Shown here one piece after another: positions 1 to 64,000 of a stretch of 64,000 nucleotides of DNA. The position numbers were made by a program, and so were the translations under genes. How positions within the stretch are numbered: position 1 is the first letter of the stretch; the number at the start of each line of letters is the position of its first letter. The notes under the pieces were generated by a model. It saw only the letters and a program-made list of their open reading frames with translations. It was not told the DNA's origin and ran no database searches. The DNA comes from Trypanosoma brucei (taxonomy: Eukaryota), in assembly GCA_000002445.1 (NCBI GenBank), contig CP000068.1, positions 992,001 to 1,056,000 of the forward strand. Reading direction: 5' to 3'.

Positions 1-910
1 ATTGAAGCACTTCGCATATCATCTTCTCGCAAAAGAGGCTTGTACTTCCTGGAAGAATGCAGACGGCAAAATCACCGTGTCTCTCCTGGTGTGGGAGCCG
101 AAGTGTGAAGAAGAAAGTGTCGCTGTGCGGGAGAATGCGGCGGACATTTACCCCCGCTCGGTGCTCATATCGTGTAAGGACCTCTACTGTCTCTTCATAT
201 GTTAGGCGAAAGACGGTGCCGTAAAATGCAATGAGGTCGAGGGCAACACGTCGCAGGTCATTTGCCGGCTGCGATATTGTACTACAGCTGATAACCTTAT
301 CAACCATCAGCAGATGCTTTTGTAGCTCCAGACTGTCACGGGCGCAGCGCTGCATGAACTTCTTCAGTATTTTACGCAAAGCGGCCAGATTCAGAGCCCT
401 GTATTGCAATATGGCCTGAGTTTTCACGTAGAGCTTCGGGATGTGTTCCTCGGGGCGTGCCCGGATCTCCTCTTCACTCATATTCTTTAGTTCTTCCACA
501 CCTGCCAGGAGATCCGCCTCGAGACACTGTTGGTATTGCTTAACCTTTGTGAACGACAGCTGGATATCTTTGAAGAATTTCACCTCCAGTTCGGAACGTC
601 TTTTCAGAAGTTCATCCAAAGAGCGTTTAGGGCTAAGGGAACTCCCCCCTGTTTGTGGCAATTTCATAGCCTCCGGTTGGTTAGCGAAGACGTCTTCAGT
701 TTCCGAAGCAGTGCTTGTGTCCGCCGCGGCCGCTCTCGCTTCAATCTCACGAACTCGTTCGATTTCTTTGCACAGTTGTTCCAACTCCTTCGCGATTGGC
801 TTCAGTTCAAAGTAAGCGACATAATTGTTGAGCGTGAAATCTGTATTGTACTCCGAAAGAAGGCGGCGGTGGAAGGCTTGCCCTTCAGAGCGACCCTTTC
901 CTGTGCGCAT
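1..910 (-). CDS. SPX-domain-like protein, 3'-truncated at the window edge (N-terminal ~303 aa visible)
   Basis: Hand-translated reverse strand from ATG at 910 (MRTGKGRSEGQAFHRRLLSEYNTDFTLNNYVAYFELKPIAKELEQL...). It stays open to position 1, so it is missing from the ORF track, which needs a stop. YVAYFELKPIAKEL resembles the SPX N-terminal Y[IV]xYxxLKxxIKxL signature. LQYRALNLAALRKILKKFMQRCARD resembles the SPX LNxTGFxKIxKKxDK motif. The lysine-rich low-complexity stretch upstream has no further in-frame Met. Confidence 0.45.
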   Translation of the reverse strand, partial: MRTGKGRSEGQAFHRRLLSEYNTDFTLNNYVAYFELKPIAKELEQLCKEIERVREIEARAAAADTSTASETEDVFANQPEAMKLPQTGGSSLSPKRSLDELLKRRSELEVKFFKDIQLSFTKVKQYQQCLEADLLAGVEELKNMSEEEIRARPEEHIPKLYVKTQAILQYRALNLAALRKILKKFMQRCARDSLELQKHLLMVDKVISCSTISQPANDLRRVALDLIAFYGTVFRLTYEETVEVLTRYEHRAGVNVRRILPHSDTFFFTLRLPHQERHGDFAVCILPGSTSLFCEKMICEVLQ

Positions 911-1627
911 GCGGTTCCTATTTTGTGTTATGTTATGTTTTTTATTTTGTTTTATTTTATTGAATATATCCTCGCTTTCTCTGCCTTTTTCCTCCCTCTC
1001 GGGCGTCTACGTGTCGCGAATTTGAGAGATAATTGCTCCAGTTTTTGCCCAGGGGTTTATGTTAAATTTCTTTGCCACGTTATTCCTTCCTCTCGTTGTT
1101 GGTTTCCCTCCGCTTAAATAAAAGAATGTCAATTGCAAAAACATAGATGGTGAGCAAATAAAACAAAGCAAAACAAAAGAAAACGGAAACAAAGCGGTTG
1201 CGGGGTGGATGGTTTAAAAAAAAAAAACGTGTTGGCGCCCTTCATTCCCTTATTGCCATCATGATGTGCATAATTTAAGGCACCTCATATCGGTTAGAAA
1301 AAAACATAATTGTACACGTATCAAACCGTAGGAAGAGAAGGACGGTGTATTTTTGTTATTGACTCTGAGAAAAGGGAAGAAAAAGAATGGAATAACGACT
1401 CATTTATTTTCTTCTCTTTTTCTCAGAGTCAATAACAAAAGTAAAAGTATATTGAACCAGTTTCTCCACAATGGGCCCACATGTTGTATCACATGACTAC
1501 AAAGAAAAAAAAAGTCTGGAATGGAAATAATACAAAAATATTTAAAAAAATGACAACAATCTAAAAACTCAAACAATTCCACAGTAAAGCAAAGATACTG
1601 CAATGTGAAGATATGTGCCCCCAAACT

Positions 1628-1630
<3 letters not shown>

Positions 1631-1667
<37 letters not shown>
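1631..1667. repeat. (TA)n microsatellite, ~18 units
   Basis: Perfect tatata run seen directly in the sequence. Confidence 0.95.
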
Positions 1668-1670
<3 letters not shown>

Positions 1671-1948
1671 ACCAATGAAGAAATCAAAGATATGTTTACG
1701 ACGTGGGGAACCCCAGTGAGGTAATGAGGTTATCGTGATGAGAAAAAAAGGACAGAAAAAGAAACGGTAGTAGTTGTGAGGAATTATGGAAGTAAAAGTG
1801 GCCCTCATAACTACGAAAGCAGCCCTGTTAGGCTATAATAAGCAAACCTGATGATTCACAAAAAAAAAAACTGGAAATAAAATGTATACTTTGGTGTACG
1901 CGCGCAACTGACAAAAAGTACATGGCATGTGGAAACGCTGTTCTCCCT

Positions 1949-2530
1949 TCATTGTGATTGACGTGCGATTCCCCAGAAGTCAGGCAGTGAGTTATGTATG
2001 GTACGAGCAACTTTACCACTTCCCTGCTTCCCGTTTATGCTTTCTTTGCCTTGTTCCTTCTTTATTGAATACAATGCGTTGTGACAAAAACCTTGGCGAA
2101 TAACAGACTCCCGCAACACGGATCTTGCGTACTCACCGTAATAATCAATTGGTGTTTGCCGCTCCGCACTGTTTTTGCAATCTCCCATGGGCACCTCAGT
2201 AACCCAAAGACCAAGCGCCTCTAATGCGTGGGACCGATCATTACCCGTCACTTTAGAATTGCTGCTGCTGCTGTTGCCGCCGCTAATGTAATGTTCGGCG
2301 TTTCTGAAACAAGGGCCCGCAGTGAGCGAAGGTAGCTTATGCAGAAGTTCTAGTTGTTTCTGTACGGTGCAGTGATACAATGCAGATGCCTGCATTTCAG
2401 CCGTAGGTGAACGTTCTCTTTTCCATGTTATCCCTACCATTGGGCTTGTTGAATGGCCGGTACTACTGACCTTTTCATTGCTTGACATGTTTCTGTGTGT
2501 GTCTCGTAGAGTTTTTCTCACCAGCGTCAT
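1949..2530 (-). CDS. hypothetical protein (~193 aa from Met at 2530)
   Basis: The ORF runs 1949..2707. Its first ~59 codons translate a pyrimidine-rich low-complexity stretch (FSFSFDFLICSLSC...) that looks like 5'UTR/polyY tract. I therefore take the internal Met at 2530 (MTLVRKTLRDTHRNMSSNEKV...) as the likely start. No family recognised. Confidence 0.4.
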   Translation of the reverse strand: MTLVRKTLRDTHRNMSSNEKVSSTGHSTSPMVGITWKRERSPTAEMQASALYHCTVQKQLELLHKLPSLTAGPCFRNAEHYISGGNSSSSNSKVTGNDRSHALEALGLWVTEVPMGDCKNSAERQTPIDYYGEYARSVLRESVIRQGFCHNALYSIKKEQGKESINGKQGSGKVARTIHNSLPDFWGIARQSQ

Positions 2531-2544
2531 ATGAAAGGACGCGT

Positions 2545-2680
2545 GTATACGGGGAAACGTATGAGAAGAATCAACGAAGGCAAGGGAGGGGGAAAAAAAC
2601 ACCGCAAAGGTTATGAAGGTACAAGAAAGTGAACAGATAAGGAAATCAAACGAAAAAGAAAAAACACACAAACATGGTCC
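2545..2680 (-). promoter_or_regulatory. polypyrimidine tract upstream of CDS 1949..2530
   Basis: The plus strand is purine-rich (gggaaacgtatgagaagaatcaacgaaggcaagggagggggaaaaaaacaccgcaaagg...gaaaaagaaaaaacacacaaac). The coding strand is therefore pyrimidine-rich immediately 5' of the proposed start. This is the same stretch the ORF finder mistranslated as an N-terminal extension. Confidence 0.35.
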
Positions 2681-2820
2681 TTTTCCTCCTTTTTCTCTAA
2701 CGTACAATTACAAACGCACAAATATAAGTGAAGTGGGTTAGCATTACAATCACATGATTAGTTCGCATTCTATAGGAAGTAAACTCTTCGCATGGGAAGC
2801 GTACATACTTGCTTGTTCCC

Positions 2821-3447
2821 TCACGGTGGAAGCATCAATGTCAGAGAAGCAGATGCCTTATTATAAATCCCCTGCTCAGGGAGGTCTAAAGAAACACTAG
2901 TGAAGGCACCGGCCCAACCAACGACATCCGATCCACCCTTATCTTCTGGCAGCACAAAAAATTTGCGTGGCATCAACAACATCGGTGTTGTGTTTGCTCT
3001 GGAGCATCCAAATGGGGGACACACTCCAAGCCGAACCCGCAATGGTTGCATGGTGTTCAGGTCGTGAAAGAATCCTTCCTGGTCATTCCTTAGGTTTGTG
3101 CTACGTTCACGGATGCTCCAGTTCGTGTTACTGTGGCGGATTTCCATTGAGCTCCGCCGGGCTCCCGGCCCGACCGCGTCCTCCCCTAAATCTTGCTCTG
3201 CCTCAGTTTCATCGACATTACGAGGCGAACGCTCGGCAGTTGCGCTGCGGGTGCGCTTCCGTGATATTTGCGGTGATATTTGCGCATCGCCTCTCGAGCT
3301 CCGTTGCCGCTCAGCGCCTTCCCTCCCTTCTTCCTCTTCGTATCGTAGCTCCGATACTGCTGACAGGTTTTCCTCCCCCAACATTTCTGTGCCATCGTTT
3401 GTGGGTTCCTTATCGCCTCTCCTACGAAGTTGTTTTTTCGGCCCCAT
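2821..3447 (-). CDS. hypothetical charged/acidic protein (208 aa)
   Basis: Minus-strand ORF with the same orientation as its neighbours. The protein is rich in E/R/S (RYEEEEGREGAERQRSSRG...). Plus-strand ORFs of similar length overlap it (2967..3479, 3098..3451), so the open frame could be a composition artefact. Confidence 0.35.
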   Translation of the reverse strand: MGPKKQLRRRGDKEPTNDGTEMLGEENLSAVSELRYEEEEGREGAERQRSSRGDAQISPQISRKRTRSATAERSPRNVDETEAEQDLGEDAVGPGARRSSMEIRHSNTNWSIRERSTNLRNDQEGFFHDLNTMQPLRVRLGVCPPFGCSRANTTPMLLMPRKFFVLPEDKGGSDVVGWAGAFTSVSLDLPEQGIYNKASASLTLMLPP

Positions 3448-3966
3448 CTAGTCACGCGGCTTGTAGGAATCAAAAATAGAGGGTTACCGTTTTCTAGACG
3501 GGTATCTGCCACTACGTTAGATGATGGTAGAAAAGTTTGTGTGCTCGTTAGAGGGTTACTTTACACGCCCTTTTCTTCTATTTAACAATATACCACACAG
3601 TACTGAAAGGAAGTGGCAGAGGAGAGTTGTCAAAGCAACAAATATACGTTTTTTTTTAAAAAAAACGTACACACGCATAAACAAACAGGAAGAGAGACAA
3701 AAGAGAGGGATAAGGAAAATAAAACCGAACGGGAGACGCAACGGTAGCCGACAGCGACCTGCAATGGAGCATCTCCATGTTATCAACTCATTTAAATAAA
3801 AAAATAAGTACATCACAAAAAATTTTCCAACAGGTTGTGTATTCACAGTGCTTGGTCTCAATGAATAGGCAAGGGGGTGGAGTGGATCGCTTTGCTTTCC
3901 CCCCCCCCTCTTTTACCTCTCCCCCCTCCCCCCTCCTCGATTACCCGATTGTGACTATTTTTTTTT

Positions 3967-4746
3967 TCACTGTGCTGTCGGTGGGGTGCCTGTCCCACCA
4001 CCCCTACCGAATCGTTTCACAGTATTCATGAATGCCATTGTGTGCATTTGAATGTTTCGCATTTTGGTTGCCTGCTCGGGCGTTAGGCGTTGGCCGCTCA
4101 TAATACTACGCTGTATATTTTCCATATCCGTACGCATTGCAGGTGTCAGAGATTGCATTGCCATCTGCATCATCATCATTTGCTCTTGGGAAGGGCCATG
4201 ACCATGACAATGTCCATGACTGTGTGAATGCCCGTGATCGTGGGAGTGACCGTGTTCGTGGGAATGAGAATGAGAATGAGAGGGATCATTACAATTATGA
4301 TTGCCCATTAACGGCTGCAACTCCGGCGTTGTCGCAGATATCGTTAATAGTTGCGATTCTTCCACCATACACATTGCCTTAATTAACGATGTTGTTTCAG
4401 GGTCAGGGTATCCCGTTACAGCCATCTTTAGTTCCTCCAAAATGCGGGCACCAGTTAATGAAGCGGTCGTATCGTCACCTGCATTACCATCGATATCGCC
4501 TCCCTCAACACTGCCTTGTTGGTTTTGTGCTCCTTGTTGCCTATTGGCGTTGTGATTGGTGAGGAACTCCACCTGCTTCTTCTCGTAAATGAGTAATAGT
4601 TCTAATAGAGAGGTCGGTATGGGTTCCTTCAATGCGGCAGCGCGGACACTTTCAATGAAGGCTGGTTTCTCCATCTCAGCCCTCAGTACTCGTACGAACT
4701 CATGCACTTCATCTCGTGTCAACGTCATGTTTGGCCTCGTCGCCAT
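3967..4746 (-). CDS. hypothetical protein with His-rich (HS/HG)n and Met-rich segments, putative metal-binding (259 aa)
   Basis: Translation contains PSHSHSHSHEHGHSHDHGHSHSHGHCHGHG (aa ~149-184) followed by QEQMMMMQMAMQ and further Met-dense sequence. The N-terminal ~140 aa look helical. The His block is encoded by an imperfect ATGAC/ATGAG-type repeat at ~4195-4302. Confidence 0.6.
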   Translation of the reverse strand: MATRPNMTLTRDEVHEFVRVLRAEMEKPAFIESVRAAALKEPIPTSLLELLLIYEKKQVEFLTNHNANRQQGAQNQQGSVEGGDIDGNAGDDTTASLTGARILEELKMAVTGYPDPETTSLIKAMCMVEESQLLTISATTPELQPLMGNHNCNDPSHSHSHSHEHGHSHDHGHSHSHGHCHGHGPSQEQMMMMQMAMQSLTPAMRTDMENIQRSIMSGQRLTPEQATKMRNIQMHTMAFMNTVKRFGRGGGTGTPPTAQ

Positions 4747-4947
4747 TTTTTTTTTTTAAACCTTCAACTTGCCTCAGGCAAATAATCAGTGAGGGGGCGT
4801 CGCTCTAAGAACGGCAGAGGCAAGAGCCGAATCAGATGCGTATGGTCTTAGAGGTGAAGCTGCTAAAGTATCTTACAAACCCTTAATTCAGTGTTTCACT
4901 CACACGGCGCACCAAGTTGTCTCCTTATGTAAAAATATATGGAACTG

Positions 4948-4984
4948 TATATATATATATATATAGATATATATATATATATAT
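4948..4984. repeat. (TA)n microsatellite with one interruption
   Basis: tatatatatatatatatagatatatatatatatatat seen directly. Confidence 0.95.
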
Positions 4985-6346
4985 TGTATCGTCCTTATTA
5001 TGGGCCCCTCTATCCGTGGAAAAGGGAGAAACCTCTTGTTTGTTTCCCTTGCCACTAAAGTCCGTAACTGCAAAGTTCAGTATAAATAATGGAAAAAGAA
5101 AGGATCAAAAAAAATAAAATAAAATAAATAAAGAAGTGAATTGGATATGAAGAGAGATCACAACCCATGGAGACGTCATTAATGCACCTAATCAGTTGAA
5201 TTGTTTCAAACCTTCTACCAAATTACAAAAAGGATAGAAAATAGGACGACGGCACTCACTTTTGTTCATACCTTGCACTGCCTTGAGTTTTATCACTCAT
5301 AATATCTTTTTTTTTGTTCTGCTGCCGCCCCTACTGCTGCGGTTGAGAGAGAGAATCCACAGATGCGACATATCCCTCCCAATACTCCACATCACACAGC
5401 TGGGTAATAAAAAGAAGATGCAATTGTTAAATTGCATCCTTTTCTCTCTTTTTTTTTACCACTATGTTTGCAAGTCTATTTCGTGTGTGATGTGAACGTT
5501 CCATCTCTTTCCCTTCCCATGTGAAATCATCTTCTCACCTACCTTTCTTTTTTTTTAAAAAAATAGTGAAAGAAAAGTGAAAAGGAAAAAAGGTGTAAAG
5601 AACAATAACCCCTACAAAAGAAAACAAACAAACAAATAGTTAGGGTTTGATTTTACGGGAAAGTTGTGATGGACGAAGCAGAATCCACAAAAAGTAAAAA
5701 AGAGAAATGAAACTTTTTAAAAAAACGCACATCGAGAAATAACAGGCACAAGTGGATGATATGATATATTTCTATTGCTTCATTTTATTTTACTTTTTTC
5801 CCATCGTTATAACGGGATGTTCGGTAAGTTTATGCGCCCACACTTCTTTAATATTTGGAATGGCAGCTGCAACCGGCAAACGACCGCAGAAGTAAAACCA
5901 ATAAAATAAAAAGAAGGTGAAGTTGGCCTCATAGGGGTATAAGGAATGATGCCAACGGCGGCAACGACATCAACAGCTGAAAGATCGCGGAGGAGTGAAT
6001 AAAAAAAAAAAAGAAGGAGCGTCCAGGAGGTTTTCAGTTTGGTCACATATATTTAATTAACAAAATATATATATATATATATATAATTGAGGGGGGGAGG
6101 AGGAGGAGGAGGATCCGTCCCGTTCCAACCATAAATCAGGTTTCTGAAACAAAAAAAAAACGTCGCAATTCCCCCCCCCCCATCACGCGCACTTATGCCA
6201 ACCATTTTCCTCCTGTTCCCATCATTAAGCGTTCAAGCTCTCTTTTTCTTTTCTTCATAGCTTTCATATGACTCTTTCCTTTTTCTTTCCTCTCTGTTTA
6301 AACTCCCTCATTCTCTGATCTTTTCCAGCCCTTCCTTCATTTCCAA

Positions 6347-6368
6347 CATCATCATCATCATCATCATC
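6347..6368. repeat. (CAT)7 trinucleotide repeat in the spacer downstream of SUMO
   Basis: catcatcatcatcatcatcatc seen directly. Confidence 0.9.
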
Positions 6369-6449
6369 TAATGAACACTGCTTCCATCATTTGTTTTGTT
6401 TTCATTGTTTCATTCTTTTCTTTTTCTTTTTTCTTTTTTTAAAAAAGGA

Positions 6450-6794
6450 TCACGCCATGCACCAAAGACACCCGCCTGTCTGCTCCACCATCGCATCAAT
6501 CACATCATCATCTTCCATACCCAACTCTTCTGGTGTTTTGGTTTCGTCAATTGGTGTTCCATCAAAAAGGAAGCGCACGCTGTTACGCGATATTCCCTGC
6601 TTCTTGCAATACGTATCAATGAGTTTTTTTAGGGCCGTGCGGGATTTGATACGGAAAAACATTTCCGCGCCATCAGCATTCACAACTTTTACAGCCACAA
6701 GTGCAGTTTCCTCCTTGCAGGTTCCTTCTGCCCCTTCACCTCCATTATTTGAGGGCTCACCGCCGTTGTTGGAGTTATGAGTGGGTTCGTCCAT
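6450..6794 (-). CDS. SUMO: small ubiquitin-like modifier (SUMO/Smt3 family)
   Basis: 114-aa translation with a ubiquitin-like fold signature (VKVVNADGAEMFFRIKSRTALKKLIDTYCKKQGISRNSVRFLFDGTPIDETKTPEELGMEDDDVIDAMVEQTGG). The di-Gly processing site is followed by a 6-aa tail (CLWCMA). There is an N-terminal Gly/Asn-rich extension, which is typical of SUMO. Confidence 0.9.
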   Translation of the reverse strand: MDEPTHNSNNGGEPSNNGGEGAEGTCKEETALVAVKVVNADGAEMFFRIKSRTALKKLIDTYCKKQGISRNSVRFLFDGTPIDETKTPEELGMEDDDVIDAMVEQTGGCLWCMA

Positions 6795-6795
6795 T

Positions 6796-6897
6796 TACAA
6801 ACACACACACACACGCAAAACAGAAAGACAAATATAAACGAAAAGTGATAGAAGGTAACAAAGGGGAAAAAGTAGAAAAAGAAATGAAAAAAAACGC
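6796..6897 (-). promoter_or_regulatory. polypyrimidine tract (putative trans-splicing/polyadenylation signal) upstream of SUMO
   Basis: The plus strand is strongly purine-rich (aaacagaaagacaaatataaacgaaaagtgatagaaggtaacaaaggggaaaaagtagaaaaagaaatgaaaaaaaa). This gives a long polyY tract on the coding (minus) strand just 5' of the SUMO start. Kinetoplastid trans-splicing acceptor sites follow such tracts. Confidence 0.4.
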
Positions 6898-7725
6898 GTG
6901 GGCTCAGAAATGAACCCAACTCGATGTTACGTTTTTTTTTGTCTTTCCTTCCCTTTTTTATTCTTATTATCTCTGCTGTTCGACACAGATTTATCACTAT
7001 TCTAATGTGACTCCTACGAGTTGTGCTAAGGCAAGAGGAAGTCGGGGAGAAAGCAAACTTTATTTCCTTTTTTTTTTGCTGAAAAAACGGCAGTAACAAC
7101 AACAATAATAATACCACTAAAGTCGATTACTAACAGACAAAACAGACAGAGAGGTACACTCATACACACAGAGAGAGAGAGAGAGACACATATGAGGATG
7201 TGGATATGAGGGAAATTAAACCAAAGAAGAATATATCACACACCATGATTATCCGGAAAGGTCAATGGGAGGAGGGGTGTAAACGAGCAAAATTCCAACG
7301 CTTAACGATATCAAACCGTCATGCCTTTCCCCTTCTTTTCCCTTCACCATAGGCAAAACAAGTTTAACAAACACCTCCACGTAACCACAAGGACATAAAT
7401 ACACCCAAAACGAGAGCAGAAGAGAAGAAAAGTAGAAAGTAAGTAGCGACGAGGCATAAGTGCTAACGGCTCCAACAAAATAAAAATGGTAGTCCACGCA
7501 TCCTCTCTTCGTACGCTCTTTCCAAATTGTAAGTAAGTTGCTTGTCCACTTCGTCACCGAGAAGAAACCTTCGCAACACGCCACCTAAATGACACAGTGA
7601 CATCACATCTCACCAGCAATAAATTTCATTGAGTGAAGTAATACCACAGAAAAGTGGGCTTTATGCCTTGTTTACTCCCCCCCCCTCTGTTCTTCTGTTG
7701 AATTGTGTCATTTCCGCGCGGGTGA

Positions 7726-7737
<12 letters not shown>

Positions 7738-7777
<40 letters not shown>
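7738..7777. repeat. (AT)n microsatellite, ~20 units
   Basis: Perfect run seen directly. It lies in the spacer between SUMO and SEC11. Confidence 0.95.
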
Positions 7778-7779
<2 letters not shown>

Positions 7780-7848
7780 GTTTCCCCTTCGTTCCCATAC
7801 TCTCTAGTTTCCCTTTACTCCTCTCATGTTCCCTCCTACGTGTCCACG

Positions 7849-8475
7849 TTACATTCCGGTGTACCAGCACCATATCAATGCCAGTGGAACAAGCACAAGT
7901 TTTGCCCATGAGTGGTCTTCGGCAATTAGCGTAATAAAACCCACCCGCGGCACCAGCACGGCAACTTTCCCAATGATATCTTTTTTCTCTACCCAATGAT
8001 ATCCGCGCGGATATAATGTACGGTCATCCATTTCATTGTTATCCCCTTTCGTGAGGTACAAACGAGTCACACCGTCCTCAAGTAATCGAATGCGATGGAC
8101 GCGATGAACGATTGGAATTGTACGGTTGGGGAGAGAGAAAACAACGACATCCCCCATCGTGGGTTCGCCAATATTATGCAGAACAAGTAAGTCACCACGA
8201 AACATGAAGGGTTCCATACTTCCTGAGAGCACCACAACAAGTGGGCTTTCACAATCGGTCACCGCGATGGCTGTACGCCAACCAACAAAGAATGTGCAGA
8301 GAGTTACCAACATTAAGAAGGTGTTGCGTCTGTCCGGCATTGTATCAACAATGTCCTTAAAAGTTTTTTTAATGTAATTAATGGGTCCTGTTTGTGCAGA
8401 CATGGCTAATGATTCCACATGCTGCTCACGCAAAATCCGCAGCGCCGTCGCATCAGCCCGATGCAGCAATGACAT
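7849..8475 (-). CDS. SEC11: signal peptidase complex catalytic subunit SEC11 (type I signal peptidase, S26B)
   Basis: Translation contains the SEC11 signature ESPLVVVLSGSMEPFMFRGDLLVLHN (catalytic Ser in SGSMEP) and the conserved His region (IVHRVHRI). A TM anchor (FLMLVTLCTFFVGW) lies before the catalytic box. A ~45-aa N-terminal extension precedes it. The true start could be an internal Met, at aa 25 or aa 46. Confidence 0.88.
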   Translation of the reverse strand: MSLLHRADATALRILREQHVESLAMSAQTGPINYIKKTFKDIVDTMPDRRNTFLMLVTLCTFFVGWRTAIAVTDCESPLVVVLSGSMEPFMFRGDLLVLHNIGEPTMGDVVVFSLPNRTIPIVHRVHRIRLLEDGVTRLYLTKGDNNEMDDRTLYPRGYHWVEKKDIIGKVAVLVPRVGFITLIAEDHSWAKLVLVPLALIWCWYTGM

Positions 8476-9200
8476 GATAACTCTTATGGGTTGACTACGA
8501 TCCTCCTTTCACCCTTTTTTTTGCGAACTTTATCTCCTCTCTCCTTTGATTTTTCTGTTTGTTTAATAATGTTAATTTGAACTCTGTAACCTTCACTCTT
8601 TTCCACTTTTTCTTTAATATTATCACTTTGGTTTGGTGATCCACCTAAAGCTCAGCTAAAAAAAAAATGTAAACTGCGGTCACTGTGGAAGAGGGAAACA
8701 ACAAATGCACAAGAAACACAGGAAAAAAAAGAGAAAAATGCAGAAGATAATAGACATACATTGAACCGTTAAGAATAAGAAATACCAATATGCAGATATT
8801 AGCAAGTCATACATAACCTCACCATTAAAAATATTTATGATTTTATCTTCCACTTTTGAAGAGCGTGCGCGAAACTTCTATTGTTACGATTGTTGTGATC
8901 CGCATCTGCTTATCGCCTCCCTTTGTGGCTTGTGTTTCCGCTTCGATCATTTAAATTTTTCTTTCTTCATATGCCCGCGCATTTATTAAGTGATTAACGC
9001 CATGATGGTGTCAGTGGACGCAGCGATCGGACAACAGTTCCTTGCCACCCCCCTACACAAACTTCGTTTCCGCCCTCTTTTTTTTTTTTGCACTACCAAT
9101 GAAAAAGGCGGAATTTCTCCATGTGGCGCTAAATAAAATGTTACTTTCGCTCATCAAGAGAAGATGCACCCAGCCAAGGGGAGAACAAATGTTGCCGCAG

Positions 9201-12200
9201 TTATTCAGGAAGAAGGAATATGTGGCGTGAGCCATTGCCTTCCTCCTCTTCAACTCGCTCAGCTGCCTGCCTTAATAACAGTTGCGCATCGGTATTTCCC
9301 ACGCAAGCGTAACTTAAGTCACACATTGTGGCGTCTGACTGCTTTGCAGCGTCCTCCTCCTCCTCCTCGTCCTCATCGCCCCCCGTTTCATTCCCTTCTG
9401 TTTTGAATTTCTTCGGTACCGCCTGCATCCGCCGTGACGGGAGGTGGACATGCTGAAGAGCTTTCAAAAGGTCTGCGGCAATGTAATCCAAATCGTTGCT
9501 GTGAGTTGTGAATACATCAATGTACGCTGCTGAATGTCGGAAGAGACACGACGTGATGGAAGAGAGACACAATGACTTCAAGGATGGCGAAATGCCGTGG
9601 CAGTGACCGTGGGTGGCATCCTTCACGAGCTGAAACAGGAACGAAGCAAGTTGATTCAGCACAACGCTGCTACAGTAGCCACGTGATACACCGTCAAGGC
9701 AGCGGGTGAAGAGGAAGGAAAGTAAAGTCGGCAACAGATGCGCTCGCTGCCAAAGCACGTGCCGTGGCAACAACGTTGCCGAAAGTAGTCGAATAATTCG
9801 CAAAATGACAGACTCAGACAGGTATTGGGATCCATTACGGTACCCACTGGTACCGGTGAAAAGCAACGACGTAATGAAACTCATTTCGTGATCAATAAAG
9901 ACCTCATCTTCGTGTAGCGCCGCAAGGGGCAGCGTACACAACTGCAGCACACGGCAACACAAGCTGTGTGTACCCTCATCGTTTCGTTTGCTGCAATCGT
10001 GTGATGATACAACGGCGGCTTCAGCATTCACCAACAGACGCTTCGCGTCGTTGCGCCATATACTGAAACGCATGTGTGGAACGAAGCTGAGGCGATGCAG
10101 CGCTTCTGCTACAGCCGTCAACAGCTTCTGATGCCTGTCCTGTAGCTTTCGAAGATGTTGACACGCCCCCGTCGCTAATGGTATGGACGCGTGGAGGAGA
10201 GCATGCATATACTCCACCAGTAAAGACTGTGAGGGGCTTGTTGCGAAAGTATGCAGAATTTCTGGTATGATACAAAGTTGTTCAATCAACCAAAGCGTCG
10301 CTTTTTCCGTCTGATAAGCAGGATCACGCTGTAGAGCCACTATACGAAGTGTTACACATTCGCTTTCATGTTGTGATGCAATCTCTTGCGCTTCCTCCAG
10401 CAGACAATCCGTCGAATCGGAACAAAAGTTATCATAATTGCCGCACTCGTGCACATTGAAGCTCCCTAGTAGAGCAGCAAACCAGCGTGATGGGGAGTGG
10501 TTTGTTGTATCTTCAAAACCACCATCTTCAGACAGATCGCTTTGCCGACGCTCCTCATACGCAGCATAAAGAACCCACAAGGCTCGTGTCACCGCGCGGT
10601 TGCACGAACTCAGCATCGGCAACAGCACCGAGGCACTGCGTCGTCGCGACGCACTTTTGGAGGGTGCGAACAATTTGCGCAGCTTTGCGGCGGTGTCCGA
10701 AAGCTCACCTGACGCCACAGCAACGGCAGCCAAGCTGCGCCCGTTCCCAACGGGTTGCCGTTCATAGCTCCTCCCCCTTTTGTTGGCTTTTCCTCCTTTC
10801 CCACGATGGTTCACATTTTCTGACGCATCTTTCAATGCGGGAAGTCGAACACGTTCCAGTGTGACATAAAGCGAAGACATAGCGTGTAGCAGTGGCACGG
10901 ATGATTGGGGCTGGTGACGCTCCTCCACAAGTCCCTTCACCACCTCTTGAAGCAACTTACGCAGAAGATCCACCCAACGCAAGGAAACCTCAGTCAACTT
11001 GGTTCCCTCTACAACTATTGCTGATTCTTTTTTGTCCTCCGTGGCCTCCACGTGGTCAACACCACCTAGCGATGCTTCGAAAACCTTTCTTTCCCCCACG
11101 GTTTCCTCTTTAGCTCTGATGTCTTCTGCTGAACGGTGATGCTTCTTATCTGCGAGACGAGTCTTCTCCCCGTTGTCACCACTCTCACTATTCTCCACGC
11201 GACGCCGTTTTTCCGGCACTCTTACTGTCGAGGCAGTATCCCTGTGGCCCTCTTTGAGAACATAAGTTAAAGAAGTTCCGCTCATTGCGTCCAAAAATAT
11301 TGAAAGAACAGCGTAATTCCCGTCTTCGAGGCAAGCGTGCATTTTGTCAGCGACACTAATAATGAATTTTTGCGCGATAGGGGAGCTCATGGCTGTTTTG
11401 GTATCATAACGACACGCAGTCATGGCCATGGTGTAGAGCTGCCGCAATATGCCCAATGCATATCTTGATGACAGTGACAATCCGCTATCACTGTCCTTCG
11501 TGCTACATTGTTGTATCAGCAAGGCTGCAAACTTTGCTGAGAACATTCTACGCACAAGCTTCGTACAATCGTCGATTCCTTGCTTTGCCGCTGCCACCCT
11601 GATCCCCTCCGCATCGGTACAACTTTCCCCCTCTGCTGTATATCTGTTGCTAGCGTAAAGCATGGCATCGGCGACTGTAAACTGAACCCCTACGGTTTCC
11701 ATGAATGCCTCATTGAGTCCGTCGCGCTTGCGGTCACTCTTTCGACCACGATAATGCTCAAAACGATGATTTTCTTGATTTTCCTCGCTTTGTGTGTGTA
11801 AAAGAACCCAACGGAAAAGTGTTCGCACGCCCTCCTCACACACCAGAAGATTTAATACGAACTGAAGAATTTGTTGCCGTAGCAAGCACGACATACTACG
11901 TTGAACGTTTCTCTCTTCCTTATAAATAATCATCAACCAATGCACAAAATTTTGTAGAATCGGAAGCCACTGCGGAAGGTGACCAACACGACCCAAAACA
12001 TCATTTAACGCTGCAAACAACCTAATCAGGGGCGTATCCTCGGACCCCTTACCACCTGCGCTATCATTTTCATTCTTGGAGGTCATGTCGTGACGACATG
12101 CCAGAAGTTCCGAGTCATCAACATTCACCAACACCTCACAGAGGGCCTCCAACAGCAAACCTCCGCATGCCGCCATGCACCTTGAAAGCCATTGAGCACT

Positions 12201-15200
12201 CTTCGATTTCGTGAAACTGAGCTGTAGGAGCCAAACAAAAGCTGCACGAACACGTTTTGGTTTTGTGAAATGAACAAGGGAACTCCACTCTTCTTCGTTT
12301 AGCGTGTCGGCCAATGACAAAGCCAGATCGGCCTCATGATCAGGCAACACACCGCCCTCACTTTCCACAAGCATGTAGGAAAGCACAGTGTTCCCCAATC
12401 TCCGAGCCGACGAGGCGGGACCAACAGTGAAGCCAAGGGCCATGGATGTGGACCGCGCTAACATGAGCCGCTGCAACACGAACCGGGGTATAAGTGGTGG
12501 ACACTGCGTGGTGTGTGCGTGCCTCATCTGAGTTGTTATGCTTAGCGAAGCGCACAGATCGTCGACGGTAAGGGAACCGACAAGGGCGTCCACCTGCTGC
12601 TGCAGACACCACATGGATTCTTCGAGAAGTTGTAAGTAAGCATCCAAATTAGAGATACCAAGGTCCTGAAGGCAACTTAGGATAAGTGTCCGTGAACTGT
12701 AAATGGCATTGAGAGTAAGAAGTACAAGACGGTGGACCATTTTTTGCGGAATGACGGCCGCGCTGCACAGAAGAAGGGAGCTTTTTTCATTTTTTTTCTT
12801 CAGCTTATCGTCCTCCCTTGAGTTTTGCTCCTTTACCGGTAGGAACGTTTTGTGCAACTTGTTCACAAAAAACGACGACAGTGCGAGCTCCAACTCTGCT
12901 GCTCGCTCAAGGATAGAAGTGGCTGAGATGGATGTTGGTACAACTCCACTCAATACCGTCGAGACTACATCAAGTATGAAGAGTACACCCTGAGGTTCCA
13001 TACGAGACATCGTGGTCTTTACATTTAGTTTCTGATCTTCAGTTCCCAATGCTGTAACTTCGTCCTTCTCTGGGTTTGTTGCGGCATCATCGCCGCCGCC
13101 GCTTTCTTCGTTAACCTCCTCTTCAGAAGCCCAGTTAGAGACGTACGATAACAAACGAAGAAGCAGGTGCTCTGGGTCCATGGAAACATTGCATGCCTCT
13201 ATCAATGCTGCACGGATGTCAGGACGGGAAAAGATCTCCCGCAGTCCTACGGTTGTGCTGCTGGCTGCGGTGCCCCCGACCACTGTGTCCTCACCCTCCA
13301 CGACCTTACTTCGGTAAATCGCGTTCCCATCCTCCTTTACCTGCAAGACGATTGCATCGAGTAACATGGATATCCTGTTGCCTTTCCCCAAACGCGTAAT
13401 CAGGTTGACAAGAAAATCGTGCAGAATTGTAGTAGGAAACGCCTCTGCTTTTTCACCACCCAGATGACTCGACGCATTCGCCTTGGAGATACGAGAGGCA
13501 ATCTGTAGAATCGCTGGAACGTTCTTATCAATTACCTGTGGCGCAATCAACTCATAGGTGGACAAGCACTGTGTCAGCGCTCGTTCCACAACCGGCCGTG
13601 TCTCATGCGCAACGTCGTGACACGATGTGAGTAGCTGCGGCAAAACAACTTTCGCAAAGAGTAATCCCAGTACTTCATAACCGAGGCCCTTATTATACCG
13701 AAGGTCATTTCCAAGATGAAATACAGAAGGCGTCCCCTTCGCAGTAATGTTTGTAGCGGAAAACGAAATGGTATTGCGGACGAAAGTAAATAGGTCCCCG
13801 ATAGTACGCCATATCAAAGCACGTAAACCAGTGGTTTCCAACAGGTTATCACTCAAACCAGCTTCACCTACAGCAACGAGAAATTTCTGGAGACCGAGTA
13901 CCACTTCTTCCAAAAGAATAAGTGGAAGGTTTGTGTTATCATCTTCTGATTGATGTAGACATGGAGCATTGTGAGTTTGCCCATTGTCTGTGTTACTGGC
14001 GTCGATAACAGAGAGAAATTCCCGATAGGATGCGATGGATGGCTTCGACAGTGTGGATATCATGCTCGCACGGCTCATGAGTGAAAAAGAACTTAGTTGC
14101 GACACAACGGAACATCTGTCCTCGTCATCATCGATATTAGAGTTTCTCATACGTTTACCAGCGTATCTGTCGGATGCATGACTATTGGTAAGACCGTCAC
14201 CACCGTCGCCTTTATCCGTGTTTACCTCAACCCTGCTGTACCCATCACTGGAGTGAGTAGAAGCGTGATCACTATCATCCTTCCCGCCACTGCTGACGCT
14301 ATTAGCCCTCGAAGATGATCCCCAGCGCCGCCGACCACGATCTTGACGCGTTTCACGCTCTCTCAGCCACACCATCCGCCGCTGTTCCTGAGCAAACACG
14401 GTCCAACTCTCCTCCGCACAGAAACTACGGAAGAAGAATGGAATACTTGCAATCCAACCCGCCAAAAGAAGAGCGGCGTGGTGCTGCTCAGCAACGGGGA
14501 GTTTAGTGAATAAGGAAAGAGTCGATCGTTCAACTGGAGGTGTGGTAACGTGCGTAAGCATCGAATACTCCGTGGAGTCCCGCACGTTGTTCTGCATTAG
14601 TTTGATATCATCCCCACGGAAGTACACTACGATACGTGTGGCTCGATTACATGCGGCGGTAGAAAACAAAGAGGACAACGTCCGACGAAATGAACCAACA
14701 TCCGTGCAGCAGCACCCCGAAGGGGCCTCTGACACCATAGCGTCACAGAAACTAACCTTCTGGAAAGTTGAGAAATAACTAAGCGATGCAATCAGTGAAC
14801 CACTCGCCACCGTGTCCGCCCACGTAAGCAGGCAACTCGTCATGAAACTGTCGTTTTCGACATCTCGGCTTCTCGAGCGGATAATACAGTTAGGGGAACA
14901 CTGCGGACCACTACACTCCGTGTTCTTTACCTCCTTTACGTTGCCGGTGGTTTTGGTAGGTGACATGCCCGCGCCTGCTTTGGAAAGGTACTGAGAAAGA
15001 AGCGTGGGGCAAGGTCGTACGCTGTACAAAGCATTGAACGGCTGCTTTGATTGCATTACACGGAGTTGACGCACGACCGCCATTACCAATCCGGTACTAC
15101 TACGGCACAAGCTGTTCAGCAGCGCAGCCTCCCCGTTGGTATCGTTGACAGCTGCATGTCGTAACATAGTTGACACGATAAATGCATCCAGTGCGCTGGA

Positions 15201-15761
15201 AAGTAAATGTACCAGTGCTTGGGCCATCTGTGGTGAGTCTCCCATGTAAACCTTCGTATGGCGACCGCATGCCTCGGCAACCTTCCACAGAAGTGTATGA
15301 AGCCCCACTGCTTCTTCCAGGGGCGTAGCGAAAACTTTCCCGTCCAATGAAACATTCTCCCCATTCCGCTCATTCTCATTTCTTAGGTTGAACCGTTGCT
15401 CGTCCATATGGCGCACAACAAGCGCGGTAGCGTAACTTACCGCGTACAGCAAGGACTCACTAACTGTTACCTTTGACGGTACTCCATGATATGTAACATT
15501 AACATCACCACCACCCGGTTGTACGCTTTCCACAGTTGCCGCATCCTTTTCCTTATCTTGACCTTTACTGATGTCAGGATCAAGCTCTTCAAGACACGCC
15601 TGCCACGTGGGAATATGTGTCAATGCGTGAATGTTGGAACGCTTCGCGTCCCGAAGGGACGAGTTTACAAAGTCGCTTGCAGTTTTTCGCTTCTGGGCAA
15701 GCTGGCCATATCGCTCAAGTTTCTGAACCGCCGCACAGGAGAGCATCACAATCCCAACCAC
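9201..15761 (-). CDS. very large hypothetical protein (2186 aa), predominantly alpha-helical/repeat-like
   Basis: Uninterrupted 6.56-kb minus-strand ORF. A purine-rich (coding-strand polyY) tract lies immediately 5' of the start. I see no P-loop, kinase or HECT motifs. There are Ser/acidic low-complexity inserts. Confidence 0.75.
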   Translation of the reverse strand: MVGIVMLSCAAVQKLERYGQLAQKRKTASDFVNSSLRDAKRSNIHALTHIPTWQACLEELDPDISKGQDKEKDAATVESVQPGGGDVNVTYHGVPSKVTVSESLLYAVSYATALVVRHMDEQRFNLRNENERNGENVSLDGKVFATPLEEAVGLHTLLWKVAEACGRHTKVYMGDSPQMAQALVHLLSSALDAFIVSTMLRHAAVNDTNGEAALLNSLCRSSTGLVMAVVRQLRVMQSKQPFNALYSVRPCPTLLSQYLSKAGAGMSPTKTTGNVKEVKNTECSGPQCSPNCIIRSRSRDVENDSFMTSCLLTWADTVASGSLIASLSYFSTFQKVSFCDAMVSEAPSGCCCTDVGSFRRTLSSLFSTAACNRATRIVVYFRGDDIKLMQNNVRDSTEYSMLTHVTTPPVERSTLSLFTKLPVAEQHHAALLLAGWIASIPFFFRSFCAEESWTVFAQEQRRMVWLRERETRQDRGRRRWGSSSRANSVSSGGKDDSDHASTHSSDGYSRVEVNTDKGDGGDGLTNSHASDRYAGKRMRNSNIDDDEDRCSVVSQLSSFSLMSRASMISTLSKPSIASYREFLSVIDASNTDNGQTHNAPCLHQSEDDNTNLPLILLEEVVLGLQKFLVAVGEAGLSDNLLETTGLRALIWRTIGDLFTFVRNTISFSATNITAKGTPSVFHLGNDLRYNKGLGYEVLGLLFAKVVLPQLLTSCHDVAHETRPVVERALTQCLSTYELIAPQVIDKNVPAILQIASRISKANASSHLGGEKAEAFPTTILHDFLVNLITRLGKGNRISMLLDAIVLQVKEDGNAIYRSKVVEGEDTVVGGTAASSTTVGLREIFSRPDIRAALIEACNVSMDPEHLLLRLLSYVSNWASEEEVNEESGGGDDAATNPEKDEVTALGTEDQKLNVKTTMSRMEPQGVLFILDVVSTVLSGVVPTSISATSILERAAELELALSSFFVNKLHKTFLPVKEQNSREDDKLKKKNEKSSLLLCSAAVIPQKMVHRLVLLTLNAIYSSRTLILSCLQDLGISNLDAYLQLLEESMWCLQQQVDALVGSLTVDDLCASLSITTQMRHAHTTQCPPLIPRFVLQRLMLARSTSMALGFTVGPASSARRLGNTVLSYMLVESEGGVLPDHEADLALSLADTLNEEEWSSLVHFTKPKRVRAAFVWLLQLSFTKSKSAQWLSRCMAACGGLLLEALCEVLVNVDDSELLACRHDMTSKNENDSAGGKGSEDTPLIRLFAALNDVLGRVGHLPQWLPILQNFVHWLMIIYKEERNVQRSMSCLLRQQILQFVLNLLVCEEGVRTLFRWVLLHTQSEENQENHRFEHYRGRKSDRKRDGLNEAFMETVGVQFTVADAMLYASNRYTAEGESCTDAEGIRVAAAKQGIDDCTKLVRRMFSAKFAALLIQQCSTKDSDSGLSLSSRYALGILRQLYTMAMTACRYDTKTAMSSPIAQKFIISVADKMHACLEDGNYAVLSIFLDAMSGTSLTYVLKEGHRDTASTVRVPEKRRRVENSESGDNGEKTRLADKKHHRSAEDIRAKEETVGERKVFEASLGGVDHVEATEDKKESAIVVEGTKLTEVSLRWVDLLRKLLQEVVKGLVEERHQPQSSVPLLHAMSSLYVTLERVRLPALKDASENVNHRGKGGKANKRGRSYERQPVGNGRSLAAVAVASGELSDTAAKLRKLFAPSKSASRRRSASVLLPMLSSCNRAVTRALWVLYAAYEERRQSDLSEDGGFEDTTNHSPSRWFAALLGSFNVHECGNYDNFCSDSTDCLLEEAQEIASQHESECVTLRIVALQRDPAYQTEKATLWLIEQLCIIPEILHTFATSPSQSLLVEYMHALLHASIPLATGACQHLRKLQDRHQKLLTAVAEALHRLSFVPHMRFSIWRNDAKRLLVNAEAAVVSSHDCSKRNDEGTHSLCCRVLQLCTLPLAALHEDEVFIDHEMSFITSLLFTGTSGYRNGSQYLSESVILRIIRLLSATLLPRHVLWQRAHLLPTLLSFLFTRCLDGVSRGYCSSVVLNQLASFLFQLVKDATHGHCHGISPSLKSLCLSSITSCLFRHSAAYIDVFTTHSNDLDYIAADLLKALQHVHLPSRRMQAVPKKFKTEGNETGGDEDEEEEEDAAKQSDATMCDLSYACVGNTDAQLLLRQAAERVEEEEGNGSRHIFLLPE

Positions 15762-16544
15762 TACAACTTTTCACTAAAATGCCGAATAAAAAGGATGGAG
15801 AAGGGGGAAAATGTTTGCTACTTGGAGAAAAGACGAAGCGAGGTCACAACAACAAAAATAGAACGTCAAGCAGTTACCTACTTTTTTTTGGTTTCCATTC
15901 TATTGATACAGTAACCATTGCTAAGGGGGGGGGGAATCTGGTAAAAGGAATGCTCGGGTGCTAACCAACCCAGCGAGCTCTGCAACCGCCCTCCTTTTCC
16001 ATTTCTGTTCCCACTCATAAATTTCTGATGAAAATTATTGATTACTTAACTGTAGTGACTACTTTCCCCTTGCTCTCCTTTTTATTTTTGTCGTTGGCAA
16101 CTTCCTTCCTTCCTTCTTTTTCTTTTTTGCTTTTGGATGTTTTTCTTTCTCACCCGTCCCAATGGTTCTTGAAATTTGTCCTCATGACGTACACAACATT
16201 ATGCACGAAAGAGCCAGAAGATGCAATATTCACGACAAATAACACGCACCCAAGTGATTTGAACATATGTTGACTCACCTTTAAAAAAAAAAAGCACTCT
16301 CCTTATTAAAATTTATTCGAGTCTCAATGGTTCCTTCTTCGTTGTCACACCTTGAAATGGCATTTCTTCCGCTCTTCTCGACTGTTGAAAGAAAGAAATA
16401 GACAACAAAAGGTAATAATAATAGTCACATCACATCTTTATACACGCCGGCGTAAATCGCCACGCTGTTATTAAAAAACGAAAGCATTCAATCACCTCAT
16501 CTCTTTTATGAAGCAATGAGCAGTTTAACCTCCACCACCATATT

Positions 16545-18938
16545 TTACTGGTCGTACACCGGTGAGTCAGTTTCACGGTCTTCATTAATAATAGTGGTGC
16601 GATTCTCCTCTCCATCATCTTCACGACGACGAGTCTCACTGCGGTGCTTGCTCGCATGGCTGCCAGAGTCGATGTCGACACTCTTGTGGCGGTTGGGCAC
16701 CTGGTTATTTACAAAGTGGCGAAGGACATAATTATCCACAGATTTGCGCAGGCGAGTCTCAACATCTTTCTCCAATGTGGCTCGGAGATTGGTTGCCTGA
16801 AGTGACAGTGAGATTCCCTTGCGTTTTGACTCTGCTTTAAGAGCCCGCCCAAGTAGTTCCTTAGCAGTGTGAGAGAAGTCCTCCTTATTTAACACGGCAG
16901 GTTTACCGCGAAGTCCACGAAGGTACAATGTTAATTGTTCGAGAATAACACGTTTCGCCGAGCTTCTCCAATCACCGGCGTTTCGCGAGCCGCGGGCTAC
17001 ACTACTTGCATTACTTCTGCCGTGTTTCCTAGAAGTGCCGCTAGTTGCATCCCACATCACGGATGATGCTCTCGAAGATGCACGGGACATTGAGCCTGCA
17101 CGGCTTAGCGATCGACCAGTGCGTGAAATGCTCCTCATATGTTGACTTGCCATAGTGGCATCGCATCCTGCAGCATCAGGCACTTCACTCCTTCCCCATA
17201 AGGACTCCTGTGACGGTAAGCGAAGAGTTTGGCTGCACTGCGCACTGTAGTATCCATGTTGCTGGGCGGCTAGGGAGTCGGGTGCTGTCGCACTTGCATC
17301 GATAATAAAAGTCGCACGTGGGTCAAAACTTGTTTTGAGTGGAGAAAGTACTGGGATATCGGCGTCCGCGTCGATTGCGACGGCGGTATCGGTAGTAACA
17401 TTAAAGCCAAGCCCGAGGGCGTTGTAACCAACCAAATCAACGCCATCTTCCATACAACTTTCTGAGTGACGTTCATTCTCAAACCTGAGGTCGTTAAAGT
17501 TGTATATGGTGGTCGGCCTTCGCTGCCTCGGAATGATATCGTTTGTTTTGTGGGAAGCAGCGTTGTAGCACTCCCTTGCACGCTGGTCCACCTTCCTGAG
17601 TGTCTGGGAGAAACGCCTGGAGACCGGTCGCTTATCACTCATGGGGTCGAGAACAATCATCTCACGGGACCTCCGCCAGTTTTCCATCACAGAAGCCTTT
17701 GGAGCTCTCAAACCTAACTTTCCGAGACCCTGTTTGGATGCAACAAACCGTTCCCGTTCCCGCTTCTGGGAGCCGTAAACGTCCAGCAGAGCAGCCGCCG
17801 ACTCGCGTGGGAGGGCCGTGGCGGACGCTGCATCCAACAAGTAGCCAAAAGAGGTATCGACAAACGAGAAAAGCTGGGTTGCTGCCCTTCTGCGCTTCCG
17901 TTCGTGCTGCGGAGGCGTTATCTTCTCCATATGAAGTTCCTGTTTAACAATTTCCTCCACGCTGAACGAATCCTCCAGAAATTTTATCCGATTCCGAATA
18001 TTTTTTAGTTCCTCGGTTTCTAGCTGCTCCTCATTCTCACTTTCTGCGTCGCGTATCAATCGCCTAAGGTGCAGAACTTCTGCCCGTAAGGCCACCAGCC
18101 TCGCCTCTACAGCGCGAATAAGCGCAGACTGTTGTAAATTGAGAGCACAATCACTAGCTTTAGCCTCATCGACTGCTTTGCGGTGGTAATAGTTTATTTC
18201 AGCAACAAAGGGGGCTACAGGAGACCCGGCGCAGCTGTCAAAGAATCCAACATAATCCCCTGGACGTCTTTCAGAAGGAGAGGAGAAGCCGCGGCGAGAA
18301 GTGTTCTTGGTGGCGTTGGACCCTTTCTTCCCTTTGGATGTTGGTGTGAAACCCAAACTTTTCTCGATTTCTCGCCAGTGCCCCAACCCAACCCCCTCTT
18401 CTTCTTCTTCATCCTCTCTGCTAAAAGAGCTCTCCTCGGAACCTTCTGAGGTGCCACTGTTTCTTTCGTCGCTGCTGCTTGCTGTGTAATCATCCTCGTT
18501 ATCCATAATACGCGCGTTCTTCCTCGTTTTCTTGAGGGGAACGGCAGCACCATCTCTCTTTTTTCCAGTAGCTTTCCTCTCTTTTCCTTTCTTTGTCCTT
18601 TTTTCTCTGCTGGGCCTCGCCGTCCACTCATTATCACCATCTGCAGATTCGTTTTCTCCACTACCTGTTCCCATGATGAGTTGCTTAGCAACCGCGACAC
18701 CGGCAGCAGCGGCTGGGTGGTTCATGCGCTCTTGATTATTCATATCAAACGGCTCAACAGCGGTTAAGGGAACAACAGAGCCGGATTCACTACCGAGGAA
18801 GTACACAAACTGATTATCAGCAGGGACATCCACTGGTGCCTCTTCTGCAGGAACTACGATTGCGGCATAATACACATCTTCATACAGGACCCAGCGCAGG
18901 CTACTTCCGGGGTCTGATGCTTCTGAGTGTTGCGCCAT
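16545..18938 (-). CDS. hypothetical basic/coiled-coil protein (~798 aa from Met at 18938)
   Basis: ORF 16545..19064. The first 42 codons cover a CA-repeat-derived low-complexity stretch (FVCVCVCSG). The internal Met (MAQHSEASDPGSS) is the more plausible start. The protein has K/R-rich blocks, an acidic Ser-rich block (SSSDERNSGTSEGSEESSFSREDEEEEE) and a coiled-coil segment (LVALRAEVLHLRRLIRDAESENEEQLETEELKNIRNRIKFLED). Confidence 0.6.
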   Translation of the reverse strand: MAQHSEASDPGSSLRWVLYEDVYYAAIVVPAEEAPVDVPADNQFVYFLGSESGSVVPLTAVEPFDMNNQERMNHPAAAAGVAVAKQLIMGTGSGENESADGDNEWTARPSREKRTKKGKERKATGKKRDGAAVPLKKTRKNARIMDNEDDYTASSSDERNSGTSEGSEESSFSREDEEEEEGVGLGHWREIEKSLGFTPTSKGKKGSNATKNTSRRGFSSPSERRPGDYVGFFDSCAGSPVAPFVAEINYYHRKAVDEAKASDCALNLQQSALIRAVEARLVALRAEVLHLRRLIRDAESENEEQLETEELKNIRNRIKFLEDSFSVEEIVKQELHMEKITPPQHERKRRRAATQLFSFVDTSFGYLLDAASATALPRESAAALLDVYGSQKRERERFVASKQGLGKLGLRAPKASVMENWRRSREMIVLDPMSDKRPVSRRFSQTLRKVDQRARECYNAASHKTNDIIPRQRRPTTIYNFNDLRFENERHSESCMEDGVDLVGYNALGLGFNVTTDTAVAIDADADIPVLSPLKTSFDPRATFIIDASATAPDSLAAQQHGYYSAQCSQTLRLPSQESLWGRSEVPDAAGCDATMASQHMRSISRTGRSLSRAGSMSRASSRASSVMWDATSGTSRKHGRSNASSVARGSRNAGDWRSSAKRVILEQLTLYLRGLRGKPAVLNKEDFSHTAKELLGRALKAESKRKGISLSLQATNLRATLEKDVETRLRKSVDNYVLRHFVNNQVPNRHKSVDIDSGSHASKHRSETRRREDDGEENRTTIINEDRETDSPVYDQ

Positions 18939-19112
18939 GACGTTGTGGCTTGCGAGTAATTTTATGCCACTACACACACAAACACACACAAACGTCAAAA
19001 TAACTCCCAACGATTTAAAGGGGCGTTTTGTACTACTTTCGGAAACCACCTTTTTCTTTGTCAACTCTTTCCCCCTCAGTTAATTTCCTTGCGAGGTTTC
19101 GTTATTAAATAA

Positions 19113-19132
19113 ATATATATATATATATATAT
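19113..19132. repeat. (AT)10 microsatellite
   Basis: Seen directly. Confidence 0.9.
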
Positions 19133-20508
19133 GCCTGTTACCTTTTTCTTTATTTTACTTTCCTGTTTTTTTGACTGTTCCTTCCTTTTCTCTCTTTTGC
19201 AGGACGTAATAGCACCTGTTTGTTTTTTTTTAGGGGAAACAGATGCTCAGCAAAGTATAAACTTGTATGATAGTATTATCGCTCTGCCTCACTGTTGATA
19301 TGGATCGGATTTCCCCGCGAACAAATACTGTTGAGAACAGTACTGTCTCAACTTATTTACTATCTTTAAAGATATATATATATATATCTGTGTGTGTTTT
19401 GACCTTATTCTGCTCACTTTAAGATGTTTGTTTGTTTTTCCTTTCGTCGTTTCAACCCTCGACTAAGCTTCGGTGCAGAAATGACGAAGAAAGAGATGAA
19501 GAGGCGAATGCTCTCATATGTGTGTGCAGATTTATGTGTGTACCCAGTGTGTGAAACACAAAGCGAGACACATAATTACAGCACATTATTTCATTAGTAG
19601 TGTTTCTTTTTTTTTTCCTTTTTCCTCACTTTCGAGTAAACGAGGTTATTTGTTTCAAACACCACAGCGATAGTAATTTATCGACAACGTGCGAGCAAAC
19701 AATGCAGCGAGGGTGTCACTTCTGTTACATGCGAAGCGAAACCTAATGTATCTGAAACAAAAAAGCAGCCGTGATGGTTACAACGTTAACCGTGATAACA
19801 ATCATCCTGAAAAGTTCAACCACAATGGAAAAGAACAAAAGAGGAGAAAAGCATATAAATATCACTTGAGTGCAGCGAGAAAAATTATGACATTTTGCAT
19901 GTTCCTCTTCCCTTCTTTTGGTTTGTTTTAACATCCATCACTTTCGGTTTATTCCTTTACCTCTTTTTTCCTATTTTTTTTAAAAATTAATTCTCTGACT
20001 GGTGGTTTTATTCCTCACAATAGGTCGCATTCACACGTAAGTTACCAACTGATTTCTTAAGTGTCCCTCTCACGTTTCAGTACAACACAACACAACACAA
20101 CACGCCATATCACATCACATCACGGCACAATGCAAGTTTGTGTTATTGTTAAGCACATATCATCTTAAGAAACATAAACCAACCCCTGCAGCCGCTGTGT
20201 TGAGATCTCCTCCACCCTTTTCAGTAGTAAAATGAGAGCGCCATGAATGGCGATAAAAATTCGAAATAAGCAAATGCCAATATACACCGAATATACCAAT
20301 CTTTCCCCCCTTTTCCATAATAGACACTTAAGTGCCGCCGCCTCCAACTGAAGAAACCTCCCAAGCGACATATTTGCGCGCGTTCGTTCCGATCCAGCTC
20401 GTGCTGGCATTGTATTCAGCACTACCAGAGTTAGTACGTTCATTTCTTTCGCCAAGAAGCCATCATTTAACTTATTTTTTTTTTGACGCTCACTATCTTT
20501 CCCTTCAT

Positions 20509-23500
20509 TCACCTTCTTGAATCTTTTCTGTGCAATCGCGACGAACCTTCCTCCCTGTGGAACCTTTTCCCTTCATCATCTCCCTCCTCATCGTCACATG
20601 AACTCCACACATATGTAATCGGTATCATACGAACTACTGCCGTATCGATGTCTTCATCACGGTTCCGCTGGTCCGACAACCAGCGCTCAACTTCCTCAAC
20701 GGGGCGTCTAGAAGTCGTAGCAATGGCGGCTACTTGAATGTTATGATGAAGAGCAAAAGCTTGTGGTGTGACACGATACTCACGCCTGGTATCTGGATGA
20801 GTAAACACTAAGGAACCAGTAGGTGCACGAAAGTAATACAGACCCTTCGAAGCACTCAAATTACAAGTCCAGCGATAGGGAAGGTGCGGGAAAGGGTGGC
20901 CACGAGGGGGGTACGAACTAAACTTCAGGGTCTTCGACAGAGACCTATCCGAATGCCGCCGTTCTCTACTGCCTCGTGTGCTTCTGCTCCTGCTCCTGCT
21001 TCTGCTCCGTTTCCTCCTGCTCCGGCCGTGTCTACGGTGGCTATGATGTCTGCGGCGACGATCGCGTCTGCCACCGTCCCCATCAGTGTGTTCATTTCGC
21101 TCGCCATACCTCCTCCCGCCGCTTCCAACTGTATGATACGACACCTTCATGAGATCCAGAGCCGCCAGGTCCAGGGCTTCCAGGCGAATGCGCTGGTCGT
21201 TAATCCACTCCTCTGCAACCTCCTTGGTTATGATGGGAGGTTGTTCTCGGGAGGCATCATCAGTTCTACACTCCTGTGACATCCGATTCGCGTACTCAAG
21301 AACTTCGTCTAACGTCACCGCTGTCCTGGCTTCCAGCAGAAAAGCTTGCGGAGCTACCATAAACTCTGTTGCATCTGTCGGGTGTTTATAAGTGGCAGGG
21401 CTTTTGCCGTCCCTAAAGTAGTAGTACCCATACGAACGGCTCATTGCAGACGTCCAACCTGTCGGAAGCGGAGTGAAGGGCTCACCAGTTCGCGGGTAGT
21501 GACGCATTGCAGCCGTCCACTCCGGCAGCCATCGCCTTGTTGTAACGTGCTGTTGTGCATCAGAACTCGGTTGCGGATTGTAACTGGATGATGTGCCCAA
21601 TATGGCTGTTGTGATGTTGGCCGGCTGTTGAGGATACGGTGGAGGAAGCACCGTGGACGACAACTTCTTCTCGATTTGCTCATAGCGCTCCTCGGAGGCA
21701 GGTTTCGCAAAGTACGCACTTCGAAGAGATTGATATGCCTCCTCAGAAGGTTGAACGCGCAACGCTGCTTCAAGAAGATTCAAGGCGTCGTGATCAGTGA
21801 ATACGCACCGCACACCAGAGTTTTTGTCAACCTCTTTGTTCTTACCAATATCCCGGGGCATCAACTCCATGAGGCGCAAGAAAGCGCCGCAAAGACGAGC
21901 GGTTTCGACGCTCAGTGTGGGACTCACATTACTCTTCGAAAGGGCGACACGAATGAAATAGAAGTGGTCACGTGTCAGGCTAGTTTTTGAAGCGTACAGT
22001 ATGTTTGCGAATTCCTCGCCGTTGAAGAAGTCCGCATTTAGGTACAACCGCAGTAGTGACCGGTACACAGCACCTTCGATATCCCAAAGCATGAAACTGG
22101 ACTGTCTCGATACCTCTCCTTTCAAATTTTCTTCCTTCTTACCACTTTGAGGACACTCCGGCATTGACTGAAAAAACGTTTCCAATGCCTTCGTTTCTGC
22201 CAAGAACTCTGCAACACTCTCTCGCTGCTCACTCGACATGGCTGTCAGGAGCGCGTCAATCGCACTCCCTACTTGGGACGTCAGTCGACCCATTGCTGCT
22301 GCTTGTGATGTTTGTGCTGACTCACCAGCCAGGCTCTGGATGTGTTCGTGCAACCACATGGCTAAAGAGGCCCAGTGGCGCAAGAGGCGAAGCACAAGGG
22401 GGTTTGCTGCCGTGGGGTCGCTTCGGAGGGCCACGACACCAACAGACTGCACCACTGTTGTGTCTAACAAAAACGGAAGAATACAGCGACACAGAAGGGG
22501 AAGTAACTTCGCTGCATGGCAGTTGGCGAGTGCTGTCAGGATTGATATCGCTCCTTTGCTAGCCAGCAGGTAGGGTAGAAGCGTTGGAAGTTGTTTAATC
22601 TTCTTCGGCTGAGTCCCTTCAGTTTCCGTTGCTGGCTTACCCGCCGTGGTCGTTGCCTCAACAGAAGCTATTGTTTCTCCATCTTTTGGTCGGGCATATT
22701 GTTGGTCCCAAGCCGCCTGTTCATCATTGCAGCTACCGCTATTTTCCACCAGTAGTGCTTCCACAATACGCGACCGACCATCATTGAATTCCTCGCTGGT
22801 ACTAGTTAAAATAATTCGGATGTCGGCAGAGTGCTGCTGCAGAAATGAAACGATGTCTTCTACCTCAGGGCTCAAGGGTGGCACAGAGAAATCGCAAGGA
22901 ATGCTAGGAAACATCAATTCTTTATCACGCAGGCGGTCTTCACCTTCGTTGTTTGACGGCATTGCCTGTGCTGTCTCAATTGGACCTTCATATTCACCAT
23001 CGACGCGCGTTGTGGTTTCGCCGCTATTTAAAAGGTTTGTGTTTCCATTTTGCAAGGCCCCCAATGGGAACGCCAACTGCACCCTTTCCACAATTTTCGC
23101 AGCCAAACTATTCACATCATCCACCGTTATAGAAGACACACACGGTGCGCCATTTATCGTGATTGGTTGCACCTGCACGGCCACCCGCTCCTCTACTCGA
23201 ACTGTTGGAACGAAACTGCCAAATGTTGATTGCCCCAAAATAGAAGGCATAGAGGATGGCACGGCGTGACTATGGTGATGTTGAGGAATCGGGTAGCCGT
23301 ATGGTGGGGCTGCGTATTGCGCGTACGTCGATGGCGGATAATAGCCAGCCGCACCCCCGGGCGGACCTCCCCCTGACCCCCAATACATCATCTGAGGTGG
23401 TGGTTGTTGAGTTGTGTTATTGTCACCGGTATTTCCCTCCTCAGCATCCTCATTAGAGATTTCTTCTTCAACTAACTCAGGATAATCAGTTTTCGGTGCT

Positions 23501-25182
23501 TTCATTTCATTTATGTTACTCATGACAGCTGCTTGATAGGGAGGCGGCGTGTCCGTACGCGGTGGTGGGGGTGGTGGCGGTTGCTGCCAAGCGGCAGTTG
23601 GAGCAGCATAGCCATAATATGAACCGTAAGGAGGACATGATTGCGACCCACTATGTGGTATCGGTGCTGGCGTTGCACGGGGTGGAGCGGCAGCAACATG
23701 AGGCACGCTTACTTCAGCGGCAGGTGGTGCATGCGCCTCAGCACGCGGTGCTGACTGGCCACTGCGGTGCCGTGCGCTTGGCTTCTGCTGTTGCTCTGCT
23801 GTGCGCACGTCTTTTTGGCCATCCGCCTTCACCTCTTGAAGAAGTTCAGTGATGTCATTGTCGACGAAGTCCTCTTCACTTAGTTTTTGTGGTTTCACCC
23901 CGGTGCCCAAACCCCCAAATATATCAACTTCTTCCTTAGCGTTGCGAGACCACATTGGACTACCAGACCTTACCCACCTCCCTCCCCTCTTCTCCTCGAT
24001 GTCGCTGCTCTTGCCAAGGTAATCGTCGTCGTCAGCAGCCTCATCATCCTCGTATTTAGCCCCATTATTGCTATAATCATTAGTCTCACCAGTGTCATCC
24101 TTCACATCGCGCCGCAGCCTCGAATTCTCCCCGACGTCCGACCCTTTTTGGCGCCCCACCGCTACCCGCGGGCCTCCCTTGGATTGCGAGAACTCATCCA
24201 TACAGTCTGCCATTGTGATGAGCACCCCGCAACGCTGAAACAGCGTATATTGCACGAGAAACGAGCAGAAAGGGTTCCACAACCACTCATACACCGTCCC
24301 CGGTTTCTTTACCGCCACGTAAAAGACACCAGGCTCAAAACCGGAAATAACATTCATATCATTTTCCCCGTTTCCAGTTTCCGGTTGAAAGAGAGAACCA
24401 ATGTCCTCGCTTGTTATGCCACGTCCTCCATTAAGCAGAAATTGATAGTCCGTAACTTGAAACGTAGCGCACGGTGGCACTACCCGTTTGTTGCCACCAA
24501 AACTGCCGCCACTATTCAGGTCCCCATCGTCTTCCAACACAAAACCCGCACAAAGGCCAACATTGGTAAACTCCTCCATGACGCGCATTGCCAACCTCAC
24601 ATCACGCCCAAAGGTGACAACAAGCTGCATCAACTCTGTTCCCATCTTTACAAAACGCAGCGACGTTATTGCAGTTGTCGCCCGCTGATAGGCAAGGAGC
24701 TCAACGATATACTTCACAAGACTTCTGCCGTATTCCTTTGGTGTCATTCCCTCCGGCACAACACCGTCAAGTTGCAGCACTACAGACGCCGATGGTGTTA
24801 TATGCGGTGGCTGCTGCGCTTGTACAGGCGCAGAGGGTATGAGATGCAACTCTGGAACCGTAGCCGGCAACACCTGACGTGCACCGCTCCACGTTGGTGG
24901 GGGTGAGACAGGGTTACGCAACACCATCTGCTGGCAATATTGAAGAGCCTCTTCAGCAGTAGCCTCTTCCGATAGATATCCTGCGGGTTGCTGATGTTGC
25001 TGCTGTTGTGCCTCCTCTCCCACACCTTCTTGCGAAGCCTGAGCGGCCACCGCGGGGTACGCCGTGTTATCTCCATCCACAAAAGGGGCACCCGTTGCGG
25101 GAGGGTCCACCGCATCGGTGACGCCCATGTTGGCCCCCTGAAGCTGCGGTTGCTGTTGTTGTGGTCGTTTAAATGTGTACAT
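20509..25182 (-). CDS. large hypothetical protein with poly-Gln N-terminus, PPxY-type Pro-rich motifs, two WW-like modules and an RS-like Arg/Ser/His block
   Basis: ORF 20509..25500. The first 106 codons translate pyrimidine-rich UTR-like sequence, so the likely start is Met at 25182 (MYTFKRPQQQQPQLQ). The C-terminal region contains PLPTGWTSAMSRSYGYYYFRDGKSPATYKHP and HLPYRWTCNLSASKGLYYFRAPTGSLVFTHP. These fit a WW-like LPxGW...G.YYF...T.xxP pattern, with the second Trp replaced by Tyr or Phe. Each is followed by a helical PQAF segment. Between them lies RRDRRRRHHSHRRHGRSRRKRSRSRSRSRSTRGSRERRHSDRS. PPPPPPPRTDTPPPYQ and APPYGYP motifs lie upstream. Confidence 0.7.
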   Translation of the reverse strand: MYTFKRPQQQQPQLQGANMGVTDAVDPPATGAPFVDGDNTAYPAVAAQASQEGVGEEAQQQQHQQPAGYLSEEATAEEALQYCQQMVLRNPVSPPPTWSGARQVLPATVPELHLIPSAPVQAQQPPHITPSASVVLQLDGVVPEGMTPKEYGRSLVKYIVELLAYQRATTAITSLRFVKMGTELMQLVVTFGRDVRLAMRVMEEFTNVGLCAGFVLEDDGDLNSGGSFGGNKRVVPPCATFQVTDYQFLLNGGRGITSEDIGSLFQPETGNGENDMNVISGFEPGVFYVAVKKPGTVYEWLWNPFCSFLVQYTLFQRCGVLITMADCMDEFSQSKGGPRVAVGRQKGSDVGENSRLRRDVKDDTGETNDYSNNGAKYEDDEAADDDDYLGKSSDIEEKRGGRWVRSGSPMWSRNAKEEVDIFGGLGTGVKPQKLSEEDFVDNDITELLQEVKADGQKDVRTAEQQQKPSARHRSGQSAPRAEAHAPPAAEVSVPHVAAAPPRATPAPIPHSGSQSCPPYGSYYGYAAPTAAWQQPPPPPPPRTDTPPPYQAAVMSNINEMKAPKTDYPELVEEEISNEDAEEGNTGDNNTTQQPPPQMMYWGSGGGPPGGAAGYYPPSTYAQYAAPPYGYPIPQHHHSHAVPSSMPSILGQSTFGSFVPTVRVEERVAVQVQPITINGAPCVSSITVDDVNSLAAKIVERVQLAFPLGALQNGNTNLLNSGETTTRVDGEYEGPIETAQAMPSNNEGEDRLRDKELMFPSIPCDFSVPPLSPEVEDIVSFLQQHSADIRIILTSTSEEFNDGRSRIVEALLVENSGSCNDEQAAWDQQYARPKDGETIASVEATTTAGKPATETEGTQPKKIKQLPTLLPYLLASKGAISILTALANCHAAKLLPLLCRCILPFLLDTTVVQSVGVVALRSDPTAANPLVLRLLRHWASLAMWLHEHIQSLAGESAQTSQAAAMGRLTSQVGSAIDALLTAMSSEQRESVAEFLAETKALETFFQSMPECPQSGKKEENLKGEVSRQSSFMLWDIEGAVYRSLLRLYLNADFFNGEEFANILYASKTSLTRDHFYFIRVALSKSNVSPTLSVETARLCGAFLRLMELMPRDIGKNKEVDKNSGVRCVFTDHDALNLLEAALRVQPSEEAYQSLRSAYFAKPASEERYEQIEKKLSSTVLPPPYPQQPANITTAILGTSSSYNPQPSSDAQQHVTTRRWLPEWTAAMRHYPRTGEPFTPLPTGWTSAMSRSYGYYYFRDGKSPATYKHPTDATEFMVAPQAFLLEARTAVTLDEVLEYANRMSQECRTDDASREQPPIITKEVAEEWINDQRIRLEALDLAALDLMKVSYHTVGSGGRRYGERNEHTDGDGGRRDRRRRHHSHRRHGRSRRKRSRSRSRSRSTRGSRERRHSDRSLSKTLKFSSYPPRGHPFPHLPYRWTCNLSASKGLYYFRAPTGSLVFTHPDTRREYRVTPQAFALHHNIQVAAIATTSRRPVEEVERWLSDQRNRDEDIDTAVVRMIPITYVWSSCDDEEGDDEGKRFHREEGSSRLHRKDSRR
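20794..21465 (-). other. tandem WW-like / RS-like / WW-like module at the C-terminus of CDS 20509..25182
   Basis: WW-like #1 at ~21376..21465. Arg/Ser/His-rich block at ~20884..21072. The DNA there is an AGC/AGG/AGA (Ser/Arg) codon repeat on the coding strand. WW-like #2 at ~20794..20883. Confidence 0.5.
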
Positions 25183-26493
25183 TCTATTCTTCCCCCTTTT
25201 AAACAACAGCGCGTTGCAGTGTTCCAGGAGTATAAACGTGAAGTGTAGGTATAACAGCAAAGGAAAGTTGAGAAGGGGACTCAGTTGAAAGAGTGAGAGC
25301 CGGTGTAAACAAACATCACTGGGGATGGAAACCGCCCCCACGGCACAGGGGAAGTATGCGTCAGAACTTGAAGACGCGAGAAACAATGGTACCGCCAAAA
25401 GCCGAAAACAAAGAGGTGGTCGAAGTGACCCGTGGTGGGACATGATTCGCTGTTTAGTACGAAACGAAAAAAAGAGGTAAAAATGTGAGGGACAAAACAA
25501 GAAAGGCGCGTAAACAGGAACGGAGAAGTATTAGCAACCCCGGTAATACTGCAAAACACAATGGGCACCACAGCTACACATTAAGATAGTTTCCATTATT
25601 TTTGCTCACAAGTGGATAATGGAAACCAATAGATACGAACGTCAGGCCTTTAGGCATACAATCTGGTACAGAGAACATGGATTAGACCAACCACTTTGGT
25701 GGCGGCACCCGTAGCTCTCCTTCCAGGCCTCCATCATCACAACCCTCTTTTCCCTACCTCTTCTTCTTTGTGCTCTCCCCTCTTCCTCTTCCTTCCCATT
25801 CCCTCTATCGCAGTGCAGTACACAATGACAGTGGTGTCCATTTACCAACACAACCATCACTGTCCGTTGAAATATAACTGGTAGAAATACCGCTTCGCGA
25901 GGTACGGTGTGCATACACCAGCACTCACGATGTAATACATCAAATCAAACATACAAAATTATTATAACCCCACAATTAAGTGGGAAAATGGGGCCACCAT
26001 TATATGAAAGATTACCAGAACAATGATACCCCCCAAAAAACCAATCCCTTGCATTCAATTCTCATCAGTCATTGACCCAGCGCAGTTTCCCCCCGTTTTT
26101 GTACGATGTGTATATATGTGCACATACATTTGCTCTTATCACCCGCCTTTGCCAATTGCACATCTTACCCCTTTCTTGCTCTCCAAGGCGCTGCTGGGTC
26201 ACACGTTTTCTCACATCTCCCTGTATCAAAACAATCTGTCAACCAGATACCGCACCAGTGATATGGAACGAATACATCGATCATCCACCGCATCACCTTC
26301 GCTATCAGTCAAATCCTACATGCTTTTTTTTCTTCACATCACTCTTATTCGTACAAGGGGAGCACCCGTTGGTCACCATTTCCTTCCTTTTATTATTCGT
26401 AACGCTTTTTACGCTAGCGGGCTCACCCTGAGAAATACACAAGTGTATATATTTCTATGTTTTCACTGGTAGACGGAAACATCTTCTGCTGCA

Positions 26494-29400
26494 TTACAAT
26501 GGCAGCAAGTGAGCACCAGTGGCGAGTGGTGAGAAGGCGCAACACATTGACCACTGCAGGGCCTCACTCTGCGAAATGTAGGAGTCACCATCCTCGAGCC
26601 GAATCGCCGGTCCAACAATTGGTTCAAGAGTCAGGGCAGATTTATGTTGAGTGCACTCTGTCAGGCTAAGATAAGGAAGCACTGCACCAACTACTGAACA
26701 CTCGACTTCCACAGAATGCGGTGAATAGGCAGAAAGATGTGGCTGCGCTTTGGTTAGCTGTCCCATGAGGGAGTGGTCACTCCCAGCGAGCTCTCGGGCT
26801 TTCGTAAAGGCAGGATTCAGTAGTTTGGGGAATCGATAAACCTTTACGCACATCAGGGCAGCAAGAAGGAAGGTTTGTGCAAGAAACTTGCGCGCCACCG
26901 CCGAATGTCTTTTTGTCCCTGCCTCCGGTGGTGTGGCAGTCACCGTCGCGGCCGGTAACGGTATCGCTAGCGGTACTGGCGCTGCGGGTGGTGGTGGTGG
27001 TGGGGGCGTTGCCGGTGGGGCGGAGTCAGTTGAAAGGCCCTGAATTACAAGGGTTACGTAAGACGAGACCGTATATGCTTGCTTTAGATAAAAGACAGTA
27101 TGAGCTCCATCTATGTCTTGCAGCACCACCTGGAAAATGTTGTCGATAAAGCTGCTTATAGTCTGTATAAGGTCCTCGCCTGTTTCAGAACCAATCGGTT
27201 TACTTGGTGACAACACCATGGCGGCGACTTGATTAACAGATGCAAGACCATCATTGGCGTGCTTTTGCTGGATGCTTGCCATGTCGAGGGGGAGTTGGAG
27301 ACGCTTACATTCATTAAGGACCTTTTCATGGAATGTCGTGAGTTTCTGGGCTGCTTGAGTGCCGTTGATATCACCTTCTTTGCTAGCCGCTGAGGTAGCC
27401 ATACCACCTTTACCGCTGCCGATACCCATAATGGGGTTGATCAGTGCGTGCTGATAAAGCGTTAATACCGTGGCAAGACCATCGTATACATTTGACTGTC
27501 GTGTAGCACACACTAGTGCCGTATCCCATTGTTGTTGACTACAAGACTGCAACATAGAGAGTCGATATCCTGCATCTATTGTTGCCAAGTGCTGCAATGG
27601 AACAGTATGAATAAGAAGGTGCGCCAATGTGACGTCCCCGCTGCGGATAAGGTGCATAGCTGCGTCATCGTTAGCACCCTCAGCGAGCAGAGATGCGGCT
27701 ACAATGCGGGGATTGGAGGCATTCTTAAACACCGTTGCTCTGGCATCCATTAATTCCAACGCAGCCCTCGAAGTACCGTTTGTATCAACTGCAGTGTTAT
27801 GCAGCGGCTCCTCGCTCTTCTGTTCGTCCGCTCGCTGCGGACATGTCTTTAATAACACCACGGCCTCATCGAAATTCTTTTCTGACTGCGAGGCAACACA
27901 CCGAGCGGCCACCGCACTTTCCTCCGCCATAATAAAATAACGTACGGCTCGCATGTCCCCTATCTTTTTCATTGCTTCCGCTGCCTTCAGACAAACTGAT
28001 CGCCAAAAGTCTCGACTCACTAGCGGCGCTGCACTGATGGCACTGTCCCATTCCCCCGCTTCCATCATCAGGTCACAGTACTCATTCACCTTCCCCACAA
28101 GTAGCATCCCATTAGCTGCCTCCACCAGCCGTGCACTCTTGTACGCTTCTCCTGCGGCAACGACAGATTTGTTGTGCGCCTTATCCACTGCCAACTTGGC
28201 CCGGGCCGTGTAAATCTCCACCAATTGACTGTGTGGAAGCACCGTACACTCCGCGTGCGAAATATCAGTTGGATTGCTTGCAAGTTTGGCGATCCGCGAG
28301 ATGTCTGCAGCGCCAAAAGGGAACTCGAAGAAATCTGTGATCAGTTCCATTCTCTTCTGGGGGGTGGTGTTACCATCCTTCAACTCTTTGCACAGATGTT
28401 GCAGGACTTCAGCTGCAACCAGTGCTGCATTCCCAGTTGCTGCCGAGGGAGCAGCCATCAGGACAGTATCGTCTGACGTGATGCAGCGGTCCACTGTACC
28501 TAATGATGCCTCCAAACTCAGGTGCCGTAAGAGCCCCATGTACCAAAATGTGACCGCCCCGTCTCTAGCCGCTGCAGCAAACACAAACGGCCGCTGGGGG
28601 TGACTACTGAGGGCCACTACCTCTGAACCGGAACAACGCGCAGAAAACAAATTGGTTTCAGTACGGATGTCCCACAGGCGCAGGGTACAGTCTGCACCGG
28701 CTGAGAGTACGAGATAGGGTGCGGCGTTACACCATGCAACGGCATGAACTCGACCGGTGTGGCCCCGTAACACGCGCGCGCTTACGGATGTTGCGTGGGA
28801 TGTTGTGGTGGACAGGTCCCATAGACGCAATGTCGAGTCGCGGCTACAACTGAGCAGCAGGTGTCCAAAAATCCCATTATAAGCAACGCCAGTAACGGCA
28901 TCCGTGTGACCCGAGAGCACAAGTGTGGGCGATTCCCGGTTAACACTAGTCTGAAACAGAAGAACCTGGCCGTCCTTACAAGCCGCTGAGAAGTTTTTGG
29001 CGTTTCGCGGGTCAAAATCCACTGAAAGAACGACGGTTGGTGTACGGTATCGCCGTAATTCCTTTCCGTCCCTCGCTGCCAGCAAAGAAACACTACCGGA
29101 ATATCCAGCTACGATACAGCTACCCGACTCCACGCGGCTCCACGCAATGCAGGACACAGCACCACTACTCGTGAGTGTTATGCGCCAGTTCTCTCGATGC
29201 GTACTTACATTGTAACTTATAACTAACCCATTGCTAAGTGCAACGGCGATATTTTTACCTGTAGGGCTCCAATCAACGCCCTGGACCGCAACGGTGCCAG
29301 CATAGATCCTTGATTGTAGCTCCAATTGCCTCGTGTTCCACATGTTAACGTTGCCATCGGCACCAGTTGTGGCAAGCACATCTTTGTTGTGGTATGCGTA

Positions 29401-30693
29401 GCGACAACTGTGCAACGTATCTGTATGACTAGGTGGTGTCTGAAACTCTATGTCGTGCCGCTGTGTGCTGTAAACGACAACTCTCCCGTTTTTAAGAGAA
29501 AGAACAATGTGCTCTGATGCAAAAGACACCGCTGAAGCTATAGCGTCCCCTGCTGGAGCTTTTGGAAAATAGTCCTCTAGACCTTTGCATTTACTCTCGG
29601 GGTGGGTCGTAGTCCATACAGGGGCCCACACGTGAGAATGAGTACGGCTTGTGACGGTCCATACACGCAGCTTACTGGACTCACCATCAGTCGTTACGAA
29701 TGTGCCTGCCTGAGCGGGTAAAAATGAAATGGACGTCACCGGTGTATCATGCACCTCAAACACCTGAACAACAGCGGCGGTCGTGACATCCACAACCGCG
29801 AGTGCCCCCTCGGAGGATCCAGCAACAGCATGGTTGATGTTATTTGGGTCGAAGACCAACGACGTAACAGCGTGTGAGCAGGTGTCTTTGTCTCCCTCAC
29901 CGCCGTGTCCAGCGTTGCCAGTTGCGTCAGAAACGGTGACACCAGATTTCCCCTTTTCAGCTGCAGATGAAGAAGTTCTCAAAAACGGCTTTATAGCGTG
30001 ACTCTGCTTTAGTCCGTTTACAGGATGCAAGGAAAACACACACAACAGGCCTCCAGACGTTCCCACAGCAATTACGTCGGGACGCGTGGGTGACGCGCTC
30101 ATGCAACAAACAGCTCCCGCTGTATGGTCATGCTTATGACTTCCACCGTCCGCTGAAACCTTTGCACTGTGTGTTGTAACCCCATCGTGCATATTAGCAG
30201 AAACCACGTAACCTTTTGACGTGCCAAACAAAATATGGTGCTTACCGGAAACAAGCACCTGCCGAGGAGCACCTCCACTTTTGAAGAAATCCTTGACGCT
30301 TTCCAACACCGCCTTACTGTTGAGTAACTCGCAATTCGTTAACTTCCAGACAACTGCATGCGCATCGCTCGTAACGCATGCAACGTACTCGTCGTTAAGG
30401 TGGAACGACATTATTGTTCCTCTAACACCATTGGAAAAGACACGAGAGAGAGGATATGTTGTAACCACCTTCTCATTTCCAGTGGCATTGGGTCCACTGT
30501 AGTTGGAAGAGCCAGGTTGCATCGAGCTCGACCGTCGCGACGTTATCTCGCTGGATTTGTGATTTATTGGATTATATAGATAAATTGAATCCGACGAGCT
30601 GTACGCAATCATATTGTTGTAAGCCATAACGGGAGATGCGCACCGCTGCCCGCAGCCAGCCGTAATGAGCGCAACTGCATTTAGTGGATCCAT
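26494..30693 (-). CDS. WD40-repeat protein with helical C-terminal region and Pro-rich linker (1399 aa)
   Basis: Translation carries several WD-repeat signatures (GHTDAVTGVAYN...LRLWDL; GHTGRVHAVAWC...GADCTLRLWDIRTE; DGNVNMWNT) spanning about the first 750 aa. A helical region follows (EYCDLMMEAGEWDSAISAA...), then a Pro-rich tract (PPATPPPPPPPAAPVPLAIPLP) and a short C-terminal domain. Confidence 0.8.
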   Translation of the reverse strand: MDPLNAVALITAGCGQRCASPVMAYNNMIAYSSSDSIYLYNPINHKSSEITSRRSSSMQPGSSNYSGPNATGNEKVVTTYPLSRVFSNGVRGTIMSFHLNDEYVACVTSDAHAVVWKLTNCELLNSKAVLESVKDFFKSGGAPRQVLVSGKHHILFGTSKGYVVSANMHDGVTTHSAKVSADGGSHKHDHTAGAVCCMSASPTRPDVIAVGTSGGLLCVFSLHPVNGLKQSHAIKPFLRTSSSAAEKGKSGVTVSDATGNAGHGGEGDKDTCSHAVTSLVFDPNNINHAVAGSSEGALAVVDVTTAAVVQVFEVHDTPVTSISFLPAQAGTFVTTDGESSKLRVWTVTSRTHSHVWAPVWTTTHPESKCKGLEDYFPKAPAGDAIASAVSFASEHIVLSLKNGRVVVYSTQRHDIEFQTPPSHTDTLHSCRYAYHNKDVLATTGADGNVNMWNTRQLELQSRIYAGTVAVQGVDWSPTGKNIAVALSNGLVISYNVSTHRENWRITLTSSGAVSCIAWSRVESGSCIVAGYSGSVSLLAARDGKELRRYRTPTVVLSVDFDPRNAKNFSAACKDGQVLLFQTSVNRESPTLVLSGHTDAVTGVAYNGIFGHLLLSCSRDSTLRLWDLSTTTSHATSVSARVLRGHTGRVHAVAWCNAAPYLVLSAGADCTLRLWDIRTETNLFSARCSGSEVVALSSHPQRPFVFAAAARDGAVTFWYMGLLRHLSLEASLGTVDRCITSDDTVLMAAPSAATGNAALVAAEVLQHLCKELKDGNTTPQKRMELITDFFEFPFGAADISRIAKLASNPTDISHAECTVLPHSQLVEIYTARAKLAVDKAHNKSVVAAGEAYKSARLVEAANGMLLVGKVNEYCDLMMEAGEWDSAISAAPLVSRDFWRSVCLKAAEAMKKIGDMRAVRYFIMAEESAVAARCVASQSEKNFDEAVVLLKTCPQRADEQKSEEPLHNTAVDTNGTSRAALELMDARATVFKNASNPRIVAASLLAEGANDDAAMHLIRSGDVTLAHLLIHTVPLQHLATIDAGYRLSMLQSCSQQQWDTALVCATRQSNVYDGLATVLTLYQHALINPIMGIGSGKGGMATSAASKEGDINGTQAAQKLTTFHEKVLNECKRLQLPLDMASIQQKHANDGLASVNQVAAMVLSPSKPIGSETGEDLIQTISSFIDNIFQVVLQDIDGAHTVFYLKQAYTVSSYVTLVIQGLSTDSAPPATPPPPPPPAAPVPLAIPLPAATVTATPPEAGTKRHSAVARKFLAQTFLLAALMCVKVYRFPKLLNPAFTKARELAGSDHSLMGQLTKAQPHLSAYSPHSVEVECSVVGAVLPYLSLTECTQHKSALTLEPIVGPAIRLEDGDSYISQSEALQWSMCCAFSPLATGAHLLPL

Positions 30694-31494
30694 CTGTATG
30701 AGTTACAGCGACTGGTGTGCTTTCAAGTTGGTTCTTACTTGAAGTTTCCCCTGTTTTTTTTTCAGATATGTATGTAGGTAGAGTGTAATCACCAAAATCC
30801 TTATCTCCGCACAGTGAGCGACCGATGAAAGTTCGTCCTCCTGTTCCCAACCTGTTGTTGTTATTACTGTACCGGGAATCCTTACTGTTACACCAGTAGG
30901 GGGTGAAGGTGTACGGAACAGAAAGACGAACCTGATCTATGAAGCTATATATTTTCCTTTTAACAACCTATATTTGTTACCCACTCCTTTTCACACAAAT
31001 ATGAGCACAAAAATAATATCTTTGGATCCTTCTATACAAATATGAGTATATATATATATATGTTCCCCCCAAAATATATACCCTTCCTGATATGTGTATC
31101 CTTCGTTTGATCCGTTTCTTATTAAACGGATGTCGCAATGGGTAACACTACTTCCTCTCCTTCACTATAATAACGTATTTTGTTATGTATTTACTTGCCC
31201 CCTGGTTGTTGATAGGTATGCCAATAATCACGCCAACAGCAATATAAAACAAGGGTTGAAGAAGTTAAAGGGGTGAAGAACTAAGGTGAAAGAGTTGTTA
31301 AACAATACCAATCGAATTTTTAACAACTGACGAAAGGAAGATTGAAAAAGTAAAAAAGCATTCCATGAGCAGACCCGTGGCTCCGTTTGTGGGAAGCAAG
31401 GCCAAGCAGCAAGAAAGAAGGGCGAAGCAGCACGCACACTCTAACCACTTAGAAGTCCAACAAAGCTGACGAAAAAAAAAAACTTGATATATAC

Positions 31495-31522
31495 GTGTGT
31501 GTGTGTGTGTGTGTGTGTGTGT
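31495..31522. repeat. (GT)14 microsatellite
   Basis: gtgtgtgtgtgtgtgtgtgtgtgtgtgt seen directly. Confidence 0.95.
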
Positions 31523-31558
31523 ATTTATGTGCACATACTTCCTTATGTACCTCTCCTT

Positions 31559-33958
31559 TCAGCTGCTAGAGCTTTCATCCCTTTCAAAAAGCATCTGTTG
31601 AAGATCATTCACTTCACACGAAACAACAACACACCAATGGACAACGTCCAGCAGATTCCGCATCGCTGCGGTCCATTCACCATCGCTTACTTCGCCATAC
31701 CGTACCGATAGACCGCCCACTTTCTCTCCCTTTATAGCAAAAGGTGGTGATGACGGAGTAACCCACCCATGTTTCACAACTTCTGCTCTTGTATCTGCAT
31801 TGGCTGCAGTTTCTGACCGGTCGCCCCTTTCGCTGCGCTCCACACACTCACGCAACTGCTGCAGGCGCCGCCCCATCCACACAGTAATCTCACGGACACA
31901 CGAAGCAACACCAAAGCATGCTTTGTCAAACGTCTTTCTCGAGAAAAAATTATCTTTAATGAAAAAGTCAACGGTGATGTTGGGTGCGTCCGGTGGCGCG
32001 CTACGCATCTTCTTCAACTCAATCGTGCTCCTTTCTCCATTAGGATGCAGTATAACACTGCTGGTGTTAATGTTGTGCCATTCAATAAGGTGTTGGAGCA
32101 GAAGAAGAAGATAACCACAGGCGTTGTTGATCTCCGTTGTGCTTACAAAGCCTTGACGCTTGTCAAGCAAACCTCTCGTGAAGTGCAAGCACACTTGTTG
32201 TTGCATGGTCGTCAATGCGGTAAATTCACCAGCACCACAGCACGAAACATCCGACCTATCCTTTGAATCCTCCTTGTCTTCCGATATAGCTGGTACCGCC
32301 TCTTTATTTGTTGCAGGGGTCGCTACGACCTGGGTCTGTTTTGGGGTGTTTGGGGCGACTTTCCCAAGGCGTAGTCGGGCTATGGTTCCGATGCTGCCTT
32401 TCGTGTTAATTGGAAAGGCCAATGAGGTCGCACGGGTGCTGCGAGCGAGGGTGTAGCTCTGCGACATGTTTTGTATGGATTTTTCTAAGGCGGCTGCCGT
32501 TTCAGCAACCTCGTAAAACGCTTTCGTTTGATATGCAGTGGTCCTAATACTAACCTCAATTATCTTCCGCGAAGTTTCTTCACGTTGCGCTTTCAGGTCC
32601 GGGAGCATTTCATCAGCAACCTCCAAGTGTGCCCAAGAGATGTGTGCCAGGTGCGACTCTGCTTCGTCAACCTCAATACTCAACCTTTCCAGGCTCTCCT
32701 GTTGCTGCAAATCGAAAACGCCGGATTGTCTATCTTGCTGCTCTTTGCAGTTACTTTTATCCACATGGTAACCACTCGGCTGAACTTCCAACTCATCAGG
32801 AATCTCCGCTACCTCCATAAGCTTTGCCAAATCTTTCATAGCAATAGTTGTGGCATCCTTTTGTCCTGCTAGTGCAGATATCCAGCAACTAATGCATAAG
32901 GGCAGGTCTGTCGTACTTCCATGAACCACCTGCCGCATCAGTCGCTCGGAGAACTGAGTTAAAAGCGCCTTGTAAACGTCTGTCATCGGCGGGGGTGATA
33001 TGGTGCCGCACGATACTGTTCTTTCTAACGTCAGTGTCCGTGCTAACCCAATCCTGCTGCAGCTAACGTCGTTTAGTTCCGCATTTACATTCGTGGGGGC
33101 ATTTCCACTTCTTTGGGGTCGGGGAGACGGGGTTCTCAAAGCATGCGATTCATTTGACTGCAGGCCTCCGCCCATTTGAGCAAATGTGAACGAAAGGTGA
33201 GAGCCAGCCATGGAGTAATATTCATTGCTATCGTCACATTCCTCGAGGTTCGCAGCATTGGAACGATTACACGCCTCACCATCAGCAGCTCCACCACCAG
33301 ACCTTCCAGGAGACTCAGCTTCCACAATCCCTGCTATATGGGGAGTTGAAATATTAAGACTAGGGAATGGAGTTGATAGTATTAGGGACGCCAGCGGTAT
33401 CGGAAGTCGGTCCTGCAAAATGTTGCTGCAAGGGGCAGAGGCCAAAGCGGTAGAGGGATTTAACGCGCCAGATGAGGGAACTGTGCTGCCCTCTTGTACT
33501 GAACTCCAAACATCAGAAATATACGCGTCGTTTTTTTCCTTTGGAAACCATGCATACTGATGTGCAAAGGTTTCCGGTAACGTCGCCGTTATCTGGGCTC
33601 TCCCCATCGCTACCTTTTTCACATTACCGTAGGTTGTAGACGCTTCGCTTGCTCCGCCGCAATCGCTCTCGGTATACTGACTGGCCTCTCGACTATTTCC
33701 GTCTACAGACCATGGAGTGAATGGAGAGGGCGACAGCGCACCATATTTACCAGTGGCTGTCGTGCGTGATCCTTTGACCGCTGGGTGGAGCCTAACCTTC
33801 CCCTGCTGATGCCTTTCATTACGTTGAGAAGTAACAGGGAATGCCGCGCAGCACTCCTTTGCGCTCTTTACATCCTCGTCAGTGTTTGTTTGCGCTCTCG
33901 ATAAAAATTCGGGTTTTTTGTGTTTATATATTCTTTTTGCGCTGCCAGGAATGTTCAT
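31559..33958 (-). CDS. hypothetical protein (~800 aa from Met at 33958)
   Basis: ORF 31559..34126. The first 56 codons are Cys/Phe-rich and UTR-like. Met at 33958 (MNIPGSAKRIYKHKK) is the likely start. Ser/Thr-rich N-terminal half and helical C-terminal half. No family recognised. Confidence 0.6.
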   Translation of the reverse strand: MNIPGSAKRIYKHKKPEFLSRAQTNTDEDVKSAKECCAAFPVTSQRNERHQQGKVRLHPAVKGSRTTATGKYGALSPSPFTPWSVDGNSREASQYTESDCGGASEASTTYGNVKKVAMGRAQITATLPETFAHQYAWFPKEKNDAYISDVWSSVQEGSTVPSSGALNPSTALASAPCSNILQDRLPIPLASLILSTPFPSLNISTPHIAGIVEAESPGRSGGGAADGEACNRSNAANLEECDDSNEYYSMAGSHLSFTFAQMGGGLQSNESHALRTPSPRPQRSGNAPTNVNAELNDVSCSRIGLARTLTLERTVSCGTISPPPMTDVYKALLTQFSERLMRQVVHGSTTDLPLCISCWISALAGQKDATTIAMKDLAKLMEVAEIPDELEVQPSGYHVDKSNCKEQQDRQSGVFDLQQQESLERLSIEVDEAESHLAHISWAHLEVADEMLPDLKAQREETSRKIIEVSIRTTAYQTKAFYEVAETAAALEKSIQNMSQSYTLARSTRATSLAFPINTKGSIGTIARLRLGKVAPNTPKQTQVVATPATNKEAVPAISEDKEDSKDRSDVSCCGAGEFTALTTMQQQVCLHFTRGLLDKRQGFVSTTEINNACGYLLLLLQHLIEWHNINTSSVILHPNGERSTIELKKMRSAPPDAPNITVDFFIKDNFFSRKTFDKACFGVASCVREITVWMGRRLQQLRECVERSERGDRSETAANADTRAEVVKHGWVTPSSPPFAIKGEKVGGLSVRYGEVSDGEWTAAMRNLLDVVHWCVVVSCEVNDLQQMLFERDESSSS

Positions 33959-34849
33959 AGTGCAGACGGTACTTTGCCCTGCCAACGGCACGCTGCGGCG
34001 GCATACACAACACACGAACAGGGCACACACGGACCCTCCAGGATGGCTGCCGTCGCCCATGCAGACTAGCAACACGCAACAATGACGAAATGGTAGCCCA
34101 ACGCAGAAAAAGAAAATAAAGCACAAATAAATTATTGAGAAAGGGAACTATACCTCGGGGAAGGCGGCGGCAAGCTCAAGTAAAGGGGCCGAGCAACTCT
34201 TGTCAAAACACAAAAACGACTCCCGATAGTGGCTAACAGTGCAAAAATACCGAATGAAAATAAAACGTTTAGCAAAGAAAAAAAGACGAGAGAGAGAGAG
34301 AGATACCGCTCACTGAGTTTACCGTTGTGTATGGCCTTGCAGTCCGCACCGCATACAATCGCTGTCACTTCCCCCACCTCCTGCAATGAATATCCCTTGG
34401 CTCGTATTTAACTTCGCTTAAGTGAACAAAGTAAGAATCCAAGGACGGCAAGTACTAAATGTTACCTTATAACACTTTGAGTTCCCTCTTTTCCTCGTGG
34501 ACGAAACGCTAACTGAAAAACGAAATGGGGGAATCCAGGAAAACAACACGAAAAGGAGTGTACTGCCAAGTAACGTCGGGAACGAAAGTACACAAAGAGG
34601 ATTTTCAAGAAATATTACACATTATTTAACCTCACAGGTGTGAACAGAGAATTTCATAACCTCACCACCACGTCTTCCTTGTAACTCCCTTCATCAACAT
34701 GTTATCTACTGTGCGTCAATACTGCAAGCAGAGTGCAAAAAAGGTTCCTCTATCCATGCACTTTGCTTCAAGGCAAAGTTTGTCACATCATTGTCAAAAT
34801 CATAACCGTATCACCAACCCCAAGATCACGTGGCACCAGAACCGATAGT

Positions 34850-37800
34850 TTACTGCGCAGAAGTATATGGGAGTTCAACCCCTGATAGGCACACAGAACG
34901 AGGATGGTACAGTGGCTTTGAATGTTCAGCGGCAGCAGCAGGACGATGGCTGTAATTGCAAGAGGAGTGGTTTAACCTATCAGTGGTGTAACTCTGTTGC
35001 TGTTCTGCGAGTTCAATAGAAAGTGAACGCACCTCGTCCCGCATCTTATGAGAGGACGCCAGTAGTTCCACCTCACGCATACGCAACTGTGCGTTAACTT
35101 CTTCAACGACGCGGCGTGCCTCCCGCTCCTTGTGGAGTTCGTCATACAATTCACTGAGGCGCTGATCCACACCTCTACACGCGCCGCGTGCCGCGCTGCT
35201 GACGGCAGCCTCCAGCTCATACTCTTCCTGCTTCCGTAGCAACGAAGTCGCCATTTGTTGTGATTCCTCCAATTGAGCACGAAGTTGACGATTTTCCTCC
35301 AAGGCACCGCACATCGCTTCCTTGTGCTTTTCTTGTTCGCGCTTCAGCTTGTCAATGCGGTGGCGTAAAAAGTGAAACACCTCACGCAAGCGTTGGGCAG
35401 GCGCCATTTTGGAGGGACCACTACAGGATCTGCCACAATACTGTTTGCCTACCCTCACCCATTTTGATGGGTCGGTCTTCCATGATGGTGTCATTGAGGG
35501 GGCGAAATGGGCCCGATATTCGTTAGAAGCAACGTCAACCTCCGCAATATCAATAACCTGTTGCAGTAAATAAGTGCTTCCAACTGTGTTATTTTTCTCG
35601 TATATACCGACTATGATGGGGAGGAGGTCGCGTAACGGGGGTATTTGCACCGTCCGCACAATATTCGTGAGAAACGGTCTACGAAAAAGTTCTGACAAAA
35701 GGGGGACGCTTTCAACTACACCGCGCAAACTGTTAGGCGGAGCGAACACTTTACCGCATGCGGGCACACTAAGCCGTGAGGCGCCATCATCGTCTTGACC
35801 ATCGGCATGACTGTCATGAAGTTCAAACGATACACGTCGAGGGCGACGAGAACGTTTTGTCGCCCGGCTCATGCGCGTGCACGCAATGGACACAGTTGCC
35901 ACGGCGAAGAAGGAGGGGTGATAGATAAATGGCGCCAAGCGTTTGCTCTCTTTTCGTCGAGTTTCCTCCACTTTTATATCTTTTATCGTATCCCTCAGCT
36001 CCAGCATCATCGAGCGACACTCTTCCGTAGCGGCTTCGTAGGCTCGACACATTGCGCGTCTCTCTGCCACAACCGTCCGCACACGCATCACCACAGCAAT
36101 TAAAACACCACAGAAGCATCGTGCAACCTCATACAGTGCATGTTTTCCTTTCTCTTCACGCTGTACACGCTGCTCTAGCGCATCTGTGATGCGAACCAGA
36201 TCATCACACCGACCACGAAGAACCGCCATCTCGAAGTGCTCTTCACGTCGCTCCGTGAGCTGTTCCCTAAGCGCATCAATATCCTTAGTTCGGTTCCCAA
36301 CTTCTTTTCGTTGTAACTCACAATCCTCCTTCATCGCCTGTAATTCCTGCTGCAACTGCCGGTGTCGCTTTCCAAAGGACTGCAGCTCCATTTCTGCTAT
36401 TTCCGCTTTCTTCACTGCAACCTTTCGTTCGACGACTGCAGCGGAGAGTTTCTTCTCTAAATCAACTTCTGTCGCTCGCGCAGCTGTCAGCGAGGCCTGG
36501 AATCGCTTTGTCGTCGCCTGGTGTCGTTGCCTCACTTCCGTAGTCGCTGCAATAAGCCGTTGACGTTCCTTTTGCCATTGCGCTTCGTTAGAATCCAGAG
36601 TCTCCCGCATATCCTCGAGAGCGCAGCACGCTGCTTGCTGTGAGGTCTTCAGCAACGCCAGCAACGACTCGATTTCTCCACCTGATGACGGAACATCCCC
36701 TAGCAGTAATTTCGCAGGATTCAAGAGTTCCGCTGGTGACGCTACCTGGGGAGACACAGAATTGTTTCCCTTACCCTCAATAGTCAACAAATCCCCAATT
36801 TTCCTTACTGCGGTCACTTCTCTTTCAGCGGAATTCTCTGACAGCTTCCGTTCCTGTTTTGAATTGCCTGACTTGCTTTTGTTCTTACTTCCCTTCGCCG
36901 AGACTGAGAGTAACTGACGGCAGTGGCGCTTCACTGCCTGTGCTAGTTGATTGTACCGACAGTCAGCAATAGTGAGTTTTTCCTTCATGTCCTCGGCACC
37001 TTGCCGCACAGTTTGTAGAGTTTGCTCGATATTCCTTAGCTCATCCTGATGTGTACGCCGCTCAGTGAGTAGTAAGTTTTGCATATCCCGCTGTTGCTGT
37101 GTAGCGGTTAAAAGTTGGTCCCCAATAGCCGTTTCTATTGCTTGTAGTTGCTTCCCGACTTCGTTCGCACAGCGCAGGAGAGTGGTGTATGCACAACTGC
37201 CCCCCACTTCACCGTCATCAGGACAACCGCCATCACTCAGTGAAGCATCTGAGCGAGTAAGGGTGTTGACTAATTGTTTTCCATGCTTACAAAGCAACAG
37301 CATGGTTCCACATGTTTCCCTCTGTATACGGTGTAGGTAGTCCACATAAACCTCGAAAACTTCTCGCACTGCAGCTGCTTCAAGCTGGCGACGCTCCATC
37401 TCTTCATAAAGCTGAAGAAATGTTATATGCAGGGTAGCATCCACCTCCCGCCTGTGCTCATCATCCACATCGGTGGTGGCTGTATTTTTACTTTGCTTCA
37501 CTTCACAAGCTTCCGCGTCAACAACCTCAATATTCTTCGCATTCACCTGTTCCAACTTGGCACAACGCGAATGCATAACTTTCAATTCACCGTGTATTCT
37601 CTCATTTACATTCCTCAGCTTCCCCAGTTCCGCTTCGTACCTTCCTTTACACTCGGTCAAAGCCACGCGCTCCTTCTCAGACTGTTCTAACAGCTTTCGA
37701 GTGTGCCTCAGCTCTCGTCTCAATCCACCCAGTTCACCTTCCATAACGCGTAAGGCATGGACTTGCGGTTCGAGCGCCAATCGAGCCTCACGCCGCTGCG

Positions 37801-38416
37801 CTGCAGCCATGGCTACAAACTCACGGCGACGTTCCTTCTCGTTAAGTGCTGCAATGCGAGCACCAATGAGGGCATCTTCGAGGACTGCTTGTTTCTCATT
37901 CACAGCGCACAGTGCAACTTCCTGCTCCCTACATCGGTCCTTGTACCACTGAAGCTCCCGCTGCTGCTTCGCTGTTTCAATGAGAAGATTTTCCCGTGAG
38001 AGAATCGCCGTGGGCAACGCTGCCGTTGTTAACGTTGGAGGGTCCTCATCCTTCGCTTCAGGATGTAGGCCATTGGGTGAAGAACAACATTCACTTGGAG
38101 GGAGTGTACTAGCTCTGCCGTCCGGAGCCGTGTGATCCGGTGATCCGCTGACTTGTTCTCCACCGGGTGTGTGCTTCGTTACTCCATGCTTGCGAGGGCT
38201 CTCTGTGGTTGGTTCCGCTTTGATTCTGTCGTTGGTAACAGGCGGTGACTCCTCCTGAAATGATGGTTGAGTGTTTAACGGAGTGTTTTTACTTGTCCCA
38301 CGACCGCAAGTCCAAACATGATGGGATAAAACCGGTTCGACCCCCATCGTTTGGTTACCAACTTCATGACCACTGCCGCGTGTTACAGTGCTCTTACCCA
38401 ACTGCAAGGATGCCAT
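34850..38416 (-). CDS. large coiled-coil protein (1188 aa)
   Basis: Long heptad-like charged helical sequence (e.g. LGGLRRELRHTRKLLEQSEKERVALTECKGRYEAELGKLRNVNERIHGELK; LQSFGKRHRQLQQELQAMKEDCELQRKEVGNRTKDIDALREQLTERREEHFE). A possible hydrophobic segment (FFAVATVSIACT) lies before a second, C-terminal coiled coil. Confidence 0.75.
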   Translation of the reverse strand: MASLQLGKSTVTRGSGHEVGNQTMGVEPVLSHHVWTCGRGTSKNTPLNTQPSFQEESPPVTNDRIKAEPTTESPRKHGVTKHTPGGEQVSGSPDHTAPDGRASTLPPSECCSSPNGLHPEAKDEDPPTLTTAALPTAILSRENLLIETAKQQRELQWYKDRCREQEVALCAVNEKQAVLEDALIGARIAALNEKERRREFVAMAAAQRREARLALEPQVHALRVMEGELGGLRRELRHTRKLLEQSEKERVALTECKGRYEAELGKLRNVNERIHGELKVMHSRCAKLEQVNAKNIEVVDAEACEVKQSKNTATTDVDDEHRREVDATLHITFLQLYEEMERRQLEAAAVREVFEVYVDYLHRIQRETCGTMLLLCKHGKQLVNTLTRSDASLSDGGCPDDGEVGGSCAYTTLLRCANEVGKQLQAIETAIGDQLLTATQQQRDMQNLLLTERRTHQDELRNIEQTLQTVRQGAEDMKEKLTIADCRYNQLAQAVKRHCRQLLSVSAKGSKNKSKSGNSKQERKLSENSAEREVTAVRKIGDLLTIEGKGNNSVSPQVASPAELLNPAKLLLGDVPSSGGEIESLLALLKTSQQAACCALEDMRETLDSNEAQWQKERQRLIAATTEVRQRHQATTKRFQASLTAARATEVDLEKKLSAAVVERKVAVKKAEIAEMELQSFGKRHRQLQQELQAMKEDCELQRKEVGNRTKDIDALREQLTERREEHFEMAVLRGRCDDLVRITDALEQRVQREEKGKHALYEVARCFCGVLIAVVMRVRTVVAERRAMCRAYEAATEECRSMMLELRDTIKDIKVEETRRKESKRLAPFIYHPSFFAVATVSIACTRMSRATKRSRRPRRVSFELHDSHADGQDDDGASRLSVPACGKVFAPPNSLRGVVESVPLLSELFRRPFLTNIVRTVQIPPLRDLLPIIVGIYEKNNTVGSTYLLQQVIDIAEVDVASNEYRAHFAPSMTPSWKTDPSKWVRVGKQYCGRSCSGPSKMAPAQRLREVFHFLRHRIDKLKREQEKHKEAMCGALEENRQLRAQLEESQQMATSLLRKQEEYELEAAVSSAARGACRGVDQRLSELYDELHKEREARRVVEEVNAQLRMREVELLASSHKMRDEVRSLSIELAEQQQSYTTDRLNHSSCNYSHRPAAAAEHSKPLYHPRSVCLSGVELPYTSAQ

Positions 38417-38454
38417 GGAATCGGCGGTTATCGAATGACTAACTTTGTGTCAAC

Positions 38455-38457
<3 letters not shown>

Positions 38458-38499
<42 letters not shown>
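38458..38499. repeat. (AT)n microsatellite, ~21 units, immediately 5' of the coiled-coil gene start codon
   Basis: Perfect run seen directly, 42 nt upstream of the ATG at 38416. Confidence 0.95.
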
Positions 38500-38501
<2 letters not shown>

Positions 38502-38739
38502 CTATATATGTTGACGTGGACCGTAAAGCAACGTTAAAACTGTTTTCTATGTACAAAGCTTAAGATTCGCTTCGCTGGAACGCACTTTTACTTGAGGAGC
38601 AACCTCATTCGTGCTTAAAAGTCAAGCAGAAGGAGGTGCTCACTCCTCTTTCTTTCTCTTTCTTTCCCTTTTCCTTGTGTTTTCTTTGACGTCTTCCTAG
38701 TGAATAGGGGGACGTCAAGTTAATATAACTGTAACTTAT

Positions 38740-38990
38740 ACAAAAAAAAGATTTTGGGACGCAAAATAAAATGAAAGGAAAATGTTCAGTGAAATCAAAA
38801 AAAAACAATATGTGGCGATCAACCCTCCCTTCGTTTCTTTTCCCATCCCATATCTTGGGAGCAGAGTTAAAACGAGGAAGAGAAGAACAGAGTAAAACCG
38901 AACAAAAAAGCATGAGATAAGTAAAAAAGAAAAGGGGGCTGATAGATGAAGGGGGAGCATTAAAAAAAAAAAGAAATTAAAACACAGAGC
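38740..38990 (-). promoter_or_regulatory. long polypyrimidine-rich region in the spacer upstream of the coiled-coil gene (candidate splice-acceptor region)
   Basis: The plus strand is A/G-rich for ~250 nt (caaaaaaaagattttgggacgcaaaataaaatgaaaggaaaatg ... gaagggggagcattaaaaaaaaaaagaaattaaaacacagagcggcagagatg). Confidence 0.3.
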
Positions 38991-39723
38991 GGCAGAGATG
39001 CCTGACATATTGTAAGAGATGGTAATCGGATAACTGATTCACAACCAAAGTAACGACAAAGATATTCATTAGAGCTGTAGAAGAGAAGTAAAAGGGGGAA
39101 ATGGAATAAAGCGGTACAAAACTGTGCGATATCTCTGTGAATGGCCCATGAGAGAATTTAGTCCTCTCCTCACACCTCGTATGATATGATGGGTAGGCCA
39201 CACTACACCTAAATTCCAAAAGGACTGGAGTAAAAACAAAAAAAAGGGGACAGTACATACACAACAAATACAATATCATACTCATTGTTTGACAACAAAG
39301 AAAAAAAAGTGATACACTCCTTCAATACTTCTGCAAAACACACATAAATACACATAAACACGCACACCTAAGAAAAAAAAAGAAAAAAGAAAACAACCGT
39401 GGAAAAAGAAATGTTCACACAAAAGTTCTTGCTATTACCAACCCTTCTGGTACCGTTGTATTGATACTTTTATTTGCTCACCAGTTTGTTTCCACTTCCC
39501 TTATTATTTAGTTTCAGTTCCCACCTTTCCACTTTCCCACATGTAACTCATGTATTTCCCAAGCGAAGGCAGAGGGAGCACAAACACAAACAATGGAAAC
39601 CGATGTGAGACGTGGCGACATAGTTTTTTTTTCTTGAAAAGTTTGTCGTCTGCGAAAACAAATGAGGAACAATGGCAAACATAAGTAGGAGAGAACAGCA
39701 GCTGTAAACTGCACACATAAAGT

Positions 39724-39726
<3 letters not shown>

Positions 39727-39758
<32 letters not shown>
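39727..39758. repeat. (AT)n microsatellite, 16 units
   Basis: Seen directly. Confidence 0.95.
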
Positions 39759-39762
<4 letters not shown>

Positions 39763-40511
39763 ACATGAAACCGACAGTTGTTTTGTGCCTGCGTTGTTGG
39801 ATACACCATAATTGAAGGGGGAACAACAAAAAAAAAACACCAGAAAGAACGGCAAGAAGGAGTGCAAGTAAGTAAGCAGAGCACAATATAGAAATTTCGT
39901 TTCAGTTGATGAAGTGCGTAATCGACAAGTTCGCATTGCATTTCTCCACTCCACCATCATCACTATTTGAAAGAACAACAACAACAAAAAATGCAATATG
40001 TTATTAATTTCATATCCAACCTCATATAAACGCTTACACCCAAATTATTCCCTCTTTTTCTTTTTTTTAAAAAAAAACTTTCTCCCTTCTATGCTCTCGT
40101 TTTAATTTTATTAGCAGGAAAAGTTACCTGTTTCTCTGCCCTCCAACTCTTTCTTTTTCTGTTATTGCTGCTTCTAGTTAGTGACGGCTATTGGTAGATT
40201 TCTGTTTCTTTGATTCACGCATTACTCAGACACCGGCGAGTGGGGTGAACACAATTAGATACAAACGGCAATAACAAAAAGAAACGTGAAAAAAAACATA
40301 AAACAGCATAAATCTAATCCAGTGAATAAGCAAATGACATGAAACGAAAGAAACATTCACGGAATGGAAAAGGAATATTTGGGTCGTGAAACAGAAAGAA
40401 AGAAAGGCGTCAAATACAAGAAAAAAAAAAAGAATCACGGTGTGATATTTTCCCCCCCCTTATATTTGTTTTCTTATTACTTTATCACGGAGAACAAAAA
40501 CAGTAAAAAAA

Positions 40512-40618
40512 GGAGAGAGAGAGAGAGAGAAAGAGAGGACAAAAACACATTATTAAACGAAATTAAATTCCCCTAAATACAGACACACACACACACACAT
40601 ATATATATACATATATAT
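40512..40618. repeat. compound microsatellite: (GA)n 40512-40537, (AC)9 40583-40599, (AT)n 40599-40618
   Basis: Seen directly: ggagagagagagagagagaaagagagg ... acacacacacacacacacatatatatatacatatatatg. Confidence 0.9.
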
Positions 40619-41317
40619 GTATACTTACCTATAGAACAGTTTTGTAAACGATTTTCCCTCTTTTTTTCCTTCGAAAAAAAAAAGTCCCAGCTGTTATGTA
40701 AAAGCTATAACTGTGTGGAGGGGGAGAGGGGAGTGTTTTGTGCTTTAGAAGTTCTGAAAAAGTTAAAATAATCATTTCTTAACCTCCATTTGGGCCCTCA
40801 CTTCCTCCCACTATACTTCGGGAAAGATGAAGAAAAATTGTACATTTCAGTTGGGATAACAGCAGGAAAAAAGTAGTTGTGAAAATACACAGAGATACAA
40901 TCCCAAACGAACAAACAAAATAATTACGCTGAAGAAAATAGAAAAAAAAACAGTGTACATCATAAGTAATGAAAATAATCAGGCACACGATCAGAGCATA
41001 CCTGGCAATGAATTGTGCCCCATACAAGTTTTCACACTCTACACGCACTAACACACAAAACACACGTAAGTGCAGGCGCATACACAGAAATACATATAAA
41101 CGTATCTACAGATATGTACGTATATAGATTTATTCATCTGATACGGGCACAAAATAAACATTTGCGCTTACTTACCTATATGTGGTCGACTCATGGAGAG
41201 GTTAAAGTTCGGTGTCACACCCCCTTCTCCCCTTCAACCACACCCGCATCCTCCTCAGATCCGATGTGATACACATACACATTTTAAATATACCCACGTA
41301 AACGAACATGTGAAACT

Positions 41318-44300
41318 TTACTTCTTTGGTGTTGCAACACTTTTTTTCTTTCGGTTCTTCATAGCCCTTCCCAAATCCGTATCTGCAGCTTCTTGAAATA
41401 CACCGGAGAGCAGTTGATGTGCAAGATTCAGTCCGCGCTGGGTATTCTTGTTATACTCCTGTCGGTGTTGTTGCTCCCGTTCTTGCAAGCAAACCATATT
41501 TTGCTCAAACTGCATGTGCCTTTTCCTGATTTCTTTTGTCAACCCTTCAAACTGAAGTGGCCGAGGATGCGTCTCAGAGGCTGGGATTAGCGTCATGCGT
41601 ATGGGTTTTTTCGAACTTTCAATAAGGGTCATTGGTGTCCGCTTTGTTGCTTCACCGTTCTCAATGTACCGGGGCGTGACAGCCCCACTAGAAAATGCGT
41701 CAGTTAACTGCTTAGATGCCCCTGGTGAGGCAGTTCTATTATCGAACTGAGTACCGGACGGAAAGCAGCGGGGGCTCGGTTGTGCCGATGTTTTCACTTT
41801 GGAAGCATCTACACCCCCTAAGTTTGAAAGTACAGAAGGATGCAGCCGATGCCTCGCGTAGTGAAGGAACAGCGGCGAGCTTAAAGGAAGTGGTACCTTT
41901 ACAGTTCTGTCACGGGTGCTGCGGGTATTGGTCGTAATGGTGGCGGGTAATATGCCCACCGCCGAATTCTCGTCGTGTTCCACAAGCGTAAAAGTCGGTT
42001 TCTCCTCTAACGTGTCATCTAAAGGGGGAAGTGGCACATGCGCAATACTCGCGGCTGAGTGTGCTTCAATGTAATTTCTCACCTTTGCGAGTGCAGCATC
42101 AAGGGGGAAACTACATATCACAGAGTCGCGGACAGCAGTGTCATTGCCACTCTGATTGTTATTCCCGCTTGTATTTTGCTTGCCAGCACCTACTGAAAAC
42201 GAGACCGAAGCCCTGCTCTTTCCGTTGGGAAATATCTGTGGTAGAACATTGTTTCCCTCATTGCCGTTATGCTTTGTCTGGCCCCCCAATGAGTTTTGCC
42301 TAATTTTTTTCCCTGTCTTCCCCTTCGTGTCATCATTTAGAGACTCGGTAACCACACCGGTACCGAGTTTTACGCTCTTATTCGTGCCAAGTGGGGCGTC
42401 CGCACCTGTCTCTGTGAAGCAAACGGACTTTCCACCTTTTTTGTTGCAGTTGCCTTCGGGGCATTCCTGCTTTGGCGCTTCCGTCAACCGGTCGTGCATG
42501 GAGGTCGTGCGCTGCTCAAGTTTCTGAACAAGAAAATTGACGTGCTTAGCGTACTTTTTGAACTCCAGCACTATCCTGTGATATCCGTTTACCACTTCTA
42601 CATCAACATCATCAAACGAGTCATCACCAAGAAATTCAAGCTGCTCATCCTCTGCTGCGGACCCTGCTGCGGTGGACTGCTCGCCATCATTTGAACCCCC
42701 ACGAGGTGAGGAGGGACCGGTGCTGTTGGCCGCGTTCGGATCGCTGTCAAGAGGTCTACTCCCTCGTTTGATAGGAGGGAGCCCGTTGAAATCTGCCCCG
42801 CTTCCACGCGACTGGTGGTCAAAAGAGGGCTGCGCTCCCCCTTTCCTTTGCCGCGGTGTCGGCCACCCAGAGGAACGCACATAGGTTGCCACCAGACCAC
42901 TGCACCAGTAGTAAAATATACGGTAAATATTCACACGCATGACGGCGTTGAGAAGACCTGCTAAGAAGTCGTTTGGAAAACAGTGAACCAGAGCGTAGTA
43001 TGTTACGTGAGGCACGATAATCATATAAGCTGAGAAGACATTATCCTTCTCTGACCGCAGCCGTTCAAAGGACTCACCAAATAGCATGGCAAGTCGGTGA
43101 AAGCAGCGTTCTGCAAGATTCCTCAGTTCGCACACTTCAACGTGAGCAACGGTGAATGTGTCTATGGCATTTGCCAACCGCAACGTCATCACCTTCACGC
43201 CGTCGTGCATCGGGCTCTTCGTGTCGTCAGTTGCACCTGCCTTACCACCATCATCCTCCCTATCAGCACGATTCAGTTGTAACGGATCGAGCGTTGGGTG
43301 AGTTGTGTCCGTGCAGCTCTTCATAGTGTCCGCATTCTCATTGGCTTCTTCAGCGTCACCAAACACGAAGGAGGAAGCAATATTAAATATATTGCTACTA
43401 CATGGTTCAGGTGCTGACAGCATCGCTATAATATCCTCCAGAACCAAGGCTCTTGTTTCTGCCTTCCTCTCGCTACTAATGTTCCTCCCAGTACAGGCAT
43501 TTCTCAGACGTCTGGTAACAATCTGCTCAAGCACCGATAAAGGTGGTAGATCAGACATATAGCGAGGAAACATGGTGCGAAAGACGTGTTCCAGGTTAAC
43601 ATAGCGGTCGATAAGAACTCGTTCAGAGGAGGCGCGACGTGCGTGTGCTACAATATACCAAAAGAACAAGTATATAATCTCATGGCTTTCTGAAAAGTTC
43701 TTCAGGAAGTTCGTGATTCCCACACTTGTTGTCTTTACTCTTTGCTCTCCACGCTCCAGTAAAAGCACCTTTTCAATGGCCTCACTCACGGGCAGAGAAC
43801 TGGGAAATGAGCAACTATCTCCCAGTTTTCCTGTTGTTTCATCAAAGGATGGAAGTGTTACGGAGTATATGGACGGGGCATCCTTCTTTGTTTGTCGCTT
43901 CTGTGTTTCCCGCAGCATCATATGTTTCATAACCGTGACGTCCATTGGCATGTCGTCTGGAACCCCAAGTTCCTCATTTTCGGCCTCACGCATTCTCAGT
44001 GAAGTAACAGAGACCCTTCTACCAACCTTTAGCTCCTCCATAGACGGTTTACAGGTTTGGCAATCATTCGTGCCAGGCCGACTAGTTTCTGGAGTGCGTC
44101 GAATAACCACACGCTTTCCACCTGATTTCAAACGGGCCGCGGGCGGTGGATTGGAGCCGTCTTTCGGAGAATGCGGGGCGCCCTTGCGTGGGGTGGTGCA
44201 ACAACTGCTATTTGCCAACGAAGGTTGACTAAAGGGATTTTCATCACCGTTAGTAAGGTTGCTTTCAGTCCCATCTGTACATGGCACTGCCTCCTCTTCA

Positions 44301-44887
44301 TTTAGCATATCAATGGCAGTGCTAAATCTTTGGCAAAGATTCACTCGCACATCGGGTGTTTCATCCCCCTGTTTTAACGTCGACGAACGAATGCAGGGTC
44401 TCCCCATGTTCCCAGAGATATTGGGGAAAGTGTCTGGAGCTTCGGAACTGTCATCCGACCCCTCAGAACCAGGAGCTTCATTTGAGGAATTAAATCTTGC
44501 ACTTCCGCAAAACTTAGCGCCACCGCCCGGAGGCCCTAGCCCAGTTGTCCCCTTGTTTATACCGATGGGCACAGTAGTTTGTGTGTGGTCGGGCTTTAAT
44601 CTAATGCTTGGTAACCGTCCAGATGTGGATTGAGGTGCAACACATGCCGGAGATTTCCGGTCGGGTTGCTGAGTGCCGCCTCCGAGTGGAAGACAACCTG
44701 ACACTAATGACTCACATTTCGCAAGAAGCGAGTTATACTGTTTAGTTTGTTTTCTCTCCTCCCCCTTCTTGCCGAGCAGAGATGAGGTAATATTGGGTGG
44801 GTCCACACGCGGCAAGGTGGGAAAGGACGTCATCCTCTCTCCTGGCTCACTGCGCTTCGCATTACCCCGCACTCCTGTGATTTGCAT
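41318..44887 (-). CDS. large hypothetical protein (1189 aa) with low-complexity termini and a central conserved-looking globular region
   Basis: Uninterrupted minus-strand ORF. The central segment (HEIIYLFFWYIVAHARRASSERVLIDRYVNLEHVFRTMFPRYMSDLPPLSVLEQIV...MIIVPHVTYYALVHCFPNDFLAGLLNAVMRVNIYRIFYYWCSGLVATYV) looks like a folded domain I cannot name. It is flanked by Ser/Gly/Pro-rich disordered sequence. Confidence 0.7.
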   Translation of the reverse strand: MQITGVRGNAKRSEPGERMTSFPTLPRVDPPNITSSLLGKKGEERKQTKQYNSLLAKCESLVSGCLPLGGGTQQPDRKSPACVAPQSTSGRLPSIRLKPDHTQTTVPIGINKGTTGLGPPGGGAKFCGSARFNSSNEAPGSEGSDDSSEAPDTFPNISGNMGRPCIRSSTLKQGDETPDVRVNLCQRFSTAIDMLNEEEAVPCTDGTESNLTNGDENPFSQPSLANSSCCTTPRKGAPHSPKDGSNPPPAARLKSGGKRVVIRRTPETSRPGTNDCQTCKPSMEELKVGRRVSVTSLRMREAENEELGVPDDMPMDVTVMKHMMLRETQKRQTKKDAPSIYSVTLPSFDETTGKLGDSCSFPSSLPVSEAIEKVLLLERGEQRVKTTSVGITNFLKNFSESHEIIYLFFWYIVAHARRASSERVLIDRYVNLEHVFRTMFPRYMSDLPPLSVLEQIVTRRLRNACTGRNISSERKAETRALVLEDIIAMLSAPEPCSSNIFNIASSFVFGDAEEANENADTMKSCTDTTHPTLDPLQLNRADREDDGGKAGATDDTKSPMHDGVKVMTLRLANAIDTFTVAHVEVCELRNLAERCFHRLAMLFGESFERLRSEKDNVFSAYMIIVPHVTYYALVHCFPNDFLAGLLNAVMRVNIYRIFYYWCSGLVATYVRSSGWPTPRQRKGGAQPSFDHQSRGSGADFNGLPPIKRGSRPLDSDPNAANSTGPSSPRGGSNDGEQSTAAGSAAEDEQLEFLGDDSFDDVDVEVVNGYHRIVLEFKKYAKHVNFLVQKLEQRTTSMHDRLTEAPKQECPEGNCNKKGGKSVCFTETGADAPLGTNKSVKLGTGVVTESLNDDTKGKTGKKIRQNSLGGQTKHNGNEGNNVLPQIFPNGKSRASVSFSVGAGKQNTSGNNNQSGNDTAVRDSVICSFPLDAALAKVRNYIEAHSAASIAHVPLPPLDDTLEEKPTFTLVEHDENSAVGILPATITTNTRSTRDRTVKVPLPLSSPLFLHYARHRLHPSVLSNLGGVDASKVKTSAQPSPRCFPSGTQFDNRTASPGASKQLTDAFSSGAVTPRYIENGEATKRTPMTLIESSKKPIRMTLIPASETHPRPLQFEGLTKEIRKRHMQFEQNMVCLQEREQQHRQEYNKNTQRGLNLAHQLLSGVFQEAADTDLGRAMKNRKKKSVATPKK

Positions 44888-45986
44888 ATACGGTCGCCTG
44901 CTGCAGTGCTATATTATCACGCCGTTTTGCCCTTGCTGTTCCTGCAACTGCCGTGTGGTTGAGGAAACCAGTGTAAAGTGGGATGTTTCCCCTCTTTAAC
45001 GATCGTCGTTCACCGCACTTAAACCCCCGTGACCCACGCCGTGGACGCGAATCTCCCAAATCCCTCCCCTTCCTTTCCCTACCGTCGAAACTTTCAGTGG
45101 AGAGAAGCCGTGATGGTGCAGCGCAGCACTGTCCCCTTCCACACGTCAACGGGTGAGCGCCGCCTAAACTACGTATCACCTACGGGAAAAGGATGTAGAG
45201 AAGACGCAACAAGAGAGAAGGCAACATGCAATCTTTTTTTCTGTACGCCTACACACAGACATATATATTTATATAAGCATATACTGGTGTGTCCGTGCAG
45301 CGAACGAATGTTTGTATATGTGCCCGCGTTCTTCTCTAGCCCAACTGCCGATGAAAAATCACTTTATGTAATGCCTCTCTCATCTGCCGTTACTATTGTG
45401 TGTTTTTCTCACTTAATCCGTTCCCTCTTTCCACGGTCCCGCAACCGGCGGCAAACGTATCTGGGGGAAGAATTTCAATACTGTAGGTAGGATGGTAGGA
45501 AGCAAGTAAAAAAATAAAAAAAGAAAGTCGAAACACAAGCGAGACATGTGCGTGCACCAGATGCAGTAACCTCACTTCCCCCCCCCCTGCAATAGGCAAA
45601 TTCCAGCTCTACATGGAAACACACTCAGTCTGCGGGTTAAACATCGACTACTTTTCACGATATTTGGGGCCCCAGCACATTTCTTCACACATGTGACTCA
45701 AAACACTAACCTCCAAATGCGGTGGCCAAGATATTTTTTCTGCTATCACCAACATCTGCACTTGCTAATCATTTACACCGACAACATCCCTGCAAAGCCC
45801 ACGAGTGCATTCTTCCCCGTGACCTACAACTGCGTCATTTCTTTTATTTTTTGTCAACCATGTTGTGCTGTCGCTGTTTGGAACCCTTTACAAGTCTCAT
45901 CAATCCAGTCGTATTTTTTCACTGTTTACTCAACCCCACACTGGGAAAGAAGATGCAGAAGTCAGTAAGGTTTGTGCGCCCCTCAA

Positions 45987-46008
45987 ATATATATATATAT
46001 ATATATAT
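45987..46008. repeat. (AT)11 microsatellite
   Basis: Seen directly. Confidence 0.95.
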
Positions 46009-46255
46009 CCTTCAGTGAATGCCACTGCGCGTGCTAAATTCTAAAACTACTGCCCCACGAAAAGGGCGGCACAAACTACTGCTAAAATTATACGTAACTA
46101 TAGGACCTGCCATCTCCTCCACGTACCAGAAACTCAACACACACTTCACTAATCAGAGGCGGTTCACCGATTCCTAAGCGTGAAATCATTTTGCTAGCTA
46201 CCACACTACACCCAGAAACAGCAACGCAGATTTTCCATTCTCGTGGCCCAGTCGA

Positions 46256-46903
46256 TTAGTTCGCGCTCGTCATATGCCGCCACTCCGATTCATCCTGGTA
46301 TTGCATAGGAATCTTCCAGCTCGTTTGCGCCCCATCGCGTTTGGTCAATGGTTTCCAATTCCAAAATCTCTCATATTTTGCGTGCTTCTCTCTAATCTCA
46401 GGCCGAATCCACTGGTCCAAGTAAATGTCGTCCTCCTCCAGCGTGGGAACGTTGGGTTGATCAAGCACAACGCTACGAAAGTGAGTCCACCCCGGCTCCG
46501 TTCCCATGGCGCGGTAGCAACCCCAAAGTGTGTACCAGGAGTAAATAAACATGAGACTCCATGCCATCCAAAAGGTGGGTTTCGTGGACATATTCAACCG
46601 CATACCGTAGCGACTTGCCATTTCGTCCATTGTACTTTCCCACGACTCCTCAGTCATGCGAATACTTTCCTCACGCGTATAGGGATATTTTGGGTCGAAT
46701 ACTTCTTTGGGGTACTCAAACCACTCAATATGCGGGTTAAAGTCCATGGGCGTGATGGGTTCATTGTGTTGTATTGCCGGGGGGTGCGGTCGGTTCCCGC
46801 CAAAACTTGATAAGTCCTTCGAACCGGTGGATGAGTGCCGTGACGACGTACGCGAGGCAACAACTGTAGCAGAGGGTGATATTGCAACAGCTCTGCGTAA
46901 CAT
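46256..46903 (-). CDS. small putative mitochondrial membrane protein (215 aa)
   Basis: The N-terminus (MLRRAVAISPSATVVASRTSSRHSS) has the composition of a mitochondrial presequence: Arg/Ser/Ala-rich with no acidic residues. One hydrophobic helix (TFWMAWSLMFIYSWYTLWGCY). Trp/Tyr-rich C-terminal half. Identity not recognised. It could be a respiratory-complex accessory subunit. Confidence 0.6.
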   Translation of the reverse strand: MLRRAVAISPSATVVASRTSSRHSSTGSKDLSSFGGNRPHPPAIQHNEPITPMDFNPHIEWFEYPKEVFDPKYPYTREESIRMTEESWESTMDEMASRYGMRLNMSTKPTFWMAWSLMFIYSWYTLWGCYRAMGTEPGWTHFRSVVLDQPNVPTLEEDDIYLDQWIRPEIREKHAKYERFWNWKPLTKRDGAQTSWKIPMQYQDESEWRHMTSAN

Positions 46904-47895
46904 TTTACGTCCCCTACTCGTGTGTAATGTTAGCGTGTATCTGGTTACGGGTGATAGAGAGGGGGGATGCCGCTACTTGTATGGTTTCCTCTACAACCTG
47001 CTAATTATCCCCAACCACGACGAGAAACGAAAAAAAGAAAACTTTGTACAGAGGAGTGCACTCCGTTGTTCATAGAATATTTAGCATTGTTTAAAAATAG
47101 CAACAGTTTCTTCCCGAACAGCGAATTTATCACTAACAAAGTCGGACACTTCCCTTTCATTATGTTCGCAGCATCTTCTGCAATTCGCATCGAGGACAAC
47201 TGCATTCGAAGGTACAAGACAAGAATGAAACAGCAAAACTTCAATGACGAATTGAACACAACACAAAACTTTACTCCAGAAATCGAATGAAAACTAACTA
47301 ATACCATTGCTGAACGGATTTAATTTGTGATCTGCTGGATGGCCAAGACGATGTCCTTTGGTGTGTAAACTGAAGATACCAACAAACTGTGAAAAAACAA
47401 CCTTCTACATGGAGTGGTACACAACACGTCTAGGAGAAGGAACAGCGCAAGTCCTTCCAGGTTGTTACTTGTATAAAACCACAAGCACATGTCCACACGC
47501 ACGCGGTAAGGGTAACGAGATATGACGGCTAATAAAACACGAGGAAACATAACCGCACCACACCCAAGGTGGAGCTGCAAACTAAAGAGACGAGTTTGCT
47601 TGACGGTAAGATATCGCTCCATCCTTCTCATTCCCCACACATACGCGATAGCAATGTAGTGGCCTCGTCAGACAACCGTCTGAGGAAAAACAAATAAAAA
47701 TGAAGCAAGCGTATAAAATTAGTCAGTAGAACATCGTCATCATCAAAATCTGCACAAAAAAATGAAACTCAGGTAGTGTGGTAGAAAAGCAGGGAAAATA
47801 ATGGCGTCACCACTCAAAAAAAAAATTATTTGTTAAATAGGTCTATTTAACCTCTAGTTATGTGACCACAGTCCGCGGGAGGGATAAAGTTCATT

Positions 47896-48969
47896 TCATG
47901 CAAGTGACAGGAAACCCAAAAGACCTGCTGCATCTCGCTTTAAACATGCCGCAACTGCCATGTTTCTTAGAGATTCTAATCTTTCAATTGCTACGTAGTT
48001 TTGCTGAATAGCGGATGCGTAAATGGAAGGGCAAGTGGAACACTCACTGGCCGCTGAGCCGCTGCCGCGCAGGTTTTCTGACGTATGAGGTTCACATGTC
48101 AAACCATCGCTACCATGCTGAAAAGTCGTCTCGCCACCCGCAAGTTTCCGGCTATTGAGTTCTTTCATCACGCCCTCGAGTACGTTTAGAAGTCCTGGGG
48201 CGGCTTCCACACCATCACACGTGATATTGAGCAGCGACTGAGCATCTCTTTCCTCCGATGTTTGGCCCTCCTGGAGAAGTTTCCCATCATTGCTATCTGA
48301 GTTCTTGAACACACCCTTCCCATTGCTTCTGCCGCCATACGACGCCGTACCGGCGTTCACACCTGCCGCCGCCTCCATATCACGTGTAAAGGTTGCACCC
48401 GAAGTTTCCTCCCCACGGGGGCGCTTCCTCGATAATAAAGCGTCTGCTCCTTCTTCATTTATAACATTTTTGTCAACTCTAGTCCCCAGAAACGAATGCA
48501 CTCGTCTCTCGAGTTCGCTCGCCTCTAAACCACGCTTGAAGGCTGCATCCCTGATCCAGCGCCACATCTTTAACTCTTCTACAAATGCATCTCCTTCTAA
48601 CCATGCGCAAGCCGTCATGTTTCCCACTCCTGTAGGAACAAGTCGGCTACCCTCATTGCCACTGCCGCCGGAGTCTGTTGATGCCGGAGATGAGCTAAGT
48701 GACTGCACAAGAGAGAGCACTCGCTTCGCATTAAGTAACCGTGTCATAGAGGTGGGATTGTCGCAGAATTGAATGTCATGGAGAGATACGACAGGTCCAC
48801 CGTCTTCTTCATTTTCACCTGCGTGGTTGTTGAAAATGGCGTGAAGGAGCACTGCAACGTCTTTTGCCGCAATATCTGTGAAAGAGCTGTATTCACTCCG
48901 TAGAATGCTTGCCGCCCAGCGCAGAATTGCAGAGCGGGCGAAAATGTTATCCTCCTGTGGATCCGTCAT
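47896..48969 (-). CDS. hypothetical protein (357 aa)
   Basis: Minus-strand ORF consistent with the array. Helical N-terminal ~110 aa (FARSAILRWAASILRSEYSSFTDIAAKDVAVLLHAIFNNH), then Ser/Gly-rich low-complexity middle and C-terminal helical segment. Confidence 0.6.
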   Translation of the reverse strand: MTDPQEDNIFARSAILRWAASILRSEYSSFTDIAAKDVAVLLHAIFNNHAGENEEDGGPVVSLHDIQFCDNPTSMTRLLNAKRVLSLVQSLSSSPASTDSGGSGNEGSRLVPTGVGNMTACAWLEGDAFVEELKMWRWIRDAAFKRGLEASELERRVHSFLGTRVDKNVINEEGADALLSRKRPRGEETSGATFTRDMEAAAGVNAGTASYGGRSNGKGVFKNSDSNDGKLLQEGQTSEERDAQSLLNITCDGVEAAPGLLNVLEGVMKELNSRKLAGGETTFQHGSDGLTCEPHTSENLRGSGSAASECSTCPSIYASAIQQNYVAIERLESLRNMAVAACLKRDAAGLLGFLSLA

Positions 48970-50192
48970 GTTTCCTCGTAGTGTGCGTACTTCTCTCTCC
49001 TATTTACGTGATAATATTTGAGAAAGAAAGAAAAAAGCGAGGGAATTCTGCCGTGTATCCCCTTGCTTTCCTCACCGCAAGGCATCATTATTGTGCACGA
49101 AAAAAAAAAAGAAGAGAAGAAGAAATCACAAGAGGATGGAATATGAAACAACTGAGCGAGGCCCTCTTCCCTTCCTTAAGGGCACTCTGCTCTTCATGCT
49201 GATCATCAAAAGATCCCCTTCTTCACTTATGCTAAAACGCTTCACTTCGAACCGCAAGTGGTAAAAAAACCTACTTAAGAAAAGAGGTGTGCAAACAAGT
49301 GTATCGCTCTTACAATGGTAAAATGATAATCATCTTTCTGAATGCCAGTCGCATAGCTTTCATTCACTTGTTCTATTATTCACAAAGTAGTCCGCTACCA
49401 GCGTGCACAACGTCTAAAACTGGTACTGGACGATATTAGAAATAAATCCTCATCTTTGTCCAATGATGCTGGAACCACCACCCAAGTAAGCGTCAACGAA
49501 ACCAATACAAAATATTAAATGCATTCTTGGAGTAGGAAAAAACCAGTGACAGACACTGACCGCTCAGAGCAAACTACTTACAGGGGGTCATAAAGGAGTA
49601 AATCACTTCCCTGAGGGGTGTTTCTAAAGCGAAAAGAGGGGAAACATTTATAACATTAATTTATCTGCCAAACAATCACCGACCGAACAATTTTTGTCAC
49701 TCGTCAAAACTAGTTTGATAAACATGGACGACAAACCTGAATAAAACATTTATCCCACTCGCTAACAATTGTTTAACATGCAAAAAAAAAGGGTCCCTGA
49801 TTTCCTGTATTAAAGAAAAGGTGGGAGCCCAAAACACAAGTGCCCCAAATATATCCTCCCCTTAATCAGGAAAAGCAAAAGGGGTATACAGCATACTAAA
49901 GAAGAAGGCGAAAAAAAAACTATTTTGGTACTGGCCCTCTCCCTGAGCCATATTTTGCGTCTACCTATGAGTCACATAGTATGCGAGATCATCATATTCT
50001 GCAAAACACCAACAAAGACGAATGCACCAAAAATTGTTCTCACCAAAACTACCAACCAAAAATAGAAGCGAAATCACGAGGCACAAAGACTGACCCTTTT
50101 TGCACATGATATCCCCCACATGAGCAAAACTGGTAGGATACGAACCACAAAAAATTACAAATGATGCAGAGGAGAACGTATATGAAAGAGCT

Positions 50193-53100
50193 TCATGCAT
50201 CAACGGCAACAACGCCACCAACACGTTGAAGAAGGAAGACCGCATCCCTCCGCTGTGCGGGGTCGATTCTGAGGCACGAAGAAACTACTAACTGTATTGT
50301 CGGGTCCGCATCCTCTGGAGGTGGTACAGGTTCCAAAAGACCTTCACGCAGCGACTCCATTAGCGCCTCGTGGTCCGAAAGCACCGCAAGTAACTCGTTA
50401 CGTGACCGGCTGATTTGTGCATTAGCTGTCCACCGCCATGGGAAGTCGTCGTTCAACATCTCTATAACAAGCAACCCAAGGGCATACATATCTGTCATCC
50501 ACGACTGGGGTTTGCCACGAGCTTCCTCTGGACTGACACAATAAGTCATTTGATGCTTGAGTAAAGGTGCAGCATCAAGCAGAACCCCAGTCAATCGGCA
50601 ATGGCCCCCCACACAAGTGACAACTGTTTCAGGACACAGGCAACCCTGAACAAGGCCACGCTCGTGGAGACAGGCGAGTCCTCGCAACAGAGAGGTGACG
50701 TGCCGCTTCACCGTGGCGGCGGGTAGCTTCCGGCCATATCGCACTTTAAGATCACGAAGCGTACCACCGGGGACGTACTCCCAAACAAGCAAGACGCCGT
50801 GAGGGGGGACATGACAATACGACAAGCATTGCACAAGGCTGACACTTTCCCCAACCTGAAGCACTTTATCCAGTGCAACGTCCAATTCCTCACGCGTCAA
50901 GCGTTCTCCAAGTTCTGTTAGAGGGTAAAGCTTCAGCAAAGCAAGTACCCCAGTGGCAGACATTCCCATGTACGCTACGCCTACAGAGTTGGCACCCTCA
51001 TGAATGGGGTCGATTGAGCGCTGCCAACTGTTCCCATGACAGTCCTCGAGAAAACGAGGTATCTCACCATTCAGTGTCGAAGCTGCATTCTCCCCCACGA
51101 AGACCGACGGAGTCCGCGGGGAGCCACCGTCACACGGTGACGAGCTTCCACCAGAGGTTTTTCCAGTACCACTCAGCAGCGGCGGCGAAGATATCAGGCT
51201 CGTTGCGCTGCTGTTCAGGCTATCAGGGACGATAAGTAATTGATTAACAAACGGTGTGCGGTCTCTTCTCCCAACACGCGCAGCACACTCATCACGAAGA
51301 CGTTGGGGTTGCAATGACATAAACGAAGGTGATTCCCCCGATAAGGTCACCGACCCCACGGAAATGGCCTTGTCCAGCAATCGTAGTGCAGAGACGTAGT
51401 TGCCACGCACCATCATATCGTACGCCTCGTTGTAGTGGCCCTCAAACTCATTCCATGTCGGCTGCCCAGCATCCCCGGAAAGTACCTCATACAACGTTAC
51501 GCAAACACCGTCTTCGCCTTCCAGAAAAACAGACCTAAATGGTAACAAACGGAAGTGGCCACGCACCAGCAGTGCTGTCTCTTCTGTGACCGCTGCCGCG
51601 ACTCCCACAGATTGAAGGGCATCACCAACCCGCCGGTAGATATTGCGGCACAGAAGCACATAGCGACTTCGTCCACCTCCGCTAACGATGCCACTCGGAA
51701 ATGCACCGGACTCCACAATCACGCGATAAGCACCAGAAACTTCGCTCCGCGCCATCAGCTTCGTGGCCACTTGACGCGCGAACTCAACGGCCCTCGTCGC
51801 CTCAGCAGCGAATTCGCGGTCCATCGACTGCACACCAAAACTCACAATGCAGTAGTCTGGGCGCTGCACCTCGAAGCACCCACCGCAGGCTGCAGCAGCA
51901 CTGACAACTATCTGCATCATCAGCTCCACAACGGCGTCGCTGGGGTTGCGCGTTCTACCGGGCGTATAGTAAACGTAGGCGACGCTGCAGGCGACAGGCT
52001 TCAGTTCCTCACCATATCGACGTGGTGACGAGGCTGCCTCAGGATCAGATGCGCATGCGTCCTTGCTCCTTGACACGCTCGCTGCCGCACCACTTAAATC
52101 AAAAGCACGGTCTGGCATGTATGTCCGCACCGCATTCAGGCGTCGGCGGAGCACACTACACACACCGTGGAGCTCACAAACCTCTCTCAGTGCAATCACT
52201 TTTTGCTTCTCTTCATCAGAAGATTTGACTAGCCCGGCCCTCAGCTTTTCCTCCGTACTTCGGAGCGGGCGGTGAAGGCAAAGCTCCACAAAATAGTAAC
52301 AAGCGGCTATCACAATGAGGTACATTACAAAGCTAGAAAGGCCAGCAATGCCCCCGTAGGTGGCAATCGGGCCCAGGTAATAGCTGGGGTTCGTGACAAC
52401 AACAACAACCATTTCAACCCCGCTGTCAGTGACAATGTGATGTGCACTGGCCACCGCAGCCAACCCGCCGTACATGAACCACGACCTCTGGTTCTTGCCT
52501 CGCGCGGCCTCTTGCAAGTCGAGGTATCGGATAGCTTTGCTCATCAGCGGGTCAGAGACGTCGTCAGGGCTTAGGAACCGTATTGGTTCACCCATGAAAG
52601 CGGATTTCCACTCATCGCTCACATTCGCAAGCGGTTGGCCCCAGTTGTTCGCAAACACGTAGAATTGGCCGCTTTCGTTGTTGGGATCCACAAGCATGAC
52701 GCGGACACCGCTGTCAGACGCCTTGTGCCACCTCACACTAATTTTTCCTGTGTGCATTCCCACGTAAATGTACCCTACACCAACTGTTCCATCGTCCTCT
52801 CTCTCGAAGAAAGGATAGACGTACGCTGCATAAGTGGGTGGGAACCGCGGGCGAACCCAGTACTCAGACGGTTTCATCTCTCGACCTTCTCGCACTGACT
52901 CGTTCCATATCCGCACAACGGAATCAAAGTGAAAGCGTTCCGTGTATTCAGTAATCGTTAATCCAGAGGTAGTGGACTCATACCGTTTCAGTGGCTGCTG
53001 GTACTCCATCGTTACAGGGTCCATATAGTAGAAGTCTTTCATTATCCCTCCCTCACTCACGTGACCATAATACTGGCCAGGATTACTCTTTGAGGCGATA

Positions 53101-53954
53101 CACAGGGCGGCTTGTTTCTTCGTCAACGAGAATGCACCGATAGATGCTATCATGCGCCTTTTATCTACGTCACGAAGAGTAACGCACAGGCTAGAGACCA
53201 TTCCATCCTTTAATGGCATTGCATGATCCATTACGGGATTCGAAAAAGTATTGTTCGAGAAATACATGCTCCCTATCCCCTTCGCCATTCGTGTCATACG
53301 CAGGAAGGGAGTGAACCCCGAAAGGGTGACATAGTTGACTTCGACAACATCATGCAGGGACCCCATCACCGCCACAGAGGCCCGCGCCCATGGGGCGATT
53401 GCAAGTGCTATAGAGATAGCGTACACACAAGTCATGATAACAATCAGGGGGAACAGCACCCAGCAGCGCAGCGACACTCCCCTTGTGGGATTCGTGGTGG
53501 TTTGGTTCGAAACACGAGGCACTTCCTCCTCCATTGATCCTACCACTGATGCAGAACGGGAGTTGGCAGGATGTGTGACAACCTGCAACCCACGTCCAGT
53601 GTTGCAGTGAGTGTTGGGAGAATGATGGTCATATTTCATTGCATAGCCACTTCCAGGGCGTGGTGACCAGGGACCGATACCACCAAAACCAGGTAAGTGA
53701 ACCCCTCCCCCATGATGCCCCACAGCGGCCCCAACCAGCCCCGAGGACGGTAGCGGCTTCGCGTCGCTGCTAAACGGATGTTCGGTGCTCCTCGCGGTAT
53801 TACGGACAATCTCCGGTGCCGTTTCTCTACCATTACACTCCCTTGATGAGCATGGCGCTGCATTTCCTACGTTAAACCCGTCCCGCTTCGAGTGGTTGTT
53901 TTCCTTCTCGGTACTGAAGGAGTGACTATCCCCGAGGGAAGAAACATTGCGCAT
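50193..53954 (-). CDS. receptor-like membrane protein: two TM helices flanking a ~350-aa ectodomain, then a divergent class-III nucleotidyl-cyclase homology domain and a C-terminal pseudokinase domain (1253 aa)
   Basis: TM1 at aa ~162-188 (LRCWVLFPLIVIMTCVYAISIALAIA). Ectodomain with several N-x-S/T sites. TM2 at aa ~535-560 (GIAGLSSFVMYLIVIAACYYFVELCL). Cyclase-like motifs: RPDYCIVSFG (compare IGDAYMVVSG), YRVIVESGAFPSGIVSGG (compare RIGIHSGPVVAGVVG), RYVLLCRNIYRRVGDALQSVG (compare RYCLFGDTVNTASRMESTG), VTEETALLV (compare VSEETYRLL). Kinase-like motifs: LHERGLVQGCLCPETVV in place of HRDLKPEN, no DFG (HCRLTG), YCVSPEEA (APE-like), DMYALGLLVIEML (DxWSxG-like). The kinase is therefore probably catalytically dead. 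Confidence 0.8.
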   Translation of the reverse strand: MRNVSSLGDSHSFSTEKENNHSKRDGFNVGNAAPCSSRECNGRETAPEIVRNTARSTEHPFSSDAKPLPSSGLVGAAVGHHGGGVHLPGFGGIGPWSPRPGSGYAMKYDHHSPNTHCNTGRGLQVVTHPANSRSASVVGSMEEEVPRVSNQTTTNPTRGVSLRCWVLFPLIVIMTCVYAISIALAIAPWARASVAVMGSLHDVVEVNYVTLSGFTPFLRMTRMAKGIGSMYFSNNTFSNPVMDHAMPLKDGMVSSLCVTLRDVDKRRMIASIGAFSLTKKQAALCIASKSNPGQYYGHVSEGGIMKDFYYMDPVTMEYQQPLKRYESTTSGLTITEYTERFHFDSVVRIWNESVREGREMKPSEYWVRPRFPPTYAAYVYPFFEREDDGTVGVGYIYVGMHTGKISVRWHKASDSGVRVMLVDPNNESGQFYVFANNWGQPLANVSDEWKSAFMGEPIRFLSPDDVSDPLMSKAIRYLDLQEAARGKNQRSWFMYGGLAAVASAHHIVTDSGVEMVVVVVTNPSYYLGPIATYGGIAGLSSFVMYLIVIAACYYFVELCLHRPLRSTEEKLRAGLVKSSDEEKQKVIALREVCELHGVCSVLRRRLNAVRTYMPDRAFDLSGAAASVSRSKDACASDPEAASSPRRYGEELKPVACSVAYVYYTPGRTRNPSDAVVELMMQIVVSAAAACGGCFEVQRPDYCIVSFGVQSMDREFAAEATRAVEFARQVATKLMARSEVSGAYRVIVESGAFPSGIVSGGGRSRYVLLCRNIYRRVGDALQSVGVAAAVTEETALLVRGHFRLLPFRSVFLEGEDGVCVTLYEVLSGDAGQPTWNEFEGHYNEAYDMMVRGNYVSALRLLDKAISVGSVTLSGESPSFMSLQPQRLRDECAARVGRRDRTPFVNQLLIVPDSLNSSATSLISSPPLLSGTGKTSGGSSSPCDGGSPRTPSVFVGENAASTLNGEIPRFLEDCHGNSWQRSIDPIHEGANSVGVAYMGMSATGVLALLKLYPLTELGERLTREELDVALDKVLQVGESVSLVQCLSYCHVPPHGVLLVWEYVPGGTLRDLKVRYGRKLPAATVKRHVTSLLRGLACLHERGLVQGCLCPETVVTCVGGHCRLTGVLLDAAPLLKHQMTYCVSPEEARGKPQSWMTDMYALGLLVIEMLNDDFPWRWTANAQISRSRNELLAVLSDHEALMESLREGLLEPVPPPEDADPTIQLVVSSCLRIDPAQRRDAVFLLQRVGGVVAVDA
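50220..51002 (-). other. protein-kinase-like (pseudokinase) domain within CDS 50193..53954 (aa ~985-1245)
   Basis: Subdomain VIb, VIII and IX analogues are present, but the catalytic Asp and the DFG motif are absent. Confidence 0.55.
51540..52007 (-). other. divergent class-III adenylyl/guanylyl-cyclase homology domain within CDS 50193..53954 (aa ~650-805)
   Basis: Motif-by-motif correspondence to the cyclase catalytic core as listed for the parent CDS. The first metal-binding Asp position appears substituted (AYVYYTPG where FxDIxGFT is expected). Confidence 0.5.
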
Positions 53955-55311
53955 TGTCAGTGCTACCTCGGCCTACAAACTAAAAGAGTGTCCGCACGTT
54001 TATTTCTTCACTACACTCGACCAACCACTATATCACTTAAATTACGAAAAAAAAAAGAAAGAAAACGTGTTGAGTAAGTGGCAGGAACGTGCTTATCCCC
54101 TCGTGCTGGTAAGGAAGTTACTCACTTTGTGCTGCTGTTCGTTACTTTATTCACCTCGTTTTTTCATATGCTTTTAGTACACCTCTGATGATACTTGTGT
54201 TTGCTTGCCTCCACAGACTCGTTGTGCATATATAATAAGTTCCGTGCCCAAGGTGATGAAGATTGCATTCTCTGGGGTATTATTCACGTTGATACGGTCA
54301 TCAATAAATTTTATTTGTTGGTACAGATGACGCTTCGCTGTTAAGCATACCGGTGTTGGTTAGGCAGACACCAACTTTGGGATGAGGTTCAGCACGGCAT
54401 GCTGTGGTTGAAAAAATACCCACTCATCCCCGTTATTTAGTTGTGTTAACTTTCCAGCCCGCGATAACACACTCCCGCAAAAAAACTTGCGGGGTAGAGA
54501 GGCACTATAGATGCTTTAAAAACATATGGTGAAGAGAACGATTATGCAAGATAAAATTAGCAGCGGTATAGCCCGATGGTACGGCATACTGCTTACAATG
54601 TTCCTGTTCTTGCACGATTATGCGAAGATACGTACAAGAGTAAGCAGTTAACTGAGTGACGTACAATGGGTTTATTCGACAGCAACTTGAGACAGATGTT
54701 TTCGACCTTCGGTCGCTCGCTCCCGCAAGTGGTGTACCTTTTGTGGACAGAGTAGTCAGCGTCGTACCTACCCCACTTTCAAAGGGAGAAAATAGTAGTG
54801 GAAACGAAACGATAAACAAACATGGTTTTGTAAATTTTGCACAAAAAGTAAACCCGATCATCGAAAACGTTTTAAAGTTAAGGATTTAGCTTACAATAAG
54901 AAAGCGGCGAAAGCATCTCTAACCCGCCTCCCGCGCGAAGTGGAGAGGGTTGTCACTGGGTGGGTTTTCAAAACTTACCTCCCTCATCATTGCGTGTGTG
55001 ATGATATAAAAGAGAAAACATAAAGATTATAAAACTGTGGTAAGATATCACCGTTTCTTTCAGAAGCTCACACATTGTCAGTGGCATTGAACAAAAACAA
55101 AAGGGTTAAAGCGAAACTTTAAAAAAAAAAGAGGTAAACGCGATAGTACATGAGTTAGTGTGAGGAAAGAATGTCTGACCTCCGAAAGACTAAGGAGCAC
55201 ATAAACTCTCACTTTATACAGTTCGCGGGCTTCACAGTTTTATCGCCACCCTATCGTTCAATGCCCCAAAACAGTCTTCACACAGAAAGATATCCCTTCA
55301 ACAGCATTTGT

Positions 55312-58300
55312 TTATTGCGGACGAATTTTCATCATCACTGCAAAAGTGGACGGCGATAGACTAGAATGAGCTTTTCCATTACGTGCGTCGCTATCAGAGG
55401 CGATGAGGCTTCTTTTCACAAATAATTTATGCTCTTCAAGCAGGTGCAGGGCCAGACGCCAGAACCCCAGGGGTATGTTGTTACTGCGCTCTGTATTCAC
55501 TACATGCTGCCTTTGCCATAGTTGATGTGCCGTGTACACTGTCCTAACCAGGCGTTCAAGAAGAAAACCGTCAACAACCACATGCTGTGAGAGGAGCTTC
55601 TCGGTGTCTATATCATCCGCGTTAACCGATGTGTCGAACCCACTTTCTCTCTTAGGAGGGTTGGTAAGGGCTTGCAAGGTTCGCCTCAGTGGTTGCTGGC
55701 CAGGCGCACCGACTCGTGCGACATATTTGCAAGCCGAGCTCCACTGCCCACACCGGCAAAGAATTTCCAACAGTGTCACGAATGGAACAGAGAGGTCGGC
55801 TTTCGGACGTGCGTTAAGAAAGAAAACACCAAAAAGTTGTAATGACTTTTCCCAGAGAAGCAGATCGTTGTCGCAACTGCGTGTGGAAGTTGGCTCGCCG
55901 TTTACTTCACCCAACCGTTCTTCCCACGACAGTCCTCTGCCCTGACCCCAATCCCCTTTATCTTCAAATTCGTTGCAATCTTCGGCACCTTCCCCGGAAC
56001 TGCATGGCAGCAACACCTCACCAAGCGTCAAACTCTCTTTCGGGGCAAAGCATAGACGAACAATATCAAAAGCCTTAGAAACATAATGAACTACAACCGC
56101 AGCTGTCACCCCCTCGACCTCCACGTCGGGACAAGCGCTTTTGTAAAAAAGATCCCACAAAACTGACTGCTCCGCGACGGTTAAAGCGAGCAAATAGCGC
56201 AGCGGTGGAGTAATAAGTTTATCATCCCGTGCGATTTGGCTCAGAACTTCAAGTGTTTGGGAGAGCCTCGTGGAACCACACCCCGCGACCGCTGCAGCAA
56301 ACACGCGGCACAACAACGACGATGAAATTGGAAGAGAACTGTGAAGCATCATCTGTTGCTTAATGACATGCGCCGCTGCAAGAGCAGTGTTGCGAAGTTC
56401 ACAAAGGGATTCTTGCGTGGGAATGACGGTTTGCACCAATTCGGGAATCTGGATACGGTCCCCGCCAATATTTTCACCCGAAGAGCGCATGCTCATTTGG
56501 AAAATGGACTGTGCATCTTCGCTGAAGGCATGACCTCCAAATGTCCGTGATAAGGCAATGGGTAGTAGTACCCTAACGTCACCTAAAAATTGCTGAGTAA
56601 CGGCAACAGCATGGGATTCATTACCCATAGTTTTTGGTGTCATAGACGCCTTTTCCGGCAACGTACATAGAATCAGCACTATTGACTCCACGAGACTAGG
56701 TTTGAAGCAATGAATGCGACTGAACTGGGTGGACCATTCCAGGAACGATGCGAACATCTGAATACCCTCCTGTGTCTCATCAGCTGAAGCACACCCTCCC
56801 TCTTGTGTAGCAAACCGTAGTTTCCATGCCGCATCCGTGATAAGGACAAGTAGTTCCTCGGAGGGAATAAAATAAGGCATTTCTCCCACCTCATATGCGT
56901 TCGTTTCTGAGCGTGGTAAGGAAGATATCTTCTGCCCGGTATTACGTCCGGTTCGTGCATAGGGGATTAACGTCATTGCTTTCGCATATTGTAGTATAAG
57001 TAAAGGAGGCACAGCAGCTCGTGAGAGTACATGTAGTAACCTCTCGACGTCTCGTACATCCGGTGTACTACCATCTTGAAGTTGAGAAAAGTACAAGAAC
57101 ATTACCGCATCAGCCATCTCAATAGGTTTCAAGCCTTTTCCGCGTTCTTCCAAAAGGAGGAATAATTTCCGATAATGGCTCCGTTGCAGCCGAACACCTG
57201 CAGCCCGCCTCTTTTCAACCAAAAAGACAAGTTTGGCACAATCAACTGACAATTTTTTTTCAACGGTTGAAAGGTATTCCAATTCTTGAAGTTCCATATC
57301 ATCCGCTAGCAGTTCTGCTTGCCGCTGTGCTACAAGCGGAGGACCACCCAGAAGTGACTCACAGATCACAAGGAATCGTAAGCCATGCCTCTGGTCCATA
57401 TTATTAATACACGCCACCTTCAAAAGTGACATCGCCTCCTCCGACAATCGAATGCCATGAGGACGCACCAGGGAATCGCACAGTGCTTTCATTGCATTCA
57501 ATCCCCTGTCACCCGTAAGACTTGCACAATGAAAGAGTGCATCAACAACATCCTGCCTCAGCATACCCTGCTGAGAAAGGTTACACCCCTTGCCAGTACT
57601 GAAGAAACAACGACGGAGCTCATTGTTGCTTGCTACCAAAGACAAGGCGTCACACCATAACCCTTTGAGCGCCTCCTGGCATCCGGTCACTGCGGGAACG
57701 GGACACTTTTGGAGCTTGTTGAGTATCACAAACGCGTCACGGATGCTAACCATCACGGCGTTAAGTACACTGGCGTGCCGTTGGTGTGGGGGCAATGCAT
57801 TTAGAACACACAAAAGCAGCAACCGCCACCGCTCAAGCGACGAAACAATATTGGCGGCTGAAATATTACCACGAGTGGTTGATGCGGTTCCTATGGGCGT
57901 TAGTGCGAGACAGCCAATCATGTGGCACCCCAGCTCCGTGTTACCCCAAAACGCTCCGATCCCCGATGTAGAAGAAACAGATTCTTTCTCCTGCAATCGT
58001 TCCAAAACATCCTCAACAAAATGATTAAGCATTTCAAGCTCGTTAAGCGTATTCTGCAAAAGCATTGGTAGATGCTTCTCGGAGGTCTCAGTGTTGACGA
58101 AGTTGATAGCCTGACGCTTCATGGAATGCAACCCAGAAAATAACAGTGATAAGGCTTCCGTGCAGATTGAGTCGGCAGTGCTCACGGAATCGCCCAACGG
58201 AACTGCTTCAGGTGAAAACAAAAACACATCGCGCGCTGCAGTAACAACAACTCCAAGGGACCCGCTAGCCACCATTAGGTTAACTAGCTGCGTTGCTTGC

Positions 58301-61300
58301 GCTGCCGTAACGCACGGCCGTCCGATATAGGATCTTGCAGAGACGTACGCTGCGAGGGCCGATAGCCAATCACTGCTTCCGCCGCCAGGTCTGGCGCGAA
58401 ATATCTCCCGATTGCGCCAAAAAAGTATCGTATTGCGCTGGTTTGTATCTGAAGGAGTTCTAGCAAGCAACTTATACTGTTCGTTGTTCGTGTACAGTGC
58501 CTCGTTATACGCAGCTGTGGAGCACAAGAAATCTAACCATTCATTCTTTTCTTCAGTGGGTGGACACAGCTTTACTTTTTGGTATTCACGCTGGAGCGCC
58601 CCGCAAAGCCGAGAAGTGGTGGTTGGGAACACGCCGGAAAGGATTTCCACTAGCAGCCGAGTCGCGGTGCGGTTCACGCAAAGCATACGCAATGCTGAGG
58701 AGGTAACACCCTCACTGTCATTCTCTATCTGATTGCCCTCTGCAGCTTCACAAGTGGAAAGTATTTCTTGCACAGTAGCTTCCAAAACACTCAGTGGTCC
58801 CTCCACAGTTTTCGGCACATCTCGTTGCACCCACCGAAGTGTCAACGCGAGTGGCTCAAAACAAACGGAATCATTTGTTTGTGCCCTCAGCCATGCCACG
58901 GCTATAAAAACCCCTGTCCACTGCGAGCGCTCGGAAAGTCCGCTAGGACAATTAGATGCGACTTCGAACGCGGTTACCGCTAATGTTAACGAATCCGCGG
59001 GGAGATTGCGAAAAATAACAACCCGTTCGTAGCACTGAATGTATGTTGTCGGTGCCGCGTACATGCATTCACTTCCGTCCTGCCCACCATGAAGCAACTC
59101 GTCATAGAAGTGTACGACGGCACTGTGATGGAACCGCCGTATCAAACTGACGCAGGCGTCGTGAGTCGCCCGAGATTGAAGTAACTGAGGCGCCTGTCTT
59201 GCAACAACAGCTGCGTCACCAGTTTGACCATTGCGCAGCAAGTCATGCAGGTGCCGTTCTTTCCTCGATAAGGTCCCGGAGGATTGCTCCCGTAGCATAT
59301 CATCCACAGTTTTACCAATAAGTGTGCCATTCAGAAGTGAGAGGATCACCCACGGCCCGTTGCTATCGGCAGAGATGGGGAAAACAACTGATGCTGCGTG
59401 TTCCAGCATCGCCAAAGTATCGCGTCCTCTAATTCGAGGGTTATCTGTTGTCTGCTGTGCTGCTTCCACAAACCTCAGCAAAGGTTCATATGCCTGTCGC
59501 TTGTACATCCGCTGCATTGTCGCGGTCACAAAGGCTGCCTTTGCTTCGCGCAAAATGATATAGGATTTGTCACCATTGTCTCTCTTTGGATCCGTCTTCT
59601 TCGTTACATCACTTGAGTTCGGCCGATGAAAGCTCAAAGATTGCAGGACAGCGAGGCCGTCTATCCATCCCAAATATGGGTGTTTCTGCAGTTTCTTCGT
59701 GAGGTCCGCAAGCATTTGGGCGCAGTTTAGGTGACGGACAGAACTGTTACACCCTCTACTAATGAGTTGTACGAAGGGTGGTTTAGCAGCAAGGAAGCGA
59801 AGAAATTCCACTAAGACTGCGATTGGGATGGAAGTCATGCTGCAAGCTCCAAGTACGTAGCGTAGCGTTTCCGATAGTGCCTCATCAACTGTACGAAAGT
59901 ATTGCAGAGTTGAGCCAGCAGAGACTGCGGGGAGGCGCTGCACTAGGTTAAGGGCGGGCACCCACTGATCTAATGGTTGCGCAATGTGGATGGTGCGAAG
60001 CGCAAGTTCGGTCGCGCGGCGGCAGTGCTCATTTCCACTTACAACACACCACATATTCTTTTCTGCAGTCCTGGTGATGGAAACAAGGGCTTCTTTCCAT
60101 AGGTGACGAATAGCGTTAACGCCCCTACTACGAAGCAAAAAAAGCTGCGTCATGATAACTATAAAAAAACGACACCGCAACCCCTCGACACCACACTCGT
60201 CGCTGTTGTCAGGCATGAAACGTAACGACCGGCGCCATGGCAGAAGCCTTATCTCTTCAGAACTAGCATGCATGGGAGAAGCGTACGCTTCCTTTTCCAA
60301 TGACTTCAGCAACCCTTCAGTGAGGCACACATGCGTACTTTGGTTTGGGGTTTTTCTGAAGATGAGGAGAGCGTCTAGCATTCGGCCAAGGCGAAGAAAT
60401 GGTGGGTCGTAGTGCGGTCTGTTATTCCTATAAAGGAGAAATAGCCTGCAACCACGATGAACAGATTTTAAAGAGTGATACTCTAAAAGAGACAAAGCAT
60501 CCTCGAGTGGCGCTCGTTCGACCCGGTCCGATTCCACAACGCACCGCCAAAGCAGGTGCTCCAACTCCACCTCTTCGATCTCTGACATACCAGAGATAGT
60601 GCGGCTCTTTGCAGAGAGCAATGCATATAACTCAGCCATCATCGCTACTGCCTCTGGGGTGTTTAGTGGAACGTACTGGAATCTACGCAAAATTAAGTCG
60701 AGGGTTGAACGACACAGCGCAGCACAGCTCTTAGAGACACGATATTTTTGCGCCTCGATCAACAAAACTAGCACCTTTTCCAGCATCATCGTTGTGACCA
60801 CCATGTAGGGGGCAACTGTAGCAAAAACCTGCAGGGCCGCACATATGGCACCGACGTCGCCGTTACCTGAGACGGCCGCATCAAGGATTTTGAATGTGAC
60901 ATCATGCGAAGGTACAACGGCGGCGCTCCACAGTGCTTTTTGCACAACAGTATATGTATCGGGGAATGCGGATAGTAGCGCAGAAAACTCTGCACCCTTC
61001 ATTTCCTCACCATCCAGAAGCAATATTTCTGGAGCGCCAGCGATCACATCACCACCGTTATGGCTTGCAAGTATTTCGTGCAGTTTATAGTGCAACCGAA
61101 CTTCTTGTCGCTGCCTTCTAGTGTCTTGCCTTTTCCACTTACCATTCAAAAAATCCAGCAACATTTCAACTGTTACAGCCTCATCCTGGGAAACTGCTGT
61201 CCGTCTTGGCCGCGACGCCAGAATAACCCTGCGAACGCCAGAACCAAATATCTTCTCCAACTCGCTCTCCACCTCACCTGTCACAATATCCACTTCCCTC

Positions 61301-63999
61301 AACGACAGTTGACCTCCGTCGTATAGTAGGAGAAAGTCTAAAAGCGCGGTGTATGCAGTATCAAGTGTTAATTGCCGTTTATCATGCCATCCCAGAGGAT
61401 TAACGAAACGAACTGATGCGACAAGGGCCCGTACATGAAACAATAACATGTCCTTTAAATCACAGGGTTGCCTCGACCTGCCAATCTCAACTCCCAAATT
61501 ATCAGGAAAGTTTGACCAACTGGAAGTTTTAACATCGTTAGCTACCAGTAGACGAGTGGCTTCGCGCCGCTGCTCTAGTTTTAGCAGCGACACCACGTGG
61601 TCAACAACGACGGTGCGCCGTTCTTCAAGGTCCTCGCGTACCACAAGCAACTGCGTGAGCGCAACCACTCCAGTTGTACTAACTGGTGCATAACCCGATA
61701 GGAATGAGTGCGCCCCGGAAGGCGGTTCAGAAATGCGACTTGTGCGTGGGAAAATAGCATCCACAAGGTTACGAATAACATCATATACTCCTATGTTGGC
61801 GTGGTCCGACCAATGACACGGTTCCCGTGACCATCGTTTGATAGCGAGAGAGGCAAATTGATCAACAACGAGTCCAGCGGCTGTTCCACGCACATATAGC
61901 GGAGCCGCCGTACTGTCCTCTACCTTCACTTGTGTGCTTCGCTCTGGTGACACCAAAGTGAAATAAGCAACTCCCCTCAAAATGTAACCCTGTAAAATGT
62001 CAAGCAAGCCGATGACGTCGAAAAGTCGTGCCTTCTCTCCACGAAAACGGGAAGATGCAGCGACACACTGTTCCATTAGCCAACAAATTGCTTTGGGGTG
62101 GCGAACTTGGCAAGCATCCACCTTCACTGAATTACTACAAAGAACCCCATCGACATACCGACGACAACGCGACAATTCCAACGACATAGGCGGCCACAGC
62201 GAAATCCACGTGGTATCATCACGTACTAATCGAATCGCCAAATTAATATGGTCATCAAAGAAAGAACTTTCACAAACTTGTACATGCCAATGTTTCTGCA
62301 GCCCAAGCTTGCGAATAGCAGCTCCCGCAACGTCGACACACCTTTTTCTAAACAGTGCTTCATCAAAATGTCCCTGCTTCTCTTCCCACTCACGATTCCG
62401 GCTACCACCACAAACAATAGCAGTGTGCGCAAACATCTCAGCAATAAGCTGCCGTTGTTGTTGGGTGCTATTCTTCGAAATTAATGATGAATCCCCACTA
62501 CGTCTTAGCGCACCCACTGCCAGAACGACAAATAACGCTGCTGTATTGTGATCGAGAGGGGCTTCCGCCACCCCTTCTACGTCAGTCGACTCCTGAAGGC
62601 CGCCAAACTCCACGCGACGGATGCACAAAACATTCCACATGCTGATCACAGCGTCTAACAGCGGTGGTGGGCCGTTGAGTCGTTTGAGAACCGCGTGAGC
62701 GACCTCCTGCATGCTGCGACAACATCCAGCAATAAACAAAAGCAACTCACGCTCCTCTTTCACAGGCCCCCCACTACTGAAAAGAGCATAAACGTATTGT
62801 AGACAACTGAAACCGCTACTCACGGCGAGGAGAGTGTCTTCAACAGTTACATCTGTTATATAGCCATCCCCACGCAGCACAGTCATTATGGTTTTACAGT
62901 CGTAGGGGAAAGGAATAACGAAATCTGACCCTTTTGACCCATTTGCACCCACTCTTTCCGACTGTTCTCGCCGAAGTTCCTTGGCCCAAGACATGCCAAA
63001 CAACGCCCGTGGAAAGTTCAGTGTAACTGAGCTAGCAGCAACTGTGGTGGCAGGCACGGTCGCCGAGTTCTCCACAGAGAAGGAGGTGGTGGGAGGTGTT
63101 TCCAACGCCATGGAGGGCGACACCAAAAGAGGTTGAGTCTCTTCACTTTGGAGCCGCCGTCCCAAAGCTGTTGTGGCCTTCAAAGTAGCGTAACTCCAAA
63201 TAATAAAGTGCTGAGTGTCATTACTTATAGCTTCCCACGGCCACAATGCAACGCAGTCGACTATCCACGAATCAAATGTATCACGATCCCGGCCCCGTTG
63301 CTTTTGGGGTGAAGTTCCGATCCCATGAGATAATGATGCCATACGTTCACAGGCTACAAACTGTACGGACGAATCACAACTCAAAAGTGTCCCCAAGACG
63401 CGTTGTCGGCCCTCTCTGTCGTGTTTTTGCCGTGCGTTTCCCAGCACTATAGATGCAGCCTGGAATATCTGTTGATGCCGACGCTGCACTAACAGGCGCA
63501 ACGGCGACGAATCGGGTCCCCGATATTGTGGGGGCGCAAGGCTGCTGCAATTAAAGTGAGCATTGAGGTCCGACGTAGCCCGCAACAGTTCGACATAGTC
63601 TTGCTGCAGACCGGAGTGATGTTTATCATCCCTACGCCCCTCCGAACAAGGTGACCCACAACGAACCTCAAGGAGCGTTTGAAGTGCCACACCCCGGGGC
63701 CACGGTCCACATGATTGGATGGCAACTGCTAGCCTTTCCCAGAGTTTCGCCTTACTAACTAGAACCTCATTTGCATCACTCACTTCTTTTCGCTGCGGCT
63801 GCGACAAAACCAATGAACAGCCACGCGCTGCGGCGAGTGCTAAGTCCCATCTGTTCGGTACGGTGGCACCCACTGCATTAATAACAGAAAACACCACCTC
63901 CTCCGCATGCAGACTAGTATACTCATCACGTTGCCTGTTGGTTACAAGCACACCGAGAACGAGAAGCTCCACCAAATTCTCACCCGAACAAATAATCAT
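55312..63999 (-). CDS. giant hypothetical protein, at least 2895 aa, N-terminus probably beyond the window (5'-partial)
   Basis: Minus-strand ORF open from 55312 to the right-hand window edge. The reported Met at 63999 is simply the first in-window ATG, and the frame remains open. The protein is overwhelmingly helical and Leu/Ala-rich. I recognise no P-loop, kinase, HECT or dynein motifs. It is probably a HEAT/ARM-like solenoid scaffold. Confidence 0.8.
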   Translation of the reverse strand: MIICSGENLVELLVLGVLVTNRQRDEYTSLHAEEVVFSVINAVGATVPNRWDLALAAARGCSLVLSQPQRKEVSDANEVLVSKAKLWERLAVAIQSCGPWPRGVALQTLLEVRCGSPCSEGRRDDKHHSGLQQDYVELLRATSDLNAHFNCSSLAPPQYRGPDSSPLRLLVQRRHQQIFQAASIVLGNARQKHDREGRQRVLGTLLSCDSSVQFVACERMASLSHGIGTSPQKQRGRDRDTFDSWIVDCVALWPWEAISNDTQHFIIWSYATLKATTALGRRLQSEETQPLLVSPSMALETPPTTSFSVENSATVPATTVAASSVTLNFPRALFGMSWAKELRREQSERVGANGSKGSDFVIPFPYDCKTIMTVLRGDGYITDVTVEDTLLAVSSGFSCLQYVYALFSSGGPVKEERELLLFIAGCCRSMQEVAHAVLKRLNGPPPLLDAVISMWNVLCIRRVEFGGLQESTDVEGVAEAPLDHNTAALFVVLAVGALRRSGDSSLISKNSTQQQRQLIAEMFAHTAIVCGGSRNREWEEKQGHFDEALFRKRCVDVAGAAIRKLGLQKHWHVQVCESSFFDDHINLAIRLVRDDTTWISLWPPMSLELSRCRRYVDGVLCSNSVKVDACQVRHPKAICWLMEQCVAASSRFRGEKARLFDVIGLLDILQGYILRGVAYFTLVSPERSTQVKVEDSTAAPLYVRGTAAGLVVDQFASLAIKRWSREPCHWSDHANIGVYDVIRNLVDAIFPRTSRISEPPSGAHSFLSGYAPVSTTGVVALTQLLVVREDLEERRTVVVDHVVSLLKLEQRREATRLLVANDVKTSSWSNFPDNLGVEIGRSRQPCDLKDMLLFHVRALVASVRFVNPLGWHDKRQLTLDTAYTALLDFLLLYDGGQLSLREVDIVTGEVESELEKIFGSGVRRVILASRPRRTAVSQDEAVTVEMLLDFLNGKWKRQDTRRQRQEVRLHYKLHEILASHNGGDVIAGAPEILLLDGEEMKGAEFSALLSAFPDTYTVVQKALWSAAVVPSHDVTFKILDAAVSGNGDVGAICAALQVFATVAPYMVVTTMMLEKVLVLLIEAQKYRVSKSCAALCRSTLDLILRRFQYVPLNTPEAVAMMAELYALLSAKSRTISGMSEIEEVELEHLLWRCVVESDRVERAPLEDALSLLEYHSLKSVHRGCRLFLLYRNNRPHYDPPFLRLGRMLDALLIFRKTPNQSTHVCLTEGLLKSLEKEAYASPMHASSEEIRLLPWRRSLRFMPDNSDECGVEGLRCRFFIVIMTQLFLLRSRGVNAIRHLWKEALVSITRTAEKNMWCVVSGNEHCRRATELALRTIHIAQPLDQWVPALNLVQRLPAVSAGSTLQYFRTVDEALSETLRYVLGACSMTSIPIAVLVEFLRFLAAKPPFVQLISRGCNSSVRHLNCAQMLADLTKKLQKHPYLGWIDGLAVLQSLSFHRPNSSDVTKKTDPKRDNGDKSYIILREAKAAFVTATMQRMYKRQAYEPLLRFVEAAQQTTDNPRIRGRDTLAMLEHAASVVFPISADSNGPWVILSLLNGTLIGKTVDDMLREQSSGTLSRKERHLHDLLRNGQTGDAAVVARQAPQLLQSRATHDACVSLIRRFHHSAVVHFYDELLHGGQDGSECMYAAPTTYIQCYERVVIFRNLPADSLTLAVTAFEVASNCPSGLSERSQWTGVFIAVAWLRAQTNDSVCFEPLALTLRWVQRDVPKTVEGPLSVLEATVQEILSTCEAAEGNQIENDSEGVTSSALRMLCVNRTATRLLVEILSGVFPTTTSRLCGALQREYQKVKLCPPTEEKNEWLDFLCSTAAYNEALYTNNEQYKLLARTPSDTNQRNTILFWRNREIFRARPGGGSSDWLSALAAYVSARSYIGRPCVTAAQATQLVNLMVASGSLGVVVTAARDVFLFSPEAVPLGDSVSTADSICTEALSLLFSGLHSMKRQAINFVNTETSEKHLPMLLQNTLNELEMLNHFVEDVLERLQEKESVSSTSGIGAFWGNTELGCHMIGCLALTPIGTASTTRGNISAANIVSSLERWRLLLLCVLNALPPHQRHASVLNAVMVSIRDAFVILNKLQKCPVPAVTGCQEALKGLWCDALSLVASNNELRRCFFSTGKGCNLSQQGMLRQDVVDALFHCASLTGDRGLNAMKALCDSLVRPHGIRLSEEAMSLLKVACINNMDQRHGLRFLVICESLLGGPPLVAQRQAELLADDMELQELEYLSTVEKKLSVDCAKLVFLVEKRRAAGVRLQRSHYRKLFLLLEERGKGLKPIEMADAVMFLYFSQLQDGSTPDVRDVERLLHVLSRAAVPPLLILQYAKAMTLIPYARTGRNTGQKISSLPRSETNAYEVGEMPYFIPSEELLVLITDAAWKLRFATQEGGCASADETQEGIQMFASFLEWSTQFSRIHCFKPSLVESIVLILCTLPEKASMTPKTMGNESHAVAVTQQFLGDVRVLLPIALSRTFGGHAFSEDAQSIFQMSMRSSGENIGGDRIQIPELVQTVIPTQESLCELRNTALAAAHVIKQQMMLHSSLPISSSLLCRVFAAAVAGCGSTRLSQTLEVLSQIARDDKLITPPLRYLLALTVAEQSVLWDLFYKSACPDVEVEGVTAAVVVHYVSKAFDIVRLCFAPKESLTLGEVLLPCSSGEGAEDCNEFEDKGDWGQGRGLSWEERLGEVNGEPTSTRSCDNDLLLWEKSLQLFGVFFLNARPKADLSVPFVTLLEILCRCGQWSSACKYVARVGAPGQQPLRRTLQALTNPPKRESGFDTSVNADDIDTEKLLSQHVVVDGFLLERLVRTVYTAHQLWQRQHVVNTERSNNIPLGFWRLALHLLEEHKLFVKRSLIASDSDARNGKAHSSLSPSTFAVMMKIRPQ

Positions 64000-64000
64000 T

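What the first reader, a model, noticed from the sequence alone, without database searches (positions are those of the whole stretch)
1..910. SPX-domain-like gene at the window edge missed by the ORF track
The reverse strand is open from the ATG at 910 to position 1. It encodes sequence with SPX-like N-terminal (YVAYFELKPIAKEL) and third-subdomain (LNLAALRKILKKF) signatures. SPX domains sense inositol pyrophosphates and are fused to phosphate or polyphosphate handling modules (VTC, Pho91, XPR1). The downstream domain that defines function lies outside the window.
Basis: partly seen in the sequence, partly recalled or inferred. Interest (0 to 1): 0.5.

Follow-up and report, generated by a model that had tools for sequence, protein, structure and literature searches.

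The report
Trypanosome SPX-fused PRPP synthetase-like gene
The open frame at the window edge is the first 46% of an already annotated Trypanosoma brucei gene (Q57Z76), whose T. cruzi orthologue was published as TcPRPS4: a phosphate-signal-sensing SPX domain fused to a PRPP-synthetase-like body that has lost most canonical catalytic residues.

Summary
The minus strand is open from the ATG at 908-910 to the window edge (303 codons). These 303 residues are 100% identical to residues 1-303 of T. brucei brucei TREU927 Q57Z76, a 653-aa "ribose-phosphate pyrophosphokinase, putative".

The SPX reading is supported, but not by Pfam on this protein alone (17.8 bits against a 27.8 cut-off). It rests on three other tests:
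- A family profile hits essentially only SPX proteins in the PDB (E down to 3.7e-9).
- Five of the six canonical ligand-binding residues are present.

The fusion partner is none of the classical ones. It is a PRPP-synthetase-like module, and it begins inside the window at about residue 281.

This architecture is already published as TcPRPS4 (Mantilla et al. 2020 preprint). That paper reports it as kinetoplastid-specific, enriched on a 5-IP7 analogue resin, and lists Q57Z76 in the same clade. It is therefore already known.

What I add is that every full-length family member examined lacks the RQD motif, a conserved His130, the K194/R196 catalytic pair and the ribose-5-phosphate loop. The module is therefore probably a non-catalytic, Prs1/PAP-like regulatory subunit. 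That is inference and is untested.

The parts
2..910 (-). 5' part of the coding sequence: codons 1-303 of a 653-codon gene, T. brucei Q57Z76 / AAZ11430.1, the orthologue of TcPRPS4. Base 1 is the first base of codon 304.
   Evidence: Open frame. 303/303 identity to P0080 = Q57Z76. The frame continues to a stop in the syntenic T. equiperdum locus L001:12512-14473.
908..910 (-). Start codon ATG
   Evidence: First ATG after the in-frame TAA at 929-931. The N-terminus is conserved across Trypanosoma species.
146..880 (-). SPX domain, about residues 11-255: short helix 13-20, long helices 33-72, 98-142 and 157-188, then helices 194-208, 219-233 and 238-252.
800..814 (-). Y33-x-x-x-K37, the two N-terminal residues of the SPX phosphate-binding cluster. 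They correspond to XPR1 and Vtc4 Y22/K26.
   Evidence: HMMER alignment to XPR1. Conserved in 16 of 18 family members. Cluster definition from PMC9911596.
620..715 (-). Variable, low-confidence loop between SPX helices (residues about 66-97). In other kinetoplastids this is the site of inserts reaching hundreds of residues.
   Evidence: pLDDT 52-55 in the model. Gapped, length-variable columns in the family alignment.
347..400 (-). SPX helix alpha-4 basic motif R171-ALNLAALRKILKKFMQ-R188. K180 and K183 are lysine-surface-cluster positions and K184 is the third phosphate-binding-cluster residue. The third lysine-surface-cluster position is Q187.
   Evidence: Alignment to XPR1 FRKILKK (K158/K161/K162). 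Family table. Definition.
71..145 (-). Conserved linker between the SPX and PRS-like modules (residues 256-280, RRILPHSDTFFFTLRLPHQERHGD). It has no confident structure in the isolated fragment.
   Evidence: Invariant across T. brucei, T. congolense and T. cruzi. pLDDT below 50 for 269-290.
2..70 (-). Start of the PRPP-synthetase-like N-terminal domain (residues 281-303). The rest of the domain lies beyond the window edge.
   Evidence: Pfam Pribosyltran_N matches residues 284-382 of the full-length protein at 74.4 bits. The region aligns to human PRPS1 residues 4 onwards.
1150..1227 (-). Pyrimidine-rich tract (a 12-T run followed by a C/T-rich stretch) about 240-320 nt upstream of the ATG. It is a candidate trans-splicing signal for this gene.
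   Evidence: Read directly. The function is inferred from general knowledge of trypanosome mRNA processing and was not tested.

Best explanation
The ORF is the first 303 of 653 codons of the T. brucei gene for Q57Z76, the orthologue of T. cruzi TcPRPS4. The protein has an N-terminal SPX domain, a conserved linker, and a two-lobed PRPP-synthetase (PRS) fold interrupted by an insert at the catalytic loop. Identity and architecture are shown here. The proposed mechanism has three steps. (1) The SPX domain binds inositol pyrophosphates such as 5-IP7, and so reports cellular phosphate status. This is inferred from an intact phosphate-binding cluster and from published enrichment of the T. cruzi orthologue on a 5PCP-IP5 resin. 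(2) The PRS-like module does not itself make PRPP, because the residues that do the chemistry in canonical enzymes are missing in every family member. It keeps the elements that sit at inter-subunit sites. This is inferred from sequence. (3) The protein therefore acts like yeast Prs1/Prs5 or human PAP39/41. It would be a non-catalytic subunit that assembles with the canonical PRPS paralogues and makes PRPP supply responsive to inositol pyrophosphate. PRPP supply matters because these parasites depend on purine salvage. This step is entirely inferred, and no interaction data exist.
For: Identity: 303/303 identical to Q57Z76. Nine other window proteins are exact TREU927 matches with serially ordered accessions. 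Q57Z76 is listed in the PRPS4 clade of the preprint.

Architecture: Pribosyltran_N scores 74.4 bits and Pribosyl_synth 76 bits on the full-length protein. The same architecture is seen in ten orthologues.

Non-catalytic reading, from the 21 family members aligned to human PRPS1: all lack RQD and the six residues after it. His130 is variable and is Pro in the T. brucei clade. SPDAGG becomes APNGAG. DDMADTCGT becomes a family-specific D-T-x-V-D-E-A. No register restores K194-x-R196, and a 25-280-residue insert follows in most members. K194A and R196A abolish human PRS1 activity, and F35 and H130 are needed for ATP binding. Inserts at this same loop make yeast Prs1 and Prs5 incapable of PRPP synthesis, and human PAPs lack an ATP site.

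Retained elements: FxNGE, VRG(D/E)DV and the C-terminal H-T-E-N-x-L-x-x-L-F. The PRS catalytic site is formed by the dimer, and the Pi/ADP site by three protomers including residues 306-315.

Precedent for SPX fused to a dead enzyme domain: Cryptococcus Pho81 GDE.
Against: No enzyme assay, binding assay or interaction data exist for the T. brucei protein. The preprint treats the protein as an enzyme, though it calls the activity 'putative'. The protein passes the broad TIGR01251 ribose-phosphate diphosphokinase subfamily cut-off, 172.9 against 113, so homology-based annotation calls it a PRS. Some members keep individual catalytic-site residues: His130 in P0004-P0006, and Asp171 in several. 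A basic pair TAV(K/R)(R/K) could supply one of the two loop residues. One KSC lysine is replaced by Q187, and Pfam SPX is below threshold for this protein. Resin enrichment in lysate does not prove direct binding or binding through SPX. All PRS-module features lie outside the window and were read from the identical or near-identical full-length proteins.
Confidence: 0.55

Rival explanations
1. Same gene and architecture, but the PRS module is a genuine, divergent PRPP synthetase. Its activity is switched directly, in cis, by inositol pyrophosphate binding to its own SPX domain. This is the reading in the TcPRPS4 preprint.
For: Annotated as ribose-phosphate pyrophosphokinase in all source records. 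Both PRS Pfam domains and the TIGR01251 subfamily model pass their cut-offs. The overall fold-defining residues, the FxNGE ATP-site strand, D220 and D224 are retained. The preprint assumes this activity.
Against: RQD, K194/R196, the PPi loop glycines and the DTCGT 5-phosphate-binding loop are missing in all 21 members. Single substitutions K194A or R196A already abolish human PRS1 activity. The catalytic loop carries an insert at the site where inserts inactivate yeast Prs1 and Prs5. All bacterial equivalog models fail by wide margins.
Confidence: 0.33
2. The N-terminal domain has the SPX fold but no longer senses inositol pyrophosphate. It serves another role, such as oligomerisation or partner binding, so the protein is not a phosphate-signal receptor.
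For: Pfam SPX is below threshold. One KSC lysine is lost (Q187). The middle KSC position is a lysine in only 6 of 18 aligned sequences. Two divergent members (P0019, P0022) have lost Y33, K37 and K184. The most conserved part of the N-terminal half is not the basic patch but residues 189-262.
Against: In T. brucei the full PBC and two of three KSC residues are present, and Y33, K37 and K184 are kept in 16 of 18 members. The T. cruzi orthologue was enriched on the 5-IP7 analogue resin alongside the known SPX proteins Vtc4 and Pho91.
Confidence: 0.1
3. The open frame is a chance ORF or a truncated pseudogene at the window edge.
For: None beyond the fact that the ORF is cut by the window and was absent from the ORF list.
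Against: 100% identity to an annotated 653-aa protein. The frame is intact to its stop in T. equiperdum. Full-length orthologues exist in T. b. gambiense, T. congolense, T. rangeli, T. cruzi marinkellei, Angomonas and Cryptobia. The T. cruzi orthologue was detected by mass spectrometry.
Confidence: 0.01

Closest known systems
TcPRPS4 (TcCLB.507809.30), the SPX-domain PRPP synthetase of Trypanosoma cruzi (Mantilla et al., bioRxiv 10.1101/2020.01.09.900860)
   Same: Orthologous. It has the same SPX (residues 11-188 in the paper), Pribosyltran_N, insert and C-terminal PRS layout. A T. cruzi fragment is 74% identical over the overlap. Q57Z76 is named in the paper's PRPS4 clade.
   Different: The T. 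brucei protein is shorter (653 aa, against 744 aa in T. cruzi marinkellei) because the catalytic-loop insert is smaller. No experiment has been reported on the T. brucei protein. The paper assumes catalytic activity, and the motif analysis here argues against it.
SPX domains of XPR1, Vtc4, Pho90/Pho91, PHO1 and plant SPX1/2 (Pfam PF03105)
   Different: About 12-18% sequence identity, below Pfam's threshold for this protein. One KSC lysine is replaced by Gln. An extra conserved helical and linker segment (residues 189-280) follows. The fusion partner is a nucleotide-metabolism fold rather than a phosphate transporter, polyphosphate polymerase, RING or CDK-inhibitor module.
Yeast Prs1 and Prs5, and human PRPS-associated proteins PAP39 and PAP41
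   Same: PRS-fold proteins that carry an insert at the catalytic flexible loop and/or lack an ATP catalytic site. They are reported unable to make PRPP themselves and to function bound to catalytic PRS subunits. The kinetoplastid family has its insert at the same loop and lacks the same classes of residue.
   Different: None of these has an SPX domain. Whether the trypanosome protein associates with catalytic PRPS paralogues is unknown. By sequence it is not specifically closer to PAPs than to PRPS1: E-values are 2e-37 for PRPS1 against 2.7e-34 and 2.1e-32 for the PAPs. Any loss of catalysis is therefore probably independent.
Pho81 of Cryptococcus neoformans (SPX, ankyrin repeats and an inactive GDE domain)
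   Same: An SPX sensor fused to an enzyme-derived domain that lacks catalytic residues and works by regulating a partner complex when IP7 binds. This is the same logic proposed here.
   Different: The degenerate enzyme fold and the partner (the Pho85-Pho80 CDK) are unrelated. This is an analogy only.

Membership tests
SPX domain (Pfam PF03105) | Match to the Pfam SPX model at or above its gathering score (27.8 bits) | tested here: not met
   17.8 bits on the window fragment and 14.4 bits on the full-length protein. It is met in three orthologues: P0004 34.4, P0013 28.2 and P0018 28.1 bits.
SPX domain (Pfam PF03105) | Significant profile-level sequence homology to experimentally solved SPX domains | tested here: met
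   An 18-sequence N-terminal profile hits essentially only SPX proteins: PHO1;H1 3.7e-9, XPR1 SPX 1.2e-8, Pho90 7.4e-5, Vtc4 7.5e-5, OsSPX2 2.2e-4. The two non-SPX rows are at E > 0.1.
SPX domain (Pfam PF03105) | SPX fold: N-terminal helical hairpin packed on a long helical bundle | tested here: met
SPX domain (Pfam PF03105) | Phosphate-binding cluster Tyr, Lys, Lys (ScVtc4 Y22, K26, K133) | tested here: met
   Y33, K37 and K184 by alignment to XPR1. Each is conserved in 16 of 18 family members. Definition.
SPX domain (Pfam PF03105) | Lysine surface cluster of three Lys on helix alpha-4 (ScVtc4 K129, K132, K136) | tested here: inconclusive
   K180 and K183 are present. The third position is Q187, with a conserved R188 beside it.
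SPX domain (Pfam PF03105) | Binds inositol polyphosphate or pyrophosphate ligands | not testable with these tools
   Only indirect evidence: the T. cruzi orthologue was enriched on a 5PCP-IP5 resin.
PRPP synthetase, class I (EC 2.7.6.1) | Pribosyltran_N and Pribosyl_synth domains above Pfam thresholds, and the TIGR01251 subfamily model | tested here: met
   74.4 and 76 bits, against cut-offs of 25 and 27. TIGR01251 scores 172.9 against 113. All equivalog models fail. Only residues 281-303 of this module lie inside the window.
PRPP synthetase, class I (EC 2.7.6.1) | Catalytic-loop Lys194 and Arg196, conserved in all three PRS classes and each essential for activity | tested here: not met
   No alignment register gives K-x-R. 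The family motif is TAV(K/R)(R/K), followed by an insert. Essentiality; roles.
PRPP synthetase, class I (EC 2.7.6.1) | ATP-site residues: the RQD motif with its flexible loop, and His130 of DLH | tested here: not met
   RQD plus the six following residues are absent in all 21 members. His130 is Pro in the T. brucei clade and variable elsewhere.
PRPP synthetase, class I (EC 2.7.6.1) | Ribose-5-phosphate loop DDxxDTxGT and diphosphate loop SPDxGG | tested here: not met
   The loops read DTSVDEATE and APNGAG in the T. brucei clade. The family consensus is D-T-x-(I/V)-D-E-A. That these loops are defining rests on my knowledge of PRS structures and on the motif naming.
PRPP synthetase, class I (EC 2.7.6.1) | Catalyses ATP + ribose-5-phosphate -> PRPP + AMP | not testable with these tools
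   Never assayed. The preprint calls the activity putative.
Non-catalytic PRS-like subunits (yeast Prs1/Prs5, human PAP39/PAP41) | PRS fold with a disrupted catalytic flexible loop and/or missing ATP catalytic site | tested here: met
   There is an insert of 25-280 residues at the catalytic loop, and ATP-site residues are lost. The feature is as described.
Non-catalytic PRS-like subunits (yeast Prs1/Prs5, human PAP39/PAP41) | Physical assembly with catalytic PRS subunits | not testable with these tools
   No interaction data were found.
Kinetoplastid PRPS4 orthologue group (TcPRPS4) | N-terminal SPX plus PRS module with a non-homologous insert, orthologous to TcCLB.507809.30 | tested here: met
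   The window protein equals Q57Z76, which the preprint lists in the PRPS4 clade. It is 74% identical to a T. cruzi fragment. Orthologues share the same architecture.

The most novel reading that the evidence does not exclude
PRPS4 is not an enzyme. It would be a catalytically dead, SPX-bearing regulatory subunit that co-assembles with the canonical PRPP synthetases of kinetoplastids, putting PRPP production, and so purine salvage and pyrimidine synthesis, under direct inositol-pyrophosphate and phosphate control. That would be a link between the SPX signalling system and nucleotide metabolism not known in other eukaryotes, and it would revise the published 'SPX-containing enzyme' description.
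Probability: 0.5. Interest if true: 0.55.

Novelty: already known. Interest (0 to 1): 0.3.

Why it matters
The finding itself is ordinary: the gene is annotated in TREU927, and the SPX-PRPS fusion was described in 2020. The protein still has some biological interest. SPX domains normally control phosphate transporters, polyphosphate synthesis and phosphate-starvation signalling, and here one is attached to the gateway of nucleotide synthesis. This occurs in parasites that cannot make purines de novo and rely on PRPP-dependent salvage (a point from my general knowledge). If the PRS-like body is a non-catalytic regulator, as the motif analysis suggests, then the published description of it as an enzyme needs revising. 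It would also give a parasite-specific regulatory interface that is absent from the host.

Tried and rejected
- Single-sequence phmmer of the fragment against the PDB gave only ATP synthase alpha at E 0.14, which I treated as chance. SPX appeared only with a family profile.
- The Pfam DUF1688 hit at E 0.17 was dismissed as chance.
- The first AlphaFold run, on a 3-sequence alignment, gave pLDDT 59.8 with the N-terminus below 50. I did not use it for fold search. A 27-sequence alignment gave pLDDT 83.
- The look-up of encoding contigs on the 259-aa neighbour found no record. The 208-aa neighbour did work.
- The search for homologous proteins returned only two partial proteins and not the T. brucei protein itself. 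Identity had to be established through neighbours, synteny and a cluster look-up.
- The review PMC7381174 contains no PBC or KSC definitions. I took the definition from PMC9911596 instead.
- MAFFT placed human K194/R196 against residues downstream of the insert. I judged that register unreliable and examined the loop by anchoring on flanking motifs.
- Searches for PRPS4, Q57Z76 and my guessed gene IDs found no follow-up paper beyond the 2020 preprint. The journal version of that preprint is not in the searchable library, so later functional data could exist that I could not see.

Full report

Yes. Reading window 1-910 on the minus strand gives an ATG at 908-910 followed by 302 sense codons with no stop. 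The frame runs off the window. An in-frame TAA sits seven codons upstream at 929-931, so this is the first possible start. The N-terminal peptide MRTGKG.SEGQAFHRRLLSEY is conserved in other trypanosomes. The ORF was absent from the ORF list for a mechanical reason: the ORF listing does not report ORFs that run off an end.

**2. Where does the window come from, and which gene is this?**

All large ORFs lie on the minus strand and the cumulative GC skew falls steadily. That is typical of a kinetoplastid polycistronic unit. Nine complete window proteins are exact matches to T. brucei brucei TREU927 proteins on a 1,608,198-bp contig, and their accessions Q57Z61 to Q57Z74 run in order along the window.

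I used the 208-aa neighbour as a handle to recover the syntenic T. equiperdum locus L001.
- It is identical to the window at 1098 of 1100 aligned bases.
- There the frame continues to a stop, giving 653 residues.
- The 90% cluster of that protein contains AAZ11430.1 / XP_844989.1 / Q57Z76, [quoted passage not shown].
- Its first 303 residues are 100% identical to the window translation.

The window therefore holds 46% of an annotated gene.

**3. Is the N-terminal region an SPX domain?**

Pfam SPX scores 17.8 bits on the fragment and 14.4 on the full length, against a gathering score of 27.8. I therefore ran stronger tests.

- *Family size and architecture.* The exhaustive representative search found only 28 family members among 1.84 billion proteins. 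Ten full-length members share one architecture, and SPX clears the threshold in three of them at 34.4, 28.2 and 28.1 bits.
- *Sequence profile.* A profile of 18 N-terminal regions, searched against all PDB sequences, hit essentially only SPX proteins. The hits were PHO1;H1 (3.7e-9), the XPR1 SPX domain (1.2e-8), Pho90, Vtc4, rice SPX1/2 and Vtc3. The only two non-SPX rows are at E > 0.1.
- *Fold.* An AlphaFold model built on a 27-sequence alignment is confident (mean pLDDT 83, pTM 0.75, residues 11-260 mostly above 90).
  - In Foldseek the top 34 hits are all SPX domains, with a target-normalised TM-score of 0.82 to the XPR1 SPX crystal structure 8tyv_A.
- *Ligand residues.* The ligand surface of SPX is defined in ScVtc4 as a phosphate-binding cluster (Y22, K26, K133) and a lysine surface cluster (K129, K132, K136) (PMC9911596). 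Using the HMMER alignments to XPR1, these map as follows:

| Cluster | ScVtc4 residues | Window residues | Status |
|---|---|---|---|
| Phosphate-binding cluster | Y22, K26, K133 | Y33, K37, K184 | complete |
| Lysine surface cluster | K129, K132, K136 | K180, K183, Q187 | two of three; R188 is adjacent |

Across 18 aligned sequences, Y33, K37 and K184 are each kept in 16. K180 is Lys in 14 and Arg in 3. K183 is Lys in only six of the 18: the three Trypanosoma sequences, P0004, P0018 and P0020.

I conclude that this is a divergent but genuine SPX domain with a largely intact ligand site.

**4. What is it fused to?**

It is fused to none of the classical partners. The T. cruzi fragment P0002 overlaps the last 115 window residues at 74% identity and continues into a PRPP synthetase N-terminal domain. 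On the full-length protein, Pfam finds Pribosyltran_N (residues 284-382, 74.4 bits) and Pribosyl_synth (540-651, 76 bits). NCBIfam's broad TIGR01251 model passes, while all equivalog models fail. The PRS-like module begins inside the window, at residues 281-303 (window 2-70).

**5. Is this known?**

Yes. Mantilla et al. (bioRxiv 10.1101/2020.01.09.900860) describe TcPRPS4.
- They call it an SPX domain-containing phosphoribosyl transferase / PRPP synthetase, with SPX at residues 11-188.
- It has an extra non-homologous stretch.
- They state it is unique to and conserved across Kinetoplastida.
- It was recovered on a 5PCP-IP5 (5-IP7 analogue) resin with at least 4-fold enrichment.
- Their phylogeny lists T. 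brucei Q57Z76 in the PRPS4 group.

They did not assay activity and call it "putative". I found no other paper on the protein.

The named family members in my search are all kinetoplastids: T. rangeli, Angomonas deanei, Cryptobia borreli, T. congolense, T. cruzi marinkellei, T. b. gambiense and T. equiperdum. One further member is an unnamed MMETSP transcript, and the rest are unnamed environmental sequences. The restriction to kinetoplastids is therefore consistent with the data but not proven.

**6. How does it most likely work?**

I aligned 21 family members (including T. equiperdum and the truncated 438-aa P0020, which lacks the C-terminal lobe) with human PRPS1. PRPS1 residues 4-185 and 197-311 were taken from the alignments printed.

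Lost:
- RQD and the six residues after it, which shortens the regulatory loop (all 21 members).
- His130, which is variable and is Pro in the T. brucei clade.
- The SPDAGG diphosphate loop.
- The DTCGT end of the ribose-5-phosphate loop, replaced by a family-specific conserved D-E-A.
- The K194-x-R196 pair. No register restores it. The family motif TAV(K/R)(R/K) is followed in most members by a 25-280-residue insert.

Retained:
- F35-x-N37-G-E39.
- VRG(D/E)DV.
- The C-terminal H-T-E-N-x-L-x-x-L-F.

The literature supports reading these losses as inactivating.
- K194A and R196A each abolish human PRS1 activity, both residues are conserved in all three PRS classes, and F35 and H130 are needed for ATP binding (PMC4363470).
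- R196 contacts ribose-5-phosphate and K194 supports transfer. The catalytic site forms only in the bowed dimer, and the Pi/ADP allosteric site is built from three protomers including residues 306-315.
- Inserts at the same catalytic loop render yeast Prs1 and Prs5 incapable of PRPP synthesis. Those proteins work only as partners of insert-free subunits. Human PAP39 and PAP41 likewise lack an ATP catalytic site (PMC9221600).

The degenerate motifs are themselves conserved across the family, which argues for a maintained non-catalytic function rather than decay. My best-supported reading has three parts:
- The SPX domain senses inositol pyrophosphate.
- The PRS-like body is a non-catalytic, Prs1/PAP-like subunit.
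- The protein modulates the canonical PRPS paralogues. Three are listed for T. cruzi and T. brucei.

Identity, architecture, SPX fold and motif loss are shown here. Ligand binding (supported by the orthologue's resin enrichment), lack of catalysis and hetero-assembly are inferred. Cryptococcus Pho81 is a precedent for this logic: it has an SPX domain fused to a GDE domain lacking catalytic residues, and it stabilises a partner complex when IP7 binds.

**7. Rivals**

- *Active enzyme.* The main rival is the published assumption that the protein is an active PRPP synthetase regulated in cis by its SPX domain. It is supported by annotation and by domain-level homology. The motif losses argue against it. 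I give it about one chance in three.
- *Non-sensing SPX.* A second rival is that the SPX fold no longer binds ligand. The lost KSC lysine and two divergent members without the PBC support this. The intact PBC in T. brucei and the resin enrichment of the orthologue argue against it.
- *Chance ORF or pseudogene.* This is excluded.

**8. Verdict**

Novelty is "already known" and interest is modest. The only new element is the argument that the PRS-like module is probably a pseudoenzyme, which is testable with a simple enzyme assay and a co-purification experiment.

Noticed in passing
window 3967-4746 (- strand): A 259-aa protein with a striking His-rich tract (HSHSHSHEHGHSHDHGHSHSHGHCHGHG) and a Met/Gln-rich tail. 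It has no Pfam match. The His tract is encoded by an imperfect 18-bp tandem repeat at 4222-4267. A possible metal-binding role is my speculation. The exact-sequence look-up found no record, although the same-length gene is called in the T. equiperdum locus.
   Followed up: partly
window 1630-1667, 4948-4984, 7728-7777: Three pure (AT)n microsatellites of 19-25 copies lie in intergenic regions. The last one produces the spurious 'IYIYIY' ORFs.
   Followed up: no
window 31559-34126 (- strand): An 855-aa protein with a C-terminal APG6/Beclin BARA domain (72.6 bits), likely the trypanosome ATG6/Vps30 homologue. It has a long N-terminal extension with no recognised domain.
   Followed up: no
window 6450-6794 and 7849-8475 (- strand): The SUMO gene (exact match to Q57Z72; its solved structure 2K8H is in the same cluster) and the type I signal peptidase / SEC11 gene lie just upstream of the finding in the same transcription direction.
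   Followed up: yes
window 1-64000: Every ORF of 200 aa or more that matches a known protein is on the minus strand, and cumulative GC skew falls steadily to -2.29. The whole window appears to be one polycistronic transcription unit. The plus-strand ORFs at 22646-23269 and 23887-24906 overlap a 1663-aa minus-strand ORF and are probably spurious.
   Followed up: partly
window 1949-2707 (- strand); L001:10960-11499: The ORF list shows a 252-aa TTG-start ORF here, but the gene called in the T. equiperdum assembly is 179 aa. It has no Pfam match. It is the immediate upstream neighbour of the PRPS4 gene.
   Followed up: partly
family members P0006, P0008, P0012, P0014 (not in the window): In some kinetoplastid orthologues the loop between the SPX helices (window residues about 66-97) is expanded by hundreds of low-complexity residues. 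The N-terminal regions reach 449-610 aa, and one cluster representative is 2608 aa long. Whether the 2608-aa protein is a real fusion or a gene-model artefact was not checked.
   Followed up: no
family members P0019 and P0022 (environmental, not in the window): These two divergent members have lost the SPX phosphate-binding cluster (Y33 to V/F, K37 to E/C, K184 to G/A) while keeping the rest of the domain. This suggests ligand sensing has been lost in some lineages.
   Followed up: no
window 189-262 of the protein (window coordinates about 125-346, - strand): The most conserved stretch of the N-terminal half is not the basic ligand patch. It is the segment after it (C-A-x-D-S-L-x-L-Q ... Y-G-x-V ... 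Y-E ... R-I-L-P), which spans the last SPX helices and the linker. It may be the surface that couples SPX to the PRS-like body, but nothing was tested.
   Followed up: no

What the first reader, a model, noticed from the sequence alone, without database searches (positions are those of the whole stretch)
50193..53954. Receptor-like protein fusing a sensor-type ectodomain, a divergent class-III nucleotidyl-cyclase domain and a pseudokinase
The translated ORF has a 2-TM topology: a cytosolic N-terminus, TM1, a ~350-aa ectodomain rich in N-x-S/T motifs, TM2, and an intracellular cyclase-plus-kinase region. That topology resembles bacterial sensor-cyclase layouts (CHASE/Cache-type class III cyclases). 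It does not match the single-TM receptor-type adenylate cyclases known from trypanosomatids. The cyclase homology domain keeps most of its structural motifs (GDxY-like PDY, RxIxESG...GIVSGG, RYxLL...QSVG, VTEETALL). The first metal-binding Asp motif is substituted, so activity is uncertain. A C-terminal kinase-like domain follows that lacks HRD and DFG, so it is a pseudokinase. Cyclase followed by kinase-homology domain is the reverse of the order in metazoan receptor guanylyl cyclases. This could be a signalling or scaffold receptor of an architecture not, to my knowledge, characterised in kinetoplastids.
Basis: partly seen in the sequence, partly recalled or inferred. Interest (0 to 1): 0.8.

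Follow-up and report, generated by a model that had tools for sequence, protein, structure and literature searches.

The report
Doubly dead RDK1-like sensor receptor
This Trypanosoma brucei gene (Tb927.5.3320) encodes a membrane receptor with a bacterial-type double-Cache sensor outside the cell and, inside, a cyclase domain and a kinase domain that have both lost their catalytic residues; it is an unstudied relative of the known differentiation regulator RDK1, so the design is already described.

Summary

The novelty claim fails. Published RNAi primers identify the gene as Tb927.5.3320, already listed as a pseudokinase. It is a collinear paralogue of RDK1 (hhalign E 7e-98). RDK1's sensor-cyclase-kinase layout was published in 2021, and 2026 preprints describe the same layout in Leishmania and report no adenylyl cyclase activity for RDK1.

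Most likely it is a dimeric ligand sensor that signals through conformation or scaffolding rather than through cAMP/cGMP synthesis or phosphotransfer. It is a new, doubly inactive member of a known kind.

The parts
50193..53954 (-). Complete ORF, 1253 aa plus stop codon: Tb927.5.3320, annotated 'pseudokinase, putative'
   Evidence: ORF listing. 99-100% identical proteins in T. b. gambiense, T. b. brucei and T. equiperdum. The published Tb927.5.3320 RNAi primers match at 51041-51060 and 50607-50627.
53475..53954 (-). N-terminal cytosolic tail (residues 1-160), poorly conserved and low in complexity
   Evidence: 12-24% identity to orthologues. Some assemblies call a start at M106 instead.
53385..53474 (-). 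TM helix 1 (residues ~161-190; hydrophobic core 166-184)
   Evidence: Kyte-Doolittle peak 2.55. The SLRCWVL motif is invariant in the three sequences aligned and varies slightly elsewhere (T. congolense SLRCWLI). The segment is part of a long helix in the AF2 model.
52350..53384 (-). Extracytoplasmic dCache (double Cache / tandem PDC) sensor domain (residues 191-535)
52275..52349 (-). TM helix 2 (residues ~536-560)
   Evidence: Hydropathy peak 2.19 at 542-560. Helix 530-579 in the AF2 model.
52107..52274 (-). Helical juxtamembrane linker (residues 561-616), HAMP-like, ending in the conserved Y-M-P-D-R
   Evidence: The pattern P-L...E-V...L...F/Y-x-P is conserved across 24 family members. Support for HAMP is weak: Pfam HAMP in 2 of 24 members (best E 0.056) and a chemoreceptor TM2-HAMP region at E 0.52. 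Inconclusive.
52005..52106 (-). Variable, probably disordered insert (residues 617-650)
   Evidence: 10-22% identity to orthologues. pLDDT below 50.
51465..52004 (-). Catalytically degenerate class III cyclase homology domain (residues 651-830)
51255..51464 (-). Three-helix TPR/MIT-like module (residues 831-900)
51075..51254 (-). Poorly conserved Ser/Pro-rich linker (residues 901-960)
   Evidence: 10-15% identity to orthologues.
50196..51074 (-). Pre-kinase motif (IPRFLxDxxGNxWxRS) and pseudokinase domain (residues 961-1253)
   Evidence: Pfam Pkinase E 2.8e-11. Alignment with RDK1-family active kinases keeps K1008 and changes the HRD Asp to C1105, the catalytic-loop Lys to C1107, the Asn to T1110 and the DFG Asp to G1123; the activation segment is shortened and SPE is kept.
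54036..54065 (-). Polypyrimidine tract followed by AG, a candidate trans-splice acceptor ~82 nt upstream of the ATG
   Evidence: Read directly from the sequence. Its function is inferred from general knowledge of trypanosome mRNA processing and was not tested.

Best explanation
The ORF is Tb927.5.3320, a receptor-like membrane protein of the kinetoplastid RDK1 family.

Shown:
- An extracytoplasmic dCache sensor domain sits between two TM helices.
- A conserved helical linker leads to a class III cyclase homology domain that has lost five of its six canonical catalytic residues.
- A small TPR/MIT-like helical module and a disordered linker follow.
- The C-terminal protein-kinase fold keeps the beta3 lysine but lacks the catalytic Asp, the Asn and the DFG Asp.

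Inferred:
- Like bacterial dCache receptors and class III cyclases, it probably works as a dimer.
- A small-molecule or ionic cue bound by the dCache domain would shift TM2 and the linker helices.
- The dead cyclase domain would act as a dimeric transducer rather than an enzyme.
- The output would be a change in the conformation, partners or localisation of the pseudokinase, for example allosteric control or scaffolding of an active kinase. It would not be cAMP/cGMP synthesis or phosphotransfer by this protein.
For: Identity: the Jones et al. RNAi primers for Tb927.5.3320 hit the ORF, and that paper lists the gene as 'Pseudo-Orphan'.

Dead active sites: residue mapping.

Selection: the dead cyclase domain is the best conserved part of the protein (58-64% identity, against 10-24% for the tails and linkers).

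Family: hhalign against the RDK1 family gives probability 100% and E 7e-98 over 884 columns. tblastn with RDK1 gives E 5e-37.

Literature: RDK1 shows kinase activity but no adenylyl cyclase activity (bioRxiv 10.64898/2026.05.05.722970). The dCACHE-NucCase-kinase layout and a homodimer model are described for Leishmania RDK1 and LmxM.30.1830/1840.
Against: - No experiment bears on this protein's ligand, oligomeric state, partners or location.
- Knock-down gave no growth phenotype in bloodstream forms (Jones 2014 tables), so no function has been shown.
- The CHD model has only moderate confidence (mean pLDDT 64; 62-84 across the core).
- The HAMP assignment for the linker is not significant.
- D700, R744 and K1008 are retained, so nucleotide binding at either dead site cannot be excluded.
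- Tagged paralogues were mostly seen in the ER when over-expressed (PMC8519429), so surface exposure is not assured.
Confidence: 0.6

Rival explanations
1. The protein keeps an enzymatic or nucleotide-dependent activity despite the substitutions. Two routes are possible. It could be an atypical kinase that uses non-canonical residues, as some proteins first called pseudokinases turned out to be. Or its cyclase-like domain could bind ATP/GTP as an allosteric ligand or complement a partner's half-site.
Against: The catalytic Asp, the Asn and the DFG Asp are all missing, and the activation segment is shortened. No family member aligned here, RDK1 included, keeps the Asn/Arg pair or the Lys/Asp specificity pair that a complementing half-site would need. 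RDK1, which has the same kind of CHD, showed no adenylyl cyclase activity.
Confidence: 0.15
2. The protein is an endomembrane (ER or endocytic) resident whose dCache domain faces the lumen. It would report a lumenal or organellar condition rather than an extracellular cue.
For: Five of seven tagged T. brucei TM kinases, including RDK1 and two with cyclase-like domains, co-localised with BiP when expressed ectopically (PMC8519429). The topology evidence here (TM helices, Cys pair, sequons) cannot tell lumen from cell exterior.
Against: Those localisations used over-expression from a strong promoter. An earlier study placed RDK1 at the cell periphery, and the 2026 Leishmania preprint argues that tagging may disturb insertion. 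No localisation data were found for Tb927.5.3320.
Confidence: 0.3
3. The gene is a decaying duplicate of an RDK1-like kinase with no remaining function.
For: Both catalytic centres are dead. There was no loss-of-fitness phenotype in the RNAi screens. The tandem paralogue present in T. grayi is absent from the T. brucei locus.
Against: Orthologous sequences were found in T. brucei, T. congolense, T. vivax, T. cruzi, T. grayi and T. theileri at 44-51% identity; full-length ORFs were recovered for brucei, grayi, cruzi and vivax, and the congolense and theileri records are partial. The folded domains are far more conserved than the linkers. The same HG-type pseudokinase signature occurs across a wide subfamily that includes Leishmaniinae. 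The mRNA is regulated between life-cycle stages (PMC2771046).
Confidence: 0.04

Closest known systems
RDK1, repressor of differentiation kinase 1 (Tb927.11.14070) and its orthologues
   Same: Collinear homology from the membrane-proximal half of the ectodomain to the C-terminus (hhalign E 7e-98, 884 columns; tblastn E 5e-37, 22.6% identity). Shared layout: two TM helices about 360 aa apart, a dCache-type sensor, a helical linker ending in F/Y-x-P, a degenerate cyclase domain, a TPR-like helix pair, the 'D..G..W.RS' pre-kinase motif and a kinase fold.
   Different: RDK1 keeps HxD and DFG and is an active kinase. This protein has Q-G-C and T-G at those sites and a shortened activation segment. 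RDK1 has a differentiation phenotype; this gene has none reported.
Leishmania mexicana STE transmembrane kinases LmxM.30.1830/LmxM.30.1840 (dCACHE-NucCase-kinase)
   Same: The same three-domain layout with a dCACHE domain between two TM helices, as described in bioRxiv 10.64898/2026.09.15.751656. They form a tandem gene pair, as the T. grayi orthologue of this gene does with its paralogue.
   Different: They are classed as STE kinases and are needed for metacyclogenesis at low pH.
Bacterial dCache sensor receptors (chemoreceptors PctD and TlpC; histidine kinases; dCache-linked diguanylate and adenylate cyclases)
   Different: Sequence identity is only 5-14%, and no Pfam dCache model is matched. 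The output here is a dead cyclase plus a eukaryotic pseudokinase. The host is a eukaryote.
Metazoan receptor guanylyl cyclases (e.g. GC-A/NPR-A)
   Same: A receptor that combines an ectodomain, a kinase-homology pseudokinase and a class III cyclase domain in one chain (general knowledge; also noted).
   Different: The domain order is reversed. There are two TM helices instead of one, and a dCache ectodomain instead of a periplasmic-binding-protein-type one. The cyclase is dead here, whereas it is the output in metazoans.
Trypanosomatid receptor-type adenylate cyclases (ESAG4/GRESAG4)
   Different: Per general knowledge and PMC8519429, those have a single TM helix, a different ectodomain, intact catalytic residues and no kinase domain. 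Bacterial cyclases score higher against this model than GRESAG4 does.

Membership tests
Class III nucleotidyl cyclase (catalytically competent) | Cyclase homology domain fold (beta-alpha-beta-beta-alpha-beta core) | tested here: met
Class III nucleotidyl cyclase (catalytically competent) | Significant sequence-profile similarity to known cyclases | tested here: met
   Not met with the single sequence against Pfam or with a 5-orthologue profile. Met with the 20-sequence family profile: 2w01 E 4.2e-10, 6fht 3.8e-9, 3r5g 4e-8.
Class III nucleotidyl cyclase (catalytically competent) | Two metal-binding aspartates | tested here: not met
   The second Asp is kept (D700, in RPD aligned to GD). The first is absent: no D or E in 653-672.
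Class III nucleotidyl cyclase (catalytically competent) | Substrate-specifying pair (Lys or Glu four residues before the second Asp; Asp, Thr or Cys before the Asn motif) | tested here: not met
   V696 and V766, from the alignments to Cya2 and CyaB and the family alignment.
Class III nucleotidyl cyclase (catalytically competent) | Transition-state Asn and Arg (N-x-x-x-R) | tested here: not met
   Y773 and G777 occupy these positions.
Class III nucleotidyl cyclase (catalytically competent) | cAMP/cGMP synthesis | not testable with these tools
   The only proxy is that the paralogue RDK1 showed no adenylyl cyclase activity.
dCache (double Cache) extracytoplasmic sensor domain | Long N-terminal helix followed by two tandem PAS-like alpha/beta modules | tested here: met
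dCache (double Cache) extracytoplasmic sensor domain | Located between two TM helices on the non-cytosolic side | tested here: met
   TM segments at 166-184 and 542-560. Invariant Cys pair and sequons in the loop. The orientation itself is inferred.
dCache (double Cache) extracytoplasmic sensor domain | Match to a Pfam dCache model | tested here: not met
   No dCache family was reported for the full protein at E up to 10.
dCache (double Cache) extracytoplasmic sensor domain | Ligand-binding pocket residues in the membrane-distal module | not tested
   No residue-level comparison with liganded dCache structures was made.
RDK1-like kinetoplastid transmembrane kinases (dCache-cyclase-like-kinase) | Collinear homology to RDK1 across sensor, linker, cyclase-like and kinase regions | tested here: met
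   hhalign probability 100%, E 7.3e-98. tblastn E 5e-37. P0072 is confirmed as RDK1.
RDK1-like kinetoplastid transmembrane kinases (dCache-cyclase-like-kinase) | Catalytically competent kinase domain (beta3 Lys, HxD Asp, DFG Asp) | tested here: not met
   K1008 is present. The HxD Asp is C1105 and the DFG Asp is G1123.
Eukaryotic protein kinase superfamily | Pkinase profile match above the curated threshold | tested here: met
   43.7 bits against a cut-off of 31.7, E 2.8e-11. Hits to solved kinases.
HAMP domain | Significant profile match to HAMP between TM2 and the output domain | tested here: inconclusive
   The conserved P-L...E-V pattern and two helices fit HAMP. However, Pfam HAMP matched only 2 of 24 members (best E 0.056) and the best PDB hit had E 0.52.

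The most novel reading that the evidence does not exclude
Tb927.5.3320 is a ligand-binding but enzymatically silent co-receptor. It would pair, through its dCache, linker and dead-cyclase dimer interfaces or through its pseudokinase, with an active family member such as RDK1, and would tune that kinase's response to an environmental cue. This would be a protozoan analogue of the HER3/ErbB3-type pseudokinase partner, built on a bacterial-type sensor cassette.
Probability: 0.2. Interest if true: 0.6.

Novelty: new member of a known kind. Interest (0 to 1): 0.38.

Why it matters
Trypanosomes lack G-protein-coupled receptors and receptor tyrosine kinases, so how they sense their hosts is an open question. 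The RDK1 family, with a bacterial-type dCache sensor, a cyclase-like domain and a kinase, is one of the few candidate receptor systems, and its members control differentiation in T. brucei and Leishmania.

This work adds three things. T. brucei carries a conserved family member in which both output domains are dead. The whole family lacks the cyclase catalytic set. A broad subfamily shares the same 'HG' pseudokinase signature. Together these suggest that the cyclase-like domain is a transducer rather than an enzyme, and that some members act as regulators or scaffolds. This gives a concrete, testable partner hypothesis for RDK1 signalling, but it does not define a new class of system.

Tried and rejected
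- Pfam on the single sequence found only Pkinase, with no cyclase, Cache or HAMP model.
- A 5-orthologue profile of residues 560-905 against PDB sequences found only a TPR protein. Pfam scans of those five sequences found no cyclase.
- An early PDB profile search was swamped by the kinase domain because the alignment kept full-length rows.
- Pfam scans of 64 distant homologues did not list Guanylate_cyc.
- The third word-indexed homologue search, made with a broader alignment, returned only four proteins.
- I first suspected the gene was one of the ten published T. brucei TM kinases. None matches in size or TM positions.
- Primers for Tb927.5.2820 did not match the window.
- The HAMP assignment for the linker stayed below significance.
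- I suspected that the two ORFs of 1188 and 1189 aa were duplicates. They are unrelated.
- I looked for a relic of the T. grayi tandem paralogue in the 1.36-kb upstream spacer and elsewhere in the window and found none.
- I did not establish which Leishmania gene is the orthologue, and I made no tree.
Full report
**1. The observation**

It lies in a run of large ORFs that are all on the minus strand, as expected for a trypanosomatid polycistronic unit.

Identical or 99%-identical proteins are on record for T. brucei brucei TREU927 (XP_845004.1, UniProt Q57Z61), T. b. gambiense and T. equiperdum.

The RNAi primers that Jones et al. 2014 (PMC3894213, supplementary primer table) list for Tb927.5.3320 match the ORF at 51041-51060 (exact) and 50607-50627 (one mismatch). 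The gene is therefore Tb927.5.3320. That paper classes it as a 'Pseudo-Orphan' pseudokinase with no loss-of-fitness phenotype. A later paper quotes the database product name as 'Pseudokinase, putative' (PMC7952579).

**2. Topology and ectodomain**

A hydropathy scan gives two strong segments, 166-184 and 542-560, which leaves 345 residues between the helices. The same two-helix spacing, roughly 325-460 residues and about 370 in most members, recurs across dozens of homologues.

An AlphaFold2 model of residues 155-590, built on a 26-sequence alignment, has mean pLDDT 84.2 and pTM 0.77. It shows a long N-terminal helix, two alpha/beta modules and a long C-terminal helix.

Two cysteines (C257, C285) are invariant in all 26 aligned family members. 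The loop carries four N-x-S/T sequons, three at positions that also carry a sequon in the T. grayi and T. theileri orthologues. Four sequons against 1.7 expected from shuffling is only a weak enrichment. The 'sensor-type ectodomain' is thus confirmed and can be named: it has a dCache fold, although no Pfam dCache model matches the sequence.

**3. The cyclase-like domain**

Single-sequence Pfam and a five-orthologue profile found no cyclase, so I tested the claim in two independent ways.

Second, an exhaustive HMMER search of 1.84 billion representatives with the orthologue profile recovered 78 relatives. From these I built a 20-sequence alignment of this domain alone. That profile hits solved cyclases by sequence: Cya2 E 4.2e-10, a Cya2-based chimera 3.8e-9, CyaB 4e-8, rhodopsin-guanylyl cyclase 6e-4 and sAC 9e-4. 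The domain is therefore a true class III cyclase homology domain.

The printed alignments and the family alignment give the catalytic positions:

| Canonical position | Residue here |
|---|---|
| First metal Asp | absent; no acidic residue in beta1 or its loop (653-672) |
| Second metal Asp | D700, kept (RPD aligned to GD) |
| Lys/Glu specificity residue, four positions upstream of the second Asp | V696 |
| Second specificity residue | V766 |
| Transition-state Asn | Y773 |
| Transition-state Arg | G777 |

The Arg of the 'RiGi' strand (R744) is retained. With five of six catalytic positions lost, this is a pseudo-cyclase, not merely a cyclase of uncertain activity. None of the aligned family members, RDK1 included, keeps the Asn/Arg pair. 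Even so, this is the most conserved part of the protein among Trypanosoma orthologues: 58-64% identity, against 40-51% for the sensor, 49-57% for the kinase region and 10-24% for the tails and linkers.

**4. Linker and helical module**

Between TM2 and the cyclase domain lies a helical stretch with a pattern conserved in 24 family members: P-L just after the membrane, then E-V...L...L, ending in F/Y-x-P. It looks like a HAMP domain.

The tests are not significant. Pfam HAMP matched 2 of 24 members (best E 0.056), and the best PDB match, a chemoreceptor TM2-HAMP segment, had E 0.52. I record this as inconclusive.

**5. The kinase-like domain**

Pfam Pkinase matches above threshold, and solved Ser/Thr kinases match at E about 1e-6. 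Aligned with RDK1-family kinases that carry H-C/A-D-x-K-P-x-N and DFG, this protein reads L-V-Q-G-C-L-C-P-E-T and R-L-T-G-V.

| Canonical kinase residue | Residue here |
|---|---|
| Catalytic Asp (HxD) | C1105 |
| Catalytic-loop Lys | C1107 |
| Catalytic-loop Asn | T1110 |
| DFG Asp | G1123 |
| beta3 Lys | K1008, kept |
| APE motif | S-P-E, kept |

The activation segment is also shortened. The orthologues in T. grayi, T. cruzi and T. vivax likewise have H/Q-G in place of HxD and no DFG. The pseudokinase call is confirmed and agrees with the published classification.

**6. Family context**

The homologues fall into two groups.

- 'HG'-type pseudokinases. These include the Tb927.5.3320 orthologues, a second Trypanosoma group (T. 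grayi, T. melophagium, T. rangeli) and a large Leishmaniinae group that shares the TEETA motif.
- Active kinases with HxD and DFG. One of these, P0072, is T. brucei RDK1 itself.

A profile of the Tb927.5.3320 orthologues aligns with a profile of the RDK1 group at probability 100% and E 7.3e-98 over 884 columns. The alignment runs from residue ~309 in the sensor to the C-terminus. tblastn with RDK1 against the window gives E 5e-37 at 22.6% identity over 983 residues. The protein is a collinear paralogue of RDK1.

In T. grayi the orthologue sits directly downstream of a 1344-aa paralogue, which follows a 4629-aa gene. In the T. brucei window the giant ORF is followed directly by Tb927.5.3320, and no trace of that paralogue remains.

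**7. What is already known**

- Jensen et al. 2021 (PMC8519429) surveyed ten T. brucei kinases with TM domains. They reported nucleotide-cyclase-like domains in Tb927.3.5650, Tb927.9.12400 and Tb927.10.1910. For RDK1, HHpred found a bacterial sensor/receptor domain (TlpQ, PDC-fold sensors), then a TM segment, then an adenylyl/guanylyl cyclase fold (Rv1264, 99.4%) ahead of the kinase. Tb927.5.3320 is not among their ten: no entry matches its size or TM positions.
- A 2026 preprint on RDK1 notes the inverted order relative to metazoan receptor guanylyl cyclases. It reports kinase activity, no adenylyl cyclase activity and no change in cAMP on knock-down (10.64898/2026.05.05.722970).
- A second 2026 preprint describes 'dCACHE-NucCase-kinase' proteins in Leishmania (RDK1 and the tandem pair LmxM.30.1830/1840), models a homodimer and links them to low-pH differentiation (10.64898/2026.09.15.751656).
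- A full-text search for Tb927.5.3320 found only two papers, both expression tables. The mRNA is 2.4-fold higher in cultured bloodstream forms than in procyclic forms (PMC2771046), and it is reduced on ZC3H45 knock-down during metacyclogenesis (PMC7952579).

**8. How it most likely works**

Shown: the domain order, the folds, the loss of catalytic residues, and the conservation pattern.

Inferred from what is established for dCache receptors and class III cyclases, both of which act as dimers:
- A cue bound by the dCache domain moves TM2 and the linker helices.
- The dead cyclase domain serves as the dimeric coupling element.
- The pseudokinase changes conformation or partners.

The output is therefore protein-protein signalling rather than second-messenger synthesis or phosphorylation by this protein. 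Strong purifying selection on the dead cyclase domain fits a structural or allosteric role.

The main alternatives are residual nucleotide binding or atypical catalysis (K1008, D700 and R744 are kept), a lumenal rather than external sensing role (related kinases were seen in the ER when over-expressed), and, least likely, a functionless relic.

**9. Verdict**

This is an uncharacterised, doubly inactive member of the RDK1-type dCache-cyclase-like-kinase family: a new member of a known kind.

Interest is moderate. It offers a natural 'dead' counterpart to RDK1 and supports the view that the cyclase-like domain of the whole family is a transducer, not an enzyme.

Noticed in passing
window 1-64000: Every ORF of 250 aa or more lies on the minus strand, apart from one antisense ORF inside another gene. 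This is consistent with a single polycistronic transcription unit.
   Followed up: partly
window 31559-34126 (-): The ORF carries an Apg6/Beclin BARA domain (Pfam PF04111, E 5.4e-20). It is probably the ATG6/VPS30 homologue.
   Followed up: partly
window 26494-30693 (-): A 1399-aa protein with multiple WD40 beta-propeller matches.
   Followed up: no
window 34850-38416 (-) and 41318-44887 (-): Two neighbouring ORFs of 1188 and 1189 aa look like duplicates by length but are unrelated (BLASTP E 0.5). Neither has an informative Pfam match.
   Followed up: yes
window 55312-63999 (-); L001 1-2937: A giant ORF (2895 aa in the listing of complete ORFs, ending one base from the window edge) has no Pfam match and lies upstream of the finding. 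In T. grayi the same relative position is held by a gene whose product has 4629 residues; I did not test whether the two are homologous.
   Followed up: partly
L001 4066-8100 and 10001-13939 (T. grayi JMRU01000136): In T. grayi the orthologue of the finding is preceded by a tandem paralogue (P0015, 1344 aa, 26% identical). The T. brucei window has only a 1.36-kb spacer there and no relic by tblastn.
   Followed up: yes
proteins P0024, P0015, P0026 (Trypanosoma paralogue group): Members of this paralogue group keep 'DI' at the first metal-Asp site, with a canonical 'FSDI' in P0024. They have L-P-E instead of G-D at the second site. Different family branches have therefore lost different halves of the cyclase active site.
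   Followed up: partly
window 54036-54065 (-): A polypyrimidine tract followed by AG lies about 82 nt upstream of the ATG at 53954, which is a plausible trans-splice acceptor. Some assemblies instead call a 1148-aa product starting at M106.
   Followed up: no
proteins P0038, P0039, P0050 (JGI metagenome contigs): Proteins of 3500-3770 aa from metagenomes carry the same cyclase-like domain and an HG-type kinase-like domain at their C-terminal end, behind two TM helices. They appear to be much larger relatives from unidentified organisms.
   Followed up: no
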